Shown here: one piece after another, positions 1 through 40,644 of the stretch
Position numbering within the stretch: the first letter of the stretch is position 1
Layout of the letters: the number at the start of each line of letters is the position of its first letter
From: a virus
DNA length: 40,644 nucleotides
Reading direction: 5' to 3' (one strand)
UHGV virus genome: UHGV-0357162
The notes under the pieces: model-generated
What the model was told of the DNA's origin: nothing
Databases searched by the model: none
The model's input: only the letters and a program-made list of their open reading frames with translations
Translations under genes and position numbers: made by a program

Positions 1-575
1 ACCAACCCGGACTTGTTCCCCTTATAAAGTGGGAACGTGCCAAGGACCTTTCCGCCTAGTGTTAGTTGAAGTGTCGCCGCGTTGGTATTGTTCTGAACGG
101 GGAAAACGATAATCGGGGTTCGTAGCGTCCAGTCTGTACCTCCATTAACAAAAAACGTCGAGGGAAGTTCCAGCGTCAGTGCGTTTGCAGTGCCACCAGC
201 AACACCCGCAATATAATGACCGCTCTGAAGCTGCGCTATCTGTACGAAATAGTTTTCCGAACCACGCGTGGCAAAGTTAGCCACAACGTCATTAAGGGAC
301 CAACCTTTCGCGGTCGTTCCTTCCTGCCCACGAATGACTTTCAACACATCACCGCTTACCGATACCAGGTGACAAATCTCAAATGCAGACTCTTTATTAT
401 CGGTAAGCGTAATTTTTGCATAGACGCGTTGCCCGTTCGATTTATTTTCAAAATCGGCAGAAAGCAATTTTGCAAATTTAGCTCCCGTGCCCGGCATCAC
501 CGGAATATCAGTCTGAATCGTCGTGATATCGCCAGCCAGTGCTGAAACAACGTTATTGCCAAATCCAAGAATCAT
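1..575 (-). CDS. putative tail fibre / host-specificity protein, N-terminal part (partial; continues past window start)
   Basis: Minus-strand frame open from ATG at 573-575 to the window edge; N-terminus MILGFGNNVVSALAGDITTIQ; ATGA stop/start overlap with the upstream gene; sits after the J-like and I-position genes. Confidence 0.4.
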   Translation of the reverse strand, partial: MILGFGNNVVSALAGDITTIQTDIPVMPGTGAKFAKLLSADFENKSNGQRVYAKITLTDNKESAFEICHLVSVSGDVLKVIRGQEGTTAKGWSLNDVVANFATRGSENYFVQIAQLQSGHYIAGVAGGTANALTLELPSTFFVNGGTDWTLRTPIIVFPVQNNTNAATLQLTLGGKVLGTFPLYKGNKSGL

Positions 576-1198
576 TTTTGAATCACCGTTGTTGCATAGG
601 AATAAATAAAAGGGAGTTTTACATATTTCTGGTCAATGGCATCTTTAAGAAAATAGCCTATGCCATCGCCATACTCTGGTATCTGAATAGAAAAAACACT
701 GTCCGATACAGTCACACTCACATCAAAAGTATGCTGCAATGGCGGGTCTATTCCGTTTTTCCCATGAATGAACCGTGCCACACGGCGCTTTAACCAGTCA
801 ATGCAGAAATGCGAACCGTCAGCCTTATAAAAATTCCAAGTTAATATTCGCTTGAAATAATCATCCGGAACATACGATGCCTGCCCCGGAACATAATTCC
901 GCATTGCCGCATAAGGGATTGTATTGTATTCAATGGTATCGTATGCGCCGCGTGCAATAGCCTCCTCGGAAACCTGTAGTAAAGGCCTTTCAACGCCATA
1001 AATCCCGAGTGCAATCCAGTCCAGCAACTGCCCGGTTATTGATTCCGATGTCCAGCATGGCAATGCCAGATTGTTGAGTGAGTCGAGGTATTCCTGAGCA
1101 ATTTCATTGTATGCATCAAAGAACGCAACAACATTCGGATCATCTCTGTACTGCACAAATGGATAAGCAGGGAGAATTTTCTCAGTCAGATATTGCAT
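572..1198 (-). CDS. tail/baseplate protein in gpI position (hypothetical)
   Basis: Track ORF 572..1306; likely start at MQYLTEKIL (1198), overlapping the stop of the J-like gene; position between J-like gene and fibre. Confidence 0.4.
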   Translation of the reverse strand: MQYLTEKILPAYPFVQYRDDPNVVAFFDAYNEIAQEYLDSLNNLALPCWTSESITGQLLDWIALGIYGVERPLLQVSEEAIARGAYDTIEYNTIPYAAMRNYVPGQASYVPDDYFKRILTWNFYKADGSHFCIDWLKRRVARFIHGKNGIDPPLQHTFDVSVTVSDSVFSIQIPEYGDGIGYFLKDAIDQKYVKLPFIYSYATTVIQK

Positions 1199-2408
1199 GC
1201 TTGTTGACCTGAACCTGTGATGCCACCGTTGAAAAATAGGAATAGGTATCGCCATAAACCAGGCTTGTGTCTTTCGCCGGAAGAACAATATGGCCGTTAA
1301 TACCAATGCTCACACTGATTGTTGAGATCAACGTCGCATCAACCAGCAACCTGACGGAACTGGTAAAAATATCCTGGATACGCAGAAGATTTATCGGGTG
1401 TCCGACTTCAATTGAATTGATGTAATCAGCAACGTTTTGCTGCACAGCCATAGCAATACCCGCCGGATCAACATAATCATCAGACACCGTGTTCCAGGTG
1501 ATTAGCACCATGACGTTTTGTGATGACGGGATAACGAACGGCACCTGATAAACGTCCGGCGAAACGGTTATTGAAACCGTGCGTTTTTCCACTGCCGCAC
1601 CGGATGGATTGCTTACATCGTTGGTCAGTTTCGAAATATCCGGTACAGATTTGTAAATCGCATAAGCCACATCATACGGATCACCGCCACCAACAACCGC
1701 AACCCATTTCCCCAGCGACGACTGCCGAAAAGAAATCAGGTTTTCTCGCACACCGTTTACTGATTTGAGCATCGCTTTAAAGCAATCCGGTGTTCCCTGC
1801 ACACCAAACATGCCGGACTCCATGACTTCGGCGCGGTAAGATGCCCACGTTTGCGCCTCCTGACCTGGCATCCCTGCGGTAAGGTTCGTGCATTTTACAG
1901 GCTGGTCTTTTGGTACTGATGTAATGACCTGCGTCACGGTCCCTTCCGGTACAGCCCATGAGCCTGACGTTGTGGCCACACAGTAAACTGGCTCAGTCTG
2001 CCCGCTTTCCGGTATCACAGTATCGCGGGAAACCGCATACTGGTAGTTACCGTCACCAACCACAAATCCTTTAGGGATACCAAACCCCGGCAACGCCTCA
2101 AACACCACGTATACCGCCGTATTTGTACTTAATCCCTTCTGTGCTCCATATATGTTTCCGAGTTGCATCAGTAACGGAATATTCGCGCCGTATGGGCTTA
2201 CAGAGTTAATAAGGTCCACCCGCGCCTGGTCTATTAATGCCAGCGCCCCTACTGCCGTGCTGGCAAGGTCTGTAATAAGTCCTGCCGGAAGGTTGGCTGT
2301 ATATCCAGGTACTTTTTCAGCAACTCTGGTGATAAGATTCGCGAGCAAATCATTGGGTGGCGTAGGCTGCGCACCCGCACTGGTCATAGTAATTGGTATT
2401 TCTGACAT
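1182..2408 (-). CDS. baseplate J-like protein
   Basis: 408 aa; position and composition resemble the baseplate J family; compare in-window Mu gp47-like protein at 37690..38769. Confidence 0.55.
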   Translation of the reverse strand: MSEIPITMTSAGAQPTPPNDLLANLITRVAEKVPGYTANLPAGLITDLASTAVGALALIDQARVDLINSVSPYGANIPLLMQLGNIYGAQKGLSTNTAVYVVFEALPGFGIPKGFVVGDGNYQYAVSRDTVIPESGQTEPVYCVATTSGSWAVPEGTVTQVITSVPKDQPVKCTNLTAGMPGQEAQTWASYRAEVMESGMFGVQGTPDCFKAMLKSVNGVRENLISFRQSSLGKWVAVVGGGDPYDVAYAIYKSVPDISKLTNDVSNPSGAAVEKRTVSITVSPDVYQVPFVIPSSQNVMVLITWNTVSDDYVDPAGIAMAVQQNVADYINSIEVGHPINLLRIQDIFTSSVRLLVDATLISTISVSIGINGHIVLPAKDTSLVYGDTYSYFSTVASQVQVNKHAISD

Positions 2409-2422
2409 ATATCCCCTATATA

Positions 2423-2442
2423 AAAACCGCCGAAGCGGTTTT
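2423..2442 (-). terminator. rho-independent terminator downstream of the DUF1311-like moron
   Basis: Hairpin AAAACCGC-cgaa-GCGGTTTT; on the minus strand the stem is followed by TTTTTATAT; lies between the moron stop (2451) and the J-like start (2408). Confidence 0.5.
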
Positions 2443-2450
2443 AAGTTAAC

Positions 2451-3197
2451 TTATTTTGCCTGTTTCATTTTTTCCACCCTCTCAAGCATTCTTTTTACAT
2501 TTGATGGAGGATAGTTAAATTCATCGCCGTCTCCAAAAGAAATTTTTATAGGCTTCATTTTCATAACCAACTCTTTCAGAACTGCTTTACCAATTTCAGT
2601 TTTTGGCACTATAAAACCATTTCCATACAAGCATGATTTATAAGTTTTATAATATTCACCATTAATCAAAATTGGTGGATATTCTAATGGGCCATCAATT
2701 TGCACTGAATTATCGCAAAATCCATTACCTTTAGATTTTGAAGCAATAAAAATAGCTATTGTTCCATCATCGCCATACATCAGGAATCTATTTTTACTAA
2801 CACCTTCCAATGGAGGTAATATTATCAGTGCACCATCAATATACCATTCAGCGTAATTCTCTGATTCATTGATTATGTTCTCATTAATTTCATTTAAAGA
2901 TGAATATTCCCTGAATGCATTAGAATACCATTGTCGAACACATGATTCTGTTTTGCACTTCTCTCTTTCATTCCACAAGTCTGAAACAATTTTTCTAAAA
3001 GCTTTCTTATCAGTGCTCTCTAACTTTACTTTTTGATATAAAGAATTTAATTTATCATCAAGTTCAGATAATTCACTGTTGTTGCAAATTAACTTTTCAG
3101 AATATGATTTAGCTTTCGAGCAATCAAAAGATACTGCATTCGCAGTTCCTATTTGTAATAAAAAGGTAAACACTACAAATAATTTTAACTTAGACAT
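2451..3197 (-). CDS. secreted DUF1311/LprI-like protein (moron)
   Basis: Signal peptide MSKLKLFVVFTFLLQIGTANA; Cys-spaced motif FDCSKAKSYSEKLICNNSELSELDDKLNSLYQKV ... WYSNAFREY typical of the DUF1311 (lysozyme inhibitor LprI N-terminal) fold; GGAG RBS; markedly AT-rich relative to neighbours. Confidence 0.55.
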   Translation of the reverse strand: MSKLKLFVVFTFLLQIGTANAVSFDCSKAKSYSEKLICNNSELSELDDKLNSLYQKVKLESTDKKAFRKIVSDLWNEREKCKTESCVRQWYSNAFREYSSLNEINENIINESENYAEWYIDGALIILPPLEGVSKNRFLMYGDDGTIAIFIASKSKGNGFCDNSVQIDGPLEYPPILINGEYYKTYKSCLYGNGFIVPKTEIGKAVLKELVMKMKPIKISFGDGDEFNYPPSNVKRMLERVEKMKQAK

Positions 3198-3534
3198 CCT
3201 TAATCTCCTTATAAAACAGGAGAACAAATTTTACCCATTCTTAATGTCTGTTCAAGTTCATACTTTACAACCGCGCCCAGTTGAGTATGATTGGACGCAT
3301 GAGGCGTCGAAACCTCCCCCAAAAGCTGATTACCCAGCACCCTACAATGTGTTGGTTTTTTTATGCCTTTTTTTTGTGATGGCAATATGTGCGATCACAA
3401 CCCCGATCAATGTCGGGAGGGCGACGAATACAACACCCGAAAGGGGAATAAGTCCGCGGTATCTTTTGGGCCGTTTCGAACCTCCCGGCGCCACTACGTT
3501 AGTGGCAATTCGAAAAAAGCCAAAAGAGGTTACT

Positions 3535-4095
3535 ATGACCACCCAACTCATCACCGTGTTCAACGGAACCATTTCGAACGAAACCATCCTTCTATGCAAC
3601 GCTCGCGATCTGCATGCCTTTCTCGAAGTAGGTAAACGCTTTGCCACTTGGATTACCGAACGAATCAGCGAGTATGAATTCGTAGAAAATCAGGACTTTT
3701 TGATTATTTCCCAAAATCGGGAAAAAATCGGTAGAGGCAGACCAGCCAAAGACTACCATCTCACCCTGGACACCGCCAAAGAGCTGGCTATGGTCGAACG
3801 CAACGAAAAAGGACGCCAGATCCGCCGATACTTCATCGAGTGCGAGAAGAAGCTGCGCGAAGATACCACCAGCACACAATCCCCTCTGAATGTTGACATC
3901 ATCATGCGCGTCAGAAACGGCTCGGTTACCCACATTGAGCACCACAAATCAGGCTCAGTTATAACCACAGAATGGGCAATTCACTTACTACGCAAAAGTG
4001 GATGGATTGTCATGCCACGCGATGAACTTCTTAACACGCCACTGGCCCAATTGATACCCGAAAACTTGCCTCAAACCGGAACCTGCGTCCGGTAA
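3535..4095 (+). CDS. phage anti-repressor, AntA N-terminal domain plus KilA-C-like C-terminal domain
   Basis: Start MTTQLITVFNG with RBS AAAGAGG; motifs ATWITERISEYEFVENQDF (AntA-like) and DYHLTLDTAKELAMVERNEKGRQIRRYFIECEKK (KilAC-like). Opposite strand to the surrounding tail genes; the long track ORF 3079..4095 is an upstream extension. Confidence 0.7.
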   Translation: MTTQLITVFNGTISNETILLCNARDLHAFLEVGKRFATWITERISEYEFVENQDFLIISQNREKIGRGRPAKDYHLTLDTAKELAMVERNEKGRQIRRYFIECEKKLREDTTSTQSPLNVDIIMRVRNGSVTHIEHHKSGSVITTEWAIHLLRKSGWIVMPRDELLNTPLAQLIPENLPQTGTCVR

Positions 4096-4418
4096 CTGGT
4101 TCCGTTAAAAAACACAACATCGATGTTATAGGTGGGGTTCTCTGCCCCATCTACTTTTGAAATTGCCAGCGATGCAAAATACCCGGCATACTGTTGCTGA
4201 ACCATGTTCACATAGTAGTCCGGGTAAATCTGCTGCACGATGCACTGCTGCGCTGGAATGCCGTAATTCGCGTAAAACGGCGACTCCCCCAACCCCAGCT
4301 TTAACGTCTGAATGAGCGTCGTCAGCCAGCCGTAGGAGAAATCACCGTTGGCGTCTGACTCTACCGCCACCCATTTTTTGTTGCCGTTCGCGTCGGTGAC
4401 GCGGCCCCATGTTCTCAT
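4071..4418 (-). CDS. hypothetical tail-module protein (gpW position)
   Basis: Track ORF 4071..4451; likely start MRTWGRV at 4418 with GAGGG RBS; no recognisable gp25/W motif, so function unassigned. Confidence 0.4.
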   Translation of the reverse strand: MRTWGRVTDANGNKKWVAVESDANGDFSYGWLTTLIQTLKLGLGESPFYANYGIPAQQCIVQQIYPDYYVNMVQQQYAGYFASLAISKVDGAENPTYNIDVVFFNGTSYRTQVPV

Positions 4419-4425
4419 CGTGCCC

Positions 4426-4572
4426 TCACCACCATCGGATCTGGCCAACAAAATACCCAGACGCCAGAATCAGAAAGACCAACCAGATAAGTAAAAACTT
4501 CCAATTGGGAAATTTCTCGCCCATAACTCGAATCTCAACTAGTAATTTATAAACAATGAAAAGAAACTTCAT
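4426..4572 (-). CDS. small hydrophobic peptide, paralog A (48 aa from ATG 4572, or 32 aa from ATG 4524)
   Basis: MKFLFIVYKLLVEIRVMGEKFPNWKFLLIWLVFLILASGYFVGQIRWW; AAGGGA RBS before 4572; paralogous to 4691..4789. Confidence 0.4.
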   Translation of the reverse strand: MKFLFIVYKLLVEIRVMGEKFPNWKFLLIWLVFLILASGYFVGQIRWW

Positions 4573-4690
4573 ACAAATCCCTTTGTAACAATTACTTATA
4601 CCAAGTCATTCTATGCTTGAGTTCACGTAGCAAATCATCCATGAAGTAATTTGTTGTTTTTTCATTGCTATATGTAAAGTTATGTAAAAA

Positions 4691-4789
4691 TTACCGCCAC
4701 CGGATCGCCTGAATCAAAGCGGATAGTCCAAATAAGAAAAACACACGCCATATCAACAGGAATTTCCAGTTGGGTAATCTTTCGCCCAT
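4691..4789 (-). CDS. small hydrophobic peptide, paralog B (32 aa)
   Basis: MGERLPNWKFLLIWRVFFLFGLSALIQAIRWR; AAGGAG RBS 9 nt upstream; shares MGE(K/R)xPNWKFLLIW with paralog A. Confidence 0.4.
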   Translation of the reverse strand: MGERLPNWKFLLIWRVFFLFGLSALIQAIRWR

Positions 4790-4806
4790 TTCTCGTAACT
4801 CCTTTA

Positions 4807-4971
4807 TCAGTTTTTCAGGTAAATCAATGTACCCGCCACTAATGCAGTACAAATGATCCAGGCAACAGGCGTAAGTACGTGACGAATCCCTCGGCATACC
4901 GCGATTATCCTCGCAGCCTTATCTGCTCCTTGCGGAGTTGTCTCAGCCTTAAGAATCAGTTCGCTATCCAT
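4807..4971 (-). CDS. small membrane protein (54 aa)
   Basis: MDSELILKAETTPQGADKAARIIAVCRGIRHVLTPVAWIICTALVAGTLIYLKN; polar N-terminus and one predicted TM segment; below the ORF-track length cutoff; start overlaps the end of the upstream mini-ORF. Confidence 0.35.
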   Translation of the reverse strand: MDSELILKAETTPQGADKAARIIAVCRGIRHVLTPVAWIICTALVAGTLIYLKN

Positions 4972-5056
4972 TTAGAACCTTTATGATCTCTGCGATTCCC
5001 GGAAGAGATTTAGCAACAGCAAACCCTCCGATAACTATAAGAACTGCATAAAACAT
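4964..5056 (-). CDS. small hydrophobic peptide (30 aa)
   Basis: MFYAVLIVIGGFAVAKSLPGIAEIIKVLNG; first gene after the terminator at 5191..5224. Confidence 0.25.
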   Translation of the reverse strand: MFYAVLIVIGGFAVAKSLPGIAEIIKVLNG

Positions 5057-5190
5057 TCTTCTCAGAACCGGACTTCTTTCGAGCAATTTTAGAGCTTCCA
5101 CAATCCAGTCTCCTCCGCTAAAATTAATCACGGAAGACCTCCAAACATACGTAATTATCCCTTGCCTTATTCAAGGTCAGAAACAGAAAA

Positions 5191-5224
5191 CCCCGACTGG
5201 GCCAACAGTCGGGGTTTTCGTTTT
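5191..5224 (-). terminator. rho-independent terminator downstream of the spike-like gene
   Basis: Stem CCCCGACTG / CAGTCGGGG with 6-nt loop, A-run on one side and TTTTCGTTTT on the other (bidirectional architecture). Confidence 0.55.
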
Positions 5225-5256
5225 ATGGGTAGTATTTAAAGTGAAATGAACCGGTA

Positions 5257-5970
5257 TTAACCCGGATTTGGTTTCTTCGACGTGATCGTACTGCCACCGC
5301 TTTGAACACCAGTCACATCGTGACTGTGGCTGCTGGCGCTCACGCCGTTGATAACTGCATCTTTCTCGACCTTAAGAGGACCAATCAGCGAAGCGGTTGT
5401 ATCCTTCATCTGGGCTTTGTCCTGGACGATCGGTCCGTTGAGGTGAATTTGACCGTTCATGAAGATATCTTCGGCCTCGAGGTAAACAGCTTTCGACTTT
5501 AGCCTGATTTCTTCCGGTGCCACCGTTACCGAGCTACTGCCGTCCTCTGTTTTGATGATCGCGCCATCCGGACCGTACAAAACGATTTTTTGCGGATCTT
5601 CGTCGGACCAGTCCTTGTTTGCCAGTGGCACGAAAAACAGGGGAGTGAGCGACATCGAGTAAGAGAGCGTCGCCATACCGGTTCCCAATCCGGACACACC
5701 GCGCAGGGATACATCAGCGGCAATTGTTACTCCTCGATCACCCGGCTGTATCGGGTAACGGATATACGGGAATGTGGCGACAGGGATTGTTATCTGCGGA
5801 AAGTTGATCCCCTCTGGCAACATATCAAACTGAACGGTCACTATCTGCCCACTGACATCGACAACATGGCAGGGCAATTCACGGCCTTTAAGCTCGGCTT
5901 GCTGGTTGCCAGAACTGGTCATCATCTCCGACAGCGTTCGGAGAAACGGTAATTTTTGAGCGTTTGACAT
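5257..5970 (-). CDS. baseplate central spike protein (gpV-like)
   Basis: 237 aa; C-terminus INGVSASSHSHDVTGVQSGGSTITSKKP resembles the His-rich apex of gpV/gp5-type spikes; ATGA overlap with the upstream gene. Confidence 0.55.
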   Translation of the reverse strand: MSNAQKLPFLRTLSEMMTSSGNQQAELKGRELPCHVVDVSGQIVTVQFDMLPEGINFPQITIPVATFPYIRYPIQPGDRGVTIAADVSLRGVSGLGTGMATLSYSMSLTPLFFVPLANKDWSDEDPQKIVLYGPDGAIIKTEDGSSSVTVAPEEIRLKSKAVYLEAEDIFMNGQIHLNGPIVQDKAQMKDTTASLIGPLKVEKDAVINGVSASSHSHDVTGVQSGGSTITSKKPNPG

Positions 5971-6965
5971 TACACCCTCGCCCAGTTCTCAGCATATGCC
6001 TCAAATACCGTCACCCAGGCATCGCCATCAGCTGTCAGATACGAACCAATGTGTCTGACCGATTTCACAAGAAATTTCCCGGTGAACGTGGTCGAATTTT
6101 TTGCGATAACGCTGGGTGCCGTTGTATTAGCCATCACAATCGACGCAGCGCCAGAATATAGCCCCTCCGGCAGTTTAACCACATCACCACATCTGATATC
6201 GCCTCTCATAGGACATTTGAAACTGACGGTAAACGGCGCTATCCATGTCGGCTGCCCGACCAGTTCATGGGCATGAATTGTTTTTGGCTCCCCCCACTTT
6301 GCTGACGCGTTATCGTAAATTCGTATTCTGTCGGAAAGAATACTGATGGCAATCCCGCTGTATTTCTCATCGCGCATCATTGCAATTGAAGCACTACGGA
6401 GGACCATAGCCAGCGAACCAATATCTTCGTAGGTTCCATTCCACGGTTCCGGCAAAACGAGGCTGTCGCTGACAGTACAATCGATCAACTTATTCGGAAA
6501 TGCCTTTTGCAACGCACGGAAGATTACATCACCAACCTTTTCCCCTTTAAGCCCCTCCCCCTCGATAGAGAACGGTTTACCATCATCTGTTTTGCGTACG
6601 GTTGGATTTATTACCAGGTTTAAGGTCTGGTTCGTGCCGATCCAGTTGGCATAGGCCAGATAAATTTCGCCATAAATAACCTCACCCTGTTGCTGTGGAT
6701 TTGCCAAAGGCAATCCCTCAACAAAGCCCGCTTTCATACGGACCAGACACCCCTGCAAACTCACGCTTTGCTTCAGCATGTCGATAGGCAAACCGTATAT
6801 TGTGAGCATCGTTCCTGAATTCACTACATCAAGACCCGCTACCTCTGTGGGGTAGTGATCAATTCTGGGCGGAGTTCGTGCAGCCTGGTAGAACCTGCAA
6901 GCCTTGTGTGGCGCGGGGTATGGTGATTTAGTGTGATTCTGGGCGGATTTGTGAGAAATGACCAA
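5970..6965 (-). CDS. baseplate hub-like protein, possibly 5'-truncated at the Mu-like prophage junction
   Basis: Track ORF starts at a TTG; the first ~28 codons (MVISHKSAQNHTKSPYPAPHKACRFY) look like translated non-coding DNA and overlap repeats 6863..6946; confident coding from about residue 30 (PRIDHYPTEVAGLDVV) or from M at 6809. Confidence 0.4.
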   Translation of the reverse strand: MVISHKSAQNHTKSPYPAPHKACRFYQAARTPPRIDHYPTEVAGLDVVNSGTMLTIYGLPIDMLKQSVSLQGCLVRMKAGFVEGLPLANPQQQGEVIYGEIYLAYANWIGTNQTLNLVINPTVRKTDDGKPFSIEGEGLKGEKVGDVIFRALQKAFPNKLIDCTVSDSLVLPEPWNGTYEDIGSLAMVLRSASIAMMRDEKYSGIAISILSDRIRIYDNASAKWGEPKTIHAHELVGQPTWIAPFTVSFKCPMRGDIRCGDVVKLPEGLYSGAASIVMANTTAPSVIAKNSTTFTGKFLVKSVRHIGSYLTADGDAWVTVFEAYAENWARV

Positions 6966-6996
6966 AAACGCTTTTTTTTGCGCTTTTTTCTGGGCG
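6863..6996 (+). repeat. three direct copies of a TTCTGGGCG(G) core with similar flanks; candidate transposase-binding end sites (attL-like) of the Mu-like prophage
   Basis: Copies at about 6863..6872, 6937..6946 and 6988..6996, the first two with GTGAT...TTCTGGGCGGAxTTxGTG context; located just outside the repressor gene where Mu L1-L3 sites would be. Confidence 0.3.
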
Positions 6997-7158
6997 CTTT
7001 TGATCTGGTTCTGCTACAAACTTAACGGGTTTTAAATGCTTTTAAAAAAGTGTTTTATCCTTACCCGTTTTCCTCAATTTGTTCTCATCTGTTGTGTTCG
7101 GTTTTGTTGTGGTTATTGCTGATTAGCTAACAGCACACGCCCCGCCAAAACGAGGCGC

Positions 7159-7806
7159 TTATGCTGATTTCTTGTTTACAGGCTTAGTTTCTTGCTCCGG
7201 TGTGACGGGAACGCGATCACCTGGTGTTCCAGCACAGAAAATGGCTTTGGCGCGGCGCAAAATCTCTTTGTCATTTTCCTCATCGCCAGCTAATGCCATG
7301 CAAACAGCGTCTTTAAGCGATTGCCTGATGTTCAGGCTTTGAATGGCCTTCCTTTGCTCCTCAAGTTCGCTATCGGCTTGCTTAGTTTGCCTGGTGGGTT
7401 GCTGTAGGCGTTCCAAGATTCCTTTAATGCCCATATCGCATATTGCACTTATCAGTTGTTCCTTATCTTCTGTGGACGCTCTTTTCAATAACTCGTTAAC
7501 TAGCTCGTTTGTAATATCGGGAGAAGGCTGCGCTGTTTGATTTGATAGAGAACCTTCTTTGGCGGTGGGTTCCTCACCATAAGCGAGCCAATTTAAGCTC
7601 ACTTGTTCTTTATCTGAGATAAGACAAGCTATTTTAAAAGAAGGCTCTGTTCCTTTATGAATGTAGTTGTTTAAGGTTGAAGGGGGGATTCCCCAATCAC
7701 TCGCAGCAGTTCTGACACTACGGTTACCTATCAGCTTTACTAAACGCTCTCTGAAACTTTCTTTTCCCTGGTCGACAAAAGAAAAAGCATCATCATTTCT
7801 AGTCAT
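7159..7806 (-). CDS. prophage repressor (Mu c position), HTH DNA-binding protein
   Basis: 215 aa, transcribed divergently from the ner-like gene; N-terminal helix-turn-helix-like region SVRTAASDWGIPPSTLNNYIHKG. Confidence 0.55.
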   Translation of the reverse strand: MTRNDDAFSFVDQGKESFRERLVKLIGNRSVRTAASDWGIPPSTLNNYIHKGTEPSFKIACLISDKEQVSLNWLAYGEEPTAKEGSLSNQTAQPSPDITNELVNELLKRASTEDKEQLISAICDMGIKGILERLQQPTRQTKQADSELEEQRKAIQSLNIRQSLKDAVCMALAGDEENDKEILRRAKAIFCAGTPGDRVPVTPEQETKPVNKKSA

Positions 7807-7939
7807 TTTTTCTTTCCTCTATAACTGATTGATTTTAATTGTAAAAACCATATAAAGACCAAAATCAAAAAGAAAATACAAAGAAAGAGCTATTTTTGCT
7901 TTACATGGGCTACATATGGATCAATACTTGTATCCGAAG

Positions 7940-7961
7940 GGATAACACGGCGGTGTTATCC
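7940..7961. promoter_or_regulatory. operator palindrome GGATAACAC-ggcg-GTGTTATCC, with additional GGATAAC half-sites at 7931..7935 and 7966..7972
   Basis: Perfect 9-4-9 inverted repeat in the repressor / ner-like intergenic region, immediately upstream of the ner-like start. Confidence 0.5.
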
Positions 7962-7988
7962 GCACGGATAACTTTTAAGGGTAACCTA

Positions 7989-8225
7989 ATGATGGTTAGA
8001 AATGAAGTAATGAACAAAGACTGGCACCGCGAGTACATCGTTGCCGCTGTGCACACCAAAGGTTTTACATTGCGTGAACTTTCTGAACGCGCTGGTCTAA
8101 AAAAAGACTCTTTAAAAAATGCACTGTATCGCTCATGCCCTAAATATGAACGCATCATAGCCGATGCTATTGGTGTGGAACCTGCGGAGATCTGGCCAAG
8201 CCGGTATGCCAGTAAGGCGGCGTAA
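7989..8225 (+). CDS. ner: Ner-like DNA-binding protein
   Basis: About 78 aa starting MMVRNEVMNKDWHREYIVAAVHTKGFTLRELSERAGL; position directly upstream of the transposase with TAATG overlap; the track N-terminal extension covers the operator. Confidence 0.7.
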   Translation: MMVRNEVMNKDWHREYIVAAVHTKGFTLRELSERAGLKKDSLKNALYRSCPKYERIIADAIGVEPAEIWPSRYASKAA

Positions 8226-10267
8226 TGTTTTATTCAGCCAATGAGCTGGCCGGTCTTCCTGGTTTGCCCGGTACAGTTCAGGGGGTGCGCTGGACGCTCA
8301 ATCGGATCACAGAGACGCACCCAGAATGGAAGCGCAAGCGCGAAGGCACCAAAGCATTCGAGTATCACATCGACTGCCTGCCCGCTGAAGCGCAGAAAGT
8401 TTTACGTAAGCGCCTGACTCATCAGGTCCTGGAAGATGCACAACTGCCCGCCGTAGTTGAGCAGAAAGCAGTTAAAAACGTCGCCGTTCGCGATGAACTG
8501 GAGGTGATGGTCAAATGCCCGGAGCTGGCATTACGCGAAGTCCAGTCACTGACCGACAAGCAAAAGGCCATCGCTGATGCGCGGATATTGCTGGCTACTG
8601 AAGTGCATAAGCTGCGCGAGTATGCCGGAATGACCAGGAAGGCCGCTTTAAAGCACATCGTTGATGGTGTGCGCATGGGGGCGTTACCTGACCGCATTAT
8701 CGAAGCAGCGAATACTGCAAATGCACGTCAGGGAAAGCGAACCGGTGTCAGCACCGGCAGCCTGGATAGCTGGTACTCCAGCTGGGTGATGGCGCGCGGT
8801 GATGCCAATCAGTTACTGGCGTTACTGGCTCCCGGTCATCATAAGGGAACACCGTGGGAGCAGGTCTGGTGGTTGAGCGATTTCTTTATGTTCTATCGCT
8901 CATGGAAGCGCCCGACTGTTGAATATGCGTATCGTGAGTTTTCAGCCTGGTGGCATGAAAAACACGCGAATGATGCGGGAATGCTGGCGGCACTGCCTTC
9001 AGTTCACGCAGTAAGACGGGTGTTAAGCAGCGTCCCGGTGATTGTTAAAGAGCGTTTCCGCTCCACCGGTTCAGCCTGGCGTTCGCTCAATCCCTTTGTG
9101 CGGCGCGACTGGACATCATTACCGGTTAATGCGGTATGGGTCGGGGATGGTCACTGTATGAAAATGACCGCGTTTAACCCCCTGACCGGCAATATTTTCC
9201 GGCCAGAAGTGACGCTGGTTATGGATGCGGGGCAACGCTTTGTTGTGGGCTGGTCACTGTCCCTGTCGGAGAACGTGATAGCCGTTGCTGATGCGTTACG
9301 TTACGGCATGGCGCAGCACGGGATACCGCTGATTTATTACTCCGATAACGGGGGCGGTGAAAAAAACCGGGTGCTTGATGCCGATATTACCGGGATTCTG
9401 CCCCGGCTGGGTGTGGAACATCACACGGGGATACCAGGTAACCCGCAGGGGCGCGGGGTGATTGAACGGGCAAACAAAGGAATACCCAAAGACGTGGCTC
9501 TGAGTTTCCAGACGTACTGCGCAAGGGATGCAGACAAGGAAACCGTAATGATGCAGCAACGGATTATGCAGTCAGCCATTAAGGCCACCCACAAAGGGAA
9601 AGAACTGACAAAACGGCAGGTTAAGGCGAGGGATGAAATCCCCACCTTTGAGCAACTGCTGGCAGCCATAGAGCTGGAGGTCAGACGCTATAACAACCGG
9701 CCACACAGCAGCCTACCCCGCAAAGAGGATGGCGAATATTACAGCCCGGCAGCGTATCGCCGGAAACTGATAAAAGAGCAGAATGTTGAAATTGATTTCC
9801 TGTCGCCGGAAGAACTGCATGAAATGTTCAGACCGGAAGTGACGCGCAAAACATTTCGCGGGGAAATTCAGTTATTCAACAATATTTATTACTCATATGA
9901 TCTGGCCGCAGAGCACGGGAATGAAGTCAGGGTCAGTTACGATATTCATGATGCAAACAGCGTCATTGTCCGGCGGGCTGATGGCTCTTATATCTGCGAT
10001 GCCATCTGGAACGGTAACAAGGTTGATGCCTTCGCTAAACCAGTTATCGAACAAAAACTGGAGAAACGCGTCAGGGGCCGCATTGCACGGGCTACGCAGA
10101 AAATCGAAGAGGCTAAACGCGAGCTTACCCCGGCTATTACGCAGAAGCCTGACTTTAATCTGGGATATGGACTGGAGCGCCCGGAGAAAAAGGAAAAAGA
10201 AGAACTTTATTTATTCGCATCTGAACGCGAGCGCAATTTAAAGAAAAACGGCACAAACAACCGTTAA
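8225..10267 (+). CDS. A: Mu A-type DDE transposase
   Basis: 680 aa; N-terminus ANELAGLPGLPGTVQGV resembles the MuA DNA-binding N-terminus; DDE-core-like VWVGDGHCMKM; followed by the MuB-like ATPase. Confidence 0.9.
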   Translation: MFYSANELAGLPGLPGTVQGVRWTLNRITETHPEWKRKREGTKAFEYHIDCLPAEAQKVLRKRLTHQVLEDAQLPAVVEQKAVKNVAVRDELEVMVKCPELALREVQSLTDKQKAIADARILLATEVHKLREYAGMTRKAALKHIVDGVRMGALPDRIIEAANTANARQGKRTGVSTGSLDSWYSSWVMARGDANQLLALLAPGHHKGTPWEQVWWLSDFFMFYRSWKRPTVEYAYREFSAWWHEKHANDAGMLAALPSVHAVRRVLSSVPVIVKERFRSTGSAWRSLNPFVRRDWTSLPVNAVWVGDGHCMKMTAFNPLTGNIFRPEVTLVMDAGQRFVVGWSLSLSENVIAVADALRYGMAQHGIPLIYYSDNGGGEKNRVLDADITGILPRLGVEHHTGIPGNPQGRGVIERANKGIPKDVALSFQTYCARDADKETVMMQQRIMQSAIKATHKGKELTKRQVKARDEIPTFEQLLAAIELEVRRYNNRPHSSLPRKEDGEYYSPAAYRRKLIKEQNVEIDFLSPEELHEMFRPEVTRKTFRGEIQLFNNIYYSYDLAAEHGNEVRVSYDIHDANSVIVRRADGSYICDAIWNGNKVDAFAKPVIEQKLEKRVRGRIARATQKIEEAKRELTPAITQKPDFNLGYGLERPEKKEKEELYLFASERERNLKKNGTNNR

Positions 10268-10285
10268 TTTAAAAGGTATTTAATT

Positions 10286-11179
10286 ATGAGTTTAATTACG
10301 CAATTAAATGACGTAATGGCCCGTCGCGGCTATACGCAGACCCACGTCGCCCGTGCTATTGGTCGTAGCAGCGCCGTTATCAACCAGTATTTACAGGGTA
10401 AATATCAGGGCGATATGGCTGATATTGAAGAACGCATTTCTGCCTTTGTGACCCGTGAGCGGGAAAAGGAAAACAGCCGCCGTATTAAAGCGAAATTTGT
10501 TGCCACCGGTATGGCTGCCAAAGGACTGGAAGTGCTGGCCTATGCTCACCTGGAATGTGAAATCTGCGTACTGTATGGCGCGGCAGGTCTTGGCAAAACA
10601 ATGATTCTGCGTGAATACGCCGCCAGAAACCGGGATGCGGTCCTGATTGAAGCTGACCCGGGCTATACAGCCAGAACACTGCTTGAGGAGCTGTGCCGCC
10701 AGCTGGGGGTAAAAGTTCGCGGCAATATCCACGAACTGATTGATGCATGTGTGCGAGAACTGCGTGATTCCGGTCGCCTGCTGATGGTGGACGAGGCTGA
10801 ACTGCTCCCCTATCGCGCACTGGAGGTTCTGCGCCGTCTGCATGACAAAGCGGGTATCGGGATTGTCCTGGCGGGTATGCCACGCCTTCTGATTAACCTC
10901 AAGGGACGTCGCGGTGAGTTCGCCCAGTTATACAGCCGTGTGGCGCTGGCGCTTAACCTGGGCGATACGCTGGCGCAGGAAGATTTTAACCAGATAGCCA
11001 CCGGGCTGATGCCGGAAGCAGCAGAACCGGAAATCAGCGAGGCGCTTTATACACGTTCGCTGGGTAATGCCCGCCGCCTGTTCAAACTGGCGCGTGGTGT
11101 GTACCGGATTTGTGATATCAGCGATGCACCGGTCAGTGTGCAGGCCATTGATAAATTCGCAGAAATGTTAATTCACTGA
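10286..11179 (+). CDS. B: Mu B-type AAA+ ATPase target DNA activator
   Basis: 297 aa; Walker A LYGAAGLGKT and Walker B LLMVDEAE; N-terminal HTH; immediately follows the transposase. Confidence 0.85.
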   Translation: MSLITQLNDVMARRGYTQTHVARAIGRSSAVINQYLQGKYQGDMADIEERISAFVTREREKENSRRIKAKFVATGMAAKGLEVLAYAHLECEICVLYGAAGLGKTMILREYAARNRDAVLIEADPGYTARTLLEELCRQLGVKVRGNIHELIDACVRELRDSGRLLMVDEAELLPYRALEVLRRLHDKAGIGIVLAGMPRLLINLKGRRGEFAQLYSRVALALNLGDTLAQEDFNQIATGLMPEAAEPEISEALYTRSLGNARRLFKLARGVYRICDISDAPVSVQAIDKFAEMLIH

Positions 11180-11418
11180 TGGAGAACAAGACGATGGACA
11201 AGCAGACCATTAACGCCGTCCGTTCCCGTGCCCGTGTGGCCATCCACACCACTGGTGGTCGTGTAACGGGACAACATCACCGTTTACCTGTGGTTTATGC
11301 CTGCCCGCCCGTGGGTGGTCCTGTATGGCCGGTAACGGAAATCATCCAGAGATTCAGCGGCCTGCGCCGCGTGGTGAAAACATCCTGTATCGACGGCTGC
11401 ACCGTCGTATGGCAATGA
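11179..11418 (+). CDS. hypothetical semi-early protein
   Basis: 79 aa ORF; ATG overlaps the MuB stop (TGATGG). Confidence 0.4.
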   Translation: MENKTMDKQTINAVRSRARVAIHTTGGRVTGQHHRLPVVYACPPVGGPVWPVTEIIQRFSGLRRVVKTSCIDGCTVVWQ

Positions 11419-11430
11419 GAGGAAATCAGA

Positions 11431-11646
11431 ATGGCGGTCAAGTTAGAAGTAATTATCTACACCGATGAAAACGGTACGCTTCGTGTCAGGAGCATGGGGG
11501 CTGTTGATAAAAAAGGATTTACGGATGAAGAGGTCGGGGTAAGACAACGGTTATGGGAGGTAATGAATCAAACGCTTAATAAAGAATTTAACGGCGTTGA
11601 TTTATTTTCTGTTGGCGTGGAACCCTGCGCACATAACACACATTAA
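11431..11646 (+). CDS. hypothetical semi-early protein
   Basis: 71 aa ORF with GAGG-type RBS. Confidence 0.4.
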   Translation: MAVKLEVIIYTDENGTLRVRSMGAVDKKGFTDEEVGVRQRLWEVMNQTLNKEFNGVDLFSVGVEPCAHNTH

Positions 11647-11675
11647 TCTGTAAATATCACTGAGGTAATTTAATT

Positions 11676-12320
11676 ATGACGACTGAAAATAAAGTTAAGC
11701 AATACACGAAAACTCAAGCGCCTGAAGGTTACTGGGTGGATGCCCGTGGCGTAATGACACCTGAAAGCCTTATCAAAGATATTGACCGCGACCGCGAGCA
11801 GCTGGTCGGTGAGATTGTGGAACTGGTGATTGCTGCCTCCGCCTCACTGCGTGAACTGAAACTACGTGCCTTTGGTGATATCCAGGCATTTATTGACCTG
11901 TCGGCGGAGAAATACGGCGCAGTGAAAGGTGGCAAAAAAGGCAATATCACGCTTTACAGCTTTGACGGGCGTTACAAGATTCAGCGCGCCATGCAGGACC
12001 GTATCGCGTTTGATGAACGCATTCAGACCGCGAAGTCGCTGATTGATGACTGTCTGGCTGACTGGACGGAAGGTGCGCGCCCTGAAATTAAAGCCATCAT
12101 TAGCGAGGCATTCAGCACGGACAAGGAAGGCAACATTAACACCGGGCGCGTTCTGGCCCTGCGTCGTCTGGAAATTGAGGACGAACGCTGGAATAACGCT
12201 ATGACGCTGATTGGTGAAGCCGTCCAGGTGATTGGCAGCAAGAGCTATATTCGTGTGTATGAGCGCGTCGGTGATTCTGATGAATACCGCGCAATCCCGC
12301 TTGATATTGCAGGGGTTTAA
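11676..12320 (+). CDS. Mu-like semi-early protein (DUF3164-like)
   Basis: 214 aa; size and position typical of DUF3164 proteins of Mu-like prophages; family assignment by recollection only. Confidence 0.45.
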   Translation: MTTENKVKQYTKTQAPEGYWVDARGVMTPESLIKDIDRDREQLVGEIVELVIAASASLRELKLRAFGDIQAFIDLSAEKYGAVKGGKKGNITLYSFDGRYKIQRAMQDRIAFDERIQTAKSLIDDCLADWTEGARPEIKAIISEAFSTDKEGNINTGRVLALRRLEIEDERWNNAMTLIGEAVQVIGSKSYIRVYERVGDSDEYRAIPLDIAGV

Positions 12321-12321
12321 C

Positions 12322-12555
12322 ATGCATCAGGATATCAAAGAGTACAGGGCCGGAAATAGTTGCGCGGCGTATTCGCTGGGCGCGTCCAGAGCAGAACAAC
12401 GCGGCGATTATGACGAGGCAGAAAAACTGTGGCGCAAGGCAGCGCAAAGCCCGTGTAGCACCCTGCGCCGCATCTGGGCTGAACATCGTGCGGAGTTCTG
12501 CGCTAACGCTCACCTGAAGGGCTGGAGGCCACGCCATGAATGCGAAGAACTTTAA
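12322..12555 (+). CDS. hypothetical small helical protein
   Basis: 77 aa from ATG 12322 (MHQDIKEYRAGNS...GDYDEAEKLWRKAAQS); the longer track ORF 12232..12555 overlaps the previous gene. Confidence 0.4.
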   Translation: MHQDIKEYRAGNSCAAYSLGASRAEQRGDYDEAEKLWRKAAQSPCSTLRRIWAEHRAEFCANAHLKGWRPRHECEEL

Positions 12556-12727
12556 TAAGCAGTATCCGGTAGGGACTCGCTTCATGCACACTGCACATCC
12601 GGCGTTGCGTGGTGGTCGTGTGGTGAAAACCGTTTCACCTGCCAGAGATTTTAAATGTGGTTGTGTGGTTGAAATTAATGTCGAGCCTTATTTCGTTAAA
12701 GTCGAAACACTGAAAGCAGCGCATTAA
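12536..12727 (+). CDS. hypothetical protein
   Basis: 63 aa ORF overlapping the upstream stop. Confidence 0.35.
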   Translation: MNAKNFNKQYPVGTRFMHTAHPALRGGRVVKTVSPARDFKCGCVVEINVEPYFVKVETLKAAH

Positions 12728-12756
12728 TTTAATTCAATTTTAATTGTTATTTAAAA

Positions 12757-12790
12757 CAGGCGTAAACCCGCCAGGGCTGGCTTACGCCTG
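12757..12790 (-). terminator. stem-loop terminator for the antisense gene 12831..13091
   Basis: CAGGCGTAA ... TTACGCCTG outer stem with inner GCCAG/CTGGC stem; T-rich run follows on the minus strand. Confidence 0.45.
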
Positions 12791-12830
12791 AATCAAGAGG
12801 ATTTATATATGAGAGATAAAATCTGGGGCT

Positions 12831-13091
12831 TTATTTATCCTCCGAAGGGGTTTGCAACGGTGTCTGCATCATTATCTCAATCTGTTTTAAATGAGAGAGA
12901 ACGTGTGAAGAGGCCACTGTCTCACCAATATCAGAAAGTCGTTTTACAGCCTGCTGTAACTGGTAAGAAAGAATAGATAAATCGAGAGAGCCCTGGATTT
13001 GCAGGGCTCTGACGGTAGCCAGCCACACGTAATGTGATGCCAGAACTTTTTCATCGGTTGGTGTGAAATCAGGAGTTTCGTTTTTATTCAT
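12831..13091 (-). CDS. hypothetical small protein encoded antisense to the early operon (moron)
   Basis: 86 aa from MNKNETPDF with AAGAGG RBS; AT-rich flanks; divergent from 13177..13893. Confidence 0.45.
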   Translation of the reverse strand: MNKNETPDFTPTDEKVLASHYVWLATVRALQIQGSLDLSILSYQLQQAVKRLSDIGETVASSHVLSHLKQIEIMMQTPLQTPSEDK

Positions 13092-13176
13092 AAAACCTCT
13101 TATTACTTCAACTGAAAAAGAAAACATCACATTACTTAATTTTCTTGCATGAAAAAATGATCGAAAACAACAGGTT

Positions 13177-13893
13177 ATGAACATGAAAGATAAATACATT
13201 GCCAAAATTAAAAAGCTGTTACGCCTTGCAAGAGGAACATCAAGCCCGGAAGAAGCCGCTAACGCTATTGCAAAAGTCCAGGCTTATATGCGCCAGCATG
13301 GCATCAGCGAAAACGACGCGGAATTGTTCGACATTCAGGAAGCTGCCAGCGCAGGTGCGCCGAGTGATGCCAGTACACCGCCGCGTTATATGCACATCCT
13401 GTGTGACCTGGTCTGTAAAGCCTTCGGTGTCGAGTGTTACATCTCCGGCGAATACCGGGCTTCTGGTTCACTCAAACGTTACGTGCGTTTTTATGGTCCT
13501 GACAGTCGCCCGGAAATTGCGGCATACGCGTTTGATGTGCTTTCCCGTCAGATGATGGCTGAACGCAAGAAATATCAGGATAAACACTGCAAACGTTGCG
13601 GCCCGTCCACGCGGGTGGCCCGTGGCGACCAGTTCTGCGAAGGCTGGGTCTTTGGTGCCCGTGATGTCATTGCGGTGTATGACGTCTCCCCGGAAGAAAA
13701 AAGCCGCCTTGAGCTTTACAGAAAGAACCTGCACAGCACTAAGGGACTGCGCGACGGGGATATGCGCACAGCTAAAGCGTGTCGGGGTGCAGAGTTTGCC
13801 GCTACTGCCGGTTTTATCGCCGGGAAAAACGCCAGGCTGCATCAGGGGGTTAATGGTCAGAGCAACAGACCGCTGGCACTGGGGAGGGGGTAA
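13177..13893 (+). CDS. DUF2786-like protein with Cys-rich zinc-finger-like region
   Basis: N-terminus IAKIKKLLRLARGTSSPEEAANAIAKVQAYM matches the DUF2786 pattern; CKRCGP ... C motif; 238 aa. Confidence 0.5.
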   Translation: MNMKDKYIAKIKKLLRLARGTSSPEEAANAIAKVQAYMRQHGISENDAELFDIQEAASAGAPSDASTPPRYMHILCDLVCKAFGVECYISGEYRASGSLKRYVRFYGPDSRPEIAAYAFDVLSRQMMAERKKYQDKHCKRCGPSTRVARGDQFCEGWVFGARDVIAVYDVSPEEKSRLELYRKNLHSTKGLRDGDMRTAKACRGAEFAATAGFIAGKNARLHQGVNGQSNRPLALGRG

Positions 13894-13895
13894 CG

Positions 13896-14123
13896 ATGGC
13901 TTTTAAACTTCTCAGTGTTACCGAAGCAATATACCAGCCTCCCGGAGAACGCCACGAATACAGGATGAATGACGGTAGCGCGGCGGTTGAGTTCCCTAAA
14001 TATCCGGGGGATTCCCGGTGGCGGTTCTATGACAGTGCGGGACGCCGGATTATTAAAAGAACCGTGCACAACGCCATGAAAGCCGCTGTAGAACGTCACA
14101 AAAGGAGGTTTAACTGCAAATGA
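13896..14123 (+). CDS. hypothetical protein
   Basis: 75 aa ORF in operon context. Confidence 0.35.
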   Translation: MAFKLLSVTEAIYQPPGERHEYRMNDGSAAVEFPKYPGDSRWRFYDSAGRRIIKRTVHNAMKAAVERHKRRFNCK

Positions 14124-14344
14124 ATATTGAATTTTATGACTACGGAGTCACCGCAAAAATTATTGTTACCTGCTGGTTCTGGGAGTTCCGCCGCTATTGC
14201 CGGGTTGTGGATGCGGCGCTGTTTGTGGCACCTGAAGTGCGCCATCAGAGTGGCGGTGGCCTTTTAATGAAAACCGTCATCACCGGTAAAACGGTTCCGA
14301 TGTTACGGGCGTTTAAAGTGGCAAAACAGGAGGCGGCGCAGTGA
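14120..14344 (+). CDS. hypothetical protein
   Basis: 74 aa ORF overlapping the upstream stop. Confidence 0.35.
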   Translation: MNIEFYDYGVTAKIIVTCWFWEFRRYCRVVDAALFVAPEVRHQSGGGLLMKTVITGKTVPMLRAFKVAKQEAAQ

Positions 14345-14529
14345 ACCAGCAAACCAGAATAAGCGAGAAGAGCCTGACCAGACTGATTGCCGATGCGGAC
14401 AAGGTGCTGGAGCGGAACACCCCCGTTGCCGATGAGGAATGGTGGCAGGATTTCCGGGCCGCAATGCTGGAACTTCAGGAACGCCGCAGGGCTGGTAGCG
14501 CAGAGCCGATAGTAAATACAGGGGAATGA
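14341..14529 (+). CDS. hypothetical protein
   Basis: 62 aa ORF overlapping the upstream stop. Confidence 0.35.
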   Translation: MNQQTRISEKSLTRLIADADKVLERNTPVADEEWWQDFRAAMLELQERRRAGSAEPIVNTGE

Positions 14530-14533
14530 AACG

Positions 14534-14710
14534 ATGAAAAACCGTAAAGCAAAACGACTTCTTTTACAGCGACCTGTGCGTGTAGTGGAGCTGGTTATCA
14601 GCAACCATAAGATAGCGGTACTCCATCCATTTGGTCAGGTGGCTTTTGCCGCAAAGCGTAAGCCTACTGCGTCACAGAACAGGCGGAATAAAGGGTACGC
14701 AGTACGATGA
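14534..14710 (+). CDS. small basic protein, tandem copy 1 (58 aa)
   Basis: MKNRKAKRLLLQRPVRVVELVISNHKIAVLHPFGQVAFAAKRKPTASQNRRNKGYAVR; AGGGGAA RBS; first 22 nt near-identical to copy 2. Confidence 0.3.
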   Translation: MKNRKAKRLLLQRPVRVVELVISNHKIAVLHPFGQVAFAAKRKPTASQNRRNKGYAVR

Positions 14711-14883
14711 AAAACCGTAAGGCAAAAATTCTGTTAGCTCGCAGAAACGGCTTTGATGTCTGGCGATGGTTGAGGATTAGTAACAGACGAGTGAGATTGA
14801 CGGGGTGTTGCGGGGTGATGGGGCACAGTTGTTGCAAAAAGCCCAGCGCGGCGCAAAACCGCAGGAAAAATCACGGTATGTAA
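14707..14883 (+). CDS. small basic Cys-rich protein, tandem copy 2 (58 aa)
   Basis: MKNRKAKILLARRNGFDVWRWLRISNRRVRLTGCCGVMGHSCCKKPSAAQNRRKNHGM; ATGA overlap with copy 1. Confidence 0.3.
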   Translation: MKNRKAKILLARRNGFDVWRWLRISNRRVRLTGCCGVMGHSCCKKPSAAQNRRKNHGM

Positions 14884-14895
14884 AGGAGGTACCAG

Positions 14896-15306
14896 GTGAA
14901 GAAAATGATTTTTGTGGCGGCATTGCTAACCATTACCCAACATACGCAGGCTTCAGCAGTTATTGTGGCATCTGCCGCTGCGACCACGGCTGCTGTAGCT
15001 GCTGCAAACTCTGCGAATATCGCAAGCCAACAGGAGCGGGATGCTGCTAACGCATCAGCCAGTGCTCTCCCGATTTCTGTTAAGGGCAGTAAGCAACATC
15101 TGGGGTTCATAACGTGCGGTAAGCGTTCTTATGAAGCTGTAGGCTCACTGGGATGTACGGTATATGGCGACAGTGAGAGCAGAGAAATTCCATGGAAAAC
15201 GTGGCCCGGATACGTTCTTGGCTCGAAGCTCCCGGCCAGTTATGAGGTAAACGCCGTGTCGTTTGATCACTATAACGGCGTGGCAACTGTCTATTTCACA
15301 TACTGA
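14896..15306 (+). CDS. secreted protein with signal peptide (moron-like)
   Basis: GTG start after AAGGAGG RBS; MKKMIFVAALLTITQHTQASA signal peptide; Ala/Thr-rich linker; two Cys pairs. Confidence 0.5.
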   Translation: MKKMIFVAALLTITQHTQASAVIVASAAATTAAVAAANSANIASQQERDAANASASALPISVKGSKQHLGFITCGKRSYEAVGSLGCTVYGDSESREIPWKTWPGYVLGSKLPASYEVNAVSFDHYNGVATVYFTY

Positions 15307-15411
15307 GGCCCGGCATGAAATTTTCTGAATCACGGAGCAACAACACGATGAAAGCCATCACCGTAACTCGACGTTCCTGATTTCGCGGGTTGTTTAAACA
15401 GTAATCAAATG

Positions 15412-15457
15412 CAGACCAAAACATGTGTTTTGGTCTGCCAAAAGTGATGTTTTGGTC
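15412..15457. promoter_or_regulatory. operator-like array: perfect 26-bp palindrome CAGACCAAAACATGTGTTTTGGTCTG plus a third TGTTTTGGTC half-site 11 bp downstream
   Basis: Perfect dyad 15412..15437 and direct repeat 15448..15457, spaced about two helical turns; overlaps the start of the next ORF. Confidence 0.4.
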
Positions 15458-15739
15458 ATTATGAAGATTGAACAAATCGGAATGGCAGCTTTCAGGCAAC
15501 AGGCTGAAAGCGGTGGCGTGGATGAGTTCGTCGTGCAGCGGTTCGGTGGTGTGTATCACCTCTTCGCTGTGAATCGCCACGCCGGGGTGTCCTATTTTCT
15601 ACAGGAACGCCGTGGCGATTACAAGACGTGGCTGTCTCTTGATCGTGCCGCCACGTTCCTGTCAGGAATTGGCGTTTCACGTTTTACCGTGCGTTTTGAG
15701 GATAACAAACATGCTGAAAAAGATGATCGGAGCCATTAA
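15425..15739 (+). CDS. hypothetical protein (start uncertain: GTG 15425 or ATG 15461)
   Basis: Track ORF; the 5' end overlaps the palindrome, so ATG 15461 (MKIEQIG) may be the real start. Confidence 0.35.
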   Translation: MFWSAKSDVLVIMKIEQIGMAAFRQQAESGGVDEFVVQRFGGVYHLFAVNRHAGVSYFLQERRGDYKTWLSLDRAATFLSGIGVSRFTVRFEDNKHAEKDDRSH

Positions 15740-16106
15740 AGCCGGTCAGGCGTATCTGGGGTGGGATGATGTCCTTTATCGCCAGACGCTGGCCCGCCTG
15801 ACCGGTAAAACCAGCACCACACGCTGCAACCTCGATGAACTGCGCATCATCCGGGAATACATGCACGAACAGGGATTTCCGCGCAAGGCCCCCGCCGGTA
15901 AAGGTCGCCGCCCTCGTGTTGCAATGAGCAGAAAATCGGTATTATCCAAAATTGAAGCGTTGCTGGCTGATGCCGGTCGTTCCTGGGCGTATGCAGAAGG
16001 ACTGGCATCTCACATGTATAAGCAACATGTGATCGAATGGCTGACGGATGAACAGCTTTTTGGGGTGATGGTGGCGCTGGTTAAAGATTCAAGGAGACGT
16101 AAATGA
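15711..16106 (+). CDS. gemA: GemA-like (Mu gp16 family, DUF1018) protein
   Basis: Start MLKKMIGAIKAGQAYLGWDDVLYRQTLARLTGKTS matches the conserved N-terminal pattern of GemA/gp16-family proteins; the longer track ORF starts at 15612. Confidence 0.55.
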   Translation: MLKKMIGAIKAGQAYLGWDDVLYRQTLARLTGKTSTTRCNLDELRIIREYMHEQGFPRKAPAGKGRRPRVAMSRKSVLSKIEALLADAGRSWAYAEGLASHMYKQHVIEWLTDEQLFGVMVALVKDSRRRK

Positions 16107-16441
16107 AAAAACTGTTATTACTTATTCTGGCTTTATGTTTTACAGGAATATCCCATGCTTCTGATTCTGAGGAAGATTTGATCAAAAAAACATTACAGGG
16201 CGATTATCAGGCACAACGTAATCTGGCTTATTCATACATGAATGGCTGGGATGATATTTCAAAGGATACCATCAGAGGATGCGCTCTCAGGAAGGTTATT
16301 CTCTTAACACAAGCCCAAGCTGACATTGGCGATTATGGAAATGAAGCCATAGATTGCCGAAAAGTGCATCCAACAGATAACCAGAAAGTATGGGAGTATG
16401 TCAGAGGATACCTGGTGTTGATAAACGAGAATAAAAAATAA
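16103..16441 (+). CDS. secreted small protein with signal peptide (moron)
   Basis: MKKLLLLILALCFTGISHA signal peptide; AT-rich; followed by its own terminator. Confidence 0.5.
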   Translation: MKKLLLLILALCFTGISHASDSEEDLIKKTLQGDYQAQRNLAYSYMNGWDDISKDTIRGCALRKVILLTQAQADIGDYGNEAIDCRKVHPTDNQKVWEYVRGYLVLINENKK

Positions 16442-16453
16442 TATGAACAAAAA

Positions 16454-16477
16454 CCTTCGCAAACGCGGAGGTTTTTT
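16454..16477 (+). terminator. rho-independent terminator after the secreted-protein moron
   Basis: CCTTCGC-aaac-GCGGAGG stem (one G-U pair) followed by TTTTTT. Confidence 0.5.
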
Positions 16478-16483
16478 ATGGTC

Positions 16484-16511
16484 TGTACAGGCGATCATGT
16501 ATGGCTATAAT
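16484..16511 (+). promoter_or_regulatory. candidate sigma70 promoter for the mor-like gene
   Basis: TGTACA, 16-nt spacer, TATAAT, about 30 nt upstream of the ATG at 16541. Confidence 0.3.
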
Positions 16512-16540
16512 AACAGTAAGTTATTACCGGAGACGCCATC

Positions 16541-17008
16541 ATGCAGACCTTCAGTGAAACAGATCTTCGCGATGCGCAGGCACTGCTGCCCGATTCCGTG
16601 CAGCAACTGATTAGCGTGATTGGCTTCCCCGCCCTGACCCGGTTAATCCGTTCTTTTGGTGGCGTGACGTTAAGCGGTAAAACCGGCGCACACGCCGAAC
16701 GCACCGGCGGCGTCCATGCCCTGTTACATGATGTTCTGACCGAAGACGAAATCAACAAACTGATCCGCTTTCTTGGCGGTGCTCCGTTTTACATTCCCCG
16801 TTGCGATCATGCGTTACGTGCCCTGCGTAACACCCGTTTTATGGCTGATTTACAGCAGCATGTAAAAGACGGATGCTCACACCGGCAGGCGCTGGCACTG
16901 CTCTGTCCCCGTTACGGCATTTCAGACCGGTACGCATGGCAGCTGATACACCGACGACAAAAACAGACTTCGCTGAAAAGCCCCACCCAGGTGGGGCTTT
17001 TTGATTAA
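16541..17008 (+). CDS. mor: Mor/C-family transcriptional activator
   Basis: 155 aa; position after the GemA-like gene; C-terminal HTH-like region (RQALALLCPRYGISDRYAWQLIHRRQ) as in the Mu Mor/C family. Confidence 0.6.
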   Translation: MQTFSETDLRDAQALLPDSVQQLISVIGFPALTRLIRSFGGVTLSGKTGAHAERTGGVHALLHDVLTEDEINKLIRFLGGAPFYIPRCDHALRALRNTRFMADLQQHVKDGCSHRQALALLCPRYGISDRYAWQLIHRRQKQTSLKSPTQVGLFD

Positions 17009-17034
17009 TGGGCCTCAGAAAAAAGGAGACACTT

Positions 17035-17313
17035 ATGACCAACTATATGGCACTTGGCGAGTATACGGCCTACTCAGAGCAGGCCCGGGATGCTGCCGGA
17101 CGTCGCTTTGCTTATATGAAAAATTTGGCCAGTCAGTTAAACCGAATGGCCGAACAACCGGATATGGTTGTTCAGGAAGAAGCGTTGCAGTGTGCCATTG
17201 CTGACATCATCGCCAGCGAAAACGAGATGCGCGCAGCGATGGAAAAGGCGAACGCCTCTGCTCCGCTTTGTAATAAACCTCTTATTACGCCGGATTCTCT
17301 TTCCCGCTTCTGA
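17035..17313 (+). CDS. hypothetical protein
   Basis: ATG at 17035 (MTNYMALGEY) preceded by AAGGAG; the track ORF starts at 17008. Confidence 0.4.
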   Translation: MTNYMALGEYTAYSEQARDAAGRRFAYMKNLASQLNRMAEQPDMVVQEEALQCAIADIIASENEMRAAMEKANASAPLCNKPLITPDSLSRF

Positions 17314-17335
17314 TTTATCACCCCGCCGCCGCGGG

Positions 17336-17360
17336 GTGCTGAACTCCCCCAGCAGTACCC
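17336..17360 (+). promoter_or_regulatory. conserved late-promoter box, copy 1 (GTGCTGAACTCCCCCAGCAGTACCC), upstream of the lysis cassette
   Basis: One of three copies of GTGCTGAAC(A/T)CCC(T/C)CA found upstream of late operons. Confidence 0.45.
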
Positions 17361-17495
17361 ACCACACCAGACCGTTTACCCTGTCCACTCAGACCACAAG
17401 GTACCTTAAGGGATAGCGCCCTGCAAAAGGCTTTTGTGCCTTTGACAGGGTGTTATTTACGGGCCGTCAGTGGCTCAGATTTACAGGAGAAACTC

Positions 17496-17888
17496 ATGTC
17501 TGAACCCTTATCAGGCGGCGGAGCTGTGGCAGTCACCATCGGTGGTGCCAGTGTGTTTGGCCTTCTCACCAATACCGATTTCGGGGTCGTGGTGGGCGCG
17601 TTTGCCGGGGCGCTTTTTGTTGTCACGCAGCAGAAAGAAATCCCGGTATGGCGAATGGCCATCCACCTGCTCGTCGCGTTTGTGGTTGGCGTTCTGGGGG
17701 CTGGTGTGGCTGCGTCACTGATGCAGTGGCTGACCCACTACAACGACAAACCGCTCGATGCATTGTGTGCGGTCGGTGTCTCTGCTTTATCCATCAAGAT
17801 ACTGACTTTTCTTTATCAACAGGAAATTTCATCGCTGTTCGGCCTGTTTTCCAGACTGCGCGGCGGAGGGGGTGGAAATGGAAAGTAG
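17496..17888 (+). CDS. membrane protein, holin-like (lysis cassette)
   Basis: ATG after AGGAGA RBS; about 130 aa with three hydrophobic segments and a Gly-rich charged C-terminus; directly upstream of the endolysin. Confidence 0.45.
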   Translation: MSEPLSGGGAVAVTIGGASVFGLLTNTDFGVVVGAFAGALFVVTQQKEIPVWRMAIHLLVAFVVGVLGAGVAASLMQWLTHYNDKPLDALCAVGVSALSIKILTFLYQQEISSLFGLFSRLRGGGGGNGK

Positions 17889-18156
17889 CCTTGCCGGTAT
17901 CGTGAACGTCTGGCTGTGTCTCGCCATTGTGCTGGGGTTGTTTGTGTATCGCCGCCACGGTGCGGCGCATAAACCGATGATTACCTGGTTGGCGTACTGG
18001 CTGATGCTCGGCTACATCATCATCCCGTTCCGCTGGCTGTCCGGTACATACACGCACTCCAGCTGGCTGGTTGTGGCGCTGAATCTGGTTTTCTGTGCGC
18101 TTATCGTGTGGGCGCACGGGAATTTGTCAAAAATCCTTTCGTTATTGCGGAGGTGA
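17878..18156 (+). CDS. membrane protein (holin/antiholin-like)
   Basis: 92 aa, strongly hydrophobic with several Trp; GGAGG RBS; overlaps the end of the previous gene. Confidence 0.4.
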   Translation: MESSLAGIVNVWLCLAIVLGLFVYRRHGAAHKPMITWLAYWLMLGYIIIPFRWLSGTYTHSSWLVVALNLVFCALIVWAHGNLSKILSLLRR

Positions 18157-18158
18157 AT

Positions 18159-18536
18159 ATGTCGGGAAAATTCCGTTTCAGTCAACGTAGCGAAAAAAAT
18201 CTGGCTGGCGTAAAGCCACAACTGGTGGCGGTTGTACGCCGTGCACTGGCGTTGTCGGACGTCGATTTTGGTATTACCGAAGGTTTACGCACGAAAGAAC
18301 GTCAGAAACAACTTGTCGCTGAAGGCAAGAGCCAGACCATGAACAGCCGTCACCTTACTGGCGATGCCGTTGATGTCGTGGCTTACGTTGGTAGCACCAT
18401 TTCATGGGACTGGCCGTTATACGAAAAAATCGCCCGTGCCTTTAAACAGGCTGCCGCAGAACTGGGTGTCGCCATCGAATGGGGCGGAGACTGGAAAACG
18501 CTGAAAGACGGGCCTCATTTCCAGTTAAAACGCTGA
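18159..18536 (+). CDS. endolysin, peptidase M15 family
   Basis: Start MSGKFRF after GGAGGTG RBS; zinc-ligand motifs SRHLTGDAVD and DGPHFQ typical of M15 peptidases. Confidence 0.75.
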   Translation: MSGKFRFSQRSEKNLAGVKPQLVAVVRRALALSDVDFGITEGLRTKERQKQLVAEGKSQTMNSRHLTGDAVDVVAYVGSTISWDWPLYEKIARAFKQAAAELGVAIEWGGDWKTLKDGPHFQLKR

Positions 18537-18549
18537 TTCGGGACGGGTT

Positions 18550-18732
18550 ATGAACAGAAGTCACTGGACCCACAGAACGCCACGTAAAGCCGCGCGCTGT
18601 GTTCTGGCCCTGTTTCTGATGATGTTGCTTCCGGTGGGATGCACAGACATTAACAGAGCGGGCCAGCTGTTTGACGCGGCGGCGCAGGTCTGCCGGATTA
18701 TTGACGGTATCCGGCAGTGTTCGCAGAACTGA
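18550..18732 (+). CDS. putative lipoprotein (o-spanin-like)
   Basis: 60 aa; hydrophobic leader ending in lipobox-like PVGC; immediately after the endolysin. Confidence 0.35.
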   Translation: MNRSHWTHRTPRKAARCVLALFLMMLLPVGCTDINRAGQLFDAAAQVCRIIDGIRQCSQN

Positions 18733-18752
18733 TTTTTTGAAGGTCTGACACG

Positions 18753-18959
18753 GTGAGCATTATCAGATTTACAGAATACACAGGTTCAGGAGGTGCTGGC
18801 GCTGTCATGGTGCTCGCTGAACGCATCACCCATTTTTACCGTCAGTACGGTACACATGATGGCACAGTCATTGAACTGGATACCGGGAAAAACGTGTTCG
18901 TTCTTGAAAATCCCGACGAAGTTCAGCGCAGGATTGAACAGGCTCAGAAGGACACTTAA
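18753..18959 (+). CDS. hypothetical protein
   Basis: 68 aa ORF between the lysis genes and the gp27-like gene. Confidence 0.35.
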   Translation: MSIIRFTEYTGSGGAGAVMVLAERITHFYRQYGTHDGTVIELDTGKNVFVLENPDEVQRRIEQAQKDT

Positions 18960-19459
18960 TGGCGTGGTCACAGGATATCAGGGACAAAGTCCGTAACGGG
19001 TACATCTTTGACCAGCTTCCGCTGGATATCGTCGCCATGAAGTACGCCGTGCCGCACGATACCGCGCGGCGCTGGAAAACGCAGGCGATGAAGAACGGCG
19101 ACGACTGGGACAAGCTGCGGGCCGCGCACGCGCTCGCCGGTGACGGGCTGGAAAGTGTCGCCCGCACCGTGCTTATCAGTCTGGTGGTGAAGTGTCAGAC
19201 GACGCTTGAACGGCTGAACCAGAACCCGGACATCCCGCCGCAGGAGTCCGTCGAACTGCTGGCGAGTCTGTCCGACAGTCTCAGTAAGGCGGTGGCCAGT
19301 AGCAAAAAAATCCTGCCGGAAACCGACCGGCTCGCCACGGCACTGGAAGTGGTGCAGCGGCTCGGCGCGTTCATCAAGGAGCGTCACCCGGCACAGTATG
19401 CCGCGTTCCTTGAGGTGCTCGAAGGCTTCGCTAAAGAGCTTGAGGATAATTTCAGTTAA
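18959..19459 (+). CDS. Mu gp27-like protein (DUF1804), putative terminase small subunit
   Basis: 166 aa; conserved position upstream of the large terminase in Mu-like phages. Confidence 0.5.
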   Translation: MAWSQDIRDKVRNGYIFDQLPLDIVAMKYAVPHDTARRWKTQAMKNGDDWDKLRAAHALAGDGLESVARTVLISLVVKCQTTLERLNQNPDIPPQESVELLASLSDSLSKAVASSKKILPETDRLATALEVVQRLGAFIKERHPAQYAAFLEVLEGFAKELEDNFS

Positions 19460-19505
19460 CCACAGCGGCCCGGTTTTCCGGGCCGTCTGATATTCGGGAT
19501 TTGTA

Positions 19506-20246
19506 ATGCAAAAACAGATTATTGGTAACGCAACGTTGTATTGCGGTGATGTTCTTGATGTGCTGCCGGCGTTATCCGAACGTTTTGATGCCGTCATTAC
19601 CGACCCGCCTTACAGCAGTGGTGGCACACACAAATCAGACCGCAGCATGGCCCCTTCGGACAAGTATGTCGGTCACACCCAGTATGCCGAGTTCACCGGC
19701 GATAACCGCGACCAGCGCAGCTGGGCGTTCTGGTGTTCCATGTGGATATCTCATGCATTGCACAGACTGAATCCCGGCGGTTATTTCATGGTGTTCAGTG
19801 ACTGGCGACAACTACCGGCGCTTACCGATGCATTTCAGGCCGGTGGTGTGCTGTGGCGCGGTCTGGTTGTCTGGGATAAAACGCTTGCTTCCCGTGCGCC
19901 ACACACCGGCTATTTCCGGCATCAGGCCGAGTATGTGGTCTGGGGCAGCAACGGAAAACTCGACAAATGTCCGCACGGTGGCCCGTTCCCGGGCGTGATT
20001 ACGCAGCGTGTTGTCCCGTCCGAAAAACTGCACATGACCGCAAAGCCGGTTCAGCTGATGGCCGAGCTGGTTAAACCGCTGGCACCGGATGCGCACGTCC
20101 TCGATCCGTTTATGGGAAGCGGCACCACCGCCATCCCTGTACTTGCCCGTGGCGGACGGTTTACCGGCATTGAAATGACTAACCAGTATTTTGATATCGC
20201 CTGCGCACGTCTCGAAAAAGCGCAGGCAGAAGCAGCGCAGGTGTGA
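19506..20246 (+). CDS. DNA methyltransferase, beta-class (N6-adenine or N4-cytosine)
   Basis: DPPY catalytic motif near residue 33 and AdoMet motif DPFMGSGTT near residue 203, i.e. motif IV before motif I. Confidence 0.75.
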   Translation: MQKQIIGNATLYCGDVLDVLPALSERFDAVITDPPYSSGGTHKSDRSMAPSDKYVGHTQYAEFTGDNRDQRSWAFWCSMWISHALHRLNPGGYFMVFSDWRQLPALTDAFQAGGVLWRGLVVWDKTLASRAPHTGYFRHQAEYVVWGSNGKLDKCPHGGPFPGVITQRVVPSEKLHMTAKPVQLMAELVKPLAPDAHVLDPFMGSGTTAIPVLARGGRFTGIEMTNQYFDIACARLEKAQAEAAQV

Positions 20247-20247
20247 C

Positions 20248-21888
20248 GTGGCAAAACGTAAACTTTCCATTAAAGAGTTTCAGAGAAGCCTGCAGGAGTA
20301 CATCGCCAACCTCCGCCAGACCATTGAGGCTGAATGTCTGGGGTTCGATGTTAACCCACAGGCCACACAGGCCCGCCGGGCGGCAGTCTGCGATCCGGTG
20401 ACGGGCTATGATTATTTTGTCGAAAATTATTTCCCGCACTACGTCCGCAACCCGGCAAAAAGCGAGCTGCATAAATACCTGTTCAGCCGTCTGCCACAGG
20501 TTGTGGCAAGCCCGGACCCGGAGAACGACGCCATCGCCGCGCCCCGTGGTGAAGCAAAATCCACGCTGGTGACGCAGCTGTTTACCCTGTGGACCATTAT
20601 CCAGGCCATTAAGCATTACCCGGTCATCATTATGGACAGTATCGACCAGGCTTATCCGATGCTGGAAGCCATCAAGGCTGAACTGGAATTTAACCCCCGT
20701 TTAAAAAACGATTTCCCGGAAGTGTGCGGGCAGGGGCGCGTCTGGCGTATGGGGACCATCGTCACGGCCAACAATATCAAGGTGACCGTTGCCGGTAGTG
20801 GTAAAAAGCTGCGTGGTCTGCGCCACGGTCCGTACCGTCCTGACCTGGTTATCCTCGACGACATCGAGAACGACGAGATGGTGCGTAACCCGGAGCAGCG
20901 CGACAAGCTACATGACTGGCTCACCAAAACCGTGATGCCGCTGGGCGAGGCTGGCGGTAAAACAGATATTATTTATATCGGGACCATCCTGCATTACGAC
21001 TCCGTACTGTCGCGCACACTCAATAACCCGATGTGGAAAACGGCCCGTTTTAAGGCCGTCATTCAGTGGCCTGCCAATATGAAACTGTGGGACGAGTGGG
21101 AAGAACTCATCCGCAACAAACAGCCGGAAGCGGCGGAGGCACTTTACCGGCAGAACGAAGCCGAGATGCTCGCCGGGTCGGTGGTGTCATGGGCGGCGCG
21201 TCCCCTGCTGGCGCTGATGAAAATCCGTGTCCGTGATGGTCACGACACCTTTGATTCTGAATACCAGAACGACCCGGTCAGCGGTGAAGATGCGCTGTTT
21301 GCGGGCTGCATTAAGTTCTGGGTTAACCGTCTTGATGAATGGGTGTTTTATGGTGCTGTTGACCCCAGTCTCGGGAAGAAAAACAAAAACCGCGACCCGT
21401 CGGCCATTCTCGTGGGGGGCTTTAACCGCTTTACCGGCATTCTGGATGTGGTTGAAGCCGATATCCGCCGACGTCTGCCGAATAAACTTATCGAAGACGT
21501 GATTAAGTATCAGCGGGAATATCACTGCCTGTGCTGGTCGTTTGAGTCCGTCCAGTTTCAGGAGTTTCTGCGTACCGTGCTGGTTGAGCGTTCGGCGGCG
21601 CTGGGCGTACCGGTTCCGGCGCTGCCGGTCATCCCGCTGGAGGATAAGGCGCTGCGTATTGAATCCCTTCAGCCGCATATGGCCAACGGCCTGATTCGTA
21701 TCAGCCACACACATCAGACACTGATTGACCAGCTGCGCCACTACCCCAAAGCCGACCACGATGATGGCCCGGACTGTCTGCACATGCTGTGGACGCTGGC
21801 GGTATCGCGCAGCGCAAAATTTCAGATTCACACCCCACGCAGCAGCGGGCGTGACCGTGGCGGGCGTTTTGGTTCAGGAGGATGGTAA
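20248..21888 (+). CDS. terminase large subunit (Mu gp28-like)
   Basis: About 547 aa from GTG 20248; the track ORF begins at a TTG at 20191 inside the methyltransferase gene; followed by portal with overlapping start. Confidence 0.7.
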   Translation: MAKRKLSIKEFQRSLQEYIANLRQTIEAECLGFDVNPQATQARRAAVCDPVTGYDYFVENYFPHYVRNPAKSELHKYLFSRLPQVVASPDPENDAIAAPRGEAKSTLVTQLFTLWTIIQAIKHYPVIIMDSIDQAYPMLEAIKAELEFNPRLKNDFPEVCGQGRVWRMGTIVTANNIKVTVAGSGKKLRGLRHGPYRPDLVILDDIENDEMVRNPEQRDKLHDWLTKTVMPLGEAGGKTDIIYIGTILHYDSVLSRTLNNPMWKTARFKAVIQWPANMKLWDEWEELIRNKQPEAAEALYRQNEAEMLAGSVVSWAARPLLALMKIRVRDGHDTFDSEYQNDPVSGEDALFAGCIKFWVNRLDEWVFYGAVDPSLGKKNKNRDPSAILVGGFNRFTGILDVVEADIRRRLPNKLIEDVIKYQREYHCLCWSFESVQFQEFLRTVLVERSAALGVPVPALPVIPLEDKALRIESLQPHMANGLIRISHTHQTLIDQLRHYPKADHDDGPDCLHMLWTLAVSRSAKFQIHTPRSSGRDRGGRFGSGGW

Positions 21889-23483
21889 TGGCACAGCTTG
21901 TTGATATTTACGGACGCCCGCTGAAACGTGAGGCTCTCAAAACCACGCAGTCGGTCAGAGTGGCGGAACGGCTGCGCATTTATCCCGACCACCCGTCGCG
22001 TGGTCTGAACATCAGAAAACTGCCGCGCATTCTGGAAGCTGCCGAACGCGGTTATCTTCCGGCGCAGGCGATGCTGTTTGCGGATATGGAAGAGCGTGAT
22101 GGCCATCTGTTCGCCGAGATGGAAAAGCGCAAAAAAGCGTTGCTGACGCTGGACTGGTCGGTGGAGCCGCCACGCAATGCCTCGAAGGCAGAAAAGGAGC
22201 TGGCCGCCGCCGTGGATGAATGGCTGCACGGCATCCCGGACATGGAGGACATCATCCTCAACGGGATGAGCAGTGTCGGTTACGGCTTCAGCTGTCAGGA
22301 AATCAGCTGGGCGTTCGTGGATAAAACGTGGTTACCGGATGCGGTGACGCTGCGCCCGCATAACTGGTTCATTACCCTGCCGGAACACAATGACGAACTC
22401 CGGCTGGATGACGGTGGTCGCGGGGAAGACGGTAAGGACGGTTCCGCACTGTGGCCGTTCGGCTGGCTGGTTCATCGTTATAACGCCCGGTCGGGATTTC
22501 TGGGTTCATCCGGTCTGTTCCGCGTACTGGTCTGGCCGTATCTGTTCAAAAACTTTGCGCTGCGTGATATGGCGGAGTTTCTGGAGATTTACGGTCTTCC
22601 GGCGCGCATTGCCTACTATGCACAGGGCACCAGTGACGCGGACCGTGACAGGATCCTTGACGCCCTGGTCAATCTGGGCCATGAAGCGGTGGCCGCACTG
22701 CCGCAGGGTAATGAGATTGAATTCAAGGAGGCCGCCTCCGGCGGGCCGGAGGCGTTCATGTCGATGGTGGAATGGGCGGAGCGCACCACCTCAAAAGTGA
22801 TTCTGGGCAGTACGCTGACCAGCCAGGCTGACGGTAAAACCTCCACCAACGCGCTGGGTAATGTCCATAACGAGGTCCGGCACGACATTCTGGCCGCCGA
22901 TGCGCGCCAGCTGTCCGGCATGTTCAGCAGCCTGATACAGATGATGGCCAGCCTCAACGGCTGGCAGGATATCCCGCCACGCCGTCTGCCGCGTCTGGTG
23001 TTTGATGTGCAGCAGGAAGCCGACATCAAGGGCGTGGCGGAAGCTGTCAGCGTGCTGGTCAACAATGTGGGGATGAAAGATATCCCGGTGTCGTGGGTAC
23101 GCAAAAAAACCGGTATTCCCACTCCGAAAGACGGCGAAGAGGTACTGGTGCCGGTGGCACAGCGTCTCCCTGTGCAGGCCAGCCTCAGCCAGCTGCGTGA
23201 GCGGCTGAATGTTGCCGCGCTCAGTCAGCAGGACAACGGGGAGGACGACCCGGCACAGCGCGCCATCGACCGGGCAGAACTTCCGGCAGAGGCCATCGCG
23301 CAGGGGATGAACGAACTGGTGGTCCCACTGGTGCAGGCCATACAGGAAGGCCGGGATGCGGACGAGGCCATGAACGTACTGGCGGAAGCGTGGCCGGAAC
23401 TGCCGGATGACACGCTGCGGCAGTTGCTGACACAGGCATTTTTTGTGGCGGATATCTGGGGGCGACTGAATGCCGACAGCTGA
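21882..23483 (+). CDS. portal protein (Mu gp29-like, DUF935)
   Basis: 533 aa; position between terminase and F; overlapping starts. Confidence 0.8.
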   Translation: MVMAQLVDIYGRPLKREALKTTQSVRVAERLRIYPDHPSRGLNIRKLPRILEAAERGYLPAQAMLFADMEERDGHLFAEMEKRKKALLTLDWSVEPPRNASKAEKELAAAVDEWLHGIPDMEDIILNGMSSVGYGFSCQEISWAFVDKTWLPDAVTLRPHNWFITLPEHNDELRLDDGGRGEDGKDGSALWPFGWLVHRYNARSGFLGSSGLFRVLVWPYLFKNFALRDMAEFLEIYGLPARIAYYAQGTSDADRDRILDALVNLGHEAVAALPQGNEIEFKEAASGGPEAFMSMVEWAERTTSKVILGSTLTSQADGKTSTNALGNVHNEVRHDILAADARQLSGMFSSLIQMMASLNGWQDIPPRRLPRLVFDVQQEADIKGVAEAVSVLVNNVGMKDIPVSWVRKKTGIPTPKDGEEVLVPVAQRLPVQASLSQLRERLNVAALSQQDNGEDDPAQRAIDRAELPAEAIAQGMNELVVPLVQAIQEGRDADEAMNVLAEAWPELPDDTLRQLLTQAFFVADIWGRLNADS

Positions 23484-24636
23484 CGATGTTGACCTGGGTT
23501 ATGCGTACACCCTGAAACCGGAAGAAGCGATTAAGTATTTCGAAAACAAGGGATACGTTATCGGCTTCCGCTGGCACGATGTGAAGGACATCGCCAACGC
23601 CCGGGCGTTCACGGTGGCGGGTGTGCTGAAACTGGATGTGCTGAAGGATATCCGTGATGGCCTGACGGCGGCACTGGCTGACGGCGGGACGTTCCGGGAG
23701 TTTGCTGCACAACTGGAACCACTGCTGGAATCAAAAGGCTGGCTGGGTAAAAAACTGATTGTGGACGAGGACACCGGCGAACTGCACGGCAGACAGCTGA
23801 CGCCGCGCCGGTTGCGCACGATATTTGATACCAACATTCAGTCGTCCTACAACGCCGGACGTTATCAGCAGCAGATGGCGAACGTGGCCGACCGGCCTTA
23901 TTTTGAGCGCGTGGCGGTGATGGACCTTCACACCCGCCCGAAACACGCCGCCCTGAACGGCTTTACCGCCCGGGCGGATGACCCGGTCTGGGAGTATTTC
24001 TACGCGCCTGACGGGTACGGATGTCGCTGCCGTATCCGGGCGCGTTCGGCGTCTGATGTGGAGAAATACGGCCTGACGGTGCAGAGCAGCGAGGGGCGAC
24101 TGGTTGAGGTTGAGCAGGAATATGGACAGCCGGGCCAGACCATCAGAACAATGGGGCTGAAGATGCCGGACGGCTCCGTGTATACCGCCGACCCGGGCTT
24201 CGGTTTTAACCCCGGCAAAGTGGCATGGCAGCCGGAACTGGAAAAATATGATTACCGCAGCGCCCGCCAGTACGTCACCGGCACCCTGACCGGGCCGGAC
24301 TTTGCCCGGGGGCTGGCGAACGTCAGCGAACTGGATGCGCGCCAGCGGTATCCACTGGCCATCCGTTCGCCGGAACAGGTCGCCGCCACGGGCGCTGCAC
24401 GGCAGACGGTAAACCTTACGGCTGACGTTATGAAGCGCCTCAGTGCAACAGACACGCCCCCGACCGCCGCCGACTATGCGCTGATGCAGCAGACCATCGA
24501 ACGGGCGGAGCATGTCACGCAGGACGGTAACGCGTGGCGGTATGCGTTACAGTCGGGAGACCGCTGGTCAGTGGCGACGGTGGAGGATGACGTGCTGACA
24601 GACTGGGTTATGCAGGACACACCGGAGGCATCATGA
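23470..24636 (+). CDS. Mu F-like head morphogenesis protein (gp30)
   Basis: 388 aa; position after portal. Confidence 0.7.
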   Translation: MPTADDVDLGYAYTLKPEEAIKYFENKGYVIGFRWHDVKDIANARAFTVAGVLKLDVLKDIRDGLTAALADGGTFREFAAQLEPLLESKGWLGKKLIVDEDTGELHGRQLTPRRLRTIFDTNIQSSYNAGRYQQQMANVADRPYFERVAVMDLHTRPKHAALNGFTARADDPVWEYFYAPDGYGCRCRIRARSASDVEKYGLTVQSSEGRLVEVEQEYGQPGQTIRTMGLKMPDGSVYTADPGFGFNPGKVAWQPELEKYDYRSARQYVTGTLTGPDFARGLANVSELDARQRYPLAIRSPEQVAATGAARQTVNLTADVMKRLSATDTPPTAADYALMQQTIERAEHVTQDGNAWRYALQSGDRWSVATVEDDVLTDWVMQDTPEAS

Positions 24637-25184
24637 GCAGCGGTAAACTGGATATTAAGATTGATTTAAGCGCGTATAACACCACGCTGGGTAAACTGAT
24701 TCGTTCCGTGAAGGACCGGCGCGACCTGATGACGGCACTTGCAGGCTCCATGCTGGATGCGGTTGAGACTAACTTTGAACAGCAGGGTCGCCCGAAATGG
24801 ATGGGCTGGAGTCCGGCTTATGCGAAGCGACGCGGCCCCGGGCAAATCCTTCAGAAGTCCGGGCGACTGGCTGCCAGTATCCGCTCTGCGGTTAACAATA
24901 ACGAGGCCACGGTCGGGACAAACGTCCGTTATGCCCGTATCCACAACGAAGGCGGTGAAATCCGCCATCAGGCACGGACGCAGAACCTGTATTTTAAACA
25001 GTACAAAAACGGCAGCGTCAGCCCCCGTTTTGTGAAAAAGCGCAACAGTAATTTTGTGCAGAATGCAACAGTGGGAGCGTATACGGTCAACATGCCCGCG
25101 CGCCCCTTCCTTCAGCTTGTGCAGGACGACATCGACGAGCTGGAGAACACCGCAAACCGCTATTTTGCGCGTGTGATTGACTGA
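24633..25184 (+). CDS. Mu G-like virion morphogenesis protein
   Basis: 183 aa; position after F. Confidence 0.55.
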   Translation: MSSGKLDIKIDLSAYNTTLGKLIRSVKDRRDLMTALAGSMLDAVETNFEQQGRPKWMGWSPAYAKRRGPGQILQKSGRLAASIRSAVNNNEATVGTNVRYARIHNEGGEIRHQARTQNLYFKQYKNGSVSPRFVKKRNSNFVQNATVGAYTVNMPARPFLQLVQDDIDELENTANRYFARVID

Positions 25185-25339
25185 ATGACCAGAAACGCGC
25201 TGTAATCGTCTGTGACAACATAAACGCCTCACGGATGAGGCATTACAGCACTGCACCCCGTAAATGCCGTCAGAATCATTTTTAAAAGGGTTTTAAAAAC
25301 GGTTTTATTTCCACTTTTATCCTTTCCCGTTATGGCAGG

Positions 25340-25368
25340 GTGCTGAACACCCTCAACAGTACCCCGTG
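25340..25368 (+). promoter_or_regulatory. conserved late-promoter box, copy 2 (GTGCTGAACACCCTCAACAGTACCCC), upstream of gene I
   Basis: Shares GTGCTGAAC(A/T)CCC(T/C)CA with copies at 17336 and 37287; the GTG of the box is the artefactual track start. Confidence 0.45.
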
Positions 25369-25384
25369 TTCCCCTTTCGTCATC

Positions 25385-26509
25385 ATGCCGCGTATGAAGA
25401 TGAACATTGCGGCATTAAGCCTCGAAATTACTAAAGCAACCCACAGCGAAATCCAGCTGTTTCCGGCGGGCGAGTTCAGTGCGGTGGATGGTCGCCCACA
25501 TACCGATGAAGTCGAAAGTGGTAAATGGGTGCTGACTGCCGGACTGGCCGCGCAGCTTGTCGCACAGGTGGCAGCCCGTACCACGCCTTTTGTCATTGAT
25601 TACGAACATCAGACGCTGCGCGCCGTAAACAACGGCAAGCCCGCCCCGGCGGCGGGCTGGTTCAGCCAGGTGGAATGGCGAGAAGGTGCGGGCCTGTATG
25701 CCACCGGTGTGGAGTGGACGGATAACGCGGCGGCCATGATTGCCGCCGGTGAGTACAAGTTTATTTCCCCTGTTTTTGCCTACAACAAGCGCGGCGAAGT
25801 GCTGGAGCTGTTACATGCTGCGCTGACCAATACCCCGGCGCTGGACGGTATGGACGCGGTCATGCTGGCTGCGGCCAGTCGTCTGGCGAGTCTGTCAACT
25901 GAAACGGAGACCACAACGGTGGATGAAGAACTGTTAAACAATTTGCTTTCCGACCTGCGCTGGATGCTTAACCTCCCGGTTACCTCAACGGCGGAAGATA
26001 TCAAAAACGAGCTGCAAAAGGTCGTTGACATGATTTCGAACGGTCAGGGAACGGCGGCGGCATCCGTCAGCCTGCTGGCCCTGCTGAATCAGAAAGACGA
26101 GCAAATCGCCAGTCTGTCAGCAAATGCCTATGACCCGACGAAGCATATCCCTCTGACGGCATATGAAGAACTTCAGGGACGTTATGCCGTACTGGCGCAA
26201 CAGTCCGGTGAGGCCGAAGCCGGGGCACTGATTCAGGCGGCGCTGTCTGACGGGCGACTGCTTCCGGCCCAGGAAGACTGGGCAAAAGATTACGCCAGCC
26301 GCGATATCAACGGCTTTAAGTCCTGGCTGGATAACGCACCGAAACTTGTTGCGCTCAGTCAGACCCAGACCGGCGGCAAACCACCCAAAACGCCGTCACC
26401 GGCCCCGGCGCAGATTAAAACCGGCGATGACGTTGATGTCGATATCGCCATTTGTTCAATGATGGGCGTTGATCCAGAGGATATCGCCCGTTACGCAGGA
26501 GACAAGTAA
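25385..26509 (+). CDS. Mu I-like head protease / scaffold protein
   Basis: Start taken at the first ATG after the late box (MPRMKMNIAALS; alternatives 25394 and 25400); position before the major head protein. Confidence 0.65.
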   Translation: MPRMKMNIAALSLEITKATHSEIQLFPAGEFSAVDGRPHTDEVESGKWVLTAGLAAQLVAQVAARTTPFVIDYEHQTLRAVNNGKPAPAAGWFSQVEWREGAGLYATGVEWTDNAAAMIAAGEYKFISPVFAYNKRGEVLELLHAALTNTPALDGMDAVMLAAASRLASLSTETETTTVDEELLNNLLSDLRWMLNLPVTSTAEDIKNELQKVVDMISNGQGTAAASVSLLALLNQKDEQIASLSANAYDPTKHIPLTAYEELQGRYAVLAQQSGEAEAGALIQAALSDGRLLPAQEDWAKDYASRDINGFKSWLDNAPKLVALSQTQTGGKPPKTPSPAPAQIKTGDDVDVDIAICSMMGVDPEDIARYAGDK

Positions 26510-26905
26510 ATGGATCGCAATACCCCCTACCGTGACGGCGAACTGAACCCGGTGCCGGTTGCCGCTGCGACCGAAATTTTTGGCGGTCATATGGTGGCCG
26601 TTAACGCCTCCGGTTATGCCGTTCCGGCCAGTGCCACGGCCTCACAGATTACGCTGGGCGTGTCTGATGGCTGGGTGGATAACAGCAAGGGCAGCGATGG
26701 CGACGCCACCGTTCTGGTGCGTTGCGGCAAAGCCTTTCTGATGGCGAACAGCACCTCAGACCCGGTCACACAATCGCAGGTCGGCAAGCTGTGCTACGTG
26801 GAAGACAGCGTAACCGTGGCAAAAACCGACAACAGCAGCGCCCGTCCTGTCGCCGGGAAAGTGATCGGCATCTGTGGCGATGGCGTCTGGGTTCATTTCA
26901 GTTAA
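26510..26905 (+). CDS. hypothetical head protein (possible decoration/cement protein, DUF2190-like)
   Basis: 131 aa between the protease/scaffold and the major head gene; family assignment tentative. Confidence 0.35.
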   Translation: MDRNTPYRDGELNPVPVAAATEIFGGHMVAVNASGYAVPASATASQITLGVSDGWVDNSKGSDGDATVLVRCGKAFLMANSTSDPVTQSQVGKLCYVEDSVTVAKTDNSSARPVAGKVIGICGDGVWVHFS

Positions 26906-26915
26906 GGAGCGAAAC

Positions 26916-27824
26916 GTGATAGTCAACGCTAAAAACCTCAACCAGATTTTTATTAATCTGAAGACCACCTATCAGAAAGCCTTCGACCAGACTCCCACTG
27001 ACTGGCAAAAAGTGGCAATGGAAGTGCCATCAGGCAGCAAGGAGAACGACTACAGCTGGTTGAGTCGTTTCCCGAAAATGCGCGAGTGGGTCGGTGATAA
27101 AAACGTTAAATCTCTGGAAGCCTTCAACTACACCATCCGCAACAAGGACTGGGAAGCCACGGTTGAAGTCGATCGCAATGACATCGAGGACGACCAGATT
27201 ATGGGTTATGCCCTTCAGGCCAGAGACGCGGGCCAGTCAGCGGCAGAACTCCCGGCAGATATTGTGGCATCCCTTATCAATAACGGTTTTACCAGTCCCT
27301 GTTACGACGGCCAGATGTTCTTTGATACCGACCACCTGGTCGCCGGTAAATCGGTGTCCAACAAAGGCACCAAAAAACTCAAAGTGGGGTCGCTTGCTGA
27401 AGCGAAAGCCTCCTACGGTGCCGCCCGTACGGCCATGCGCAGCCTGAAAGATGACGAAGGCGCGTCTCTCAGAATCCGCCCGAATCTGCTGGTTGTGCCA
27501 CCGGCGCTGGAGGATGACGCGAACTACCTGATGACCGCCGAGAAGTTCCCGGACGGCACACCGAACCCGTACCGCAATACCGCCGAAGTACTGGTGATGC
27601 CGGAGCTGACATCGGATTCTGCGTGGTTCCTGTTCGACACCTCCCGCTCGGTCAAGCCGCTGATCTTCCAGCAGCGTAAGAAACCGGTTTTTGTGGAGCA
27701 GACGGACTACAACAGCGACAACGTATTCATGCGTAAGAAGTTTCGGTTTGGTGCCGAAGCGCGCTGTAACGGCGGTTATGGCTTCTGGCAGATGGCATTT
27801 GGTTCAGATGGTACGACGGAGTAA
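26916..27824 (+). CDS. major head subunit (Mu T-like)
   Basis: GTG start after TAAGGAG RBS (VIVNAKNLNQIF...); about 302 aa; conserved position. Confidence 0.8.
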   Translation: MIVNAKNLNQIFINLKTTYQKAFDQTPTDWQKVAMEVPSGSKENDYSWLSRFPKMREWVGDKNVKSLEAFNYTIRNKDWEATVEVDRNDIEDDQIMGYALQARDAGQSAAELPADIVASLINNGFTSPCYDGQMFFDTDHLVAGKSVSNKGTKKLKVGSLAEAKASYGAARTAMRSLKDDEGASLRIRPNLLVVPPALEDDANYLMTAEKFPDGTPNPYRNTAEVLVMPELTSDSAWFLFDTSRSVKPLIFQQRKKPVFVEQTDYNSDNVFMRKKFRFGAEARCNGGYGFWQMAFGSDGTTE

Positions 27825-27827
27825 TGC

Positions 27828-28169
27828 ATGGAAAAGGTGATTGAAATTACCGCCCGCCGTGAGGGTTTTCGCCGCTGCGGTGTGGCACACAGCGCAACCA
27901 CGAAGGAATGGCCTGTGGATGCGTTCACCCCGGAACAGCTGGCGGTGCTGAAGGCGGACCCCATGCTGATTGTGGTGGAGCGTGATAAAGCGTCCGGTCA
28001 GAACGACGCGGCCCGGGGTGATGAGCTGGCCGCACAGCTGGATGCCGAACGCCAGAAAGTCAGCGAACTGACGGCGCAACTGGAAGAAGAACGCCAGAAA
28101 GTCAGTGAACTGACCGCACAGCTGAACGCCGCACAGAAAACACAAAAAGCGGACAAAAAGGAGAAGTAA
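27828..28169 (+). CDS. coiled-coil protein with internal tandem repeat
   Basis: 113 aa; ERQKVSELTAQL repeated twice; resembles the N-terminal domain family of FluMu-type prophage proteins. Confidence 0.45.
   Translation: MEKVIEITARREGFRRCGVAHSATTKEWPVDAFTPEQLAVLKADPMLIVVERDKASGQNDAARGDELAAQLDAERQKVSELTAQLEEERQKVSELTAQLNAAQKTQKADKKEK
28047..28130 (+). repeat. intragenic tandem repeat, 2 x 42 nt
   Basis: gaacgccagaaagtcag(c/t)gaactgac(g/c)gc(g/a)ca(a/g)ctg units encoding ERQKVSELTAQL. Confidence 0.6.
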
Positions 28170-28172
28170 CCC

Positions 28173-28604
28173 ATGTCTTACGCCACCCCGGAACAGTTCA
28201 TCAGGGCGTTCAGTGAACGCGAGGCACGCACACTGACGGATGAAGACATGACAGGATTCATCGACGAAGAAAAGCTGGCCTCCGCGCTTGCGCGCGCCAG
28301 TGCCCAGATTGATGGCTATCTGGTGGGGCGTTACCGGACCCCGTGGCCTGACAGCCCGGGGATTCTGGTGGGTTACTGCTGCGATATCGCCCGTTATCAC
28401 CTGGCGACCGATTACCGTATCTGCTCAGAAGAAATTCAGATGCGCTACCGGGATGCCATCCGCTTTCTGGAGAAAGTCGCGGCAGGACAAATCAACCTCG
28501 GACGGGATACGTCCGGCAGCGTGATCCAGTCATCGTCACAGGTGCGTATCCGCTCCGGCTCCCGTCAGTTCGGGCGTGAGTCCACGCGGGGAGGTGCATT
28601 CTGA
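28173..28604 (+). CDS. Mu gp36-like protein (DUF1320)
   Basis: 143 aa; position after the head gene block. Confidence 0.55.
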   Translation: MSYATPEQFIRAFSEREARTLTDEDMTGFIDEEKLASALARASAQIDGYLVGRYRTPWPDSPGILVGYCCDIARYHLATDYRICSEEIQMRYRDAIRFLEKVAAGQINLGRDTSGSVIQSSSQVRIRSGSRQFGRESTRGGAF

Positions 28605-28657
28605 TTACTGACATTGAACGGGCGCTGGTTGAGCGTCTGCGCTGTGGTCTGGGGCAT

Positions 28658-29254
28658 ATGGTGCAGGATGTCCGCACCTATGCCGGTGAACTGGATGAAG
28701 ACCCGGGCCGGATTGTTCGCAGCCTTCCGGCAGCCTGGGTGACGTTCGGCGGCATCGTGAAAACCGAGCGCTATTCCACGTCACGCCGGAAATACATTGC
28801 CACAGGACGCTTTGTGGTTGTGGTGGGTGATTACAACGCCCGCAGCGAACAGAGCGCCAGACAGGGAGGCACCGTCCGGGATGAAGTCGGGACAAACCTG
28901 CTGGTTGAATCCGTCCGTCGCCTGCTGACCGGTCAGGATTTGGGGCTGGAGATTGATTATTTCGAGCCCGGGCGGGTCAGGACGCTGTTTAACACCGGCG
29001 TGGCAGAGCGGGCAATGTCCGTGTTTGCCTGTGAGTTCGATACCCGCTGGGTGGAGCACGCGCTGGAGAACGGCAAATGGCCGGAGCGTGGCGCAGAAGC
29101 GGACCGCCTCTTCAACCGTTACCACGGCAGGCTGTCAGACCCTGACCCGGAACTGCTGAACCTTGGCATCCGGTACCAGATGCAGGACAGCGACGCTGAA
29201 ATATCAGGGCTGACTGAATTAAGAGAGCAACAGCATGAACAAAATGAAGGTTAA
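28658..29254 (+). CDS. Mu gp37-like protein (DUF1834); start uncertain
   Basis: First ATG at 28658 has a weak RBS; a strong GGAGGT RBS lies at about 28590 before an in-frame CTG/ATT (28601/28604), so a non-AUG start is possible. Confidence 0.5.
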   Translation: MVQDVRTYAGELDEDPGRIVRSLPAAWVTFGGIVKTERYSTSRRKYIATGRFVVVVGDYNARSEQSARQGGTVRDEVGTNLLVESVRRLLTGQDLGLEIDYFEPGRVRTLFNTGVAERAMSVFACEFDTRWVEHALENGKWPERGAEADRLFNRYHGRLSDPDPELLNLGIRYQMQDSDAEISGLTELREQQHEQNEG

Positions 29255-29477
29255 GGCGGCTCCCGGGATGAAGTTCCCGATGGAGGATAACGCCCGGAAA
29301 TACATCACCACGGAAGCGGTGACCGTTGAGAACACCGCTTATTACCGGCGCGCCGTTCAGGACGGTGACCTGATTCTGGTGAAAGATGAGCCTGAAATCA
29401 CCGTGACGGCTGAACAGGACGCCGTGCAGGTAAAAGCGAAGGTGAAGAGAGAGAAACAGGTGGATTCCGATGAGTGA
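29235..29477 (+). CDS. Mu gp38-like protein (DUF2635)
   Basis: 80 aa; directly upstream of the sheath gene. Confidence 0.5.
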   Translation: MNKMKVKAAPGMKFPMEDNARKYITTEAVTVENTAYYRRAVQDGDLILVKDEPEITVTAEQDAVQVKAKVKREKQVDSDE

Positions 29478-30891
29478 AATTCAGTTTGACACCATTTCGG
29501 GCGGTATCCGTAAGCCCGGTGTGCATTTTGAGTTTAATACCCGGCTGGCCGTTAACACGCTGCCGGGTAACGAACAGCGTGTTCTGGTGATTGGCCCGAT
29601 GCTGTCAGGCGGCACCGCCACGCCCCTGAATGCCGTTTCCGTGTATTCCGAAGACGAAGCGGATTTGTATTTCGGGGCCGGTTCGCTGGCCGCTGCAATG
29701 GCGCGCGCGGCCATTAATGCCAACAGCTATCTGCAACTGGATGTTATCGGTATTGCAGACAGTGGCGCAGGAAAGGCAGCAACCGGCGCAGTTACCGTCA
29801 ACGGTACGGCAATCAGCAGCGGAACACTGTCGGTATGGGTTGCCGGTGAGCAGGTTTCCGTGGATGTGGAAACCGGTGATGGACCGTCGAAAATCATTCC
29901 TGCACTGGTGGAAGCAATGACGCAGACGCCCTCACTTCTGGTCACGGGGGAATACAAATCAGAAACCTCTCAGCTGACGGTGACCACCCGGACCAAAGGT
30001 GCCTGGGGGAATGACATCACCCTGTCAGCGTCCACCACGGCAGGTGGTCTGACCGTGAGCGCCACGCCGATGGCGAACGGTGAAATGGACCCGGATATTC
30101 AGCCCGCACTGGATGCGGTCTTTGCCGCCGGTCACAACATTCTGATTTGTCCGTTCAGTACCACGCCAGCCCTTGCCGCCCTGAAGCAGCACCTGGAGAA
30201 AACCGGGAACGCGATGGAACAGCGCGGCGCGATTGGCTGTGCAGGCTGGACGGGCAGTCTCGGAAACGGGATCACCCTGGCAGCCGGTGTGAACAGCGGG
30301 CGCGTGTCCGTCCCCTGGTATCGCGGTTCCGTGAAGCTGCCAGCGGTACTGGCTGCCATCTACGGCGCTGTGATGGCGGGCGAGGAAGACCCGGCGCGTC
30401 CGCTGAACTCGCTGGCGCTGTCCGGGCTGGATGTGGTCGCCATGTCACAGCGTGAAAGCCGTAACGAGCAGGAAAACGCCCTGCATAACGGCCTGACGCC
30501 GGTTGAGGTTGGCCCGGGTAACACGGTGCAGATTGTGCGTGCGGTCAGTACGTACACGGTTAACGCACAGGGTGTGACTGACGTCTCGTTACTGGATATC
30601 ACGTCCATCAGAACGCTGGACTACACCCGCAAGGCGTGCCGCGAACGCATCAGCCTTCGCTTCCCGCGCGAAAAACTCAGCACCCGCACTATCGCAAAAG
30701 TGGAAAGCGAACTGTATGACGTGCTGATCAAGCTGGAGGAAGCGGAAATTCTGGAGAACGTGGAAGCGAACAAGGCAAAGCTGCGCGTTCAGCGAAACGG
30801 GAAAGATGCAAACCGTCTCGACTGCGTGGTTCCGGCGGATGTGGTTAACGGCCTGCATGTGTTTGCCGGTCGCATCGACATGATTTTGTAA
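29470..30891 (+). CDS. tail sheath protein (Mu L-like)
   Basis: 473 aa; size and position typical of contractile tail sheath; followed by the tube gene. Confidence 0.85.
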   Translation: MSEIQFDTISGGIRKPGVHFEFNTRLAVNTLPGNEQRVLVIGPMLSGGTATPLNAVSVYSEDEADLYFGAGSLAAAMARAAINANSYLQLDVIGIADSGAGKAATGAVTVNGTAISSGTLSVWVAGEQVSVDVETGDGPSKIIPALVEAMTQTPSLLVTGEYKSETSQLTVTTRTKGAWGNDITLSASTTAGGLTVSATPMANGEMDPDIQPALDAVFAAGHNILICPFSTTPALAALKQHLEKTGNAMEQRGAIGCAGWTGSLGNGITLAAGVNSGRVSVPWYRGSVKLPAVLAAIYGAVMAGEEDPARPLNSLALSGLDVVAMSQRESRNEQENALHNGLTPVEVGPGNTVQIVRAVSTYTVNAQGVTDVSLLDITSIRTLDYTRKACRERISLRFPREKLSTRTIAKVESELYDVLIKLEEAEILENVEANKAKLRVQRNGKDANRLDCVVPADVVNGLHVFAGRIDMIL

Positions 30892-30903
30892 GGAGCGCGG
30901 TAA

Positions 30904-31278
30904 ATGTCCATTAAAGAATATGTCGGCTCGATTGTGCTGGAGGTGGACAGCCAGGAAATCGAGATCACCGACTTCGATGTTCAGATCAACACCGGGCGAA
31001 AGCTGGTCAAGACCATGAACAAAACCGGCAGGGCTAAAGGCTTTGCCCGTGGCATTGCCACTTACGATATTTCAGTTTCGGCGGTGATCCCTGATACCAA
31101 CGAGCCGGACTGGGAAAATCTGGAAGGTGTGAAAATCTCAATTTATCCGCTCAGTAACAGCGGCAAGCGCACCTCCTATCTGGACTGCTTCACAACCGAA
31201 GTGGGTGAGAAATACACCGTCGATAATGAAGCGAAAATTGATATCAAAATGGCTGCACTCAGGAAGGTGACAGGATGA
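30904..31278 (+). CDS. tail tube protein (Mu M-like)
   Basis: 124 aa; immediately after the sheath gene with GGAG RBS. Confidence 0.75.
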   Translation: MSIKEYVGSIVLEVDSQEIEITDFDVQINTGRKLVKTMNKTGRAKGFARGIATYDISVSAVIPDTNEPDWENLEGVKISIYPLSNSGKRTSYLDCFTTEVGEKYTVDNEAKIDIKMAALRKVTG

Positions 31279-31658
31279 CTTTGATTAATACACAGACTGG
31301 CGAACTGTCTGATGGCGTGGTGTTTAACGGCACCGTTCATAAAAACTTTGAGCTGCGTCTGCCGGTCATGCGTGATAACGGGCAGGCACTGGAAGAAACC
31401 GAAGAACGCTTTCAGACGGTGGATGGCTTCGCGGCGGATTATTACTACCGCTGTGCGGTGATGGCGGCAACGCTGGTCCGTCTGGGGGATATTCCGCAGG
31501 AAGAACTGACGGCGGAGCTGTTGCACGACAATATGACGCCGGAAGATTTTAATATTCTGCTGGCATCACGCAACGTCCTGAAGGTAAAGCGGAACGGCGG
31601 GAATCCCGGCTCGCCGGACTCCGGCTCGCAGTCCTCATCCTCGGGCGCTACGGAATAA
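31275..31658 (+). CDS. tail assembly chaperone (Mu gp41-like)
   Basis: 127 aa, acidic; position between tube and tape measure. Confidence 0.55.
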   Translation: MTLINTQTGELSDGVVFNGTVHKNFELRLPVMRDNGQALEETEERFQTVDGFAADYYYRCAVMAATLVRLGDIPQEELTAELLHDNMTPEDFNILLASRNVLKVKRNGGNPGSPDSGSQSSSSGATE

Positions 31659-31672
31659 CCGAAGAGCAAATC

Positions 31673-31828
31673 ATGACCATGAGCCGTCCCGAGCTGGACG
31701 GCTGGCTTGCCGCCGTTGACAGGCTGAACGGCGGCTCAGGAAGGAAGGACACCTCACAGACCACCCGCCAGTCATTTAAATCCCTCAGAAAGAAACGCAG
31801 AAAAGGTAAGCAGAAAAATGGCCGGTAA
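31673..31828 (+). CDS. small basic ORF in the -1 frame of the chaperone gene; possible frameshift extension
   Basis: MTMSRPELDGWLAAVDRLNGGSGRKDTSQTTRQSFKSLRKKRRKGKQKNGR; its frame is open upstream into the 3' end of gp41 and it overlaps the tape measure start. Confidence 0.3.
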   Translation: MTMSRPELDGWLAAVDRLNGGSGRKDTSQTTRQSFKSLRKKRRKGKQKNGR

Positions 31829-34091
31829 TTTCAAAGTTGGCATGACCCTGACTGCGAAGGACGAAGCCTCGCAGGTTCTGGAAAAGGGACAAAAACAGGT
31901 TATCAAAGCCACCGAAGGTGTAACAAAGGCGACACGGAAGGCAGGCGCAGAGCAGAAGCGTACCGAGCAGGAAAGCATTAACAGCACGAAAAAGGCCGCA
32001 AAAGAGATACAGCGTGCCGCCCGTGCCCGGGAAACGCTCGGTATTCGTGCAGAGCGTGAGATCCGGCGTGAAATTTATCTGACGGTTGCCAGTTATAACC
32101 GTCTGGCCCGCGCCGGTTTTGAATCTGCGCAGGAGCAGGAGCGCGCCATGCAGGCCACCCGGGAAAAAGCCCGAGCACTCAAGCGCGAACTGGATGGCGT
32201 TACTCAGGCGCAGATGAAGATGGCGAAAACGCCTGTTATCCCTGAACCGGGGCGTTTTGCGCGTGCGGCTGCGTTTGGCGGGAATGCCGTGACAATAGGC
32301 GGTGGTATCGCGGCAGGTGCGGCCATTATGGCGCAGCCAGTCAAAAAGCAGATGAGCTACGAACGCCAGCTGGCAATGATGGCCAATACCGCCTTCAGTG
32401 ATGGCGGGCTGGAGGGGCGCAGGGCTGGTCTTGAGCAGATGAAAAGCAGCATCCGTAACGCGGTGACCTATGGCGGCGGTACGAAAGAAGACGCAGCCGA
32501 AACACTGGATGCCCTGCTGAAAGATGGCGGTATTTCATTTGAAACAGCCAGCAAGTGGCTTCCTGAACTGATGAAATACGCCACAGCTTCCGGTGCATCA
32601 GCGACAGACCTGGCTAATGTGATGCTTAAGGGTAAAAAGACCTTTGGATTCAGGGATGAAGATATTTCCACCGTTCTGAATATGGCGATTGCGGCAGGAA
32701 AAGAAGGCAGCTTTGAACTGAACGATATGGCCCGCTGGTTATCCCAACAAATGGGATCTGCGTCAGCTGCGGGAATGAAAGGCAAGGATGATTTCGTCAA
32801 GATTCTTGCGCTGAATGAAGCCGCCGCGATCACAGCTGGTAGCAGTGATGAAGCAGGGAATAACGTGGTTAACCTGCTGGCCAAACTGACCAGCCATGAT
32901 ATTGAAACTGCGGCAAAGAGCATTGATTACAACGGTAAAGGGATTGATTTTTCAGGTACGCTGACTGAAGCGCGCAAGCATGGACTGGATCCGATAGACG
33001 CGCTTTCCAGCCTGATAGACAAAATCGTTGCCAACGATAAACGCTATCAGGATTTGCAAAAGAAACTGTCATCTGCCCGGGATAAAGGTGAACAGACGGC
33101 TGTTTACGATTCGATGGCAAAACTCCTTGAAGGCTTTGGTGTCGGGAAACTGGTTGCAGACCGTCAGGCGTTGATGGCGTTGTTAGCCTACCGTAACAAC
33201 CCGGAATACCGTAAGAAGGTTGAAGACGCGATTAATCAGCAACGTACCCTGCCGGAAGGCCAGCGCGCGGGGGATGTTGATTTCAGATTCATATCCGGCC
33301 TCAATGACTTTAAAACCGAACAGGCTAAAAACACGCTTGAATTTTCACAAATGGACAGCGTGAAAAAGCTGGCTGATGCGTCCGGTACTGTGGCCGATGC
33401 CATAAGCTGGGCGGGTGAAAAATTTCCGGGACTGACCACGGCAGTGGTGGGTGCCACGACCGCCATTGAAGCGATGACCGCAGCGGCCCTGACATGGGCC
33501 GGGATCAAAATCCTGACCGGGGGTAAACCCGGTGGCAAGGCTGGCGAGGTCGTCGGTGATGTCATTGAAAACACGGTCAAAAAAAGCAAAGGATTTAAAT
33601 TCCCCGGCATTGCCGGTAGCCTGCTTTCTTTCGGTGGCACCGTTACGGCACTGGCCACCGCAACCAGCCCGGAAGAAGACGCCGCCGTAGAAGGAAGCGA
33701 AGAACGCTGGAAGCGCATCCGTGCCCGATACCCCCAGGAAATCATCGACGCTGCCCGTAAAAAATACCAGCCGTGGTGGCAGTTTGGGGAAGGCTACTCC
33801 ACCGAAAACGAAGAGTGGTTGAGGCGCTGGGAGGAAGACAGGAAAAAAGCCGCAGCTGATGCCCTGCCATCACCGGCACAGGTCAACAAAACCGCCGGAA
33901 ACACAACGCCTGAATCAGCATCCAGGCAAACCGGACGCATCACCCAGCCGGAATACCTCACGCACTGGGGACCACCTGCCAGCCCCATTAATTTCACCAC
34001 ACAACTGGTGCTCGATGGTCAGGTTGTGGCGGAAGCAGTGAACAAATACAACCTTCAGGACGGTAACAGAGGCACGGGAGGAACTTACTGA
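31818..34091 (+). CDS. tail tape measure protein
   Basis: 757 aa; Ala/Lys/Glu-rich helical N-terminus and Gly-rich hydrophobic segments; position after the chaperone. Confidence 0.8.
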   Translation: MAGNFKVGMTLTAKDEASQVLEKGQKQVIKATEGVTKATRKAGAEQKRTEQESINSTKKAAKEIQRAARARETLGIRAEREIRREIYLTVASYNRLARAGFESAQEQERAMQATREKARALKRELDGVTQAQMKMAKTPVIPEPGRFARAAAFGGNAVTIGGGIAAGAAIMAQPVKKQMSYERQLAMMANTAFSDGGLEGRRAGLEQMKSSIRNAVTYGGGTKEDAAETLDALLKDGGISFETASKWLPELMKYATASGASATDLANVMLKGKKTFGFRDEDISTVLNMAIAAGKEGSFELNDMARWLSQQMGSASAAGMKGKDDFVKILALNEAAAITAGSSDEAGNNVVNLLAKLTSHDIETAAKSIDYNGKGIDFSGTLTEARKHGLDPIDALSSLIDKIVANDKRYQDLQKKLSSARDKGEQTAVYDSMAKLLEGFGVGKLVADRQALMALLAYRNNPEYRKKVEDAINQQRTLPEGQRAGDVDFRFISGLNDFKTEQAKNTLEFSQMDSVKKLADASGTVADAISWAGEKFPGLTTAVVGATTAIEAMTAAALTWAGIKILTGGKPGGKAGEVVGDVIENTVKKSKGFKFPGIAGSLLSFGGTVTALATATSPEEDAAVEGSEERWKRIRARYPQEIIDAARKKYQPWWQFGEGYSTENEEWLRRWEEDRKKAAADALPSPAQVNKTAGNTTPESASRQTGRITQPEYLTHWGPPASPINFTTQLVLDGQVVAEAVNKYNLQDGNRGTGGTY

Positions 34092-35440
34092 TGGGCTGGA
34101 CTGAAAACCTGCAAAACGCTTCCTTTCGTGGCGTGCAGTTTGATGTGCTGAACACGGATGAACAAATCAGCCGCGACCATGCGGTCTATGAATACCCGTT
34201 TGTTGACGGGGCGGATTTGCACGACCTCGGACGCAAGGCGAGACCGTTCCGCATGACGGCGTTCCTGTGGGGGGAGTATTACGAATATAAACTTGAAAAG
34301 CTGACCGCCGCCCTGGATAAAGGCGGCGATGGTGAGCTGATTCACCCGGTTTACGGCTCCGTACCGTCGGTGATTGTGACCGGCTACAGCATCCGCCATG
34401 ACGCAGAAAGCCCGGACAGCTGCACCATCGACATGAGCTTTCTGGAGAACCGCACCGGCAGCGCGTTGTTCAGCACCCCGTTACCGGAGCTGTTTGCACA
34501 GCAGTTATTTGAAGAACTGGATAAGTTACTGGCACAGTTAAGCGAATTGTTTGACGCTGTTACGGCCCCTTTAAAGACCATTAACAGCGTGATAAAAAAA
34601 ATCCAGACGGTGCGTGCCACGCTGGTGAATACCCTGCTGATATTCAAAAGCGATTTTCTCTCATCCATCGACAATATGATGTCGCTGGCCAGCGAACCCG
34701 GAAAGTTTATCGGCGGACTGGCAGAGGTGCTGGAAATCCACACGTCAGATGTCGGGCACGCGGTGCCGGTGCTGGAGCGTACTGATTCCGCCACCACGAC
34801 CGGACTGACCGGAGAAGACAGCGTCGCCAGTTCTGCGACCGTGATGACCTGCTGGAATGAGGTGATGGCAGATATGGATGAGCTGGTCGCGCTGCCGGTC
34901 GCACTGGTCAGCGGTGATAAAACGCCGTCTGTGGCACTTCCGCCGGATGCGTCCGTGGAAGACGTGCAGGACGTGAAAGCGGCTTATGCGGTTCTGGCAG
35001 CCTCAGAGCTGGCCAGCGTGGCGACGGCGATACTGTCAGATGAGGCCCAGTCAGAGCAGCTTATACCGGCGGATATCGGGCGACTGGTCGGGGATGTGCG
35101 CACCCGCTTACAGGCCGCCATCACGCTGTTCCGTGAACGCTATGAAGGCGAACGCGAACGGATAACCGAAACCGCATCACCACTGGGGCTGATGTACCCG
35201 GAAATCATTCAGAGCATGAAGAACGTGGCGGCATCCGTGCAGGATGTCGGTCTGCTGGTTCTGTCACGCCGCCCACCGCTGACGCAGAAACAGGTGCAGG
35301 CGGACAGCTGTCTGCTGTTGCTGGCGTGGCAGTGGTACGGTAATTACAGCCGTGCGGCAGAACTGCAACGTCTGAACCCGCAGCTGCGTGACCCGAACAA
35401 CATAACCGCCGGGATGGTGATTAATGCCTATGCAAAATAA
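34091..35440 (+). CDS. DNA circularisation protein N-like (Mu gp43)
   Basis: 449 aa; position after the tape measure. Confidence 0.7.
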   Translation: MGWTENLQNASFRGVQFDVLNTDEQISRDHAVYEYPFVDGADLHDLGRKARPFRMTAFLWGEYYEYKLEKLTAALDKGGDGELIHPVYGSVPSVIVTGYSIRHDAESPDSCTIDMSFLENRTGSALFSTPLPELFAQQLFEELDKLLAQLSELFDAVTAPLKTINSVIKKIQTVRATLVNTLLIFKSDFLSSIDNMMSLASEPGKFIGGLAEVLEIHTSDVGHAVPVLERTDSATTTGLTGEDSVASSATVMTCWNEVMADMDELVALPVALVSGDKTPSVALPPDASVEDVQDVKAAYAVLAASELASVATAILSDEAQSEQLIPADIGRLVGDVRTRLQAAITLFRERYEGERERITETASPLGLMYPEIIQSMKNVAASVQDVGLLVLSRRPPLTQKQVQADSCLLLLAWQWYGNYSRAAELQRLNPQLRDPNNITAGMVINAYAK

Positions 35441-36635
35441 CGACGACAAAATCAGCCTGGTCATTGCCGGAAGGTCGCATTCTGACTGGAGCAGTTATCG
35501 TATTGACAGCGATTTCCTGAAAGCCGCCGACGGGTGGCAGCTTCAGCTGGGACTGCCTGAAAAGGTGTTCCCGGCGGATATCGTCCGGGGTGCGCCGGTC
35601 CGTTTGCAGGTGGGAGACGAGACGGTCCTCAGTGGTCGCGTGGACAGCGTGCGCCGCAGTGTATCCCGTCAGAGCTGCACGCTGACCCTGTCCGGGCGTG
35701 ATGATGCCGCCATTCTGGTGGACTGTGCCGCGCCGGTGTTCAGCGCCAATCAGCTGACGCTGGACGAGGTCATCGACAGGATTGTCAGACCGCTGGGGAT
35801 ACAGCGCATCCGTATTCAGGCGTCCGGTGTGTCACGTAATGACAAGGTCGTTATAGAGCCGGGGATGCGTGCGTGGGATGCACTGGCCAAAGCTGCCGCC
35901 GGTCGCGGCTTATGGCCGTGGTTTGAGCCTGACGGGACGCTGGTTGTGGGTGGCCCTGACTACACCACCACGCCGGTGGATACGCTGATTCTGAAGCTGG
36001 ACGGCACCGGGAACAACGTGATGGAGCTGGACGATACCCGGTCCATTAACGGCTGCTTCTCCGAACTTACGGTACTGGCTCAAAGCCACGCCCGCCGCGC
36101 AGACAGCAAAAAACAACTGGTCGTGGTGCCACTGGATATCTGGAACGAGGACGGCAGCGTGCGCACGTTATCCGGGCGGGACGGCGGTAATACTGACAAT
36201 GGCCAGACAGGTATTCATAACATGAAAGCCGTGGCCACCGACCCCACCGTGGATTATTACCGCCCGCAGATAATTACCCAGGGCGACACCAGTAACATGG
36301 AGCAGGTGAACTGGCGCGCCAAAAAAATGATGAGTGATGCCCGCCTGTCGGGGCTGGATATCGTCGCACTGGTTGCAGGTCATCGCACGGCAGACGGTGT
36401 TCTGTGGCAGCCCGGCCAGCGAGTACGGATTGTCAGCGAACCCCACGGCATCGATGCCATCTTTTTTCTGATGGGCCGCGAGTTCAGCGGAGGCCGGAGC
36501 GGGCAGACAACCCGGCTCCGCTTTAAGGAGGATGGTGTGTGGATACCTGATGCCTTCCCGCGCGAGAAGAAACGCCATCACCGCAGGGGCAAAAAGAAAA
36601 AAGAAGTCGCCATTGTTAAGGTCTGGGAGAAATGA
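35424..36635 (+). CDS. baseplate hub protein P-like (Mu gp44)
   Basis: 403 aa; position before the spike gene; basic C-terminal tail. Confidence 0.7.
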   Translation: MPMQNNDDKISLVIAGRSHSDWSSYRIDSDFLKAADGWQLQLGLPEKVFPADIVRGAPVRLQVGDETVLSGRVDSVRRSVSRQSCTLTLSGRDDAAILVDCAAPVFSANQLTLDEVIDRIVRPLGIQRIRIQASGVSRNDKVVIEPGMRAWDALAKAAAGRGLWPWFEPDGTLVVGGPDYTTTPVDTLILKLDGTGNNVMELDDTRSINGCFSELTVLAQSHARRADSKKQLVVVPLDIWNEDGSVRTLSGRDGGNTDNGQTGIHNMKAVATDPTVDYYRPQIITQGDTSNMEQVNWRAKKMMSDARLSGLDIVALVAGHRTADGVLWQPGQRVRIVSEPHGIDAIFFLMGREFSGGRSGQTTRLRFKEDGVWIPDAFPREKKRHHRRGKKKKEVAIVKVWEK

Positions 36636-37286
36636 TGTGGGACAAGGTTAATCAGCGCATACAGCAGGCACTGGCCGCCGTTCGCCAGGCATTCAGGGTG
36701 GTGACCGGTACGGTAGACAGTTCTACCAAAGTACAGCTACTTCAGCTGAACGGTCTGGCAGGCGAACAACTGGACGGTGCGGAGTATTTCCAGCATTACG
36801 GCCTCACCACATCCCCGCCGCCCGGCTCAATGGGTATTGCCGTTCCGCTGAACGGTAATACCTCCCATACCGTCGTCGTGGCCACAGAGCACGGCGCATA
36901 TCGCCTGACGGAACTGAAACCCGGCGAGGTGGCCCTGTATACCGACGAAGGCGCGAAAATCGTGCTGAAGCGCGGGCGGATTGTTGAAACCGAATGTGAC
37001 GTTTACCGGGTGAAATGCAAACGCTATGAGGTTGAGGCAGAGGAAAGCGCCGCATTCACGACACCGTTACTGACGGCCAGCGATAAGCTGACGGTGGAAG
37101 GTAAAATCACCGGCAACGGTGGCATGGCCATCCGTGGGGGGCAAGAAATACGCCGCCACCTTTGAAGGCAACATCAACCATGTGGGTGGTGTGATTACCT
37201 CCGTTGACGTCACCATTAATGGCGTTAAAATCGGAACGCACAAACACCCGACCCCACACGGCATGTCTGACACGCCGGTTAATTAA
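36632..37286 (+). pseudogene. baseplate spike gp45-like gene interrupted by a +1 frameshift in a G6 tract (about 37136..37141); track ORF ends at 37165, C-terminal apex is encoded in the next frame to 37286
   Basis: Removing one G gives ...AIRGGKKYAATFEGNINHVGGVITSVDVTINGVKIGTHKHPTPHGMSDTPVN, a His-rich spike-tip-like C-terminus ending just before the late box at 37287. Confidence 0.55.
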
Positions 37287-37315
37287 GTGCTGAACACCCT
37301 CACCTGATTCTGACC
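37287..37315 (+). promoter_or_regulatory. conserved late-promoter box, copy 3 (GTGCTGAACACCCTCACCTGATTCTGACC), upstream of gp46
   Basis: Identical 16-bp core to copy 2; lies 53 bp upstream of the gp46 ATG. Confidence 0.45.
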
Positions 37316-37339
37316 TGTCCATGCTGCCAGACTGGCGGC

Positions 37340-37690
37340 ATGGACCAGACGATTTCACCTGCAACCGGCGACTACGAACGCCGCCGGATTTATACACTTC
37401 ATAACGCGGTTTATCTGCGACTGGCGACGCCGCTTGGCAGTTACTGGGCGGATGCGTCGCTGGGGTCACGCCTGCACGAACTGAAGCGGGAAAAAGACGT
37501 TTCCCGTGTTCACAGGCTGGCGGCGCAGTATGCCAGCCAGGCTCTTCAGCCCCTGCTTGATGACGGGCGGGCAAAATCCATTACCGTTGACACGAAAGCG
37601 GGTCAGCGCGGCTGGCTGTTGCTGTTAATCACCGTCACGGATAACGCGGGCACACCGCAGACGTTTGAACACCCTGTGAGGATTATGTAA
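37340..37690 (+). CDS. Mu gp46-like baseplate protein
   Basis: 116 aa; position between spike and J-like genes. Confidence 0.55.
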   Translation: MDQTISPATGDYERRRIYTLHNAVYLRLATPLGSYWADASLGSRLHELKREKDVSRVHRLAAQYASQALQPLLDDGRAKSITVDTKAGQRGWLLLLITVTDNAGTPQTFEHPVRIM

Positions 37691-38769
37691 TGCCGTTTCC
37701 TGTTCCGGGCGTTGCTGAAAACACAGAACGCCAGCTACGTGATATCGCTAACGCCCTGCCGGGAGAAACCATCGACACCGGCGCAGACAGCGATTACCGC
37801 ATTCGTGCAAATGCCGTATCCGGCGTGGCGGACGGGCTTTATATGCATCAGGGGTGGATACTCCGACAGGTGTTTCCTGACACGGCAGACCCTGAATATC
37901 TGGAGCTGCACTGTCGCACGCGCAACGTTTTTCGTAAAAAAGCAACGGCCTCATCCGGTCCGGTAGTGATTACCGGCACACCCGGTAAGACGCTGCCAGC
38001 CGGTGCGGAAATTCGTGGTGAAGGTGTCAGCGTGGCCACCACAGCAGACTGCACCATCGGTGATGAAGGCAGCGCAGAGGTGACGGTAAAAAGCACTGCC
38101 ACGGGTGCACAGACGAACGCATCCACGACGCAGACGGCAACGCTGGTCAGCCCGCCGGAAGGTATCAACAGCACGGTGACGATTAAATCCCTGACCGGCG
38201 GAACGGACAGGGAAAGTGACGCCGACCTGCTGGCGCGTTATCTGGATATTCTGCGCAGGCCGCCAGCTGGCGGTAATAAATATGATTACAAACGCTGGGC
38301 GCTGGAAGTGGATGGCGTTACCTCGGCATATGTGGAGCCATTGCGTCGTGGACTGGGGACGGTTGATGTGGCCATTACGTCAGCCAATGACCTTCCCTCG
38401 CAGGAACTGATTAATGCCGTGCTGGCACATATTGAGGAAGTCCGCCCGGTCACAGCAAAGGACACGATGGTGCTGGCACCGACGAAAAAAGCCGTTGATT
38501 TCGTTGTCCGGGTAAAAACCAGCGGCCTGACCGTTGAGCAGATAAAACCGCAGATAACTGACGTTATCACGGATTTTATGAACCGGCTGGAGCCGGGGCA
38601 GGAATTAATAATTTCACAACTGGAAACCCAGATTTCATTAATTTCCGGTGTCAGTGACCGGCGAATCATTACGCCAGCAGACAACGTAAAAGCCATTATT
38701 AACGCGTCAACGTGGGAATGGTTGCGCCCGGGAAATATTGATATTCAGTCTTTTCCACGTGAGGGGTGA
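37690..38769 (+). CDS. baseplate J-like protein (Mu gp47)
   Basis: 359 aa; position and size typical of baseplate J. Confidence 0.7.
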   Translation: MPFPVPGVAENTERQLRDIANALPGETIDTGADSDYRIRANAVSGVADGLYMHQGWILRQVFPDTADPEYLELHCRTRNVFRKKATASSGPVVITGTPGKTLPAGAEIRGEGVSVATTADCTIGDEGSAEVTVKSTATGAQTNASTTQTATLVSPPEGINSTVTIKSLTGGTDRESDADLLARYLDILRRPPAGGNKYDYKRWALEVDGVTSAYVEPLRRGLGTVDVAITSANDLPSQELINAVLAHIEEVRPVTAKDTMVLAPTKKAVDFVVRVKTSGLTVEQIKPQITDVITDFMNRLEPGQELIISQLETQISLISGVSDRRIITPADNVKAIINASTWEWLRPGNIDIQSFPREG

Positions 38770-38773
38770 TTTT

Positions 38774-39346
38774 ATGAATATGGTCGATTTATTTCGCGCC
38801 ATGCTGCCACCTGTCAGTTATGACCTGAACGGGAAATATATTTCCGCAGAACTGACAGCCGAGGCTGACGTCATGGAGGCCGTGAAAGCCTCAGCGGCGC
38901 GCGTTCTGGCACAAATCACCCCGTTGCAGGCATCGATGACGCTGTCCGACTGGGAGCGCGTGTACGGTGTTGTCCCCCGTGAAGAGGCAACACAACAGGA
39001 GCGGCGGCAGAACATTCTGGTAAAAATGGCAGCCACGGGCGGACTGTCAATCCCTTACTTTAAGAGCCTTGCCGCCAGTCTGGGCTATACCATCACCATT
39101 ACGGAGCCGCGACCGTTCCGGGTGGGGATAAACCGCTGCGGCGACCGTCTGCTGATACCGGAAATCCGCTGGGCGTGGCAGGTCAACGTTATCGGGACAA
39201 AAACACCTGTCTATCGGTTCAGAACGGGCGCATCGGCAACCGGCGAACCGCTGACGGCCTTTGGTGAATCCATTTTAGAAAACACGTTTAAAGACCTTAA
39301 ACCGGCTTTTACAGACTGTTATTTCACGTATGAGGTGGAGGAATAA
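38774..39346 (+). CDS. Mu gp48-like tail protein (DUF2313)
   Basis: Start MNMVDLFRAML after GAGGGG RBS; the track ORF starts at 38738 within the previous gene's end. Confidence 0.55.
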   Translation: MNMVDLFRAMLPPVSYDLNGKYISAELTAEADVMEAVKASAARVLAQITPLQASMTLSDWERVYGVVPREEATQQERRQNILVKMAATGGLSIPYFKSLAASLGYTITITEPRPFRVGINRCGDRLLIPEIRWAWQVNVIGTKTPVYRFRTGASATGEPLTAFGESILENTFKDLKPAFTDCYFTYEVEE

Positions 39347-40149
39347 TGCAGAATTTAATGCCCCCGGTGAATACGCCGGATAAGTTATTTCATGATGGTG
39401 ACCCGACTCAGGGAATTGAGGGAACCATCGTTACTGCTGAATTTATGAATAATCATCAGGCAGCAACGCGTGATTTGCAGCAGGAGGTGATTAACGTCCT
39501 TAAAGAGGCTGGCGTCACCCCTGACCCGGAAAAACAAAACCAGCTGGTTGAGGCGCTGACCTCGTTTATTGGCCAGAAAGTCCCGGATGCATCACTGACG
39601 CAAAAAGGCGTGGTGCAGCTTAACAGTGCTGTTAACAGTGAATCAGAAACAGAAGCTGCCACACCAAAAGCGGTCAAGATTGCGATGGATAACGCAAACG
39701 CCAGACTGGCCAAAGACCGTAACGGCGCAGACATCCCGAATAAACAATTGTTTCTGGATAACATCGGCGGTGCGCCGAAAACGCGCAAAATTAACAATAT
39801 GCCCCTGACGTCGGATATCACCATCAACAACATCGGCGGCAACGCCGGAACGGCAACCCGGCTTCAGACGGCCCGCAGGATTAACAATGTGCTGTTTGAT
39901 GGCACCAGCGATATCACCATCAACACCACAGATTCCGGCGCTGTGCGTAATTTTCAGTACACCAATGAGGTGTTTCACAATCCCGGTGGCAACGAAATCA
40001 CCTGGACGTTTCGCGCGCCTTCCGGCTGTCAGTTGTCAGGAATTTATGTCCAGGATACGGGGAGAAGTTCGGCGGATAACATCGGTGGTGTGTATTACAA
40101 ATCCGCGCAGATTTATATCAATGGTTCATGGCGCACCGTATCAGGTTAA
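39346..40149 (+). CDS. tail fibre protein (Mu S-like, short)
   Basis: 267 aa; contains the TQKGVVQLNSAVNSESETEAATPKAVK fibre motif shared with P2 H/Mu S fibres. Confidence 0.7.
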   Translation: MQNLMPPVNTPDKLFHDGDPTQGIEGTIVTAEFMNNHQAATRDLQQEVINVLKEAGVTPDPEKQNQLVEALTSFIGQKVPDASLTQKGVVQLNSAVNSESETEAATPKAVKIAMDNANARLAKDRNGADIPNKQLFLDNIGGAPKTRKINNMPLTSDITINNIGGNAGTATRLQTARRINNVLFDGTSDITINTTDSGAVRNFQYTNEVFHNPGGNEITWTFRAPSGCQLSGIYVQDTGRSSADNIGGVYYKSAQIYINGSWRTVSG

Positions 40150-40163
40150 TTAAGGAGAAAATA

Positions 40164-40644
40164 ATGGAACTCAGAAACGTTTCGCGTTATTACCCGGAAA
40201 ATATGCCTTATGGTAAGGATATTCAGTATTTCCGCAGTGAAGACGGACAGGATTTTTATGAATCACTGGATAAATTTACGAAGAAATACAAATTGTGTAT
40301 TCACCCGGAAACCGGCGTGATTTATTCAATGGCGGAAGACGTGTCCCGTCTTTATCCGGCTGGCTTCACCATTGTGGAAGTGGATGAACTGCCGGAAGGT
40401 TTTGGCATTGAAGCTTGCTGGTATTACCAGGATGGCGAAGTGCTGCCGGTTCCTGTTGATTATTCGCAACTGGCAGAAACACAACGCCAGCGCCTGTTGA
40501 ATGAAGCAAAGGACATCACCTCCGACTGGAAAACCGAGCTGGAGCTGGGCACCATCAGTGACGACGACAAGGCCCGTCTTACGCAGTGGATGGCATATAT
40601 TAAAGCGGTAAAGGCGCTGGATTTAAGTCAGGTCAGTGATGAAT
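40164..40644 (+). CDS. tail fibre assembly protein (Mu U-like), partial at window end
   Basis: AAGGAGA RBS then MELRNVSRYYPEN...; C-terminal LGTISDDDKARLTQWMAYIKAV matches the Tfa/U family pattern; the frame runs off the window. Confidence 0.7.
   Translation, partial: MELRNVSRYYPENMPYGKDIQYFRSEDGQDFYESLDKFTKKYKLCIHPETGVIYSMAEDVSRLYPAGFTIVEVDELPEGFGIEACWYYQDGEVLPVPVDYSQLAETQRQRLLNEAKDITSDWKTELELGTISDDDKARLTQWMAYIKAVKALDLSQVSDE

What the first reader, a model, noticed from the sequence alone, without database searches (positions are those of the whole stretch)
1..6965. Second myovirus-type baseplate and fibre module transcribed away from the Mu-like prophage
Hub-like, spike-like, W-position, J-like, I-position and fibre genes occur in the conserved V-W-J-I-H order on the minus strand, so the window holds two independent contractile-tail baseplate modules. 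The left one contains an internal terminator after the spike gene, inserted morons and a possibly truncated hub gene, which is consistent with a prophage remnant or a tailocin-like locus rather than an intact phage.
Basis: inference. Interest (0 to 1): 0.45.

Follow-up and report, generated by a model that had tools for sequence, protein, structure and literature searches.

The report
Rac-type prophage baseplate cut by Mu
The left 6.8 kb is the ordinary baseplate-and-fibre end of a known Rac-family E. coli prophage, and its hub gene looks truncated because a Mu-like phage transposed into it, so it is not a tailocin or a separate remnant.

Summary
Window 1-6845 carries, on the minus strand, hub (3' part), spike, a gp25/W-like gene, Baseplate_J, a wedge-1/gpI-like gene and the start of a fibre gene. 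Accessory cassettes and a strong hairpin after the spike gene interrupt them. The window also holds a second, unrelated Mu-type baseplate module (35424-39346, plus strand).

The left module is 99.985% identical to the tail end of a full-length Rac-family prophage of E. coli STEC711 and about 95% identical to phage Rac-SA53. Both carry terminase and portal genes. Sheath, tape-measure and a capsid-position gene were checked only in STEC711.

Homology stops exactly at 6845, inside the hub gene. Base 6846 is the TG left end of a ~37.7 kb Mu-like prophage. On the source contig (ENA ERZ28665698 scaffold_208) the first 46 hub codons and the upstream tail genes resume beyond the Mu right end, 100% identical to STEC711, after a repeated ACCTC.

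So this is one Rac-type prophage split by Mu-type transposition, not a tailocin or a deletion remnant. Sheath and head genes lie to the right, beyond the Mu insert, not to the left. This is ordinary biology and is already in the databases.

The parts
1..575 (-). First 191 codons of the proximal tail-fibre gene (460 aa when complete). The gene runs off the left end of the window.
   Evidence: It equals L001 20001-20575 of the STEC711 'phage tail protein' WP_097452376.1. The full protein matches PHROG tail-fibre families, for example phrog_6859 at E 3.8e-117. On the source contig a Caudo_TAP gene, a 790-aa fibre gene and a DUF4376 gene follow it.
572..1198 (-). I-position gene, 208 aa: a baseplate wedge-1 / triplex-1 (gpI / Mu gp48-like) protein by predicted fold. 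It is an orphan at the sequence level.
1182..2408 (-). Baseplate J-like wedge gene, 408 aa.
   Evidence: Pfam PF04865 at E 4.5e-8, 33.1 bits, above the 21.1 cut-off. phrog_6 'baseplate wedge subunit' at E 8.9e-39.
2451..3197 (-). Accessory cassette (moron): a secreted LprI-family-like protein, 248 aa, with an N-terminal signal peptide. A promoter-like site on the same strand lies at 3255-3228.
   Evidence: RefSeq names the identical STEC711 gene 'lysozyme inhibitor LprI family protein'; my Pfam scan did not reach that family at E <= 0.01. GC is 30.5% against about 49-52% for the neighbouring structural genes. Window 2409-3299 has no counterpart in Rac-SA53. Promoter-like site.
3412..3497 (+). 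Match to Rfam sRNA-Xcc1, lying in the leader of the antirepressor gene.
   Evidence: RF02221, 72.5 bits against a gathering score of 53, full-length model match.
3535..4095 (+). Accessory cassette: an AntA/AntB-type antirepressor gene, 186 aa. It converges on the W-position gene and overlaps its 3' end.
   Evidence: Pfam AntA at E 5.4e-28; PHROG anti-repressor families. Start coordinate taken from the RefSeq annotation of STEC711.
4071..4418 (-). W-position gene, 115 aa: probable gp25/gpW-like sheath-initiator wedge protein. The assignment rests on fold and position only.
4426..5131 (-). Block of small hydrophobic-peptide ORFs between the spike and W-like genes: 55 aa (4964-5131), 54 aa (4807-4971) and two paralogous 32-aa peptides (4691-4789 and 4426-4524).
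   Evidence: Read directly from the sequence. phrog_6632 matches at E 5.3e-16. Window 4537-5159 is replaced by 34 bp in Rac-SA53. GC is 40.8%.
5186..5219 (-). Terminator-like hairpin (also terminator-like on the plus strand), 38 nt downstream of the spike stop codon.
   Evidence: 14-bp stem with 8 GC pairs followed by a T-rich tail. MFE -26.8 kcal/mol, z -5.1, and 0 of 200 shuffles fold as well. An identical copy is present in STEC711.
5257..5970 (-). Central spike gene, 237 aa, of the gpV / phi92 gp138 type. It has a C-terminal HxH apex motif (SHSHD...GGSTITSKKPNPG).
   Evidence: phmmer against PDB: 3pqi and 21vq (phi92 gp138) at E 1.1-1.3e-5, with the apex aligned. TIGR01644 phage_P2_V at E 1.6e-5, below its cut-off. 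RefSeq calls it 'phage baseplate protein' and Rac-SA53 names it bppV.
5970..6845 (-). 3' part of the baseplate hub gene: 291 of its 335 codons.
   Evidence: phrog_196 'baseplate hub' at E 1.1e-36. Identical to STEC711 WP_096934523.1 from residue 45 onward. The 5' 46 codons lie at L004 15184-15324, beyond the Mu insert.
6841..6845 (.). Left copy of the target-site repeat ACCTC.
   Evidence: The same pentamer recurs at L004 15188-15192, at the right junction.
6846..40644 (+). Mu-like transposable prophage, from its TG left end to its fibre genes; the whole element is about 37.69 kb and continues past the window. Genes: repressor 7159-7806 (-), MuA-type transposase 8225-10267, MuB-like ATPase 10286-11179, sheath 29470-30891, and the baseplate genes gp44-like 35424-36635, gp45 36632-37165, gp46 37340-37690, gp47 37690-38769, gp48 38774-39346, with a fibre gene at 39346-40149.
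   Evidence: Pfam families recorded for the called genes of L003 and L004. The left-end DNA occurs at many unrelated chromosomal sites in other E. coli genomes. The right end was located on L004.

Best explanation
Window 1-6845 is the distal part of the late tail operon of a Rac-family (Rac-SA53-type) myovirus prophage of E. coli. It holds the baseplate hub, spike, gp25-like, J and wedge-1 genes and the first fibre gene. This prophage normally sits between ttcA and uspF/ompN.

A Mu-like transposable phage inserted into codon 44-46 of the hub gene. Its left end starts at 6846, its repressor gene lies next to that end, and it is about 37.7 kb long. The insertion splits the Rac-type prophage in two. 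The baseplate and fibre genes seen in the window are now 37.7 kb away from their sheath, tube and tape-measure genes and, by inference from the uninterrupted copies, from their head genes and late promoter. The hub reading frame has lost its first 44 residues.

The Rac-type prophage is therefore expected to be unable to build tails. That step is an inference. The Mu-like prophage looks complete, with its own unrelated baseplate.

The LprI-like gene, the Ant gene with its sRNA-Xcc1-like leader, and the small-peptide block are strain-variable accessory cassettes lodged between the structural genes. The hairpin after the spike gene is a conserved feature of this prophage family. In a Q-antiterminated lambdoid late transcript it would be read through. 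That point rests on established knowledge of lambdoid late transcription and on the q gene annotated in Rac-SA53.
For: Identity of the left module:
- 6845 of 6845 bases align with one mismatch (at 2829) to STEC711 NZ_CP041416.1 2673693-2680537, and the region is about 95% identical to phage Rac-SA53.
- In STEC711 the module is followed by uspF/ompN. It is preceded by tape-measure, sheath (phrog_205, E 1.3e-53), portal (PF06381), terminase, lysis and toxin genes.
- Rac-SA53 has intR/ttcA, recET and q.

The break:
- Every E. coli match to the left side stops at 6845.
- Matches to the right side start at 6846 in most genomes. They lie next to unrelated genes such as eutC, hyfB, ypdF, a TonB receptor gene and RHS.
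- None of 5,426 complete genomes spans the junction.
- The left end reads TGTGGGGTAGTGATCAATTCTGGGCGG, with a second GTGATTCTGGGCGGA repeat.

The source contig:
- It was found through the truncated 279-aa hub product.
- The Mu right end ...GAAGTTAC(A) is followed by ACCTC. Then come 5,617 bases 100% identical to STEC711 from inside the hub gene through the sheath-like gene.
- Two related Mu-like elements at other loci show the same 5-bp repeat geometry: AAAAG and AAATC.

Gene identities.
Against: - Head and packaging genes of the Rac-type prophage were seen only in the uninterrupted STEC711 copy and in Rac-SA53. The last 20.2 kb of the source contig could not be fetched.
- The target duplication is ambiguous: 5 bp if the element ends ...GTTAC, 4 bp if it ends ...GTTACA. 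BLAST end points in other genomes usually include that A.
- Loss of function of the split prophage is inferred, not measured.
- The contig is a metagenome assembly.
Confidence: 0.9

Rival explanations
1. One reading: the left module is a free-standing prophage remnant or an R-type tailocin locus that has lost its head genes.
For: - The hub gene is truncated, and no head gene lies in the window next to the module.
- Accessory genes and a hairpin interrupt the operon.
- The Rac prophage of E. coli K-12 is a known cryptic remnant (own knowledge; its cryptic status is in the title of PMC5917428).
Against: - The truncation point coincides to the base with the Mu-like left end.
- The missing hub codons and the upstream tail genes are present, 100% identical to STEC711, beyond the Mu right end on the same contig.
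- The uninterrupted copy, 99.985% identical, has sheath, portal, terminase and lysis genes.
- The same cassettes and hairpin occur in that full-length prophage.
Confidence: 0.05
2. The Rac/Mu junction is an artefact of metagenome assembly: two prophages from different cells were joined at a shared repeat.
For: - The contig comes from a metagenome.
- The two prophages share fibre-cassette sequences of 84-91% identity that could mislead an assembler.
Against: - The junctions are not at the shared fibre sequences. They lie at the exact Mu termini, inside a unique hub gene, with the target pentamer repeated on both sides.
- A second contig in the collection carries the same truncated hub product.
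Confidence: 0.03
3. The severed module is still in use. For example, read-through from the leftward Mu-like repressor gene could express the chimeric hub ORF and the spike gene, or the fibre genes could recombine with the Mu-like fibre cassette.
For: - The repressor gene (7159-7806) points towards the junction.
- The chimeric ORF 5970-6965 is open from a TTG in Mu-end DNA.
- The fibre cassettes form inverted repeats of 84-91% identity.
Against: - There are no expression data.
- A weak terminator-like site lies at 6987-6964 on the minus strand.
- The gene caller chose an internal ATG, not the TTG.
- A hub lacking its N-terminal 44 residues is unlikely to assemble (inference).
Confidence: 0.02

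Closest known systems
Escherichia phage Rac-SA53 (KU052037.1) and the Rac-type prophage of E. coli STEC711 (NZ_CP041416.1, about 2669381-2701084)
   Same: - Same genes in the same order: hub (rac56), bppV spike, rac59, J-like rac63, rac64 and the fibres.
- DNA is 95% identical to Rac-SA53 and 99.985% identical to STEC711.
- The same hairpin follows the spike gene in STEC711.
   Different: - Here the hub gene is interrupted by a 37.7 kb Mu-like prophage.
- The cassette content between the spike and J genes differs from Rac-SA53. The LprI-like gene and the small-peptide block are absent there, and rac61/rac62 are present instead.
Phage Mu baseplate module gp44-gp45-gp46-gp47-gp48-fibre (and P2 V-W-J-I-H-G)
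   Same: - Same functional order: hub, spike, gp25-like, J, wedge-1, fibre, tail-fibre assembly protein.
- The J protein belongs to the same Pfam family.
   Different: - There is no significant pairwise sequence similarity to the window's own Mu-type proteins; the best E is 0.047.
- The W- and I-position proteins hit neither PF07409/PF10076 nor GPW_gp25.
- In P2 the hub gene D is not adjacent to V (own knowledge).
phi92 gp138 / P2 gpV central spikes
   Same: The C-terminal beta-helix and the apex with an HxH motif align: SHSHDVTGVQSGGSTITSKKPNPG against HTHTHPVRGVETGGSTVTSDKPNGG.
   Different: The match is weak (E about 1e-5) and below the TIGR01644 cut-off. Iron binding was not tested.
Simple myovirus and tailocin baseplates solved by cryo-EM (PhiTE, Bas63, phiCD508, diffocin TRI-1/TRI-2, XM1)
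   Different: The similarity is at the fold level only (6-12% identity). The locus is a prophage with head genes in its intact relatives, not a tailocin.

Membership tests
Contractile-tail (myovirus-type) baseplate module | Baseplate hub protein (gp27 / gpD / Mu gp44 class) | tested here: met
   phrog_196 'baseplate hub' at E 1.1e-36 for 5970-6965. There is no Pfam hit.
Contractile-tail (myovirus-type) baseplate module | Central spike with a gpV/gp138-type beta-helix and apex | tested here: met
   PDB 3pqi at E 1.3e-5 with the HxH apex aligned. TIGR01644 at E 1.6e-5, 24.6 bits, below the 46.75 cut-off.
Contractile-tail (myovirus-type) baseplate module | gp25 / gpW / TssE-like sheath-initiator protein | tested here: inconclusive
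Contractile-tail (myovirus-type) baseplate module | Baseplate J (gp6/gpJ/gp47) wedge protein | tested here: met
   PF04865 at 33.1 bits, above the 21.1 cut-off; phrog_6 at E 8.9e-39.
Contractile-tail (myovirus-type) baseplate module | Second wedge protein (gp7 / gpI / gp48 / TRI-1 class) | tested here: met
Contractile-tail (myovirus-type) baseplate module | Sheath and tube genes in the same operon | tested here: met
   On the source contig beyond the Mu insert, 445-aa and 147-aa genes are 100% identical in DNA to STEC711. The 445-aa protein matches phrog_205 'tail sheath' at E 1.3e-53. The tube assignment rests on position and size only.
R-type tailocin | No capsid, portal or terminase genes belong to the element | tested here: not met
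   The uninterrupted copy in STEC711, 99.985% identical, has portal (PF06381, E 2.4e-14), terminase large and small subunits and a capsid-position gene directly upstream. Rac-SA53 likewise. This was not seen directly on the last 20 kb of the source contig.
Rac-family lambdoid prophage (Rac-SA53 type) | Near-identity to Rac-SA53 and residence at the ttcA - uspF/ompN locus | tested here: met
   95.3% identity over the shared parts of Rac-SA53, whose record carries attP in ttcA. In STEC711 the module abuts uspF/ompN. The host flank itself lies outside the window.
Mu-type transposition event (the cause of the truncation) | Element with MuA/MuB genes, a terminal TG, a repressor gene at the left end, and copies at unrelated loci | tested here: met
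   HTH_Tnp_Mu_1 plus Mu-transpos_C in the 680-aa product, and an AAA ATPase next to it. TG at 6846. The left end lies at many different loci in other genomes.
Mu-type transposition event (the cause of the truncation) | 5-bp target-site duplication | tested here: inconclusive
   ACCTC is present on both sides. Two related elements show AAAAG and AAATC. However, the first A may instead be the terminal A of a ...CA right end, which would leave a 4-bp repeat.

The most novel reading that the evidence does not exclude
The W-position (115 aa) and I-position (208 aa) proteins belong to sequence-orphan families with no Pfam model. The W-position family has only about 176 representative clusters. Both were found almost entirely in Enterobacterales, and together they may define a distinct, uncharacterised lineage of simple myovirus baseplates. 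Separately, the leftward repressor transcript of the Mu-like prophage might read into the severed hub and spike genes, producing a truncated hub that interferes with related superinfecting phages.
Probability: 0.05. Interest if true: 0.35.

Novelty: already known. Interest (0 to 1): 0.13.

Why it matters
It matters little beyond correct annotation.

- The 'truncated hub' and the apparent lack of head genes are side effects of one phage transposing into another. They are not signs of a tailocin.
- The case is a tidy example of a nested prophage. A Mu-like insertion probably grounds a toxin-carrying Rac-type prophage, since the STEC711 copy carries AB5 / pertussis-like toxin genes.
- Two baseplate proteins of this widespread prophage family can be recognised only by predicted structure.

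Tried and rejected
- Junction search: an exact 33-mer spanning the junction found nothing in one-genome-per-species genome contigs.
- Chimeric hub ORF: a look-up of the 331-aa chimeric ORF found nothing. The gene caller had used the internal ATG, and that 279-aa product did find the source contig.
- W-position protein, sequence and profile links all negative:
  - hhalign against the window's own Mu gp46;
  - a Pfam scan of 88 diverse family members gathered by a full HMM search of 1.8 billion representatives;
  - a profile search of PDB sequences.
- I-position protein, links also negative: hhalign against Mu gp48, PDB sequences, Pfam and NCBIfam.
- Hub and J proteins: no PDB sequence hits.
- Head genes on the source contig: I tried to reach them through the sheath protein.
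- Literature: searches for Rac-SA53 found only passing mentions.
- Rejected idea: the left module is a duplicated part of the Mu-like phage. There is no sequence similarity between the two modules and the Mu termini are well defined.

Full report
**What is in 1-6965**

The minus strand carries these ORFs:
- 5970-6965 (331 aa)
- 5257-5970 (237 aa)
- three small ORFs at 4691-5131
- 4071-4451 (RefSeq start gives 4071-4418, 115 aa)
- 2451-3227 (RefSeq start gives 2451-3197, 248 aa)
- 1182-2408 (408 aa)
- 572-1306 (RefSeq start gives 572-1198, 208 aa)
- an ORF that runs off the left end at 1-575

One plus-strand gene, 3535-4095, lies among them.

**Profile and structure evidence for each gene**

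- Hub (5970-6965): PHROG 196 'baseplate hub', E 1.1e-36. It covers only profile positions 124-365 of 536.
- J (1182-2408): Pfam Baseplate_J above its cut-off, and PHROG 6 at E 8.9e-39.
- Spike (5257-5970): no Pfam or PHROG hit. It matches the phi92 gp138 central spike in PDB at E about 1e-5. The C-terminal apex, including an HxH motif, is aligned. TIGR01644 phage_P2_V scores E 1.6e-5, below its cut-off.
- Fibre (1-575): the first 191 codons of a 460-aa protein that matches many PHROG tail-fibre families.

**The two genes identified only by position**

The W-position and I-position proteins had no sequence-level support:
- No Pfam, NCBIfam or PDB sequence hit.
- No hhalign link to the Mu-type gp46 and gp48 encoded in the same window.
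- For the W-position family, none of 88 diverse members hits a gp25-type Pfam model. These members came from a full HMM search that returned 176 representative clusters.
- Profile searches of PDB sequences are empty.

I therefore built alignments and predicted structures.

**Where the module comes from**

- Window 1-6845 matches E. coli STEC711 (NZ_CP041416.1) with a single mismatch, at 2829. It matches Escherichia phage Rac-SA53 at about 95% over the shared parts.
- In STEC711 the module is the distal end of a long prophage. To its left come a tail-fibre assembly gene, a second fibre gene, a DUF4376 gene, and then host uspF and ompN.
- To its right (upstream for minus-strand genes) come an 88-aa and a 222-aa gene, a 691-aa tape-measure-like protein with a transglycosylase region, a 143-aa tube-position gene and a 445-aa sheath (phrog_205, E 1.3e-53).
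- Further right lie head-region genes, a portal (PF06381), both terminase subunits, holins, an endolysin and AB5 / ADP-ribosyltransferase toxin genes.
- Rac-SA53 has the same late genes plus intR, recET, a q antiterminator and an attP in ttcA.

This is a full-length Rac-family myovirus prophage, not a tailocin.

**Why the hub looks truncated**

- Every E. coli match to the left side ends at window 6845.
- A query across the junction splits exactly at 6845/6846, and none of 5,426 complete genomes spans it.
- The right half occurs next to eutC, hyfB, ypdF, a TonB-receptor gene, RHS, a phage capsid gene and others. That is the signature of a transposable phage.
- Base 6846 starts TGTGGGGTAGTGATCAATTCTGGGCGG, and a second GTGATTCTGGGCGGA repeat lies 70 bases in. 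A leftward repressor gene and rightward MuA- and MuB-type genes follow.
- The break lies inside the STEC711 hub gene (335 aa), 132 nt from its start.
- The window ORF 5970-6965 is a chimera. Its first 40 codons are Mu-end DNA and its last 291 residues are identical to the native hub.

**The other half**

- Looking up the 279-aa product from the internal ATG found the source contig: ENA ERZ28665698 scaffold_208, 75,020 bp, from a metagenome.
- A look-up of the last complete window gene fetched the same contig 10 kb past the window (L004).
- There the Mu-like element continues with a tail-fibre assembly gene, a 1040-aa fibre gene and a DUF4376 gene. It ends ...GCGAAGTTAC(A).
- Next comes ACCTC, the same five bases that precede 6846. 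Then 5,617 bases follow that are 100% identical to STEC711, from within the hub gene through the sheath-like gene.
- The 46-codon 5' hub fragment is called as an ORF.
- The element spans window 6846 to a window-equivalent position of about 44,533, which is 37.69 kb.
- Two related Mu-like prophages elsewhere (L007, L008) show the same geometry, with repeats AAATC and AAAAG.
- One point stays unresolved. BLAST end points in other genomes usually include the A after GTTAC. So either the element ends in CA and the repeat is 4 bp, or the element ends in ...TTAC and the repeat is 5 bp with A favoured at its first position.

**The second module**

The Mu-like prophage carries these genes:
- sheath 29470-30891
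- tape-measure 31818-34091
- DNA_circ_N protein 34091-35440
- gp44-like hub 35424-36635
- gp45 spike 36632-37165
- gp46 37340-37690
- Baseplate_J 37690-38769
- gp48 38774-39346
- fibre 39346-40149

BLASTP between the two modules gives nothing better than E 0.047.

**Cassettes and hairpin**

- The LprI-like gene has a signal peptide and 30.5% GC against about 50% for its neighbours. It has a promoter-like site upstream at 3255-3228.
- Window 2409-3299 has no counterpart in Rac-SA53, which carries rac61/rac62 there instead.
- The AntA antirepressor gene is on the opposite strand.
- Window 4537-5159, holding most of the small hydrophobic ORFs, is replaced by 34 bp in Rac-SA53.
- These features fit the comparative definition of morons.
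- The hairpin at 5186-5219 is strong (-26.8 kcal/mol, z -5.1) and identical in STEC711. It is therefore a normal feature of this prophage family, not evidence of decay.
- In a lambdoid late operon transcribed by Q-modified polymerase such a terminator would be read through. This is an inference from established lambdoid biology and the q gene of Rac-SA53.

**Mechanism and consequences**

Shown:
- One Rac-type prophage is split by a Mu-type insertion in its hub gene.
- The flanks are otherwise 100% or nearly 100% identical to an uninterrupted relative.

Inferred:
- The hub loses 44 N-terminal residues.
- The baseplate and fibre genes are separated from their late promoter by 37.7 kb of oppositely oriented DNA, so the Rac-type phage can no longer make tails.
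- Mu-type insertions do not excise precisely (own knowledge), so the defect should be permanent.

**Limits**

- Head genes were not seen directly on the source contig. Its last 20.2 kb could not be fetched.
- The contig is a metagenome assembly. However, both junctions lie at exact element termini in unique sequence, and a second contig carries the same truncated product.

**Verdict**

The 'remnant or tailocin' reading is not. The feature is ordinary and already present in public records, so interest is low.

Noticed in passing
window 3412-3497 (+): There is a full-length match to Rfam sRNA-Xcc1 (72.5 bits, gathering score 53). It lies in the leader directly upstream of the AntA antirepressor gene, after a promoter-like site at 3264-3291. 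Stx-phage matches cover 3301-3858 at about 78% identity, so the RNA and the 5' part of ant travel together. A preprint on APSE phages reports the same RNA family upstream of an ORF6N-domain gene. This suggests a cis-acting leader of Ant/ORF6N-type genes rather than a free sRNA.
   Followed up: partly
window 4426-5131 (-): Four small hydrophobic-peptide ORFs lie between the spike and W-like genes. They are 55 aa, 54 aa (start overlapping the previous stop) and two paralogous 32-aa peptides. One peptide is MGERLPNWKFLLIW...IRWR at 4691-4789. The other is MGEKFPNWKFLLIW...IRWW at 4426-4524, ending 8 nt before the W-like start. One matches phrog_6632 (unknown function). Most of the block is missing from Rac-SA53.
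   Followed up: no
window 39943-40462 and L004 11880-13043, compared with L001 16942-19399: The Mu-like and Rac-type prophages carry the same kind of host-range cassette: fibre, tail-fibre assembly protein, second fibre with phage_tail_N, and DUF4376. The cassettes share stretches of 84-91% DNA identity in inverted orientation about 40 kb apart. They are a possible substrate for inversion or fibre exchange between the two prophages. This Mu-like phage shows no sign of a Gin-type invertible segment before its right end.
   Followed up: partly
window 17496-18733 compared with L001 44881-46116: The lysis region of the Mu-like prophage (holins and endolysin) is about 69% identical in DNA to the lysis region of the Rac-type prophage of STEC711. 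This is further mosaic sharing between the two phage types.
   Followed up: no
window 6841-6849 and L004 15180-15192; L007 and L008 junctions: In three of three insertions examined, the 5-bp flanking repeat starts with A, directly after ...GTTAC (ACCTC, AAAAG, AAATC). Either the element ends in CA and makes 4-bp repeats, or it makes 5-bp repeats with a strong preference for A at the first position. Neither is the textbook Mu picture.
   Followed up: partly
phage record PP818812.1 (hit H2): 'Actinobacillus phage vB_Apl-pPE4' is 95.7% identical over about 5 kb to this E. coli Rac-type tail region. That is an unexpected host label for sequence otherwise found in Escherichia.
   Followed up: no
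hit H57 (NZ_CP082831.1, 2790654-2791210): In another E. coli genome the left end of a related Mu-like prophage abuts a 'phage major capsid protein' gene. That is a second case of this phage type landing inside another prophage.
   Followed up: no

Follow-up and report, generated by a model that had tools for sequence, protein, structure and literature searches.

The interval between the W-position gene and the baseplate J-like gene of a Rac-SA53-like prophage holds, in a reading to which we give a probability of roughly two in three, two independent accessory units: a moron encoding a secreted protein, and an antirepressor cassette reminiscent of the immI regions of phages P1 and P7. The DNA analyzed here (the window) is the 40,644-nt virus genome UHGV-0357162, of which positions 1–6845 are part of the baseplate module of a Rac-SA53-like Escherichia coli prophage. 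The cargo gene and the antirepressor gene, ant, are themselves ordinary kinds of phage accessory genes. The RNA lock that ant appears to carry, of a kind known from P1 immI, would be built from an RNA that is catalogued in databases as an unrelated sRNA. The W–J junction, for its part, exchanges cargo at a precise breakpoint, the start codon of J, and is a handy spot to search for new envelope-acting or anti-phage genes.

Comparison with related phages delimits the slot. Similarity to relatives with other cargo ends exactly at the J start codon (2408/2409) and restarts at 3213, 3262 or 3300. The cargo-specific segment, 2409–3212, is missing from three relatives (L001, L004 and L005), each of which carries a different, unrelated ORFan, and non-tail genes lie between W and J in every relative examined, frequently on the opposite strand. 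A preliminary description of this DNA had pointed to an AT-rich gene between the W-position gene and J, and both parts of that statement hold: GC content is 0.30–0.32 over 2401–3300 (~31%) versus 0.45–0.55 in the flanks (~50%), and the gene is cargo that is present or absent at a fixed site in phages that are otherwise collinear. Among 5426 complete E. coli genomes, it occurs in 12–14; STEC711 and cq9 are examples of E. coli lysogens with this module.

The terminator proposed for this gene just upstream of J is likewise in evidence, as a hairpin 15 nt before the J ATG (2408) that falls inside the cargo-specific segment; a consensus scanner missed it because most of its U-run lies within the stem. 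The Shine–Dalgarno (SD) sequence is also inside that segment, unlike the promoter-like element, which belongs to the part (3213 onward) shared with L004, where it stands before an unrelated 227-aa ORFan at the same position. This element agrees with the consensus at 9 of 12 positions in a scan that overall was not enriched over shuffles, promoter-like matches being no commoner in the region than in shuffled sequence. Not only does the gene deviate in base composition, but it also brings its own terminator; going by sequence, this unit (2409 to ~3255, minus strand) is a classic moron, with low GC, a promoter-like element, a strong SD and a terminator of its own.

Table 1. Features of the W–J interval and its surroundings (positions are those of the window)
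Feature	Position	Strand	Details
Baseplate J-like gene	1182..2408	-	Left border of cargo slot; PF04865 E=4.5e-8; phrog_6 baseplate wedge E=9e-39
Cargo-gene terminator hairpin	2423..2442	-	AAAACCGC-UUCG-GCGGUUUU, then U-AUAU; RNAfold dG -10.3 kcal/mol
Cargo (moron) CDS, 248 aa	2451..3197	-	ATG at 3197; predicted signal peptide, LprI/DUF1311-like domain and rare beta-rich C-domain
Cargo-gene expression signals (predicted)	3200..3255	-	SD AAGGAG (3200-3210); sigma-70-like TTGAAC-16-TAAAAT (3255..3228)
Promoter-like element, ant leader	3264..3291	+	TTTACA-16-TATGAT; 10/12 matches, best in region; predicted
b1-like site	3318..3325	+	CCCAAAAG; upstream copy of RNA-loop target; complementary to loop 3462-3469
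Terminator-like hairpin and U7	3334..3362	+	dG -9.1
Rfam RF02221 sRNA-Xcc1 element	3412..3497	+	72.5 bits vs gathering score 53; E=1.5e-12; model positions 1-87, full-length
Hairpin 3 (palindrome)	3490..3506	+	GCCACUA-cgu-UAGUGGC; dG -10.0; takes in CCA tail of RNA
Target region in ant leader	3509..3529	+	a2 UUCGAAA 3509-3515; b2 CCAAAAGA 3520-3527; overlapping SD AAGAGG 3524-3529
Antirepressor (ant), 186 aa	3535..4095	+	AntA N-domain residues 22-90; C-terminal part matches phrog_14211
W-position gene, 115 aa (PGAP)	4071..4418	-	Right border of accessory region; phrog_7986 E=8e-64
Mu-like prophage junction	6845..6846		Prophage from 6846 (5'-TG...) splits baseplate-hub gene; 5970-6845 left

The cargo protein had been described as secreted, in keeping with the Sec-type signal peptide that inspection suggests at residues 1–21 (MSKLKLFVVFTFLLQIGTANA, followed by VS at an A-N-A cleavage motif), which has no lipobox. 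Beyond it lie an LprI/DUF1311-like four-Cys helical domain (residues 22–105, nt 2883–3134) and a rare beta-rich C-domain (residues 112–247, nt 2457–2864). The cysteines C26, C38, C81 and C86 are invariant in 41 relatives, and the product is probably a disulfide-bonded periplasmic protein. An AF2 model from a 22-row alignment places a helical domain before a beta domain (pLDDT 78; 45 without an alignment), and viral fold matches include phage LprI-like/DUF1311 proteins; sequence searches of the PDB gave no match for either the domain or the profile of its family.

The DUF1311/LprI assignment stands as homology, but not as a direct Pfam match. PF07007 (LprI) scores 16 bits (E=0.016) across residues 26–66 only, under the gathering threshold of 22 bits, and it matches 0 of 41 close family members at E≤1e-3. 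Profile–profile comparison, however, aligns the N-domain family with PF07007-type repeats over 81 columns (hhalign probability 99.6%, E=1.3e-24), and 9 of the 10 target repeats match PF07007. Along the same lines, phmmer (E=1e-20 to 1e-24) ties the cargo protein to multi-repeat proteins that are PF07007-positive. On the strength of these alignments, the N-domain is a divergent homologue of LprI/DUF1311. Other sub-threshold matches of the protein, to GapR (17 bits) and DUF6832 in Pfam and to A1S_1983 in NCBIfam (23 bits against a cut-off of 150), were rejected, and a PADLOC scan gave no match. The C-terminal region, which the preliminary description had left without a function, does indeed match nothing in Pfam, NCBIfam or PADLOC over approximately residues 112–247.

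The two domains differ in how widely they are distributed. An exhaustive HMMER search returned 3476 representative proteins at E≤1e-3, of which nearly all in the top 150 match the N-domain alone; a word-indexed search of 5.8 billion proteins recovered the protein's own cluster only, the relatives coming from the HMMER search. The C-domain family amounts to 7 clusters among those 5.8 billion proteins, and each member that was looked up sits in the W–J slot of a related tail module. Stand-alone C-domain proteins with signal peptides of their own occupy the same slot, and they are AT-rich there too.

Morons in tail gene clusters may confer superinfection exclusion, as exemplified by HK97 gp15, and T4 Spackle is a periplasmic inhibitor of the tail lysozyme. 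The cargo gene resembles these two in being a small accessory gene among tail genes, with a predicted envelope product and predicted expression signals of its own, and by analogy its product might plausibly act against incoming phage. Unlike them, the cargo protein shows neither sequence nor fold relation to either, and exclusion is purely hypothetical. We envisage that the protein acts on the lysogen envelope, where its most likely role would be interference with peptidoglycan-cleaving enzymes, for instance the SLT-domain tail protein of related phages infecting the cell; such interference would then bring about exclusion.

A more specific function has been attached to the protein by name. 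PGAP calls the identical protein WP_001774840.1 a 'lysozyme inhibitor LprI family protein', and the preliminary description also spoke of a lysozyme-inhibitor-like protein, a notion whose sole basis is the Pfam name. No lysozyme-binding domain (MliC PF09864, Ivy or PliG) appears in the cargo protein at Pfam E≤0.1. It is the MliC domain of Mycobacterium tuberculosis LprI that is sufficient for lysozyme resistance, and Salmonella ScwA, an LprI-domain protein, showed no role in lysozyme resistance (PMC7933661). No inhibitor activity has been demonstrated for an LprI domain by itself, and the PGAP label overstates current knowledge. The cargo protein shares with LprI and ScwA a homologous four-Cys helical domain and, as predicted, export. 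It departs from M. tuberculosis LprI, a lipoprotein with MliC, in its signal-peptidase-I type signal, and from both proteins in joining a short, N-terminally placed variant (Cys-x4-Cys) of this domain to an unrelated, rare C-domain.

These likenesses raise the possibility, which we regard as unlikely, that the secreted protein modulates host peptidoglycan hydrolases in the manner of ScwA, in which case it would be a lysogenic-conversion or fitness factor instead of a means of phage protection. ScwA is periplasmic, horizontally acquired, low in GC and disulfide-stabilized, possesses an LprI domain, and alters the levels of MltD, Slt and AmiC (PMC7933661); an export signal, four cysteines and low GC are common to both proteins. 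Against this, the LprI domain is C-terminal in ScwA but N-terminal in the cargo protein, and no similarity is detectable between the two outside that domain. Moreover, since the C-domain family was always found in the W–J slot among the cases looked up, its selective context would be phage-related.

The second unit of the slot is built around ant. The proposal of an AntA antirepressor on the + strand is borne out by PF08346 (E=2.2e-28; 99.1 bits, cut-off 27) and by PHROG anti-repressor families (E=1e-56 to 2e-68), but the KilAC domain proposed along with it did not materialize, no Pfam family besides AntA appearing at E≤0.1. Neither is ant convergent with the cargo gene, as had been thought: the two are divergent, with starts at 3197 and 3535 and a 337-bp spacer. 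It is with the W-position gene, whose coordinates are those of the PGAP annotation of STEC711, that ant converges, in a 25-nt overlap (4071–4095). A LexA box or another operator was considered for 3198–3534, where inspection by eye revealed no CTGT-N8-ACAG motif. Rather than a lysogenic-conversion moron, the ant-leader unit (~3264–4095, +), judged from its nucleotide sequence, is better taken as an immI-like cassette for an antirepressor, analogous or distantly related to immI without belonging to it.

At the heart of the leader is the sRNA-Xcc1 element. Its parts are a closing stem, P1; hairpin 1, with a conserved AAUACAA...GAAA core; hairpin 2, with a variable loop b' (UCUUUUGG, 3462–3469); a junction strand a' (UUUCGAA, 3474–3480); and a 3' G-CCA tail. 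The loop UCUUUUGG is perfectly complementary over 8 nt to b2, CCAAAAGA. Its predicted duplex with b1 has a dG of -11.7 and is paired in the MFE fold of the whole leader. Cassettes with different loops include that of the window (CCAAAAGA) and the L023 type (UCAGUGAGG). Nearly all ant leaders, of Xcc1 type and C4 type alike, keep a hairpin followed by TTTTTTATGCC at the position that 3334–3362 takes here, and the corresponding position in C4-type loci is the isrK terminator. Also common to the two types of leader are a CAAUGG 5' flank and a CCACC tail with a hairpin behind it. That RNase P may mature the RNA is hinted at by the N-CCA or N-CCC tail after the closing stem and by the CAAUGG 5' flank, as in C4-type loci.

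From this anatomy we infer promoter activity, RNA processing and repression of ant at the locus. A single leader transcript would carry, in order, b1, a leaky terminator-like hairpin, the 86-nt c4-like RNA, hairpin 3, the a2/b2-SD region and ant. The hairpin-2 loop and the 3' junction would pair with b2 and a2, masking the ribosome-binding site, and Ant would therefore not be made in the lysogen. The terminator-like hairpin would release a short (~65 nt) RNA carrying b1, an analogue of IsrK. Either in cis or as this short terminated RNA, the b1 copy would compete for the loop, whereupon translation would be released. The loop/target sequence would set specificity, as in the heteroimmunity of P1 and P7.

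Loop, b2 and b1 change together across more than 12 specificities. For 23 distinct b2 classes, a loop matches its own b2 over a mean of 6.7 nt, compared with 4.1 nt in cross-locus controls, and a match of at least 7 nt occurs in just 3% of cross pairs (permutation p≤5e-5; the duplex-energy permutation partly includes the arms of hairpin 3). At -195 to -217, at least 12 variants have a b1-like copy that fits the loop. In MAFFT the leaders aligned inconsistently between subfamilies, and anchor-based tests with cross-locus controls were used instead.

The arrangement extends well beyond the window. sRNA-Xcc1 lies upstream of ant in all five of five annotated relatives. A set of 20 diverse IMG/VR ant loci divides into 15 with Xcc1 and 5 in which isrK+C4 immediately precedes ant; L072, from the Xcc1 group, has an additional isrK+C4 pair further upstream. 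When bacterial genomes were scanned, an ORF was called at 71 of 80 loci, most of them starting 78–96 nt after the core motif, and loop–SD complementarity of at least 7 nt was found in 44% of own pairs versus 5.8% of cross pairs. The ORFs behind the core motif are enriched in antirepressor-type proteins (Rha, Bro-N, AntA, ORF6N, KilA-N and P22_AR) and in SymE toxins.

The closest parallel is the c4-icd-ant arrangement of P1/P7 immI (Rfam C4 RF01695 with c4-a1b1 RF03163), in which c4 blocks ant translation at the ribosome-binding site (PMC12197685). As there, the RNA of the window is encoded on the strand of ant, immediately before it, and would share its transcript. It has three helices, with a long closing stem, and a CCA-type tail at its 3' end, and its single-stranded loops are complementary to a site at the ribosome-binding site (a2/b2) and to an upstream duplicate (a1/b1). 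From phage to phage, loop and target differ in sequence, which would define specificity. Xcc1 and isrK+C4 take the same place before homologous ant genes. Unlike C4, hairpin 1 of the window RNA has a strongly conserved AAUACAA...GAAA core, and unlike P1/P7 immI there is only one variable hairpin loop, the second contact being the junction strand. Rfam lists sRNA-Xcc1 as an unrelated family with no clan, and the C4 model (RF01695, clan CL00128), which matches other ant loci, finds no match in 2200–5300 at E≤1. Because the C4 model does not match and no icd-like ORF lies between the RNA and ant, we treat the cassette as an analogue or distant relative of immI; with no such ORF in between, the target would be the ant SD itself.

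Two other systems bear comparison. In the IsrK-orf45-AnrP unit of Salmonella phage Gifsy-1, IsrK acts in trans to activate translation of anrP, RNA structure keeps ant-type translation off by default, and the leader contains a leaky Rho-independent terminator, so that a short 5' RNA can coexist with read-through mRNA (PMC4825925). The window has a comparable terminator-like hairpin with U7 downstream of b1, but it has neither an Rfam isrK match nor an upstream small ORF for translational coupling, and, unlike in Gifsy-1, activation by a short RNA is here something that we infer by analogy. The immI region of P22 (sar, Arc, Mnt) is likewise an antirepressor cassette amid late/virion genes with RNA-level control of ant translation; there, however, sar is encoded on the opposite strand across the ant ribosome-binding site and protein repressors are used besides sar, whereas in the window regulator and ant would be co-transcribed from one strand. 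A 'sar' match at 5185–5239 in the Rfam search was weak and far below threshold. Another candidate for the same element, the small RNA 24B_1 of Stx phages, which is said to regulate d_ant, was set aside, as it maps outside the ant leader, in the lom region (PMC4426718).

It is slightly better than an even bet, in our estimation, that the whole Rfam sRNA-Xcc1 family forms a second class, itself widespread, of 'programmable' c4-like antisense gatekeepers for a downstream gene. Each copy may be co-transcribed with the next gene and mask its ribosome-binding site; the targets may be AntA, Bro-N, Rha, ORF6N and KilA-N antirepressors together with SymE-type toxins; and the upstream decoy may serve as the release switch, with the loop providing immunity specificity between related phages. 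If so, many Proteobacteria 'sRNA-Xcc1' annotations would mark switches for antirepressors or toxins, and a loop/target code read from sequence could help to predict which prophages are mutually immune or cross-inducing. Since the loop complement in Xanthomonadaceae loci is located upstream and not at the SD, the SD-masking model may not hold family-wide.

The sRNA-Xcc1 family was reportedly defined by Chen et al. in 2011. It has so far also been described as integron-borne. The published view is of a trans-acting, virulence-linked sRNA (PMC2996969; PMC12189769): a discrete RNA of ~88 nt was detected in Xanthomonas campestris (PMC2996969), and homologues are expressed in Xylella (PMC12189769). 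The element of the window could, on this precedent, be an independent trans-acting sRNA gene for host mRNAs with only an incidental adjacency to ant, and about half of the ORFs behind the motif are without an antirepressor-type domain. We find this improbable, given that the next start codon is fixed ~78–96 nt away across phyla, that the loop covaries with the neighboring SD and with the upstream copy of the site, and that the element is interchangeable with isrK+C4 before homologous ant genes. A trans role is possible alongside, because c4 also acts in trans.

Returning to the cargo, the C-domain protein might be an accessory of the phage cycle, such as a periplasmic lysis or tail factor, expressed late with the baseplate genes. 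Its gene is always co-oriented with the tail genes and immediately before J, and in L087, where Ant is absent, it lies in line with its neighbors W and J, short gaps separating it from them. The predicted signal peptide, foreign GC content and own terminator of the cargo gene nevertheless argue against such a function, as do the many related phages that carry unrelated genes at the site instead, some on the opposite strand, and we give it little chance.

The palindrome before ant was correctly recognized in the preliminary description, as GCCACTA-cgt-TAGTGGC (3490–3506, +), but a reading of it as an operator-like DNA site does not hold up. Of 24 distinct leaders, 23 have a predicted hairpin here, with 8 or more different stem sequences and a mean z of -3.0; the hairpin is absent in L005, L017 and L030. 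Because the stem sequence varies while pairing is kept, and because the palindrome is missing in some functional-looking relatives, we interpret it as a covarying RNA hairpin and not an operator, even though it lies 29 nt upstream of the ant ATG. The view that the terminator signals decay of the tail operon draws on its position, 15 nt before the J ATG. The gene and its terminator, however, are also found in prophages with a seemingly uninterrupted tail module, for example STEC711, and the presence of non-tail genes in the W–J gap of every relative, often on the opposite strand, speaks against decay as well. Taken together, a periplasmic lysozyme inhibitor for immunity or conversion (favored by the PGAP protein name and by the homology of the N-domain to PF07007, disfavored by the absence of the MliC domain that suffices in M. 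tuberculosis LprI and by the lack of effect of ScwA; PMC7933661), a palindrome serving as the DNA operator of ant, and a terminator marking tail-operon decay make a very doubtful combination.

What does stand of the proposal that the tail module is decaying or co-opted is that the module is broken, but it is broken by a Mu-like prophage in the hub gene at 6845/6846. Homology to Rac-SA53 stops at 6845, and the sequence to the right of 6845/6846 adjoins many unrelated genes in other E. coli genomes. A Mu transposase, a MuB-like ATPase, a Ner-like protein and a Mu portal are all found in the window.

By analogy with the immI region of phages P1 and P7, the ant cassette reads as an antisense lock built on an RNA filed as sRNA-Xcc1, a known kind in a new variant; nothing in it, or in the neighbouring cargo gene for a secreted protein, is categorically new, and the re-reading of the RNA is the part worth testing. 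The ant product (3535-4095, plus strand) is an AntA antirepressor, as the preliminary description had it (PF08346, E=2e-28; PHROG anti-repressor families down to E=2e-68), although Pfam finds in it no trace of the KilAC domain also named there. Described as convergent, the cargo gene and ant are in fact divergent (starts at 3197 and 3535), and it is the W-position gene on which ant converges, with an overlap of 25 nt. Overall, what that description observed is confirmed in part, and its interpretation is likewise upheld in part. Just downstream of an ant homologue on one IMG/VR contig (L080:2246-2532) lies a group II intron (D1-D4 domains, 135 bits).

Features of the window by position and strand
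Feature	Position	Strand	Remarks
I-position gene	572-1306	-	last in minus-strand order
J	1182-2408	-	
Cargo terminator hairpin	2423-2442	-	dG -10.3 kcal/mol; 15 nt from J ATG
Cargo SD AAGGAG	3200-3210	-	strong
Sigma-70-like element of cargo gene	3255..3228	-	promoter-like, putative
TTTACA-16-TATGAT	3264-3291	+	promoter-like, putative; upstream in ant leader
Upstream target copy (b1) CCCAAAAG	3318-3325	+	complementary to loop; 217 nt upstream of ATG
Hairpin + U7	3334-3362	+	terminator-like
sRNA-Xcc1 (RF02221)	3412-3497	+ (ant strand)	Rfam, full length; 72.5 bits vs gathering score 53, E=1.5e-12
Hairpin-2 loop UCUUUUGG	3462-3469	+	variable loop of Xcc1 element
Target at ant SD (b2) CCAAAAGA	3520-3527	+	perfectly complementary to loop; overlaps SD AAGAGG 3524-3529, ATG 3535
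W-position gene	4071-4418	-	115 aa
Small membrane ORF	4426-4572		paralogue of 4691-4897 ORF
Small membrane ORF	4691-4897		matches phrog_6632; paralogue of 4426-4572 ORF
Terminator	5186-5219		perfect, bidirectional
V-like spike	5257-5970	-	
Hub	5970- (up to 6845)	-	first in minus-strand gene order
Mu-like transposable prophage	6846-40644		junction 6845/6846
CI-type repressor	7159-7806		Mu-like prophage
Ner-like HTH protein	7896-8225		Mu-like prophage
Mu transposase	8225-10267		Mu-like prophage
MuB-like ATPase	10286-11179		Mu-like prophage

The 337-bp region between the cargo and ant starts is mostly a structured leader. An sRNA-Xcc1 element precedes ant in all five annotated relatives and in 15 of 20 diverse IMG/VR ant loci, where some 40 nt separate its end from the ATG; in the remaining five, isrK and a C4 antisense RNA take that place, as in P1 immI and Gifsy-1. 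Locus L072 carries both in series, the isrK-C4 pair (355-542) about 900 nt upstream of an Xcc1 element (1372-1460) next to ant, while the L035 leader holds two tandem Xcc1 copies (1164-1249 and 1377-1462); Xylella has five (PMC12189769). The hairpin with its U-run is kept in nearly all leaders, at the position of the isrK terminator in C4-type loci. Between this terminator-like element and Xcc1 stands a further hairpin (3376-3398, GUGAUGGCA...UGCGAUCAC, dG -11.9), conserved in the enterobacterial leader subfamily. The small palindrome reported before ant is real (GCCACTAcgtTAGTGGC, 3490-3506) and forms hairpin 3, which begins with the N-CCA tail after the closing stem; of 24 distinct leaders, 23 are predicted to form a hairpin at this point, and the stems have at least eight different sequences (mean z -3.0); three leader variants have lost it. 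A role as operator was rejected, pairing kept across differing stems being conservation at the RNA level. C4-type leaders have the same CAAUGG 5' flank and CCACC tail, with a hairpin after it.

Loop, b2 and b1 vary jointly across about 36 distinct leaders, with specificities such as GCAAAAAGA, UCAGUGAGG, CGCAUAG, ACCAAAAG, ACAAACAG, CUUCAAAG, CUUACAAG, AUCUAUG, CAAAUAAG, UGCAAAG and CGUCAG. Over 23 distinct b2 classes, complementarity averages 6.7 nt within a locus against 4.1 nt across loci, where only 3% of pairs reach at least 7 nt, and when leaders are permuted among loci, p<=5e-5 is obtained for both target sites, on energies that partly include the hairpin 3 arms. A second covarying contact joins the junction UUUCGAA (3474-3480) to UUCGAAA (3509-3515), with equivalents in L055 (UGUUCA/UGAACA) and L035 (UAGUU/AACUA). 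Folded as a whole, the leader has b1 paired with the loop in its predicted MFE structure, which suggests that b1 would compete with b2 for it; a short 5' RNA of the kind modelled by IsrK (PMC4825925) may serve as activator. Taken together, the leader would follow the logic of P1/P7 immI, where c4 RNA blocks ant translation at the ribosome binding site and its loops determine heteroimmunity (PMC12197685). Because the Rfam C4 model has no match in the window leader at E<=1, and because icd, present in the P1 arrangement, is absent from the window, the RNA is best classed by sequence as a c4-like variant and not as a member of the C4 family.

The Xcc1 RNA has been treated as a trans-acting, virulence-associated or integron-borne sRNA (PMC2996969; PMC12189769), and one copy is on record in APSE phage, where it precedes an ORF6N gene (10.1101/2020.03.17.996009). 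The literature searched links it to neither c4 nor ant; the family-defining 2011 paper lay outside that search, and earlier notice is possible. The hairpin-1 core motif AATACAAYACCCNNNNGGGRAATA was scanned in one genome per species, and among the matches listed its loci belong to Xanthomonadaceae, Pasteurellaceae, Neisseriaceae, Desulfovibrionaceae, Enterobacterales, alphaproteobacteria and a few other groups. An ORF follows in 71 of the 80 loci listed, mostly starting 78-96 nt after the motif (85 nt in the window), and loop-to-SD complementarity of at least 7 nt characterizes 44% of the pairings within these loci and 5.8% of those between them; in Xanthomonadaceae the loop complement lies upstream, not at the SD. 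Pfam assigns 57 such ORFs from the listed loci to Rha (6), Bro-N (5), SymE toxin (5), AntA (3), ORF6N (3), KilA-N (2), P22_AR (1-4) and a few HTH proteins, the remainder matching no Pfam family. Since the SymE-type ORFs lie about 85 nt behind the motif (bacterial loci L102-L179), the RNA may also gate toxin genes.

The cargo gene is a moron of a kind already known, whose exported product combines an LprI domain with a C-domain that is rare and specific to the slot. The gene is, as described beforehand, an AT-rich minus-strand gene with its own terminator (2451-3197, 248 aa, GC 0.30-0.32 against about 0.5), and in structure it answers to the definition of a moron. The borders of its slot emerge from BLAST of 2000-4600 against relatives carrying other genes at the site: homology ends exactly at the J start codon (2408/2409), the Shine-Dalgarno sequence of J, too, coming from the cargo segment, and resumes at 3213 (STEC383), 3262 (ETEC4067) or 3300 (Rac-SA53). 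The alternative cargos are unrelated ORFans without Pfam match, on either strand; ETEC4067 has a single such gene, while STEC383 and Rac-SA53 have two apiece, and some relatives have a YafO toxin pair between ant and W. Of 5426 complete E. coli genomes, only 12-14 have the cargo gene itself, always chromosomal, and it sits at the W-J site in every context examined. Promoter-like matches were, as a class, no commoner in the region scan than in shuffles. The terminator had been taken to hint at a decaying tail module; because it belongs to the cargo, and because prophages with an apparently uninterrupted tail module share the arrangement, it is not evidence of decay.

By inspection, residues 1-21 are a signal peptide of the signal-peptidase-I type without a lipobox; a K-rich n-region is followed by a hydrophobic core of 12 residues and A-N-A/V. 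Residues 22-105 form a helical domain with invariant cysteines C26, C38, C81 and C86 and the motif SFDC...IC...LS.LD..L...Y...W..RE.C....C..WY. The DUF1311 domain proposed earlier stands as homology but scarcely as a direct match: the protein itself scores a sub-threshold 16 bits against Pfam LprI, and none of 41 close relatives matches at E<=1e-3, results that come near the outcome, no DUF1311 match, which the preliminary description had named as its refutation. However, an exhaustive search ties the N-domain (E=1e-20 to 1e-24) to multi-repeat proteins matching PF07007 at 1e-14 to 4e-29, and profile-profile comparison of its family with ten repeats, nine of them PF07007-positive, gives 99.6% probability over the whole domain (E=1e-24). 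On sequence grounds, the N-domain belongs to the LprI/DUF1311 superfamily as a branch with a short loop (Cys-x4-Cys). It is promiscuous in fusions, with trypsin-like peptidase, ankyrin, Mrr-type nuclease-fold, OB-fold and many unknown C-termini as partners; 3476 representative proteins match the cargo query at E<=1e-3, nearly all of those listed through this domain, which is also present in 102 GenBank phages, including RB49/JSE-type myoviruses. Domain comparison points to shuffling at or near residue 100. Two related proteins (P0002, P0003) and the E. coli ETEC4090/ETEC1703 alleles (hits H77, H78) have an identical or nearly identical signal peptide and LprI-like N-domain, with entirely different C-termini.

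For residues 112-247, an AF2 model built with an alignment (mean pLDDT 78) predicts a beta-rich domain, and fold searches with this domain gave no informative match. Its family comprises seven 90%-identity clusters among 5.8 billion proteins, and 50,697 phage records yielded none. Outside the cargo protein the domain stands alone, in proteins of about 158 aa that each have a signal peptide; in all three cases with retrievable context, a related tail module has the gene after its W-position gene (115 aa) and in the same orientation, and the gene lies directly before J wherever the contig reaches that far (L087, L098, L099). In L087, the sole locus profiled, it is AT-rich (34-36% against 52-57%). 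One locus runs YafO, Bro-N (minus strand), C-domain gene and J, the window layout with Bro-N replacing AntA.

'Lysozyme inhibitor-like' describes the cargo protein in name only, as it has no MliC domain. M. tuberculosis LprI also bears MliC, which is sufficient for lysozyme resistance, and Salmonella ScwA, with the LprI domain only, leaves lysozyme sensitivity unaffected and alters levels of MltD, Slt and AmiC (PMC7933661). Our preferred guess, at a probability of roughly 0.3, is that the cargo protein would interfere at the envelope with incoming related phages. It is prompted by the predicted periplasmic location, by the link between LprI and the control of peptidoglycan hydrolases, and by the SLT-domain protein that the tail module encodes in every retrieved context. 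An action on host hydrolases like that of ScwA seems somewhat less likely.

By homology, the window contains two prophages rather than a single one. The first, at positions 1-6845, matches Escherichia phage Rac-SA53 (KU052037) in its baseplate and tail-fibre end at about 95% identity, and prophages of E. coli STEC711 and other livestock isolates at 99.9%; the Mu-like prophage that follows also encodes Mu portal, Mu F protein and sheath. Because Rac-SA53 homology stops at 6845, because in other E. coli genomes the Mu-like end (5'-TG at 6846) has many unrelated genes as its neighbours, and because the junction occurs in none of 5426 complete E. coli genomes searched, the conclusion is that the Mu-like phage transposed into the hub gene of a Rac-SA53-like prophage. 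About 44 N-terminal codons of the hub, 335 aa in intact relatives, are cut off in the window, and it is this insertion, not the cargo terminator, that disabled the tail module. A second variable region (4419-5256) separates the W-position and V-like genes; relatives have a Rha-family gene or a 65-aa ORF there, the YafO pair being on the other side of the W-position gene. This E. coli prophage module has a counterpart of about 96% identity in 'Actinobacillus phage vB_Apl-pPE4' (PP818812.1, hit H2), a host name that is surprising for DNA so nearly the same.

Follow-up and report, generated by a model that had tools for sequence, protein, structure and literature searches.

In the sar-ant system of phage P22, as in OOP-cII of lambda, a short antisense RNA starts in, or next to, the 5' end of a gene, spans its ribosome binding site (RBS), and ends at a hairpin terminator. 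The S107/S105 pair of lambda is a dual-start holin/antiholin, made of nested products of one small membrane-protein gene. In HK97 the gene for the small inner-membrane protein gp15 is inserted between tail genes. A classical moron brings its own promoter, is closed by a terminator downstream, and is expressed in the lysogen. Type I pairs include hokW-sokW of prophage Sp5, which assists phage-mediated lysis and phage release (PMC8621323). At the IsrK-orf45-anrP locus of Gifsy-1 a terminator is followed, after ~30 nt, by a 45-codon ORF with two in-frame starts, the AUGs lying 4 codons apart; its stop abuts the next gene, the mRNA arises by terminator read-through, and the amino-acid sequence is reported as unconserved (PMC4825925).

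The window analysed here (the whole stretch of DNA, 40,644 nucleotides of the virus genome UHGV-0357162) holds, in the V-W interval (4419-5256) of an E. coli prophage, four minus-strand small ORFs in succession, namely ORF1, ORF2 and the copies A and B (Table 1), at the place where the first-pass annotation had seen four mini-ORFs. The insert is 838 bp long, and has 41% GC vs 52% GC in the flanking genes. The W ATG is found 8 nt past the stop codon of copy B, whose TGGTGGTGA end lies immediately upstream of the W start. Insertion between genes adjacent in relatives, variable presence, and low GC liken the insert to HK97 gp15 and to tail-operon morons at large. A sense promoter of its own upstream, and a terminator downstream, were not found: unlike in classical morons, the terminator lies upstream of the genes, and the only predicted promoter is antisense. 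Other cargo near the insert in the window includes an AntA/AntB antirepressor and a LprI-family lysozyme inhibitor. The left prophage is interrupted in this strain by a Mu-like insertion. In the second baseplate module, which belongs to the Mu-like prophage, the gap at 37165-37340 holds no comparable peptide gene.

The statement that routine annotation misses all four genes holds for RefSeq, which has no annotated feature within 4419-5256, but not for all records, as A (32 aa) and B (48 aa) are hypothetical proteins in some GenBank submissions, and the 48-aa B is found in the E. coli W and KO11FL records. Database names for these proteins are all either 'hypothetical' or 'putative bacteriophage protein'.

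Table 1. Features of the V-W interval and of its flanks, in the order of the minus strand
Feature	Position	Strand	Remarks
V-like baseplate/spike gene	5257..5970	-	upstream neighbour of the insert; RefSeq 'phage baseplate protein'; bppV in Rac-SA53
Bidirectional intrinsic terminator hairpin	5186..5219	.	14 bp, flanked by an A-tract (5') and a T-tract (3'); found on both strands
Predicted antisense RNA, ~95 nt	5130..5226	+	would be complementary to ORF1 start codon, RBS and leader
ORF1, 55 aa	4964..5131	-	GTG start at 5131; 'family 2'; VINFSGGDWIVEALKLLERSPVLRRMFY then TM segment
Predicted sigma-70 promoter	5097..5124	+	faces away from the peptide genes; -35 TCCACA 5097-5102, 16-nt spacer, -10 TAAAAT 5119-5124
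ORF2, 54 aa, single TM	4807..4971	-	ATG overlaps ORF1 stop codon (ATGGATAG)
Copy A, 32 aa	4691..4789	-	MGERLPNWKFLLIWRVFFLFGLSALIQAIRWR; phrog_6632 member without the start of the 45-aa form
AT-rich spacer between A and B	4525..4690	.	166 bp, 27.7% GC
Copy B, 32 or 48 aa	4426..4572	-	32 aa from ATG 4524 or 48 aa from ATG 4572; MGEKFPNWKFLLIW...IRWW
W-position gene	4071..4418	-	downstream neighbour; phrog_7986 E 5.9e-64; RefSeq CDS

Coding status and membrane location

The RefSeq blank and the shortness of the ORFs might suggest an untranslated leader, or an intergenic regulatory stretch in which ORFs occur by chance. Such a reading is hardly credible, since it is contradicted by the substitution pattern. 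Of the differences that separate ORF2 from its W13-16 orthologue, 28 are synonymous and 4 are not (omega 0.02). Omega is 0.18 for copy A vs SEN34, 0.14 for copy B vs Rac-SA53, and 0.16-0.25 for ORF1 vs its homologues, against values of 0.5-5 in shifted reading frames. Homologous proteins are moreover found across many genera. The in-frame range (0.02-0.25), far below 1, indicates that the four mini-ORFs are real genes under purifying selection, and because of this selection they must be more than chance ORFs. The first-pass annotation, which took them as genuine genes and had itself named an untranslated leader as the competing case, is borne out on this point.

The 30-aa peptide described at that stage has in turn to be redrawn, because 4964-5056 is the C-terminal part of the 55-aa ORF1, read from GTG 5131 with a GGAGG RBS 6 nt upstream. 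The ORF1 N-terminus, NFSGGDWIVEALKLL..LRRMFY, is the best-conserved stretch of family 2, and the transmembrane (TM) segment spans residues 29-47. Each protein (32-55 aa) has one 19-residue segment with a Kyte-Doolittle value of 1.9-2.2, hence a single C-terminal TM segment, followed by a tail of 3-8 residues. The description of the products as tiny hydrophobic membrane peptides is correct, as is that of ORF2 as a 54-aa protein with one TM segment. Because each carries a single strongly hydrophobic segment, assignment to the membrane is sound. K and R residues are more abundant on the N-terminal side of the TM segment, and the topology is plausibly N-in, with a cytoplasmic N-terminus.

Pfam and NCBIfam profiles gave no match, known toxins and holins included, nor did the holin families in Pfam and PHROGs. 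PADLOC gave no match for the 45-aa form described below, A, ORF1 and ORF2. A full-text literature search for the peptide sequences retrieved none, and they are absent from the supplement of the Sakai ribosome-profiling small-gene paper. The size and hydrophobicity expected of type I toxins (membrane-targeted, < ~60 aa) are found in these peptides; homology to type I toxin or antitoxin families (among others Hok, Ldr, Ibs, TisB, ShoB, Zor; Sok, Sib, OhsC) was found neither in Pfam and NCBIfam nor, above threshold, in Rfam. Holins differ in more than profile matches. The proteins analysed here have a single TM segment and no charged C-terminal tail, the host phages already encode S-type holins, and the copy in the window resides in a baseplate operon.

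Copies A and B and the spread of their relatives

The two 32-aa ORFs share the motif MGE(K/R)xPNWKFLLIW, as originally noticed, and the spacer between them is as AT-rich as had been described (Table 1). Both match the phrog_6632 profile (A, E 2.8e-12; B, E 2.4e-17 as 32 aa and 3.5e-21 as 48 aa), which ORF1 and ORF2 do not match. Copy A has a strong RBS, AAGGAG, 9 nt upstream. Copy B may instead be 48 aa long from ATG 4572, which has a better RBS than ATG 4524. The phrog_6632 members SEN34_23, rac58 of Rac-SA53 and EC_CP1639_39 of CP-1639 have the PNWKF..TM..IRWW core in common with A and B, and in SEN34 and Rac-SA53 the gene occupies the same V-W slot as in the window. In PHROGs phrog_6632 is a family of 'unknown function', and membership gives no mechanism for A and B.

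The usual phrog_6632 protein is 45 aa long, starts at GTG, has the N-terminus DFSKLIRE(I/L)R(V/L)M (x-D-F-S-K-L-I-R-E at its very beginning), and continues with an internal Met, the TM segment and a RWW end. Cassettes coding for this canonical form are called here family 1, and cassettes of the ORF1 type family 2. The full 45-aa architecture is missing in A and B, which are without the first 13 residues, have neither the GTG nor a start codon in its place, and carry no hairpin, leader or reverse promoter. They keep the sequence from about KL(I/L)xE(I/L)RxM onward, including the internal Met (Met14), which is invariant family-wide and has GGAG ~9 nt upstream. Synonymous sites are saturated between A and B (pS 0.82); A is closest to the SEN34 lineage, B to the Rac-SA53 lineage. 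All this indicates that A and B are old 5'-truncated copies of the 45-aa family, and not the outcome of a recent duplication.

Truncation raises the question whether A and B are decaying leftovers of cassette recombination, no longer functional in this prophage. The loss of the GTG start, DFSK motif, leader and hairpin would be accounted for, as would the presence in the A-B spacer of a further remnant like the family 5' end (MDDLLRELKHRM...). Along the same line, ORF2 is frameshifted in one relative (L012), the full four-gene set is rare (6 of 5,426 complete E. coli genomes), and the left prophage is itself broken by the Mu-like insertion. The two ORFs are nevertheless intact, A with its strong RBS, the internal Met has been kept throughout the family, and the copies of B found in the window and in E. 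coli W show synonymous differences only. Stand-alone peptides of ~28-52 aa ending in RWW also occur after other small membrane genes (loci L153, L174, L105, L117). Loss of function in A and B is thus rather improbable.

Homologues were gathered by tblastn and locus scans and not from the protein database, where a word-indexed search of a large collection gave 5 matches only, because ORFs so small are rarely called. Relatives of the 45-aa family were found in 53 phage records (tblastn), 411 IMG/VR stretches, and 13 species-representative genomes, from Escherichia to Pseudomonas and Azoarcus. The search for the A/B motif in other prophages, as proposed in the first-pass annotation, thus led to phrog_6632 relatives in phages and prophages of many genera. 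The genomic contexts vary: 63 copies are immediately followed by Rz, and 26 by W-like genes. Relatives reside between the endolysin gene (R) and Rz in Stx and Salmonella phages, and between the tail-tip genes K and I in Pseudomonas phages, and one copy precedes a tape-measure-like gene (read from its N-terminus, unscanned). Whatever the context, 1-15 nt separate the stop of the peptide gene and the start of the next gene. The ORF1 and ORF2 families include 33 and 39 IMG/VR loci, respectively; tblastn of either ORF against 50,697 phage records gave no match, and both were seen in prophage contigs only. A Sodalis homologue of ORF2 sits after a family-1 gene.

Among otherwise close prophages the V-W slot contains one, two, three or four such genes. 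Because of the low GC, the variable content of the slot, and the occurrence of relatives in different slots of unrelated phages, the four genes are best regarded as mobile accessory cargo, and not as baseplate machinery. The earlier view that they are accessory genes outside the canonical baseplate operon is therefore upheld. A role in plasmid stability is unlikely because the family is nearly absent from plasmids (9 of 72,556 records).

Hairpin, reverse promoter and predicted antisense RNA

The first-pass annotation had placed a terminator of the spike gene at 5191..5224. A hairpin does exist, at 5186-5219, but it belongs to the cassette itself, of which it marks the 5' boundary, and is conserved. 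An equivalent hairpin is present in all of the 32 non-redundant cassettes compared (the relatedness of the sequences inflates this and the following cassette counts), with stems which differ in sequence yet remain complementary, and dG values between -12 and -30 kcal/mol. The hairpin of the Azoarcus copy has its T-tract in the antisense direction only. The order of elements is the same in 32/32 cassettes: the bidirectional hairpin, a leader of 35-55 nt, the start codon, and a promoter that is read from the other strand and lies inside codons 1-12. In the window this control module is present at ORF1 only.

Promoters were called on the basis of consensus only. Scanning of 3900-5500 gave only two promoter-like sites, one of which, independently flagged, is the TCCACA-16-TAAAAT reverse promoter, located inside ORF1 codons 3-12. 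The scan detected no sense-strand promoter in the insert, and a convincing promoter was also sought, and not found, in the A-B spacer. The reverse promoter is conserved in 32/32 cassettes, with a classic trade-off between elements. Family 1 (22/22) combines a weak -35 with an extended -10 (TGnTAAAAT) at the same place, and family 2 (10/10) has a better -35 and no TG. A convincing reverse promoter was looked for, and not found, in the ORF2'-type cassette of E. coli W. The codons involved seem constrained at the nucleotide level. Codons 3-6 (GAT TTT AGC AAA) show zero synonymous change, Ser being AGC in 24/24 sequences, and Arg12 is CGA in 24/24; for codons of the TM segment, by contrast, the synonymous-pair fraction is 0.35-0.76. 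The Azoarcus copy reads NFI in place of DFS, yet retains TGATAAAAT on the antisense strand.

Reverse promoter and terminator together predict an antisense RNA of 75-97 nt over the RBS of ORF1 and of the canonical family-1 genes. The RNA predicted for ORF1 (5130-5226) would fold into a small 5' hairpin plus the terminator (-35.8 kcal/mol, z = -4.9), and a like fold is obtained for its predicted homologues in Rac-SA53, TL-2011c and a Pseudomonas phage; z lies between -2.5 and -4.9 over all of these predicted RNAs. Folding was done sequence by sequence, as MAFFT plus RNAalifold recovered the outer terminator stem only, because loops and inner stems misalign. The small leader hairpin (CCUUG..CAAGG) is out of register between Stx-type and other cassettes, and no covariation is claimed for it. 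The conserved hairpin and reverse promoter suggest control of ORF1 by antisense RNA, in a layout like that of sar/ant in P22. The target would here be a membrane peptide, and not an antirepressor, and similarity to sar is below threshold. Neither the window nor any of five related loci gave an Rfam match that reached threshold. Sub-threshold matches to sar (21.6-24.3 bits, gathering score 43, some of it on the wrong strand), ohsC (19.7 bits vs 50) and ctRNA reflect a generic hairpin-plus-terminator shape only, and identity with these RNAs was discarded. AsxR and AgvB, the anti-sRNAs of EHEC prophages, lie downstream of PR', a different position. Published maps of Sakai Sp15 were of no use, as its R-Rz slot has different cargo (ant and ECs_5741, a 48-aa TM peptide).

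The reverse promoter, which the first-pass annotation had not noted, is the most informative clue to the control of the unit, and argues against expression in the lysogen. Two points fit less easily. The antisense model is silent on A and B, because these have no hairpin, leader or reverse promoter. Furthermore, the baseplate genes that follow are essential, and an efficient terminator immediately ahead of them would be a difficulty unless transcription reads through it or is antiterminated.

The terminator, the 45-codon ORF which follows it, and the close spacing to the next gene recall IsrK-orf45-anrP, and the cassette might accordingly be, in the main, a regulatory device. Translation of the small ORF would be tied to the late gene behind it (W or Rz), with antisense RNA and leader setting downstream expression, much as in Gifsy-1, where a terminator and a small ORF gate the next gene by coupling (PMC4825925). 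The 1-15 nt distance from the downstream start in every context, the last codons TGG TGG TGA, which look RBS-like, and a leader which can pair with the RBS in the minimum-energy fold are all compatible with such a device. Selection acts, on the other hand, at the protein level on the TM part, where many synonymous and few non-synonymous changes are seen, while orf45 is reportedly unconserved; the unit is dispensable, related prophages being without particular members. The IsrK regulator is a sense-strand sRNA and not an antisense one, and the IsrK Rfam model had no match in the five loci. Identity with IsrK-orf45 was rejected, since the ORF is different, as are start arrangement and conservation pattern. 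A mainly regulatory role appears doubtful, and quite unlikely on the whole.

Possible roles of the peptides

We think it possible, though short of probable, that the insert is a composite moron whose peptides are expressed late, gated by antisense RNA, active at the membrane, and engaged in aiding or timing lysis. According to this model, the cargo between V and W would consist of four very small inner-membrane protein genes, whose products have a cytoplasmic N-terminus, one TM helix and few residues beyond it, and would stem from a pool of cassettes moving among late-operon junctions of unrelated phages. The peptide genes would be transcribed solely by read-through from the late operon, because no sense-strand promoter is detectable. 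The antisense RNA, made from a constitutive-type sigma-70 promoter, would cover start codon and RBS, end at the hairpin, and keep the peptides silent in the lysogen, so that they are made late in lytic growth. ORF2 could be translationally coupled to ORF1, and A and B translated from the invariant internal Met of the family. The cytoplasmic membrane may then be their target, as it is for type I toxins such as HokW of prophage Sp5, and the peptides may help, or time, membrane collapse and lysis.

Likeness to type I pairs such as hok/sok and hokW-sokW concerns the single-TM hydrophobic peptide of <60 aa, the tandem paralogs, the prophage location, and the short antisense RNA over the translation start, here predicted, and within the window for ORF1 only. 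Differences are marked as well. No sequence relation to known toxin families is seen, and the peptide gene, which is co-oriented within a late structural operon, lacks its own promoter. As with S107/S105 of lambda, two nested products are plausible, given the invariant Met14 preceded by GGAG, and many copies reside inside lysis cassettes. A broader proposal, which we advance tentatively, is that these genes represent an undescribed and widespread phage-borne cassette of the type I toxin-antitoxin kind. In it an antisense RNA would gate a C-tail-anchored peptide made in nested 45- and 32-aa forms; the cassette would hop among R-Rz, V-W, K-I and pre-tape-measure-like junctions of unrelated phages across Gamma- and Betaproteobacteria, and diversify into arrays, the four genes of the window being one of these.

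The arrays can be viewed otherwise. Diversified paralogs fit a defence role in a phage arms race at least as well as a role in lysis, and the genes could be superinfection-exclusion or lysogen-benefit morons, their products being inner-membrane proteins made by the prophage which block incoming phage DNA in the manner of HK97 gp15. The position within tail, baseplate and lysis operons, at hot spots for morons, the membrane topology, the AntA/AntB antirepressor and LprI-family lysozyme inhibitor among the neighbours in the window, and the shuffled, highly variable content, with arrays of 2-4 diversified paralogs, all accord with exclusion. A weak promoter could also hide in the low-GC spacer before B. 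Exclusion, however, needs expression in the lysogen, where the upstream terminator and the wrong-way promoter over the RBS would silence the unit, and no sense-strand promoter was found in the insert. PADLOC gave no match, and HK97 is not among the best 30 of the 53 phage records retrieved by tblastn, though it is perhaps outside the collection. On balance exclusion looks unlikely.

E. coli and Salmonella genomes with genes of these families number in the thousands; among the carriers are Shiga-toxin phages, whose lysis cassette harbours them, and RefSeq annotation mostly omits these genes. If the antisense RNA and the membrane activity are real, the cassette would be a new mobile regulatory and toxic module of temperate phages, as well as a compact case of a promoter overprinted on coding sequence, and could affect the timing of lysis, and therefore the release of phage and Shiga toxin. 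Should the peptides instead be exclusion factors, the paralog arrays would provide a simple system to study arms races between phages.

Small genes between the V-like and W-position baseplate genes

The insert between these two genes, in which RefSeq holds no annotation, hosts four small minus-strand ORFs, called ORF1, ORF2, copy A and copy B, the last two being paralogs (see table). The GC content is 41% in the insert versus 52% in the neighbouring genes, and falls to 27.7% in the 166 bp separating A and B. Prophages identical or near-identical to the window across this region reside in STEC711 and five other complete E. coli genomes. Low in-frame omega values show that all four ORFs are real genes. 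ORF2 differs from its counterpart in strain W13-16 by 28 synonymous and 4 non-synonymous changes (omega 0.02); omega is 0.18 for copy A versus Salmonella phage SEN34 and 0.14 for copy B versus phage Rac-SA53, while shifted-frame controls for the pairwise comparisons range from 0.5 to 5. For ORF1, six homologues (49-66% identity) give 0.16-0.25. Synonymous sites are saturated between A and B (pS 0.82, pN 0.31), and the two are therefore old paralogs brought together, not the outcome of a recent duplication.

The first-pass annotation had rightly placed four small genes here, but their boundaries needed correction. Conservation of ORF1 peaks in the N-terminal stretch NFSGG(D/E)WIV(E/K)ALKL...LRRM(F/Y)Y, which lies upstream of the Met then proposed as start, so the gene encodes 55 residues, not 30. 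All four products feature one 19-residue hydrophobic segment near the C-terminus and are richer in Lys/Arg on the N-terminal side of it, and are thus predicted to be N-in, C-tail-anchored membrane proteins. A short ORF fragment in the A-B spacer, MDDLLRELKHRMTWYK, is similar to the N-terminal helix DFSKLIRELRVM of family 1 (described below), and looks like a recombination remnant of the 5' end of another cassette.

The interval 2451-4095, which separates the W-position gene from the J-like baseplate wedge gene, accommodates two more cargo genes, and the whole V-to-J stretch is an accessory-gene hot spot. Positions 1-6845 of the window match the intact STEC711 prophage at 99.985%, similarity ending inside the baseplate-hub gene. 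At 6845/6846 this gene is interrupted by a Mu-like transposable prophage filling the rest of the window, and as a consequence this strain's left prophage is probably defective.

Features of the insert and of its surroundings in the window
Feature	Position	Strand	Remarks
J-like baseplate wedge gene	1182-2408		
LprI-family lysozyme-inhibitor-like gene	2451-3227		cargo
AntA/AntB-family antirepressor	about 3535-4095	opposite	cargo
W-position gene	4071-4418		downstream neighbour of insert
Copy B	4426-4524	minus	32 aa, or 48 aa starting at ATG 4572
ORF fragment in A-B spacer	4590-4640	minus	
Copy A	4691-4789	minus	32 aa; AAGGAG 9 nt upstream
ORF2	4807-4971	minus	54 aa; ATG overlaps ORF1 stop codon
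ORF1	4964-5131	minus	55 aa; GTG start, GGAGG 6 nt upstream
Predicted reverse promoter	5097-5124	plus	TCCACA-16-TAAAAT; generic promoter scan of window
Terminator hairpin	5186-5219	both	14-bp stem, A-tract on one side, T-tract on the other; terminator-scan score
V-like baseplate gene	5257-5970		upstream neighbour of insert
Mu-like prophage	6846-40644	plus	end begins with TG
Mu-like repressor	7159-7806		
Mu-like transposase A	8225-10267		in plus-strand prophage
Mu-like B	10286-11179		in plus-strand prophage
Mu-like tail and baseplate genes	up to about 40149		

Peptide families and their genomic slots

A and B match phrog_6632 (family 1), a PHROG profile of 45 residues with function unassigned. 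Annotated members start with GTG and carry x-D-F-S-K-L-I-R-E-(I/L)-R-(V/L)-M ahead of the part kept in A and B. This extension is translated in the family, since Leu-Ile-Arg is kept at the spacer codons 7-9 through several different codons. Met14 is invariant and preceded by GGAG about 9 nt upstream, which makes a second product of 32 residues plausible; A and B correspond to this short form. ORF1 and ORF2 define a second and a third family (33 and 39 loci in IMG/VR, respectively), and a Sodalis homologue of ORF2 is found directly 3' of a family 1 gene. Source databases name all these proteins "hypothetical" or "putative bacteriophage protein", and searches with Pfam, NCBIfam and PADLOC profiles gave no match.

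Family 1 occurs in 53 phage records, 411 IMG/VR stretches and 13 species-representative genomes (Escherichia, Trabulsiella, Yersinia, two Citrobacter, Edwardsiella, Sodalis, Brenneria, Pantoea, Providencia, Dryocola, Pseudomonas and an Azoarcus MAG), and in only 9 of 72,556 plasmids. Family 1 genes reside between V-like and W-like baseplate genes (SEN34, Rac-SA53, Yersinia and Pantoea prophages), between the endolysin gene R and Rz, abutting the Rz start (H-19B, TL-2011c, CP-1639, many Stx1a, Stx2a and Stx2c phages, Salmonella SPN3UB), or between the tail-tip genes K and I (Pseudomonas phages); 63 classifiable copies lie ahead of Rz, 26 ahead of a W-like gene. One family 2 cassette precedes a tape-measure-like gene, judged as such from its N-terminal sequence alone. 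The content of the V-W slot varies as well: one canonical gene in Rac-SA53, ORF1 and ORF2 in W13-16, an ORF2 variant with A and B in E. coli W, all four genes in the window. The last arrangement was found in only 6 of 5,426 complete E. coli genomes, and ORF2 is frameshifted in one relative. Different slots, variable content and low GC denote mobile accessory cargo, and the notion of accessory membrane peptides put forward from the sequence alone is upheld.

Arrays of this kind, with two to four small single-TM genes, also turn up elsewhere, one example being a Dryocola prophage with four ahead of its W-like gene. Comparison loci L105 (D. clanedunensis prophage, ~2590-3110), L117, L123 and L127 carry such arrays in similar slots, including hybrids in which an ORF2-like N-terminus (SEKGADKAG) is joined to an ...IRWW end; an ORF of 60-91 residues, bearing the lipoprotein-like motif LVGC or LVSC, comes after the array in L117, L123, L127 and L143. 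Arrays and hybrids suggest one shuffling superfamily of tail-anchored peptides. In Sp15 of E. coli O157 Sakai (L178, 14749-14895) the R-Rz slot hosts an antirepressor gene, then the 48-aa single-TM ECs_5741 (MGWLMISDKLITLVKSL...) right before Rz, and a similar peptide is encoded in the IMG/VR locus L127; small membrane-protein genes just 5' of Rz thus recur with unrelated sequences. In SPN3UB (L009, 2736-2846) an unannotated hydrophobic ORF of 36 residues (MSKRDVSALCFLMAAAVAISGNDGWGWLIFAGIIIL) lies upstream of the cassette hairpin and overlaps the stop codon of the endolysin gene; its ending ...IIIL is also found in the IMG/VR locus L153.

Hairpin, leader and reverse-facing promoter motif

In every context canonical genes are preceded by the same series of elements: a GC-rich hairpin with an A-tract before and a T-tract after it, then a leader of 35-55 nt with the ribosome-binding site at its end. 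The hairpin folds in 32 of 32 non-redundant cassettes of families 1 and 2 (-12 to -30 kcal/mol), and many inner-stem sequences vary yet stay complementary. In the Azoarcus copy the T-tract is present in the antisense direction only.

Codons 3-6 of family 1 are GAT TTT AGC AAA with zero synonymous variation (Ser is AGC in 24/24 sequences), and Arg12 is CGA in 24/24; in the transmembrane part synonymous-pair fractions are 0.35-0.76. Read in reverse, the invariant codons spell a putative promoter, which in 22/22 family 1 cassettes comprises an extended -10 (TGn-TAAAAT) and, at 17 nt, a weak -35. In 10/10 family 2 cassettes T(C/T)CAC(A/G) is found 16 nt upstream of a TAAAAT lacking TG. Such inverse strength of -35 and extended -10 is a trait of real promoters. 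GC-rich Pseudomonas phages have kept the motif too; in the Azoarcus copy NFI replaces DFS, yet TGATAAAAT is kept. In the window, hairpin and reverse promoter motif are attached to ORF1. A and B lack hairpin, leader and reverse promoter, and may alternatively be decaying.

A transcript running from near 5130 to the hairpin would measure ~95 nt in the window, its family 1 counterpart ~75 nt. Such an RNA would be antisense to the peptide gene over the leader, ribosome-binding site and start codon, and is predicted by folding computation to form a small 5' hairpin plus the terminator. No Rfam family covers this predicted RNA. The prophage sRNAs STnc100 and AsxR, found in Stx-phage and Citrobacter loci (L006 7844-8103, L003 2995-3204, L096 439-557 and 1119-1329), lie downstream of the late promoter region and are unrelated to the cassette. 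The similar-looking IsrK-orf45 locus of Gifsy-1 was rejected, as it involves a different ORF.

A model for the control of the peptides

The promoter scan of the insert detected no sense-strand promoter. The peptide genes would be transcribed solely within the late operon; antisense RNA made from the embedded promoter would keep them untranslated in the lysogen or in early infection, and late in infection the peptides may act on the cytoplasmic membrane. Paralog arrays speak for an alternative role as exclusion or defence morons, against which stand the lack of a sense promoter and the silencing layout. Alternatively, the peptide ORF may be a device coupling translation to the downstream gene, as in every context 1-15 nt separate its stop codon from the next start; the strong selection at the protein level speaks against this hypothesis. 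The silenced late peptide gene hypothesized here is reminiscent in layout of type I toxin-antitoxin pairs and of P22 sar-ant, and hokW-sokW of prophage Sp5, which helps phage-induced lysis, provides a functional precedent (PMC8621323). The unit belongs to no described toxin, holin or sRNA family. The analysis adds a widespread cassette, recognised by its terminator and by a reverse promoter overprinted on the gene, and with it a concrete model of control that can be tested.

What the first reader, a model, noticed from the sequence alone, without database searches (positions are those of the whole stretch)
5970..7158. Mu-like prophage left end abuts and may truncate the hub gene of a second tail module; three direct repeats mark the junction
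The repressor gene ends at 7159 and the minus-strand hub-like ORF of the left module begins within 200 bp. The first ~28 codons of that ORF look like translated non-coding DNA and contain direct repeats with a TTCTGGGCGG core (about 6863, 6937, 6988) in similar GTGAT...TTxGTG context, reminiscent of the three MuA-binding sites L1-L3 at the Mu left end. This suggests the Mu-like element inserted into, or directly upstream of, the baseplate hub gene of another prophage or tailocin-like cluster, leaving a 5'-truncated hub gene.
Basis: inference. Interest (0 to 1): 0.65.

Follow-up and report, generated by a model that had tools for sequence, protein, structure and literature searches.

The report
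Mu-like prophage splits a baseplate gene
A transposing (Mu-like) virus has jumped into the baseplate-hub gene of another dormant virus in an E. coli genome, and the three short repeats at the junction are its predicted transposase docking sites: a clean but ordinary example of a well-known process.

Summary
DNA derived from a Rac-SA53-like myovirus prophage ends at window 6845. A 37,688-bp Mu-like transposable prophage begins at 6846 (5'-TGTGGGG...). This boundary was fixed in two ways: against an unoccupied locus (E. coli STEC711, 1 mismatch in 6,845 bp), and against ten further copies of the same prophage family inserted at unrelated E. coli loci. The intact hub gene encodes 335 aa, and the window keeps only codons 45-335. 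ORF 5970..6965 is a chimera whose first 40 codons are Mu left-end DNA. On the source metagenome scaffold the right end (...CGCGAAGTTACA) lies 3,889 bp past the window end. It is followed by a second copy of CCTC and then the missing 132 nt of the hub gene. The three repeats (core TTCTGGGC at 6863, 6937 and 6988) sit 18, 92 and 143 nt from the terminus. The right end carries three more copies: two inverted relative to the left end at 18 and 40 nt, and a third flipped. This is the L1-L3/R1-R3 layout of phage Mu with a different sequence. The target duplication is 4 bp, not Mu's 5. Transposase binding is inferred, not shown. This is an ordinary event of a known kind, so interest is low.

The parts
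5970..6845 (-). 3' fragment of the baseplate-hub gene of the host (Rac-SA53-like) prophage: codons 45-335 plus the stop codon
   Evidence: Window 1..6845 matches the unoccupied STEC711 locus with 1 mismatch. The translation is identical to residues 45-335 of the intact 335-aa protein. It matches PHROG 196 'baseplate hub' at E 1.1e-36 for the fragment and 6.7e-45 for the intact protein.
5970..6965 (-). Chimeric ORF (an artefact of mechanical ORF listing): codons 1-40 are translated Mu-like left-end DNA, and codons 41-331 are hub gene
   Evidence: No gene with this product is on record. The gene callers on the source contig used the ATG at 6809 instead.
6842..6845 (.). Left copy of the 4-bp target-site duplication, CCTC
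   Evidence: STEC711 positions L001 7643-7646 are present once there and occur on both flanks of the insertion here.
6846..40644 (+). Mu-like transposable prophage, left 33.8 kb. It starts with 5'-TGT at 6846 and continues 3,889 bp beyond the window, to window-equivalent 44533 (...TTACA-3'). Total length is 37,688 bp.
   Evidence: Ten further insertions of the same family at unrelated E. coli loci all begin with TGTGGGGTAG. The right end was read on the source scaffold.
6863..6870 (+). L1: core TTCTGGGC of the terminal predicted transposase-binding site, 18-25 nt from the terminus
   Evidence: It has the same 18-nt offset as R1 at the right end.
6937..6944 (+). L2: core of the second predicted transposase-binding site, 92-99 nt from the terminus
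   Evidence: The core is conserved in 8 of 9 aligned relatives; the ninth carries a variant core.
6988..6995 (+). L3: core of the third predicted transposase-binding site, 143-150 nt from the terminus
7159..7806 (-). Repressor gene of the Mu-like prophage. It is a CI-type helix-turn-helix protein, not a homologue of the Mu c repressor.
   Evidence: Pfam Phage_CI_repr at E 2.6e-6 and PHROG 3037 at E 6e-58. It shows no similarity to Mu c.
7989..8225 (+). Ner-like early regulator (78 aa)
   Evidence: Pfam HTH_35 at E 2.4e-25 and PHROG 769. The 78-aa gene call is on the source contig and in RefSeq relatives.
8225..10267 (+). Mu-type DDE transposase (680 aa)
   Evidence: Pfam Mu-transpos_C, HTH_Tnp_Mu_1 and a weak rve match, plus PHROG 310 at E 4e-195. 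It is 21% identical to MuA.
10286..11179 (+). MuB-like AAA+ ATPase (297 aa)
   Evidence: Pfam AAA_22 and a weak TniB match on the source contig. RefSeq relatives annotate it as 'AAA family ATPase'.

Best explanation
Window 5970-7158 holds the left junction of a complete 37.7-kb Mu-like transposable prophage. The prophage inserted by transposition between codons 44 and 45 of the baseplate-hub gene (the rac56 homologue) of a resident Rac-SA53-like myovirus prophage.

Shown: the hub gene is split. Its 3' part (5970..6845) abuts the Mu-like left terminus at 6846. Its 5' 132 nt lie beyond the right terminus, outside the window. A 4-bp target sequence, CCTC, is duplicated at the two junctions.

Inferred: the three direct repeats (core TTCTGGGC at 6863, 6937, 6988) are the left-end binding sites for the element's own transposase (8225..10267), equivalent to L1-L3 of Mu. 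Together with three matching sites at the right end they would let transposase subunits pair the two ends. The transposase would then nick at the terminal CA-3' and join the ends to target DNA cut with a 4-nt stagger.

Consequences: ORF 5970..6965 is not a gene, because its first 40 codons are left-end DNA read in frame. The host prophage has lost an essential baseplate gene and should no longer make tails.
For: Left boundary:
- Homology to unoccupied E. coli loci runs to 6845 and stops there.
- Window 1..6845 matches STEC711 with 1 mismatch, and the 5,616 bp after the right end match it at 100%. The two flanks overlap by exactly 4 bp in STEC711.
- Relatives of the Mu-like part, at 85-99.8% identity, sit in eutC, scpC, yfcC-pta, melR-melA, mhpT, a PAAR gene and other loci. 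All start at TGTGGGGTAG.

Right junction:
- It reads ...CGCGAAGTTACA|CCTC|CACGTCAAATTC on the same scaffold, exactly as predicted beforehand.

Protein:
- The intact protein is 335 aa. The window copy diverges N-terminal to residue 45.

Repeats:
- Six of the seven TTCTGGGC copies in the prophage lie at the ends. L1, L2 and L3 are at 18, 92 and 143 nt. R1 and R2 are at 18 and 40 nt and inverted relative to the left end. R3 is at 68 nt in the opposite orientation.
- Mu itself, read directly, has L1, L2 and L3 at 22, 127 and 167 nt. Its R1 and R2 are at 22 and 44 nt (the same 22-bp spacing), with R3 flipped. That MuA binds three sites at each end is stated in PMC3145075.

Family:
- Mu-type transposase domains, a MuB-like ATPase, a Ner-like gene, Mor, and Mu gp45-48-type baseplate genes are all present.
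Against: No binding, cleavage or transposition was tested, so the role of the repeats is inferred from position, orientation and analogy alone.

The core is not strictly invariant. Some relatives carry TTCTGGAC or TTCTGGAT at all three left sites.

The site sequence bears no resemblance to the MuA consensus, and the transposase is only 21% identical to MuA.

The 'hub' label rests on one PHROG family and on gene order. Pfam and a PDB sequence search gave nothing.

The source is a metagenome scaffold, not an isolate genome.
Confidence: 0.93

Rival explanations
1. The three repeats are real but are not transposase-binding sites. They might instead bind the repressor or a host protein such as IHF or HU, or be a fortuitous feature of a T-rich non-coding end. 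The insertion itself would still be as described.
For: No binding data exist. Position 7 of the core varies (G or A) in relatives, and one inserted element combines A-type left sites with G-type right sites. In Markov simulations of the left end alone, some 8-mer reaches 3 copies in 1.5% of runs.
Against: The same core recurs three times at the right end and only once elsewhere in 37.7 kb. L1 and R1 sit at the identical 18-nt distance from the termini, in inverted orientation. R1-R2 spacing is 22 bp, as in Mu, and R3 is flipped, as in Mu. The cores are conserved across relatives whose neighbouring spacer diverges.
Confidence: 0.08
2. The junction is an assembly chimera of a metagenome scaffold that wrongly joined a Mu-like prophage to a Rac-like prophage.
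For: The source is a metagenome scaffold (ERZ28665698 scaffold_208). None of 5,426 complete E. coli genomes has this junction, and neither junction string was found in the species-representative genomes.
Against: Both junctions are on one 75-kb scaffold. The break falls exactly at the family's conserved termini. The two flanks rejoin into the unoccupied sequence with a precise 4-bp overlap, the same duplication length as in ten other insertions of this family. Mis-assembly would not produce that.
Confidence: 0.02
3. The hub-like ORF is intact, starting at 6965 or at the ATG at 6809, and the Mu-like end lies wholly within 6966..7158.
For: An open frame does run from 6965, and gene callers on the source contig called a 279-aa product from 6809.
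Against: The intact homologue is 335 aa and aligns from its residue 1 to PHROG 196. Residues 1-44 are absent from the window, and the 40 codons upstream of the breakpoint are unrelated to it. Positions 6846..6965 are shared with Mu-like prophages inserted at other loci.
Confidence: 0.01

Closest known systems
[quoted passage not shown] 1984, as cited in PMC3145075)
   Same: - 5'-TG...CA-3' termini.
- One terminal site about 20 nt from the end, then a spacer, then two more direct sites at the left end.
- Two sites 22 bp apart plus a flipped third site at the right end.
- The repressor gene ends about 310-340 bp from the left terminus, followed by divergent ner, A and B genes.
   Different: - The site sequence is unrelated: a TTCTGGGC core here against ...CGAAA(A/G) in Mu.
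- L1-L2 and L2-L3 spacings are 74 and 51 nt here against 105 and 40 nt in Mu.
- The transposase is only 21% identical to MuA.
- The repressor is CI-type and unrelated to Mu c.
- The target duplication is 4 bp instead of 5 (Mu's 5 bp from PMC3145075 and PMC8705779).
The Mu-like prophage of EPEC E2348/69 inserted in eutC, and its relatives in other complete E. coli genomes (e.g. TUM1881, Z1324SEC0014)
   Same: It is the same prophage family: 98.5-99.8% identity over the left 1.45 kb, identical termini, identical end repeats and a 4-bp duplication.
   Different: The insertion site differs: here it is the hub gene of another prophage. The tail-fibre region is also different, being of the C5/STEC313 type rather than the E2348/69 type.
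Sp18-like Mu-like phages inserted into Stx prophages of STEC CC119 (PMC10132054; GenBank LC727881)
   Same: This is also a Mu-like prophage inside another prophage: 6 of 10 such phages sat in mobile elements. A 4-bp duplication is annotated in the record. The end architecture is the same, with three repeats per end.
   Different: The transposase is only 44% identical. The repeat core is TTTGATAC(C) rather than TTCTGGGC, and one annotated terminus reads TA rather than TG.
Burkholderia phage KS10, predicted TnpA-binding repeats at the ends (PMC2628397)
   Same: Transposase-binding sites were predicted from direct repeats near each end, inverted between the ends.
   Different: KS10 has two sites per end, a different transposase clade, and no flanking duplication found.

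Membership tests
Mu-type transposable prophage (Mu-like phage in the broad sense) | DDE transposase with Mu-transposase domains | tested here: met
   Pfam Mu-transpos_C at 1.4e-16 and HTH_Tnp_Mu_1 at 1.1e-10, with rve below its cut-off. PHROG 310 transposase at 4e-195.
Mu-type transposable prophage (Mu-like phage in the broad sense) | MuB-like ATPase gene directly downstream of the transposase, and a divergent repressor / Ner-like pair upstream | tested here: met
   10286..11179 is an AAA ATPase. 7159..7806 (minus strand) is the repressor and 7989..8225 (plus strand) is HTH_35 / PHROG 769.
Mu-type transposable prophage (Mu-like phage in the broad sense) | 5'-TG...CA-3' termini | tested here: met
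   The termini read TGTGGGG...GAAGTTACA in the source and in ten other insertions.
Mu-type transposable prophage (Mu-like phage in the broad sense) | Insertion at many unrelated sites, each flanked by a short target duplication | tested here: met
   Eleven insertions at eleven loci each have a perfect 4-bp duplication. The unoccupied site for the window's insertion was confirmed.
Mu-type transposable prophage (Mu-like phage in the broad sense) | Several transposase-binding repeats at both ends, inverted between the ends | tested here: inconclusive
   The sequence layout is met: three cores per end, with matching offsets and orientation. Binding by the transposase cannot be tested with these tools.
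Mu-type transposable prophage (Mu-like phage in the broad sense) | Genome of 36-39 kb with Mu-type late genes (Mor, gpT head, gp45-48 baseplate) | tested here: met
   The length is 37,688 bp. Pfam Mor, GemA, Phage_Mu_Gp45, GP46, Baseplate_J and Phage_Mu_Gp48 are recorded on the source contig.
Mu-type transposable prophage (Mu-like phage in the broad sense) | Packaged DNA carries variable host sequence at both ends | not testable with these tools
   This needs virion DNA sequencing.
Phage Mu in the strict sense (genus Muvirus) | Close homology of the transposase to MuA, and of the repressor to Mu c | tested here: not met
   The transposase is 21% identical to MuA. The repressor shows no similarity to Mu c. 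No deposited phage exceeds 49% transposase identity.
Phage Mu in the strict sense (genus Muvirus) | MuA-type end-site sequence and a 5-bp target duplication | tested here: not met
   The cores are TTCTGGGC against Mu's CGAAA(A/G). The duplication is 4 bp.
Baseplate hub protein (PHROG 196) | Profile match over the whole protein | tested here: met
   The intact STEC711 protein matches at 6.7e-45 over residues 1-334. The window fragment matches at 1.1e-36, starting at profile position 124 instead of 86.
Baseplate hub protein (PHROG 196) | Position in the tail module, between the tape-measure gene and the baseplate/spike and Baseplate_J genes | tested here: met
   The gene order is: sheath..., 691-aa tape-measure-like / transglycosylase, 222 aa, 88 aa, the 335-aa hub, 237-aa 'baseplate protein'..., Baseplate_J, tail fibres.
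Baseplate hub protein (PHROG 196) | Hub fold (gp27 / gpD / Mu gp44-like) | not tested
   No Pfam family and no PDB sequence match were found. No structure was predicted.

The most novel reading that the evidence does not exclude
This widespread E. coli Mu-like lineage may be a functionally distinct, uncharacterised Mu-type transposition system. Its transposase is only 21% identical to MuA. Its end sites have a TTCTGGGC core. Its target stagger is 4 nt. Its repressor is CI-type and does not share the transposase's N-terminal DNA-binding domain. The Mu scheme, in which repressor and transposase compete for the same operator/enhancer, would therefore not apply, and control of transposition would work differently.
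Probability: 0.25. Interest if true: 0.35.

Novelty: already known. Interest (0 to 1): 0.15.

Why it matters
This is mainly an annotation result.
- ORF 5970..6965 should not be called a gene.
- The hub gene should be annotated as split by a mobile element.
- The Mu-like prophage boundaries can be set to the base: 6846, and 3,889 bp beyond the window end.

Biologically it shows one prophage inactivating another. The Rac-SA53-like phage loses an essential baseplate gene, in a recent event, since the flanks differ from an unoccupied copy by 1 base in 12.4 kb. This pattern has already been reported for Mu-like phages in STEC. The defined end sites and the 4-bp duplication give a practical recipe for delimiting this prophage family in E. 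coli genomes.

Tried and rejected
- Species-representative genomes: I scanned them for the predicted right junction and for the left junction and found nothing. The source is a metagenome scaffold instead.
- Chimeric 331-aa ORF: a look-up as a called gene found nothing on record. The 279-aa version from the ATG at 6809 was found and led to the source scaffold.
- 5-bp duplication as in Mu: rejected. With the conserved terminal A assigned to the element (canonical CA-3'), all 11 insertions have a perfect 4-bp repeat. In 4 of 11 the fifth base does not match.
- Specificity switch: I considered that the G-to-A change at core position 7, seen in all three left sites of strain C5 and all three right sites of GCA_039778795, marks a co-evolving transposase specificity switch. 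This is weakened by Z1323CEC0011, an inserted element with A-type left sites and G-type right sites.
- Strain C5: its right end could not be used because an ISEc12 sits there.
- Other searches: the PDB sequence search with the intact hub gave only noise. Pfam gave nothing for the hub. Rfam gave nothing in 5900..8300. The promoter and terminator scans were at shuffle level.
- Literature: the SuMu and KS10 papers gave no duplication length for relatives.
Full report
**Observation**

A repressor-like gene occupies 7159..7806 on the minus strand (Pfam Phage_CI_repr, PHROG 3037). A minus-strand ORF runs 5970..6965 with a TTG start. Three direct repeats share a core: TTCTGGGCGG at 6863 and 6937, and TTCTGGGCGC at 6988.

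With up to one mismatch the 10-mer has 11 matches in the window against 3.0 expected, and no shuffle reaches 11. On the left end alone the signal is only moderate. In first-order Markov simulations of the 313-bp stretch, some 8-mer reaches three copies in 1.5% of runs.

One note on coordinates: the ruler of get_sequence labels the first base of each line. The T of TGTGGGG is therefore 6846, as a script confirmed.

**Left boundary**

A search of 5,426 complete E. coli genomes with 5200..8300 found 125 genomes that match only up to window 6845, several at 100% identity. None carries the junction. A separate search with 6846..8300 found 81 genomes, and all the listed hits start at query base 1. 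These copies lie in unrelated places: eutC in E2348/69, scpC in TUM1881, next to yfcC, in a PAAR gene, in RHS genes and in other prophages.

An alignment shows the window following the unoccupied STEC711 locus up to ...GCTACCTC. It then switches to TGTGGGGTAGTGATC..., which is shared with the E2348/69 and TUM1881 insertions. The Mu-like element therefore begins at 6846.

**Right end and the missing gene fragment**

The window ends inside the element's tail-fibre genes. The truncated hub product read from the ATG at 6809 is on record on a 75,020-bp metagenome scaffold, ERZ28665698 XUQI22-1_SAMN14445711_METAG-scaffold_208. A tail-fibre protein from the window's end retrieved the continuation of that same scaffold.

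There the element ends ...GCCCAGAAAAAAACGCGAAGTTACA. It is followed by CCTC and then CACGTCAAATTCAACATG..., which is the STEC711 sequence immediately upstream of the breakpoint. I had written this junction string down as a prediction before finding it.

By BLAST, window 1..6845 matches STEC711 L001 802..7646 with 1 mismatch. The 5,616 bp after the right end match L001 7643..13258 at 100%. The two flanks overlap by exactly the 4 bp CCTC. The element is 37,688 bp, from window 6846 to window-equivalent 44533.

**The ORF is a chimera**

The intact STEC711 gene encodes 335 aa, beginning MRYYRLEIINPKTGKPP...HVEFDV|EVAGLDV... The window ORF reads LVISHKSAQNH...RIDHYPT|EVAGLDV.... Codons 1-40 of the ORF (6846..6965) are therefore Mu left-end DNA, codons 41-331 are hub residues 45-335, and hub residues 1-44 are missing.

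The intact protein matches PHROG 196 'baseplate hub' over residues 1-334 (E 6.7e-45). The fragment matches only from profile position 124 instead of 86. Gene order agrees with a hub: sheath, a tape-measure-like transglycosylase, two small genes, the 335-aa gene, a 'baseplate protein', Baseplate_J, then tail fibres. The module is 94% identical to phage Rac-SA53, where the gene is rac56. It therefore belongs to a full myovirus-type prophage rather than a tailocin.

**The repeats**

Across the whole 37.7-kb element the 8-mer TTCTGGGC occurs seven times on both strands, where about one is expected. Six of the seven lie at the ends. Measured from each terminus and read inward:

| Site | This element (core position, nt) | Phage Mu (core position, nt) |
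|---|---|---|
| L1 | 18-25 | 22-27 |
| L2 | 92-99 | 127-132 |
| L3 | 143-150 | 167-172 |
| R1 | 18-25 | 22-27 |
| R2 | 40-47 | 44-49 |
| R3 | 68-75, opposite orientation | 56-61, opposite orientation |

The Mu values I read directly from the Mu genome. The R1-R2 spacing is 22 bp in both. That MuA binds three sites at each end is stated in PMC3145075.

The layout is thus the same, with equal offsets of L1 and R1, and only the sequence differs. The cores are conserved in relatives whose spacers diverge. This is strong positional evidence that the repeats are the transposase-binding sites. Binding itself was not and could not be tested here.

**Target duplication**

The table lists the eleven insertions (the window's plus ten others), with the conserved terminal ...ACA assigned to the element.

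| Insertion | 4-bp duplication |
|---|---|
| window | CCTC |
| E2348/69 | CACT |
| TUM1881 | TATC |
| STEC313 | AAAG |
| Z1324SEC0014 | TACG |
| 160-11H1 | GACA |
| tcmA_3 | GAGA |
| GPEC349-628 | TTTG |
| STEC346 | AGTA |
| CFS3292 | ATTC |
| Z1323CEC0011 | AATC |

Every pair is a perfect 4-bp repeat. In four of the eleven the fifth base does not match. The duplication is therefore 4 bp, not Mu's 5 bp (PMC3145075) or B3's 6 bp (PMC8705779). This is not new: GenBank LC727881 annotates a 4-bp 'duplication due to insertion' for an Sp18-like Mu-like phage, which has a similar three-repeat end design with a different core.

**What family it belongs to**

The element has a Mu-type DDE transposase, a MuB-like ATPase, a Ner-like gene, Mor, GemA and Mu gp45-48-type baseplate genes. 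It is far from Mu itself. The transposase is 21% identical to MuA. The best deposited phage reaches 49%. The repressor is CI-type and unrelated to Mu c. It is a member of the broad Mu-like class and not of Muvirus.

**Mechanism**

Shown:
- the exact termini;
- the split gene;
- the duplicated CCTC;
- the six-site layout;
- the presence of the transposase and ATPase genes.

Inferred from the Mu paradigm:
- transposase subunits bind L1-L3 and R1-R3 and synapse the ends;
- they nick at the terminal CA-3' and join to target strands cut 4 nt apart;
- repair or replication then generates the duplication.

The flanks are almost identical to an unoccupied copy, so the event is recent. The host prophage should be tail-defective.

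**Rivals**

- An intact hub gene with Mu ends inside 6966..7158 is excluded.
- An assembly chimera is very unlikely. The break falls at the conserved termini and the flanks rejoin with the family's characteristic 4-bp overlap.
- The repeats could serve another protein. This cannot be excluded without experiments, but it fits poorly with their symmetry at both ends.
- I considered that a concerted G-to-A change of the core in some relatives marks a specificity switch. An inserted element with mixed end types weakens this idea.

**Verdict**

The phenomenon is ordinary. Mu-like phages are known to land inside other prophages in E. coli, with 6 of 10 in mobile elements in STEC CC119 (PMC10132054). 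This prophage family is already present, though annotated only generically, in dozens of complete genomes. The value lies in precise annotation rather than discovery.

Noticed in passing
window 6842-6845 and the right junction on L014 15189-15192; relatives L002/L006, L003/L012, L010/L008, L011/L009, L017-L021, L027: This Mu-like lineage makes a 4-bp target duplication in all 11 insertions examined, not the 5 bp of Mu or the 6 bp of B3. A 4-bp duplication is also annotated for an Sp18-like Mu-like phage in GenBank LC727881.
   Followed up: yes
left flanks of the 11 insertions (e.g. window 6841): The base just outside the duplicated 4 bp on the left side is A in 7 of 11 insertions. This may be a weak target preference, or chance. 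No matching bias was apparent on the right side in the five insertions checked by eye.
   Followed up: partly
L005 3001-3160, L027 277-450 (left ends); L015 15073-15201 (right end): Some relatives carry TTCTGGAC, TTCTGGAT or ATCTGGAC at all three sites of an end, a same-position G-to-A change. Z1323CEC0011 combines A-type left sites with G-type right sites and still has a 4-bp duplication. It also has a different early region (192-aa repressor, 691-aa transposase).
   Followed up: partly
window 7159-7806 (minus strand) and 8225-10267 (plus strand): The repressor is a CI-type helix-turn-helix protein with no similarity to Mu c, while the transposase keeps the N-terminal 'Mu DNA-binding' domain (PF02316) that MuA shares with Mu c. 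The Mu scheme of repressor and transposase competing for the same operator/enhancer may therefore not hold here.
   Followed up: no
L006 4461-4553 (E2348/69 right end), also L012, L017-L019, L021: E2348/69-type relatives end with a 31-codon open frame (MFIGYVRASTNDQDTDLQRNALNCAGYELIF*). From my own knowledge it looks like the N-terminus of a Gin/Hin-type invertase. It lies next to oppositely oriented tail-fibre cassettes. The window's type has no such remnant and instead carries a 1,040-aa tail fibre plus a DUF4376 gene (L014 11391-15106).
   Followed up: no
window 2451-3197 (minus strand) and 3535-4095 (plus strand): The host prophage's baseplate module is interrupted by cargo-like genes. In the near-identical STEC711 locus they are annotated as a lysozyme inhibitor LprI family protein and an AntA/AntB antirepressor.
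   Followed up: no
L007 10290-12592 (strain C5) and L009 10056-10976 (Z1324SEC0014): IS elements (ISEc12, IS903B) sit at or just outside the right ends of Mu-like prophages in two relatives. In C5 the normal right-end sequence could not be found.
   Followed up: partly

What the first reader, a model, noticed from the sequence alone, without database searches (positions are those of the whole stretch)
12757..13893. Antisense small gene with its own terminator, divergent from a DUF2786-like zinc-finger gene
Inside the otherwise unidirectional early operon, an 86-aa gene (12831..13091) is encoded on the opposite strand with a strong RBS and a stem-loop terminator (12757..12790). It shares an AT-rich 85-bp control region with the divergently transcribed 238-aa DUF2786-like Cys-rich protein. 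This is a classic autonomous moron, a candidate regulator/effector pair or anti-defence module not predicted by the Mu paradigm.
Basis: partly seen in the sequence, partly recalled or inferred. Interest (0 to 1): 0.55.

Follow-up and report, generated by a model that had tools for sequence, protein, structure and literature searches.

The report
Backward-facing small gene in Mu-like prophage
A small gene that points the "wrong way" inside the early operon of a Mu-like E. coli prophage is real: it belongs to an undescribed family of about 70-90-residue helical proteins found only in Mu-like phages and always oriented against the lytic genes, so it is probably made in the dormant prophage, but it is not a functional pair with its DUF2786 neighbour.

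Summary
There is an 86-aa ORF on the minus strand (12831-13091) with an AAGAGG Shine-Dalgarno. A stable hairpin plus U4 lies 41 nt past its stop (12757-12790). An 85-bp, 73% A+T spacer separates it from a divergent DUF2786+DUF7168 gene.

The ORF is a genuine gene. A full HMMER scan and a profile search found about 120 clusters of 67-91-aa proteins with invariant motifs (TPxDEKxLA, GETGAA). dN/dS is 0.14-0.40. AF2 gives a three-helix bundle at pLDDT 89. Pfam, PHROGs, NCBIfam and PADLOC hold no model for it.

In all 14 distinct contexts examined the gene sits in a Mu-like prophage. It opposes both neighbouring lytic genes in 13, and in L023 it lies beside the repressor gene on the same strand. 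Its position varies: ner-A interval, semi-essential region, late region.

Head-to-head synteny with DUF2786 holds in 5 of 6 enterobacterial contexts. DUF2786 occurs without the intact gene in 56 of 58 E. coli prophages, and two of four examined carry a decayed relic of it. The hairpin is a repeated backbone element, not private to this gene. No sigma-70 promoter was found. The "zinc finger" is not conserved.

Closest known: Olg1/Sie1, the lysogen-expressed exclusion protein of Pseudomonas phage Fc02. It shares the niche and shows weak sequence similarity. The most likely role is a lysogen-phase accessory, possibly exclusion, and that is unproven.

The parts
12831..13091 (-). Small gene: 86 aa, an acidic three-helix protein. 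It belongs to an unnamed family restricted to Mu-like prophages. The core is residues ~8-76. The last 8 codons and the stop lie in sequence shared with relatives that lack the gene.
   Evidence: ORF. Distant homologues of 71-84 aa at 41-51% identity. Profile search found 120 clusters. Alignments A3 and A4 show invariant or near-invariant D13 E14 K15 L17 G56 E57. The family HMM gives 81 bits. dN/dS is 0.14-0.40. AF2 gives pLDDT 88.7 with helices 11-33, 38-54 and 58-76.
13096..13101 (-). Shine-Dalgarno AAGAGG, 4 nt upstream of the ATG of the small gene.
   Evidence: Read from the sequence. Orthologues have GAGG/GGAG 6-7 nt upstream.
12753..12790 (-). Terminator-like hairpin (12757-12790) followed by UUUU (12753-12756) on the minus-strand transcript, 41 nt past the stop codon. 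It is a repeated backbone element.
   Evidence: -26.1 kcal/mol, z = -5.3 on the minus strand, against -19.2, z = -2.6 on the plus strand. Eleven copies in relatives: ten are 2.9-9.3 kcal/mol more stable on this strand, and the L030 copy is equal on both strands. Inner-stem changes are compensatory. The element also occurs in prophages without the gene.
13092..13176 (.). 85-bp divergent spacer, 73% A+T, between the small gene and the DUF2786 gene. The presumed promoter region is unresolved.
   Evidence: Composition. No sigma-70-like site on the minus strand. On the plus strand there is only a weak extended -10 (TGAAAAAAT, -10 hexamer 13153-13158). No operator-like repeats are shared with the c-ner region.
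13177..13893 (+). DUF2786+DUF7168 gene (238 aa; PGAP start at 13183). It is a core early gene of enterobacterial Mu-like prophages, phrog_421. Function unknown.
12809..12976 (+). Sense-strand ORF (55 aa) with SD AAGAGG at 12795-12800. Its first ~20 codons are the conserved N-terminus of phrog_7741 proteins. The rest runs antisense through the small gene.
   Evidence: tblastn of the 181-aa protein of L002 against the window gives 12/20 identities. phrog_7741 positions 1-21 match. The same arrangement and W-x5-P-x-G-[FYW]-A motif occur in L010, L012, L014 and L030.
12987..13010 (.). 9-bp perfect inverted repeat inside the small gene, at codons R-A-L and Q-G-S.
   Evidence: Repeat. It is kept in L010, L014 and L030 through paired changes (synonymous in L014; one of the two in L030 replaces A by T), and is absent from L012.

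Best explanation
The 86-aa ORF is a genuine accessory gene of Mu-like transposable prophages. It encodes a small acidic three-helix-bundle protein of a conserved family that no database describes.

It forms a separate leftward unit, in the repressor direction, embedded antisense in the rightward early operon. It has its own ribosome-binding site and ends at a conserved hairpin with a short U tract.

Inferred, not shown: it is transcribed when the early promoter Pe is repressed, that is, in the lysogen. It would then be silenced by converging early transcription after induction. The protein would act by binding another protein rather than DNA.

The most likely role is a lysogen-phase function such as superinfection exclusion or immunity support. 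This rests on analogy, and possibly distant homology, with Olg1/Sie1 of Pseudomonas phage Fc02.

The head-to-head arrangement with DUF2786 is lineage-specific synteny in enterobacterial Mu-like phages. It is probably ancestral there and was later lost in most E. coli prophages. It is not an obligate functional pair.

Sub-probabilities: real conserved gene 0.95. Autonomous, lysogen-expressed unit 0.6. Exclusion-type function 0.3.
For: Real gene:
- Five distant homologues of similar length and 120 clusters by profile search.
- Invariant motifs and dN/dS of 0.14-0.40 with saturated dS.
- A confident AF2 model.

Restricted to Mu-like phages and locked in orientation:
- There are 14 distinct contexts: window/L001, L010, L012, L014, L030, L031, L008/L016/L017, L024, L018/19, L020/21, L023, L009, L007 and L025.
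- All contexts carry Mu-type genes (transposase, MuB-like ATPase, ner, Gam, GemA, Mor or Mu-type head genes).
- In 13 of the 14 the gene opposes both flanking lytic genes. In L023 it lies upstream of, and co-directional with, the repressor gene.
- In the twin prophage it is the only gene besides the repressor on that strand.

Accessory and foreign in composition: 2 of 58 E. coli prophages. 57% A+T against 46-47%.

3' end: a hairpin more stable on this strand in ten of eleven copies (equal on both strands in L030), with covariation.

Ancestral synteny and loss: a 5'-truncated relic of the gene abuts DUF2786 in L002 and L006.

Analogue:
- Fc02 Olg1 is a 7.9-kDa soluble protein encoded on the repressor strand, antisense to early genes. 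It is transcribed in the lysogen and excludes phages when expressed (PMC9936078).
- The family HMM picks the olg1 ORF as the top hit in phage B3.
- Olg1 orthologues score 10-13 bits. The best unrelated ORF among 4219 scores 6.4. Only 1-5 of 20000 shuffles reach the real scores.
- In a B3-like prophage (L023), a bona fide family member sits on the repressor strand just upstream of the repressor.
Against: - No promoter could be identified upstream, and no expression data were available.
- The U tract after the hairpin is weak in the orthologues.
- The hairpin also occurs where no leftward gene is present.
- Homology to Olg1 is not established: hhalign gives probability 9% over 28 columns, and Olg1 lacks the GETGAA motif.
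- Structure searches against the PDB and BFVD gave nothing below E = 1.
- The gene is dispensable: it is missing in intact form from 56 of 58 related E. coli prophages.
Confidence: 0.6

Rival explanations
1. The small protein and the DUF2786/DUF7168 protein form a functional two-gene module, such as regulator/effector, toxin/antitoxin-like or anti-defence, controlled from the shared 85-bp region.
For: Head-to-head adjacency with a 66-93-bp gap in 5 of 6 enterobacterial contexts: window, L010, L012, L014 and L030. A relic of the small gene still abuts DUF2786 in L002 and L006.
Against: DUF2786 occurs without the intact small gene in 56 of 58 E. coli prophages, and its family is far larger (at least 226 clusters). 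The small gene has other neighbours in 9 contexts, including a Salmonella prophage where DUF2786 lies 1.7 kb away. The small protein is acidic, with three long helices and no HTH. There are no PADLOC hits. The upstream regions of the orthologues are not conserved with the window's.
Confidence: 0.1
2. What matters is the act of antisense transcription, or the RNA, rather than the protein. A leftward transcript colliding with early transcription, or pairing with early mRNA, would tune expression of downstream early genes up to mor.
For: Orientation is conserved while position is not, across 14 contexts. The hairpin has strand-specific stability. A conserved hairpin lies inside the coding region and is maintained by paired changes. 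The transcript would be antisense to a translated sense ORF start.
Against: Strong protein-level constraint: invariant residues across 117 sequences from beta- and gammaproteobacterial phages, dN/dS of 0.14-0.40, and a conserved RBS. An RNA-only role would not preserve a 70-aa fold. The two roles could coexist.
Confidence: 0.15
3. The protein modulates the phage's own lysis-lysogeny or transposition machinery rather than excluding other phages. For example, it could stabilise the repressor against ClpXP, or bind MuA or MuB.
For: The family is confined to transposable phages of very different hosts, which suggests a phage-encoded or universally conserved target. In most non-enterobacterial members the gene lies within the ner-A-repressor control region.
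Against: It is dispensable in most E. coli relatives. It also sits in the semi-essential or late region in other lineages. There is no direct evidence.
Confidence: 0.13
4. The antisense ORF is a chance or shadow ORF opposite a degenerate forward gene, and only the plus strand is functional here.
For: The plus strand carries an SD, an ATG and 20 conserved codons of a phrog_7741 gene. The ORF's last 8 codons lie in that shared sequence. Close homologues are almost absent: 2 clusters, and none in the phage or plasmid collections.
Against: The family evidence is decisive. Past codon ~20 the forward ORF is conserved only where it mirrors the GET motif.
Confidence: 0.02

Closest known systems
Olg1 (Sie1) of Pseudomonas Mu-like phage Fc02 (Beetrevirus; PMC9936078)
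   Same: Both are small soluble acidic proteins: 74 aa (7.9 kDa) for Olg1 against 70-90 aa here. Both are encoded on the repressor strand of a Mu-like phage, antisense to early-operon genes. Olg1 is transcribed in the lysogen. There is weak similarity over helix 1-loop-helix 2 (family HMM 10-13 bits). A true family member lies just upstream of the repressor, on its strand, in a B3-like prophage; in Fc02 olg1 lies further upstream on that strand, overlapping early gene 10.
   Different: Homology is not established: hhalign gives probability 9%, and Olg1 has no GETGAA motif. Olg1 is co-transcribed with the repressor from pC1 and fully overlaps early gene 10. The window's gene lies ~5 kb from the repressor, in its own gap, and overlaps only a short sense ORF. 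Exclusion activity has not been tested for this family.
Morons of temperate phages (Juhala/Hendrix concept; my own knowledge)
   Same: An extra gene present in some but not all related phages, with deviant base composition. It is flanked by a putative promoter region and a terminator-like hairpin, and is oriented so that it can be expressed from the repressed prophage.
   Different: This is not a one-off cargo gene. It is a family conserved across Mu-like phages of beta- and gammaproteobacteria. The promoter is unidentified. The 'terminator' is a repeated backbone element.
Lysogen-expressed exclusion genes such as lambda rexAB/sieB and P22 sieA/sieB (my own knowledge)
   Same: Genes transcribed in the lysogenic direction, embedded in or beside lytic operons, and dispensable for growth.
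   Different: There is no sequence or fold relation, and no membrane segments. The function here is unknown.
DUF2786 (PF10979) + DUF7168 (PF23771), phrog_421
   Same: The neighbouring 238-aa gene is a clear member of both Pfam families and of phrog_421.
   Different: These families have no known function. The literature search found only incidental mentions. The fold search was uninformative.

Membership tests
Unnamed small-protein family of Mu-like prophages (alignment A4) | Full-length match of a ~70-aa core carrying the motifs [FY]TPxDEKxLA, LVxxL..G.LD and (I/V)GETGAA. | tested here: met
   81 bits against the family HMM. Motifs are present, with V for G in GETVAS.
Unnamed small-protein family of Mu-like prophages (alignment A4) | Located in a Mu-like transposable prophage and oriented against the flanking lytic genes. 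| tested here: met
   True of the window and of 12 of the 13 other contexts; in L023 the gene instead lies upstream of, and co-directional with, the repressor gene.
Moron (autonomous transcription unit in a prophage) | Present in some but absent from closely related phages. | tested here: met
   Intact in 2 of 58 E. coli prophages that share the DUF2786 allele. The slot variants are shown.
Moron (autonomous transcription unit in a prophage) | Its own promoter. | tested here: inconclusive
   No sigma-70-like site on the minus strand within 240 nt upstream. The region is 73% A+T.
Moron (autonomous transcription unit in a prophage) | Its own terminator. | tested here: inconclusive
   A stable strand-biased hairpin plus U4. 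However, the element is repeated and also occurs without the gene, and the orthologues have weak U tracts.
Moron (autonomous transcription unit in a prophage) | Base composition different from its surroundings. | tested here: met
   57% A+T against 46% for DUF2786 and 47% for the window.
Moron (autonomous transcription unit in a prophage) | Expressed from the repressed prophage. | not testable with these tools
   No transcriptome data could be reached.
Olg1/Sie1 (Fc02) | Significant sequence homology. | tested here: inconclusive
   HMM scores of 10-13 bits. Empirical p is about 5e-5 to 2.5e-4 against shuffles, and the score exceeds all 4219 control ORFs. But hhalign gives probability 9%, E 0.0036.
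Olg1/Sie1 (Fc02) | Encoded on the repressor strand, antisense to early genes. | tested here: met
   for the window. and PMC9936078 for Fc02.
Olg1/Sie1 (Fc02) | Part of the pC1 transcript that also encodes the repressor. | tested here: not met
   The window's gene is ~5 kb from the repressor (7159-7806, minus strand), with ner, A, B and other early genes between them.
Olg1/Sie1 (Fc02) | Superinfection exclusion activity. | not testable with these tools
   This needs an experiment.
DUF2786/DUF7168 | Pfam matches above the gathering score. | tested here: met
   PF10979 at 47.1 bits (cut-off 23.9) and PF23771 at 102.1 bits (cut-off 25.5).
   C137 and C140 are not conserved in 67 homologues. Only C154 is nearly invariant.
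Obligate two-gene module (toxin-antitoxin or regulator-effector type) | Each partner reliably accompanies the other. | tested here: not met
   The small gene is next to DUF2786 in 5 of 14 contexts. DUF2786 is next to the intact small gene in 2 of 58 E. coli prophages (and the context calls).

The most novel reading that the evidence does not exclude
The family, with Olg1/Sie1 as a divergent branch, is a pan-Mu-like-phage lysogeny-phase factor. Its expression would be hard-wired to the repressed state purely by being placed antisense to whichever lytic operon it lands in. Convergent transcription would be the off-switch. This would explain why orientation is invariant while position drifts between the immunity region, the semi-essential region and the late region. 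The protein would act on a target common to transposable phages, for example by blocking a superinfecting Mu-type genome.
Probability: 0.25. Interest if true: 0.6.

Novelty: new member of a known kind. Interest (0 to 1): 0.45.

Why it matters
Mu-like prophages are textbook examples of strictly unidirectional early operons. This work shows a small conserved protein family, absent from Pfam, PHROGs, NCBIfam and PADLOC, that is specific to these phages and in every context examined is oriented against the lytic genes around it. That gives a concrete candidate for a lysogen-phase function, such as exclusion or immunity support, in a group of phages where such functions are poorly mapped. It tentatively links enterobacterial prophages to the only experimentally studied example, Fc02 Olg1/Sie1. 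It also corrects annotation in two ways. Some PGAP 'hypothetical proteins' in this slot are shadow ORFs opposite decayed copies of the gene, and olg1-type ORFs are unannotated in several phage records. The practical stake is modest, because the function remains untested.

Tried and rejected
- Family libraries. Pfam, PHROGs, NCBIfam and PADLOC scans of the 86-aa protein found nothing usable. Pfam and PHROGs scans of all 117 family members likewise found nothing usable.
- Sequenced phages and plasmids. tblastn of the protein against sequenced phages and plasmids gave no match. tblastn of a core family member against the phage collection also gave none.
- Structure searches. Foldseek of the AF2 model against the PDB and BFVD gave no hit below E = 1. 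The afdb50 library was not available. A PDB sequence-profile search found nothing.
- RNA families. An Rfam scan of 12400-13400 returned only a chance miRNA hit below threshold.
- Promoter. The tool scan and my own relaxed sigma-70 scan found nothing on the minus strand. I inspected sigma-54-like GG/GC motifs in orthologue upstream regions by eye. Their spacing is one or more nt off consensus and they are absent from the window, so I rejected them.
- Operators. No operator-like sequence is shared between the c-ner region and the spacer; only A-tracts match.
- Comparator L004. The 47-aa 'homologue' P0002 turned out to be the same DNA carrying long-read indel errors, so it says nothing about selection.
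- Shadow-ORF hypothesis. I considered that the ORF is a shadow of a forward gene, and rejected it on the family evidence.
Full report
**Setting**

The window carries a Mu-like prophage. The minus strand holds the repressor at 7159-7806, and ner follows on the plus strand. The early operon then runs rightward:
- a MuB-like ATPase at 10286-11179;
- a DUF3164 gene at 11676-12320;
- an ANR-family gene;
- a 63-aa gene at 12536-12727 (phrog_5591);
- the slot in question;
- a DUF2786+DUF7168 gene at 13177-13893.

**Observation**

- The ORF runs from the ATG at 13091 to the TAA at 12831 on the minus strand.
- AAGAGG lies 4 nt upstream of the ATG.
- A hairpin at 12757-12790 is followed by UUUU on the minus-strand RNA.
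- An 85-bp spacer with 73% A+T separates the ORF from a divergent 238-aa DUF2786 gene.

The hairpin is significantly stable as minus-strand RNA: -26.1 kcal/mol, z = -5.3. As plus-strand RNA it is weaker: -19.2 kcal/mol, z = -2.6.

Two things were not confirmed. No sigma-70-like promoter lies on the minus strand within 240 nt upstream. The CxxC of the DUF2786 protein is not conserved among 67 homologues, so it is not a zinc finger.

**Is the ORF a gene?**

Word-indexed search found only near-identical copies. One of them (L004) is the same DNA with long-read indel errors. Exhaustive HMMER against 1.84 billion representatives found five homologues of 71-84 aa at 41-51% identity. A profile built from them recovered 120 clusters, nearly all of 67-91 aa.

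Further support:
- The alignment shows nearly invariant residues in three motifs: TPxDEKxLA, L..L..G.LD and GETGAA.
- Between enterobacterial orthologues dN/dS is 0.14-0.40, with saturated dS.
- AF2 with this alignment gives a confident three-helix bundle, pLDDT 88.7.
- By my count from the sequence the protein is acidic, with 10 D/E and 7 K/R.
- The family has no model in Pfam, PHROGs, NCBIfam or PADLOC.
- No member was found in sequenced phage or plasmid collections.
- There is no structural neighbour in the PDB or BFVD.

**Context across the family**

I examined 14 distinct genomic contexts. All are Mu-like transposable prophages, carrying genes such as Mu transposase, a MuB-like ATPase, ner, Gam, GemA, Mor or Mu-type head genes. 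In 13 of them the small gene opposes both neighbouring lytic genes.

Enterobacterial prophages with the gene head-to-head with DUF2786, gaps 66-93 bp:
- the window and its twin (E. coli);
- L010 and L030 (Salmonella);
- L012 (Enterobacter);
- L014 (Serratia).

Other positions:
- In another Salmonella prophage (L031) it lies beyond mor, 1.7 kb from DUF2786.
- In non-enterobacterial phages it lies between ner-proximal genes and transposase A (L008/L016/L017, L024, L007, L018/19, L020/21).
- In a B3-like prophage (L023) it lies directly upstream of, and co-directional with, the repressor.
- In L009 it lies in the semi-essential region.
- In L025 it lies between the lysis genes and DUF1804, in the late region.

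So orientation is conserved and position is not.

**The pair with DUF2786**

The same 58 of 5426 complete E. coli genomes carry both the DUF2786 allele and the hairpin. Only 2 of them carry the intact small gene. Relatives fill the slot in three ways:
- with nothing (L003);
- with a forward 181-aa phrog_7741 gene (L002, L005);
- with an annotated forward 60-aa ORF (L006).

The family HMM detects a 5'-truncated relic of the small gene on the opposite strand of that 60-aa ORF. It reads HGRLNLSILNSELRNFRHGLQERGEFVLAAVLNEHLLSIE and abuts the DUF2786 start in L002 and L006. I therefore read the small-gene/DUF2786 synteny as ancestral in enterobacterial Mu-like phages, followed by decay or loss in most E. 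coli lineages. DUF2786 is a core gene that does not need the small gene, and the small gene does not need DUF2786 elsewhere. An obligate functional pair is not supported.

**The hairpin**

It is not private to the gene. The same 30-nt element (GGCGTAAAC...GCTTACGCC on the early strand) occurs:
- twice in L002 and L005, flanking the 181-aa gene;
- three times in L010;
- in prophages without the small gene.

It nevertheless follows the small gene at about 30-55 nt in every enterobacterial orthologue located next to DUF2786. In ten of eleven copies it is 2.9-9.3 kcal/mol more stable as RNA of the strand antisense to the early operon, because G.U pairs on that strand become A.C on the other; in the L030 copy the two strands are equal. 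The inner stem covaries in L012, L014 and L030. This fits a leftward terminator or 3' stabiliser. Its presence without a leftward gene, and the weak U tracts in the orthologues, remain unexplained.

**Junction anatomy**

DNA identity between the window and the relatives that lack the gene runs through 12858 and resumes at about 13175-13179. The cassette therefore spans about 12859-13175.

The last 8 codons and the stop of the small gene lie in sequence that, on the plus strand, forms the SD, the ATG (12809) and the first ~17-20 codons of phrog_7741 genes. The same arrangement, a sense ORF start overlapping the 3' tail of the small gene, is seen in L010, L012, L014 and L030. There the sense peptide motif W-x5-P-x-G-[FYW]-A is conserved, with variation mostly at sense third positions. 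The antisense C-terminal tails are poorly conserved and end at different points. Why this 20-codon start is retained is unexplained.

**Closest known**

A literature search surfaced Ramirez-Sanchez et al. 2023 (PMC9936078). In the Pseudomonas Mu-like phage Fc02, strand-specific RNA-seq shows a lysogenic transcript from pC1 on the repressor strand. It encodes Olg1, a 7.9-kDa soluble protein, antisense to early gene 10 and ner. Plasmid-expressed Olg1 excludes superinfecting phages, and the authors renamed it Sie1.

I located the orthologous unannotated ORF in phage B3 at 9188-9412. It has the CCCCCG and the second ATG 25 nt downstream, as the paper describes. I also located it in Fc02 at 9959-10180 and in 43 Beetrevirus records.

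Evidence on homology points both ways.
- The family HMM selects exactly this ORF as the top hit in the B3 six-frame translation.
- Olg1 orthologues score 10-13 bits.
- Only 1-5 of 20000 composition-matched shuffles reach the real scores.
- The best unrelated ORF among 4219 six-frame ORFs scores 6.4 bits.
- hhalign gives only 9% probability over 28 columns.
- Olg1 lacks the GETGAA motif.

In a prophage syntenic with B3 (L023), the transposase, the ORF13-like and ORF15-like genes and the repressor are 31-41% identical to B3's. A bona fide family member lies on the repressor strand just upstream of the repressor. I treat Olg1 as a positional and functional analogue and a possible distant relative, not as an established homologue.

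**Mechanism**

Shown:
- a conserved protein-coding gene;
- orientation against the flanking lytic genes in all 14 contexts;
- accessory status;
- deviant composition;
- a strand-biased 3' hairpin.

Inferred:
- transcription from an unidentified promoter in or beyond the A+T-rich spacer when Pe is repressed;
- shut-off by convergent early transcription on induction;
- action by protein binding, since the protein is acidic with long helices and no HTH;
- a lysogen-phase role such as exclusion, by analogy with Olg1.

Rival readings are listed with their probabilities: a DUF2786 module, an RNA-level or interference-only role, a modulator of the phage's own switch or transposition, and a spurious ORF.

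**Verdict**

The finding is real. The 'autonomous moron' reading is largely right. The 'pair with a zinc-finger DUF2786 gene' reading is not. It is a new member of a known kind: a lysogenic-direction accessory gene of a temperate phage. One feature appears not to have been described: a family specific to Mu-like phages whose orientation is fixed while its position is not. Function is untested, so interest is moderate.

Noticed in passing
window 12757-12790; L002 4032-4060 and 4656-4685; L005 2532-2561 and 3157-3186; L010 5308-5337, 6457-6486 and a variant upstream of the 188-aa gene: The hairpin is a repeated, same-orientation boundary element that precedes successive cassettes in the semi-essential early region of enterobacterial Mu-like prophages. 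In nearly every copy scored it is more stable on the strand antisense to the early operon, and it covaries. It also occurs where no leftward gene exists, so its function is unclear: leftward terminator, RNA stabiliser or recombination boundary.
   Followed up: partly
window 12795-12976 (+): A sense-strand SD, an ATG and a 55-aa ORF whose first ~20 residues (MRDKIWGFIYPPKGFAT) match the N-terminus of phrog_7741 proteins. The motif is conserved in Salmonella, Enterobacter and Serratia relatives even though the ORF then runs antisense through the small gene. It may be kept so that the early mRNA stays translated (protection from Rho?), or by recurrent recombination.
   Followed up: partly
L006 2583-2765 (+) / 2644-2814 (-); L002 4768-4938 (-): The PGAP 'hypothetical protein' of 60 aa (WP_128497447.1) lies opposite a 5'-truncated relic of the small gene (family HMM positions 30-69, 13 bits). 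The annotated forward ORF is probably a shadow ORF.
   Followed up: partly
window 12987-12995 / 13002-13010: A perfect 9-bp inverted repeat inside the small gene, at codons R-A-L and Q-G-S. It is maintained in L010, L014 and L030 by paired codon changes on both arms (AGA/TCT to CGA/TCG, GCC/GGC to ACC/GGT, CTG/CAG to TTG/CAA), and is absent from L012. This suggests a selected nucleic-acid structure within the coding sequence.
   Followed up: partly
L026 (phage B3, AF232233) 9188-9412 (+); L028 (JBD67) 301-522 (+): The olg1/sie1 ORF described for Fc02 has no annotated CDS of its own in B3, and JBD67 lists no feature there. It is conserved at 78-100% identity in 43 Beetrevirus records.
   Followed up: yes
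window 14531-14554 and 14704-14727; ORFs 14534-14710 and 14707-14883 (+): Two adjacent 58-aa ORFs begin with the same 24-nt sequence (ACGATGAAAAACCGTAARGCAAAA; MKNRKAK...) at 173-bp spacing. This looks like a tandem duplication of a small early gene that has since diverged.
   Followed up: no
window 15411-15457: Nested inverted repeats of 13 nt (perfect) and 20 nt (85%), GCAGACCAAAACA/TGTTTTGGTCTGC, about 150 bp upstream of the ORF at 15612-16106; its identity was not checked. They could be a terminator or an operator.
   Followed up: no
L022 (NZ_CM135183.1 2835000-2878000): The twin Mu-like prophage is inserted inside a lambdoid prophage remnant. ninE, ybcN, ybcK, emrE and replication genes O/P lie immediately beyond its repressor end.
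   Followed up: no
L010, L012, L014 upstream of the small gene: The orthologues share a motif, TC(G/A)GC(T/A)GGC(C/A)..., palindromic TGGCA-N4-TGCCA in L010, between DUF2786 and the small gene. It is absent from the window's spacer and may be an operator for an unknown regulator.
   Followed up: no

Follow-up and report, generated by a model that had tools for sequence, protein, structure and literature searches.

Two small adjacent open reading frames are found in the 40,644-nucleotide stretch of DNA analysed here (the window; UHGV virus genome UHGV-0357162), and they raise the question of whether they are genuine genes, to which family they belong, how they came to stand in tandem and what their products could do. 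Indeed, ORF-A (14534..14710, plus strand; MKNRKAKRLLLQRPVRVVELVISNHKIAVLHPFGQVAFAAKRKPTASQNRRNKGYAVR) and ORF-B (14707..14883, plus strand; MKNRKAKILLARRNGFDVWRWLRISNRRVRLTGCCGVMGHSCCKKPSAAQNRRKNHGM) both encode 58 amino acids, are linked by an ATGA stop/start overlap that can be read directly from the sequence (14707..14710, plus strand) and end in QNRR(N/K) tails, and ORF-B carries a CCGVMGHSCC string, all as described in the initial annotation. The near-identical start of 22 nucleotides reported there is real but slightly longer: a 24-nt direct repeat, ACGATGAAAAACCGTAA[A/G]GCAAAA, is present on the plus strand at 14531-14554, where it consists of ACG and the first seven codons of ORF-A (MKNRKAK), and again at 14704-14727. 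With three mismatches allowed, the repeat search found two copies versus none expected from 100 dinucleotide-preserving shuffles of the window. On sequence reading, a Shine-Dalgarno-like AGGGGA (14520..14525, plus strand) lies 8 nt 5' of the ORF-A start codon, and a 62-aa ORF located upstream has its stop codon at 14527-14529, so that 4 nt separate it from the start of ORF-A.

The pair is located in the distal part of the early ('semi-early') operon of a Mu-like prophage, among small ORFs that are tightly packed or overlapping. This semi-early setting, initially proposed from the sequence, was borne out by the flanking genes, which include a CI-type repressor (7159-7806, minus strand), a MuA transposase (8225-10267), a MuB-like ATPase (10286-11179) and a DUF3164 protein (11676-12320), and, downstream of the pair, GemA (15612-16106), Mor (16541-17008) and, beyond Mor, the Mu portal and Mu F proteins. 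The accessory slot occupied by the pair lies between a DUF2786 gene and gemA, and no promoter-like site or convincing terminator was flagged adjoining the pair. The closest complete genome is that of an Escherichia coli STEC313 prophage, with 97.6% identity over 14300-15100, and the full arrangement is present in only 5 of 5,426 complete E. coli genomes.

Both ORFs are assigned to phrog_1380, a PHROG family annotated as 'unknown function', and their sequences agree with it on every feature that could be tested. Indeed (i) ORF-A matches the profile with an E-value of 2.1e-22 (residues 1-58 to profile positions 1-60 of 62) and ORF-B with an E-value of 8.4e-28 (residues 1-57 to profile positions 1-57 of 62), (ii) both carry three motifs, M(K/N)NRKA(K/R), (I/V/L)SN(R/H)(R/K) and K(P/R)(S/T)A(A/S)QNR(W/R)K, which are kept in members at ~40% identity from other genera, and (iii) their 58 aa agree with the family length of about 55-70 aa. 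Across diverse members, the first motif reads M(K/N)NRKA(K/R)xLL and the last one K(P/R)(S/T)A(A/S)QNR(W/R)KNH. Family members fall into types A, B, C, D and E and more distant ones, which differ in their middle segment; ORF-A is a type-A member (pI 12.0, net charge +14) and ORF-B a type-B member (pI 11.8, net charge +15). Known examples in other phages are PhiV10p50 (phiV10), FDJ53_gp057 (RCS47), F366_gp07 (TL-2011c) and the C-terminal part of VT2-Sap08, and these phages share with the window the MKNRKAK start, the SN(R/H)(R/K) turn and the KPSAAQNR tail, several of them also having the tandem ATGA linkage. No usable match to the family was obtained from Pfam (E<=10, 28 diverse members), NCBIfam, PADLOC or PDB sequences. 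No description of phrog_1380 was found in the literature, and a text search of two papers on the exo-xis region (PMC8614690, PMC10789677) returned no mention of ORFs of this type. The family is thus catalogued but uncharacterised, and membership in any characterised family is unsupported. The pair does not have the make-up of a type II toxin-antitoxin system either: both ORFs belong to one family and are equally basic, and no significant toxin-antitoxin match to them was found with PADLOC and Pfam. Moreover, single copies are the commonest arrangement of the family genes.

The distribution of the family is confined to phages of Enterobacteriaceae. Clustering at 90% identity yielded 25 and 13 clusters with two single-sequence queries and 100 with the profile, all from Escherichia, Salmonella, Citrobacter and Enterobacter hosts; 44 family representatives were recovered among 1.84 billion proteins, and no relatives were found in the GTDB species representatives scanned. 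Among 50,697 phage records, tblastn detected a member in 143, and 933W, VT2-Sakai, phiV10, HK225, D6 and Sasha belong to these carriers. DNA-level matches occur in 483 of the 5,426 complete E. coli genomes (~9%), and more than half of the places are on plasmids, presumably P1-like phage-plasmids. The genes are systematically missed or mis-called in annotation: STEC313 has just copy B called (by PGAP) and RCS47 just copy A (in RefSeq), the family gene of 933W is uncalled and that of VT2-Sakai is over-extended to 155 aa. The families phrog_12350 and phrog_9263 consist in part of such fusions.

The coding status of the ORFs was assessed on 104 copies of family genes, which represent 57 distinct DNA sequences. 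The 87 sources of these copies comprise the window, 80 IMG/VR loci, phage records and E. coli genomes; many of these loci are closely related, and neither the polymorphism counts nor the tally of gene order ('A always first') are phylogenetically independent. Of the six reading frames, the annotated plus-strand one alone stays open across the 57 unique DNA variants of types A to E. The pN/pS ratios, obtained from distinct mutations counted against the consensus of each type, are 0.24 for type B (27 variants), 0.31 for type C and 0.51 for type A. Third codon positions are the most variable, with 14, 9 and 26 variable sites at the successive codon positions in type B and 9, 9 and 23 in type C. 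Codons 1-10 of types B and C contain no nonsynonymous versus nine synonymous polymorphisms, which argues for a constraint on the peptide and not on the nucleotide string. As judged from these substitution patterns, ORF-A and ORF-B are real protein-coding genes under purifying selection, which continues in resident prophages. Several database members are nevertheless frameshifted, truncated or fused (P0004-6, P0017, P0019, P0073), indicating that the gene is dispensable in some lineages. An antisense ORF (14664-14837, minus strand) has a pN/pS of 0.33, which is low because its wobble position is shared with the sense frame; it was rejected as a candidate, as stop codons break it up in types A and C and likewise in 10 of the 27 B variants.

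The reading frames are therefore conserved, and the loss of frames that the initial annotation expected of a non-coding duplicate was not seen. A duplicated regulatory site or small RNA, in which the ORFs would be incidental, could account for the near-exact 24-nt direct repeat and for the conserved ends, which are almost identical as DNA between some types. It is, however, extremely improbable given the codon periodicity of the substitutions and the single frame open in all variants, and the repeat itself tolerates synonymous changes. Furthermore, no promoter-like site was found nearby, Rfam gave no relevant match at E<=1, and the region folds no better than shuffles on either strand (z 0.07 and 0.38).

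Comparison of the two genes with each other bears on their origin. Synonymous sites in the body of ORF-A and ORF-B are saturated (pS 0.88-1.04), which indicates old paralogues and not a recent local duplication; pN is 0 at the N-terminus and 0.26 at a pS of 0.87 in the C-terminal block. This block, KPTASQNRRNK in ORF-A (14660..14692, plus strand; delimited from alignments and pN/pS), shows pS values of 0.73-0.87 and pN values of 0.26-0.30 against the other types, and a pN so far below pS points to conservation at the protein level. Among the 87 arrays, 35 consist of a single C and 34 of a single B gene, followed by B-E (8), A-C (4), A-B (4), A-E (1) and a single D (1). A type-A gene occupies the first position, with another member after it, in all nine sampled arrays that contain it and in all ten further places retrieved with an A-type protein (19 of 19). 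Its partner is of type B, C or E, and the phages concerned are P1-like, Stx-lambdoid and Mu-like; such pairing in unrelated phages suggests that a pre-existing two-gene cassette was acquired. The diverged tandem duplication of the earlier description thus stands insofar as these are two tandem paralogous genes, but not as a recent local event, given the saturated pS and the various partners of A.

When 9000-20000 was compared with deposited phages by megablast, similarity was confined to the segment 14529..14874 (plus strand), which starts 5 nt ahead of the ORF-A start codon and reaches codon 56 of ORF-B. The matches to this two-gene module are found in the P1-like RCS47, Stx2c phages, TL-2011b/c and the epsilon15-like phiV10. 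The cassette of the window differs from its relatives in residing in a Mu-like transposable prophage and not in a lambdoid, P1-like or epsilon15-like one. The synteny comparison across Mu-like prophages that had been suggested showed a variable slot: sister prophages carry in the same place a single B gene, a single D gene with an Ea22-like gene, or other genes. The tail that follows ...KNH also varies with genomic context (GM*, LRTKGE* or TNAK*) and is KKGYAVR* whenever another family copy comes next; the window has the short context-specific tail ...KNHGM*. The conserved C-terminal block of ORF-B, KKPSAAQNRRKNH (14839..14874, plus strand), is followed just 3' by a mosaic junction with the Mu-like backbone. 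In addition, the first copy of phiV10 is recombinant, its body being of type B and its tail of type A, and the crossover falls within the conserved AAGCCCAGCGCG block. The conserved ends are hence sites of module exchange as well as of functional constraint. By these alignments, the module is shown to move between unrelated temperate phages, with mosaic junctions at the conserved gene ends and recombination of paralogues within them. On balance, ORF-A and ORF-B are ancient paralogues of a small family of very basic proteins of ~58-67 aa, and they were probably acquired as a cassette into an early accessory slot; the two genes would have entered the slot of the Mu-like early operon together, as a cassette of ~350 bp.

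The loci that carry the family have as their common thread an early-expressed accessory region. The family genes of 933W and VT2-Sakai come immediately 3' of ea22, in the exo-xis region, and this region is transcribed early from pL in Stx phages (PMC8614690). More distant members, in prophages of Citrobacter, Enterobacter and Salmonella, are encoded in the nin region between the replication genes and NinB/E/G, with Ea22-like coiled-coil genes and DUF551 as flanks and 4-nt overlaps on both sides. An Arg-rich ORF precedes the family copies in ~70 of the 87 arrays; it was rejected as an obligatory partner, as this ORF, usual in other phages, is missing from the window and from the distant Citrobacter, Enterobacter and Salmonella contexts. 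The same ATGA overlap is found at every tandem junction of family copies in other phages. In the window, a weak Shine-Dalgarno-like AAAGGG (14690..14695, plus strand) is formed by the K-G codons of KGYAVR in the ORF-A tail, 11 nt 5' of the ORF-B ATG, and, together with the ATGA overlap, it suggests translational coupling of ORF-B to ORF-A. Both genes would be transcribed together with the early operon, ORF-A being translated from its own Shine-Dalgarno sequence and ORF-B presumably by termination-reinitiation at the overlap.

The family layout consists of an invariant MKNRKAK start, an SN(R/H)(R/K) turn and a KPSAAQNR(W/R)K tail around a hypervariable loop. In ORF-B this central loop corresponds to codons 29-44 (14791..14838, plus strand) and includes CCGVMGHSCC; in ORF-A the variable segment delimited from alignments spans codons ~27-42 (14612..14659, plus strand), with approximate boundaries because type A is two residues short relative to type B. 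Over codons 29-44, types B and C show 31 nonsynonymous and 12 synonymous changes versus 29 and 40 elsewhere (Fisher p=0.003). The pN/pS of the loop is ~0.7-0.8, and between types it is ~0.8 at saturated pS; with values below 1, positive selection is not demonstrated, and the loop is relaxed or diversifying and may be simply relaxed. The term 'rapidly evolving', which had been applied to the pair as a whole, therefore holds for the central loop only (p=0.003), the termini being among the most constrained parts. The cysteine cluster, which had been singled out as a feature of copy 2, exists as a string but does not survive comparison with orthologues and other types. Its CC is replaced by FL in the STEC313 orthologue and by CR in a different prophage; the cluster is missing from types A, D and E, and the residues at this place are unrelated in other types. 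Four cysteines within CCGVMGHSCC could evoke a zinc or iron-sulfur site, but with cysteines so poorly conserved and no match to a zinc-ribbon or other metal-site family in the Pfam search, a metal-binding ORF-B product is scarcely credible. This reading and that of a non-coding element are effectively excluded.

With regard to function, the most salient property of the family is its charge, since all types have a pI of 11.3-12.0 and a net charge of +12 to +15 in ~60 residues. A net charge of +14 or +15 over 58 residues should require a polyanionic partner, and the likeliest role is inferred to be that of an early-expressed, translationally coupled nucleic-acid-binding accessory protein. Such a high positive charge is also compatible with the binding of acidic proteins or membranes. 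AlphaFold2 predicted, from the diverse alignment, a helix-strand-strand-strand-helix arrangement with basic terminal helices at low confidence (pLDDT 69, pTM 0.39), and, from a shallower alignment, a different, all-helical model whose long helix is meaningless. Fold and sequence searches found no significant match to any nucleic-acid-binding family. That each protein is a nucleic-acid-binding mini-protein is put forward as a tentative reading, which falls short of being probable.

Among the other readings, binding to an acidic protein, such as a host defence or regulatory factor whose variants would be tracked by the loop, would make the products anti-defence or host-takeover inhibitors. The early accessory regions concerned (exo-xis, nin and Mu semi-early) are rich in such functions, Ea22-like and DUF551 genes are neighbours of the family, an Anti-RecBCD_p2 gene is present in one locus, and a variable loop between invariant ends would suit such a binder. 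Phage protein inhibitors of DNA-binding enzymes are, however, typically acidic DNA mimics, and the opposite charge of ORF-A and ORF-B was counted against this reading; moreover, the defence and anti-defence models of PADLOC gave no match and no structural similarity to known inhibitors was found, so that this reading is considered unlikely. An anti-defence or host-takeover role as such is plausible only from the genomic context. Small toxic Kil-like peptides, which on expression of the early operon would harm the envelope or nucleoid of the host or its cell division, could also be very cationic, and Mu and lambdoid phages keep kil-type genes in that segment of the early operon. The frequent frameshifted or truncated database copies would fit counter-selection in prophages. 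Nonetheless, neither a hydrophobic nor an amphipathic membrane segment is present in the products (GRAVY -0.5 to -0.96), they have no similarity to known toxins in Pfam and PADLOC, and purifying selection persists in resident prophages, which makes a Kil-like action quite improbable. Lastly, the ORFs could be passengers or coupling spacers, the translation of which relays ribosomes downstream and yields a peptide of little function; the ATGA overlaps tie the copies to their neighbours in all contexts, annotation pipelines often skip the ORFs and dispensable variants exist. This is very unlikely in view of the amino acids conserved at saturated synonymous sites (pN 0 at the N-terminus, 0.26-0.30 at pS 0.73-0.87 at the C-terminus), of the 0 nonsynonymous versus 9 synonymous changes in the first 10 codons and of the motif kept at ~40% identity.

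If the proteins are nucleic-acid-binding accessory proteins, as preferred here, the two basic terminal helices (MKNRKAK... and ...SAAQNR(W/R)KNH) may make generic contacts with nucleic acid, and the small beta-sheet would carry the hypervariable loop, which could tune target specificity. The A-type copy, which is obligatorily the upstream one, may cooperate with its downstream neighbour, for instance in a hetero-oligomer. The likely role would then be to modulate nucleic-acid transactions of the host or the phage at an early stage of infection or induction, in the context of host takeover, of a developmental decision or of counter-defence. A more ambitious version, considered distinctly unlikely, would see in phrog_1380 a modular 'specificity-cassette' family, in which an invariant basic scaffold bears a swappable loop directed at host nucleic-acid or defence targets, type A is an obligate hetero-oligomer partner, and loop variants are exchanged among Mu-like, lambdoid, P1-like and epsilon15-like phages by recombination at the conserved ends in the course of an arms race.

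Several known systems invite comparison. The small proteins of the lambdoid exo-xis region (Orf60a, Orf63, Orf61, Orf73/TraR-like, Ea8.5 and Orf55; PMC8614690) are of similar size (50-90 aa), and their genes lie in the same pL-transcribed region as the family members of Stx phages and likewise form an accessory, non-essential and variable set with duplications. No sequence relationship between these proteins and the family was found, and Pfam DUF1317, DUF1382 and TraR gave no match. In 933W, the small exo-xis genes form a block 5' of ea22, whereas the family gene is directly 3' of it; since a conserved block and a variable set are distinguished in the exo-xis region (PMC8614690), this location places the family in the variable part. 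A relationship with lambda Orf55, the one exo-xis protein that was checked, was rejected (hhalign probability 0.13%), this protein being acidic and the family extremely basic. Lambda Orf55 is predicted to have three strands and one helix. In composition, the family also resembles the RNA-binding arginine-rich-motif (ARM) peptides of phage antiterminators (lambda N, P22 N and HK022 Nun), which are similarly short, strongly basic, rich in R/K/Q/N/W and encoded in early operons, and a likeness may be perceived between ...AAQNRWKNH and ...AEKQAQWKAAN of lambda N. However, N proteins are longer than the family and work via nut/boxB sites together with Nus factors, ARM peptides lack the beta-sheet core predicted in the family, and no homology with ARM antiterminators was detected in any library searched. 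A resemblance to the AP2 or integrase arm-type DNA-binding domain (a three-stranded sheet and a helix) may likewise be considered. The NUMOD4, AP2/integrase arm-type and ARM resemblances are supported by no search and are kept only as leads.

In summary, the locus is, as it stands, an ordinary hypothetical accessory gene pair with tidy evolutionary features. What is new here is the coding support, which justifies annotating both copies, the recognition of an old mobile two-gene cassette in which type A comes first, the design of conserved ends around a variable loop, the recombination at these ends and the widespread mis-annotation. Few DNA segments other than this cassette are common to Mu-like, lambdoid/Stx, P1-like and epsilon15-like E. 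coli phages, and this sharing across lineages, together with its presence in about 9% of complete E. coli genomes, makes it a convenient marker of early-region gene flow. Shiga-toxin phages, the exo-xis region of which affects induction, are among the carriers. If the products do prove to be binders of nucleic acid or defence targets with a swappable loop, they would provide a very small and tractable scaffold among early phage effectors.

In the window, copy A of the phrog_1380 pair is directly preceded on the plus strand by an acidic 62-aa ORF (14341-14529; pI 4.9; phrog_14672), which is separated from it by a gap of 4 nt and whose start overlaps the preceding ORF by GTGA. This ORF is found alongside the A-B cassette in all four Mu-like instances seen (the window, the E. 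coli STEC313 prophage, and the further prophage loci L008 and L009), and does not accompany the cassette in other phage types.

Directly 3' of the A-B pair, a 136-aa ORF (14896-15306, plus strand) matches phrog_8805, has a strong Shine-Dalgarno sequence (AAGGAGG) and encodes a Sec-type signal peptide (MKKMIFVAALLTITQHTQASA). No match to it was found in Pfam or NCBIfam; a portion of this ORF also has a match on an E. coli plasmid (H44). Its product is possibly secreted or periplasmic, which would place a gene for an exported protein within a Mu-like early operon. A signal peptide (MKKLLLLILALCFTGISHA) is also encoded by a 112-aa ORF lying between gemA and mor (16103-16441, plus strand), which overlaps the gemA stop by ATGA and is likewise without a match in Pfam and NCBIfam. 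The stretch from the 136-aa ORF to gemA is poorly resolved, with overlapping ORFs on both strands, and contains a perfect palindrome with a 12-bp stem (GCAGACCAAAACACATGTTTTGGTCTGC; 15411-15438), flagged as terminator-like on the minus strand.

An ORF of 51-58 aa lies upstream of the phrog_1380 array, with an ATGA overlap, in about 70 of the 87 arrays (lambdoid, P1-like and phiV10 contexts). It is present in phiV10 (2831-3007 of that locus), 933W (3349-3504) and the P1-like RCS47 (2834-3010); neither the window nor the distant phrog_1380 contexts have it. Its product has a pI of 12 and an Arg-rich tail, MRVACIGLLPYPTRFWASALIAKPHVLMADNIIPAPKRRHTGIAAARRAAKRRRRAKR, that runs to the stop codon. 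This ORF is probably a real gene, because its reading frame is retained in clearly diverged versions; it is left unannotated in some records, e.g. RCS47 and 933W.

The annotation of the phrog_1380 members themselves differs from record to record. VT2-Sap08 of VT2-Sakai (322-789) is an over-extended 155-aa ORF whose C-terminus is a phrog_1380 member, the 933W copy (3501-3689) lacks any gene call, and only one copy of the pair is called in STEC313 (copy B, by PGAP) and in RCS47 (copy A, by RefSeq), the stretches concerned being 2735-2911 of the STEC313 locus and 3180-3368 of the RCS47 locus. Two other families, phrog_12350 (155 positions) and phrog_9263 (230 positions), match phrog_1380 over only part of their length and look like over-extensions or fusions of the VT2-Sap08 kind, while the 119-aa database protein P0073 is a frameshift fusion of A and C types.

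The first phrog_1380 copy of phiV10, p50 (3004-3186), is a recombinant: a type-B body is joined to a type-A tail (ending in SQNRRKKGYAVR and the stop codon), with the crossover within the conserved AAGCCCAGCGCG block, and a type-E copy follows. This recombinant gene is direct evidence that phrog_1380 paralogues exchange sequence.

In Mu-like prophages, as seen in the sister prophages L005 (2541-3323) and L006 (2541-4008), the DUF2786 gene and gemA flank a variable region with lambdoid-type 'ea' genes (DUF4752, Ea22-like and a single phrog_1380 member of the B or D type). The presence of such genes at this site shows that transposable and lambdoid phages exchange genes in their early accessory regions.
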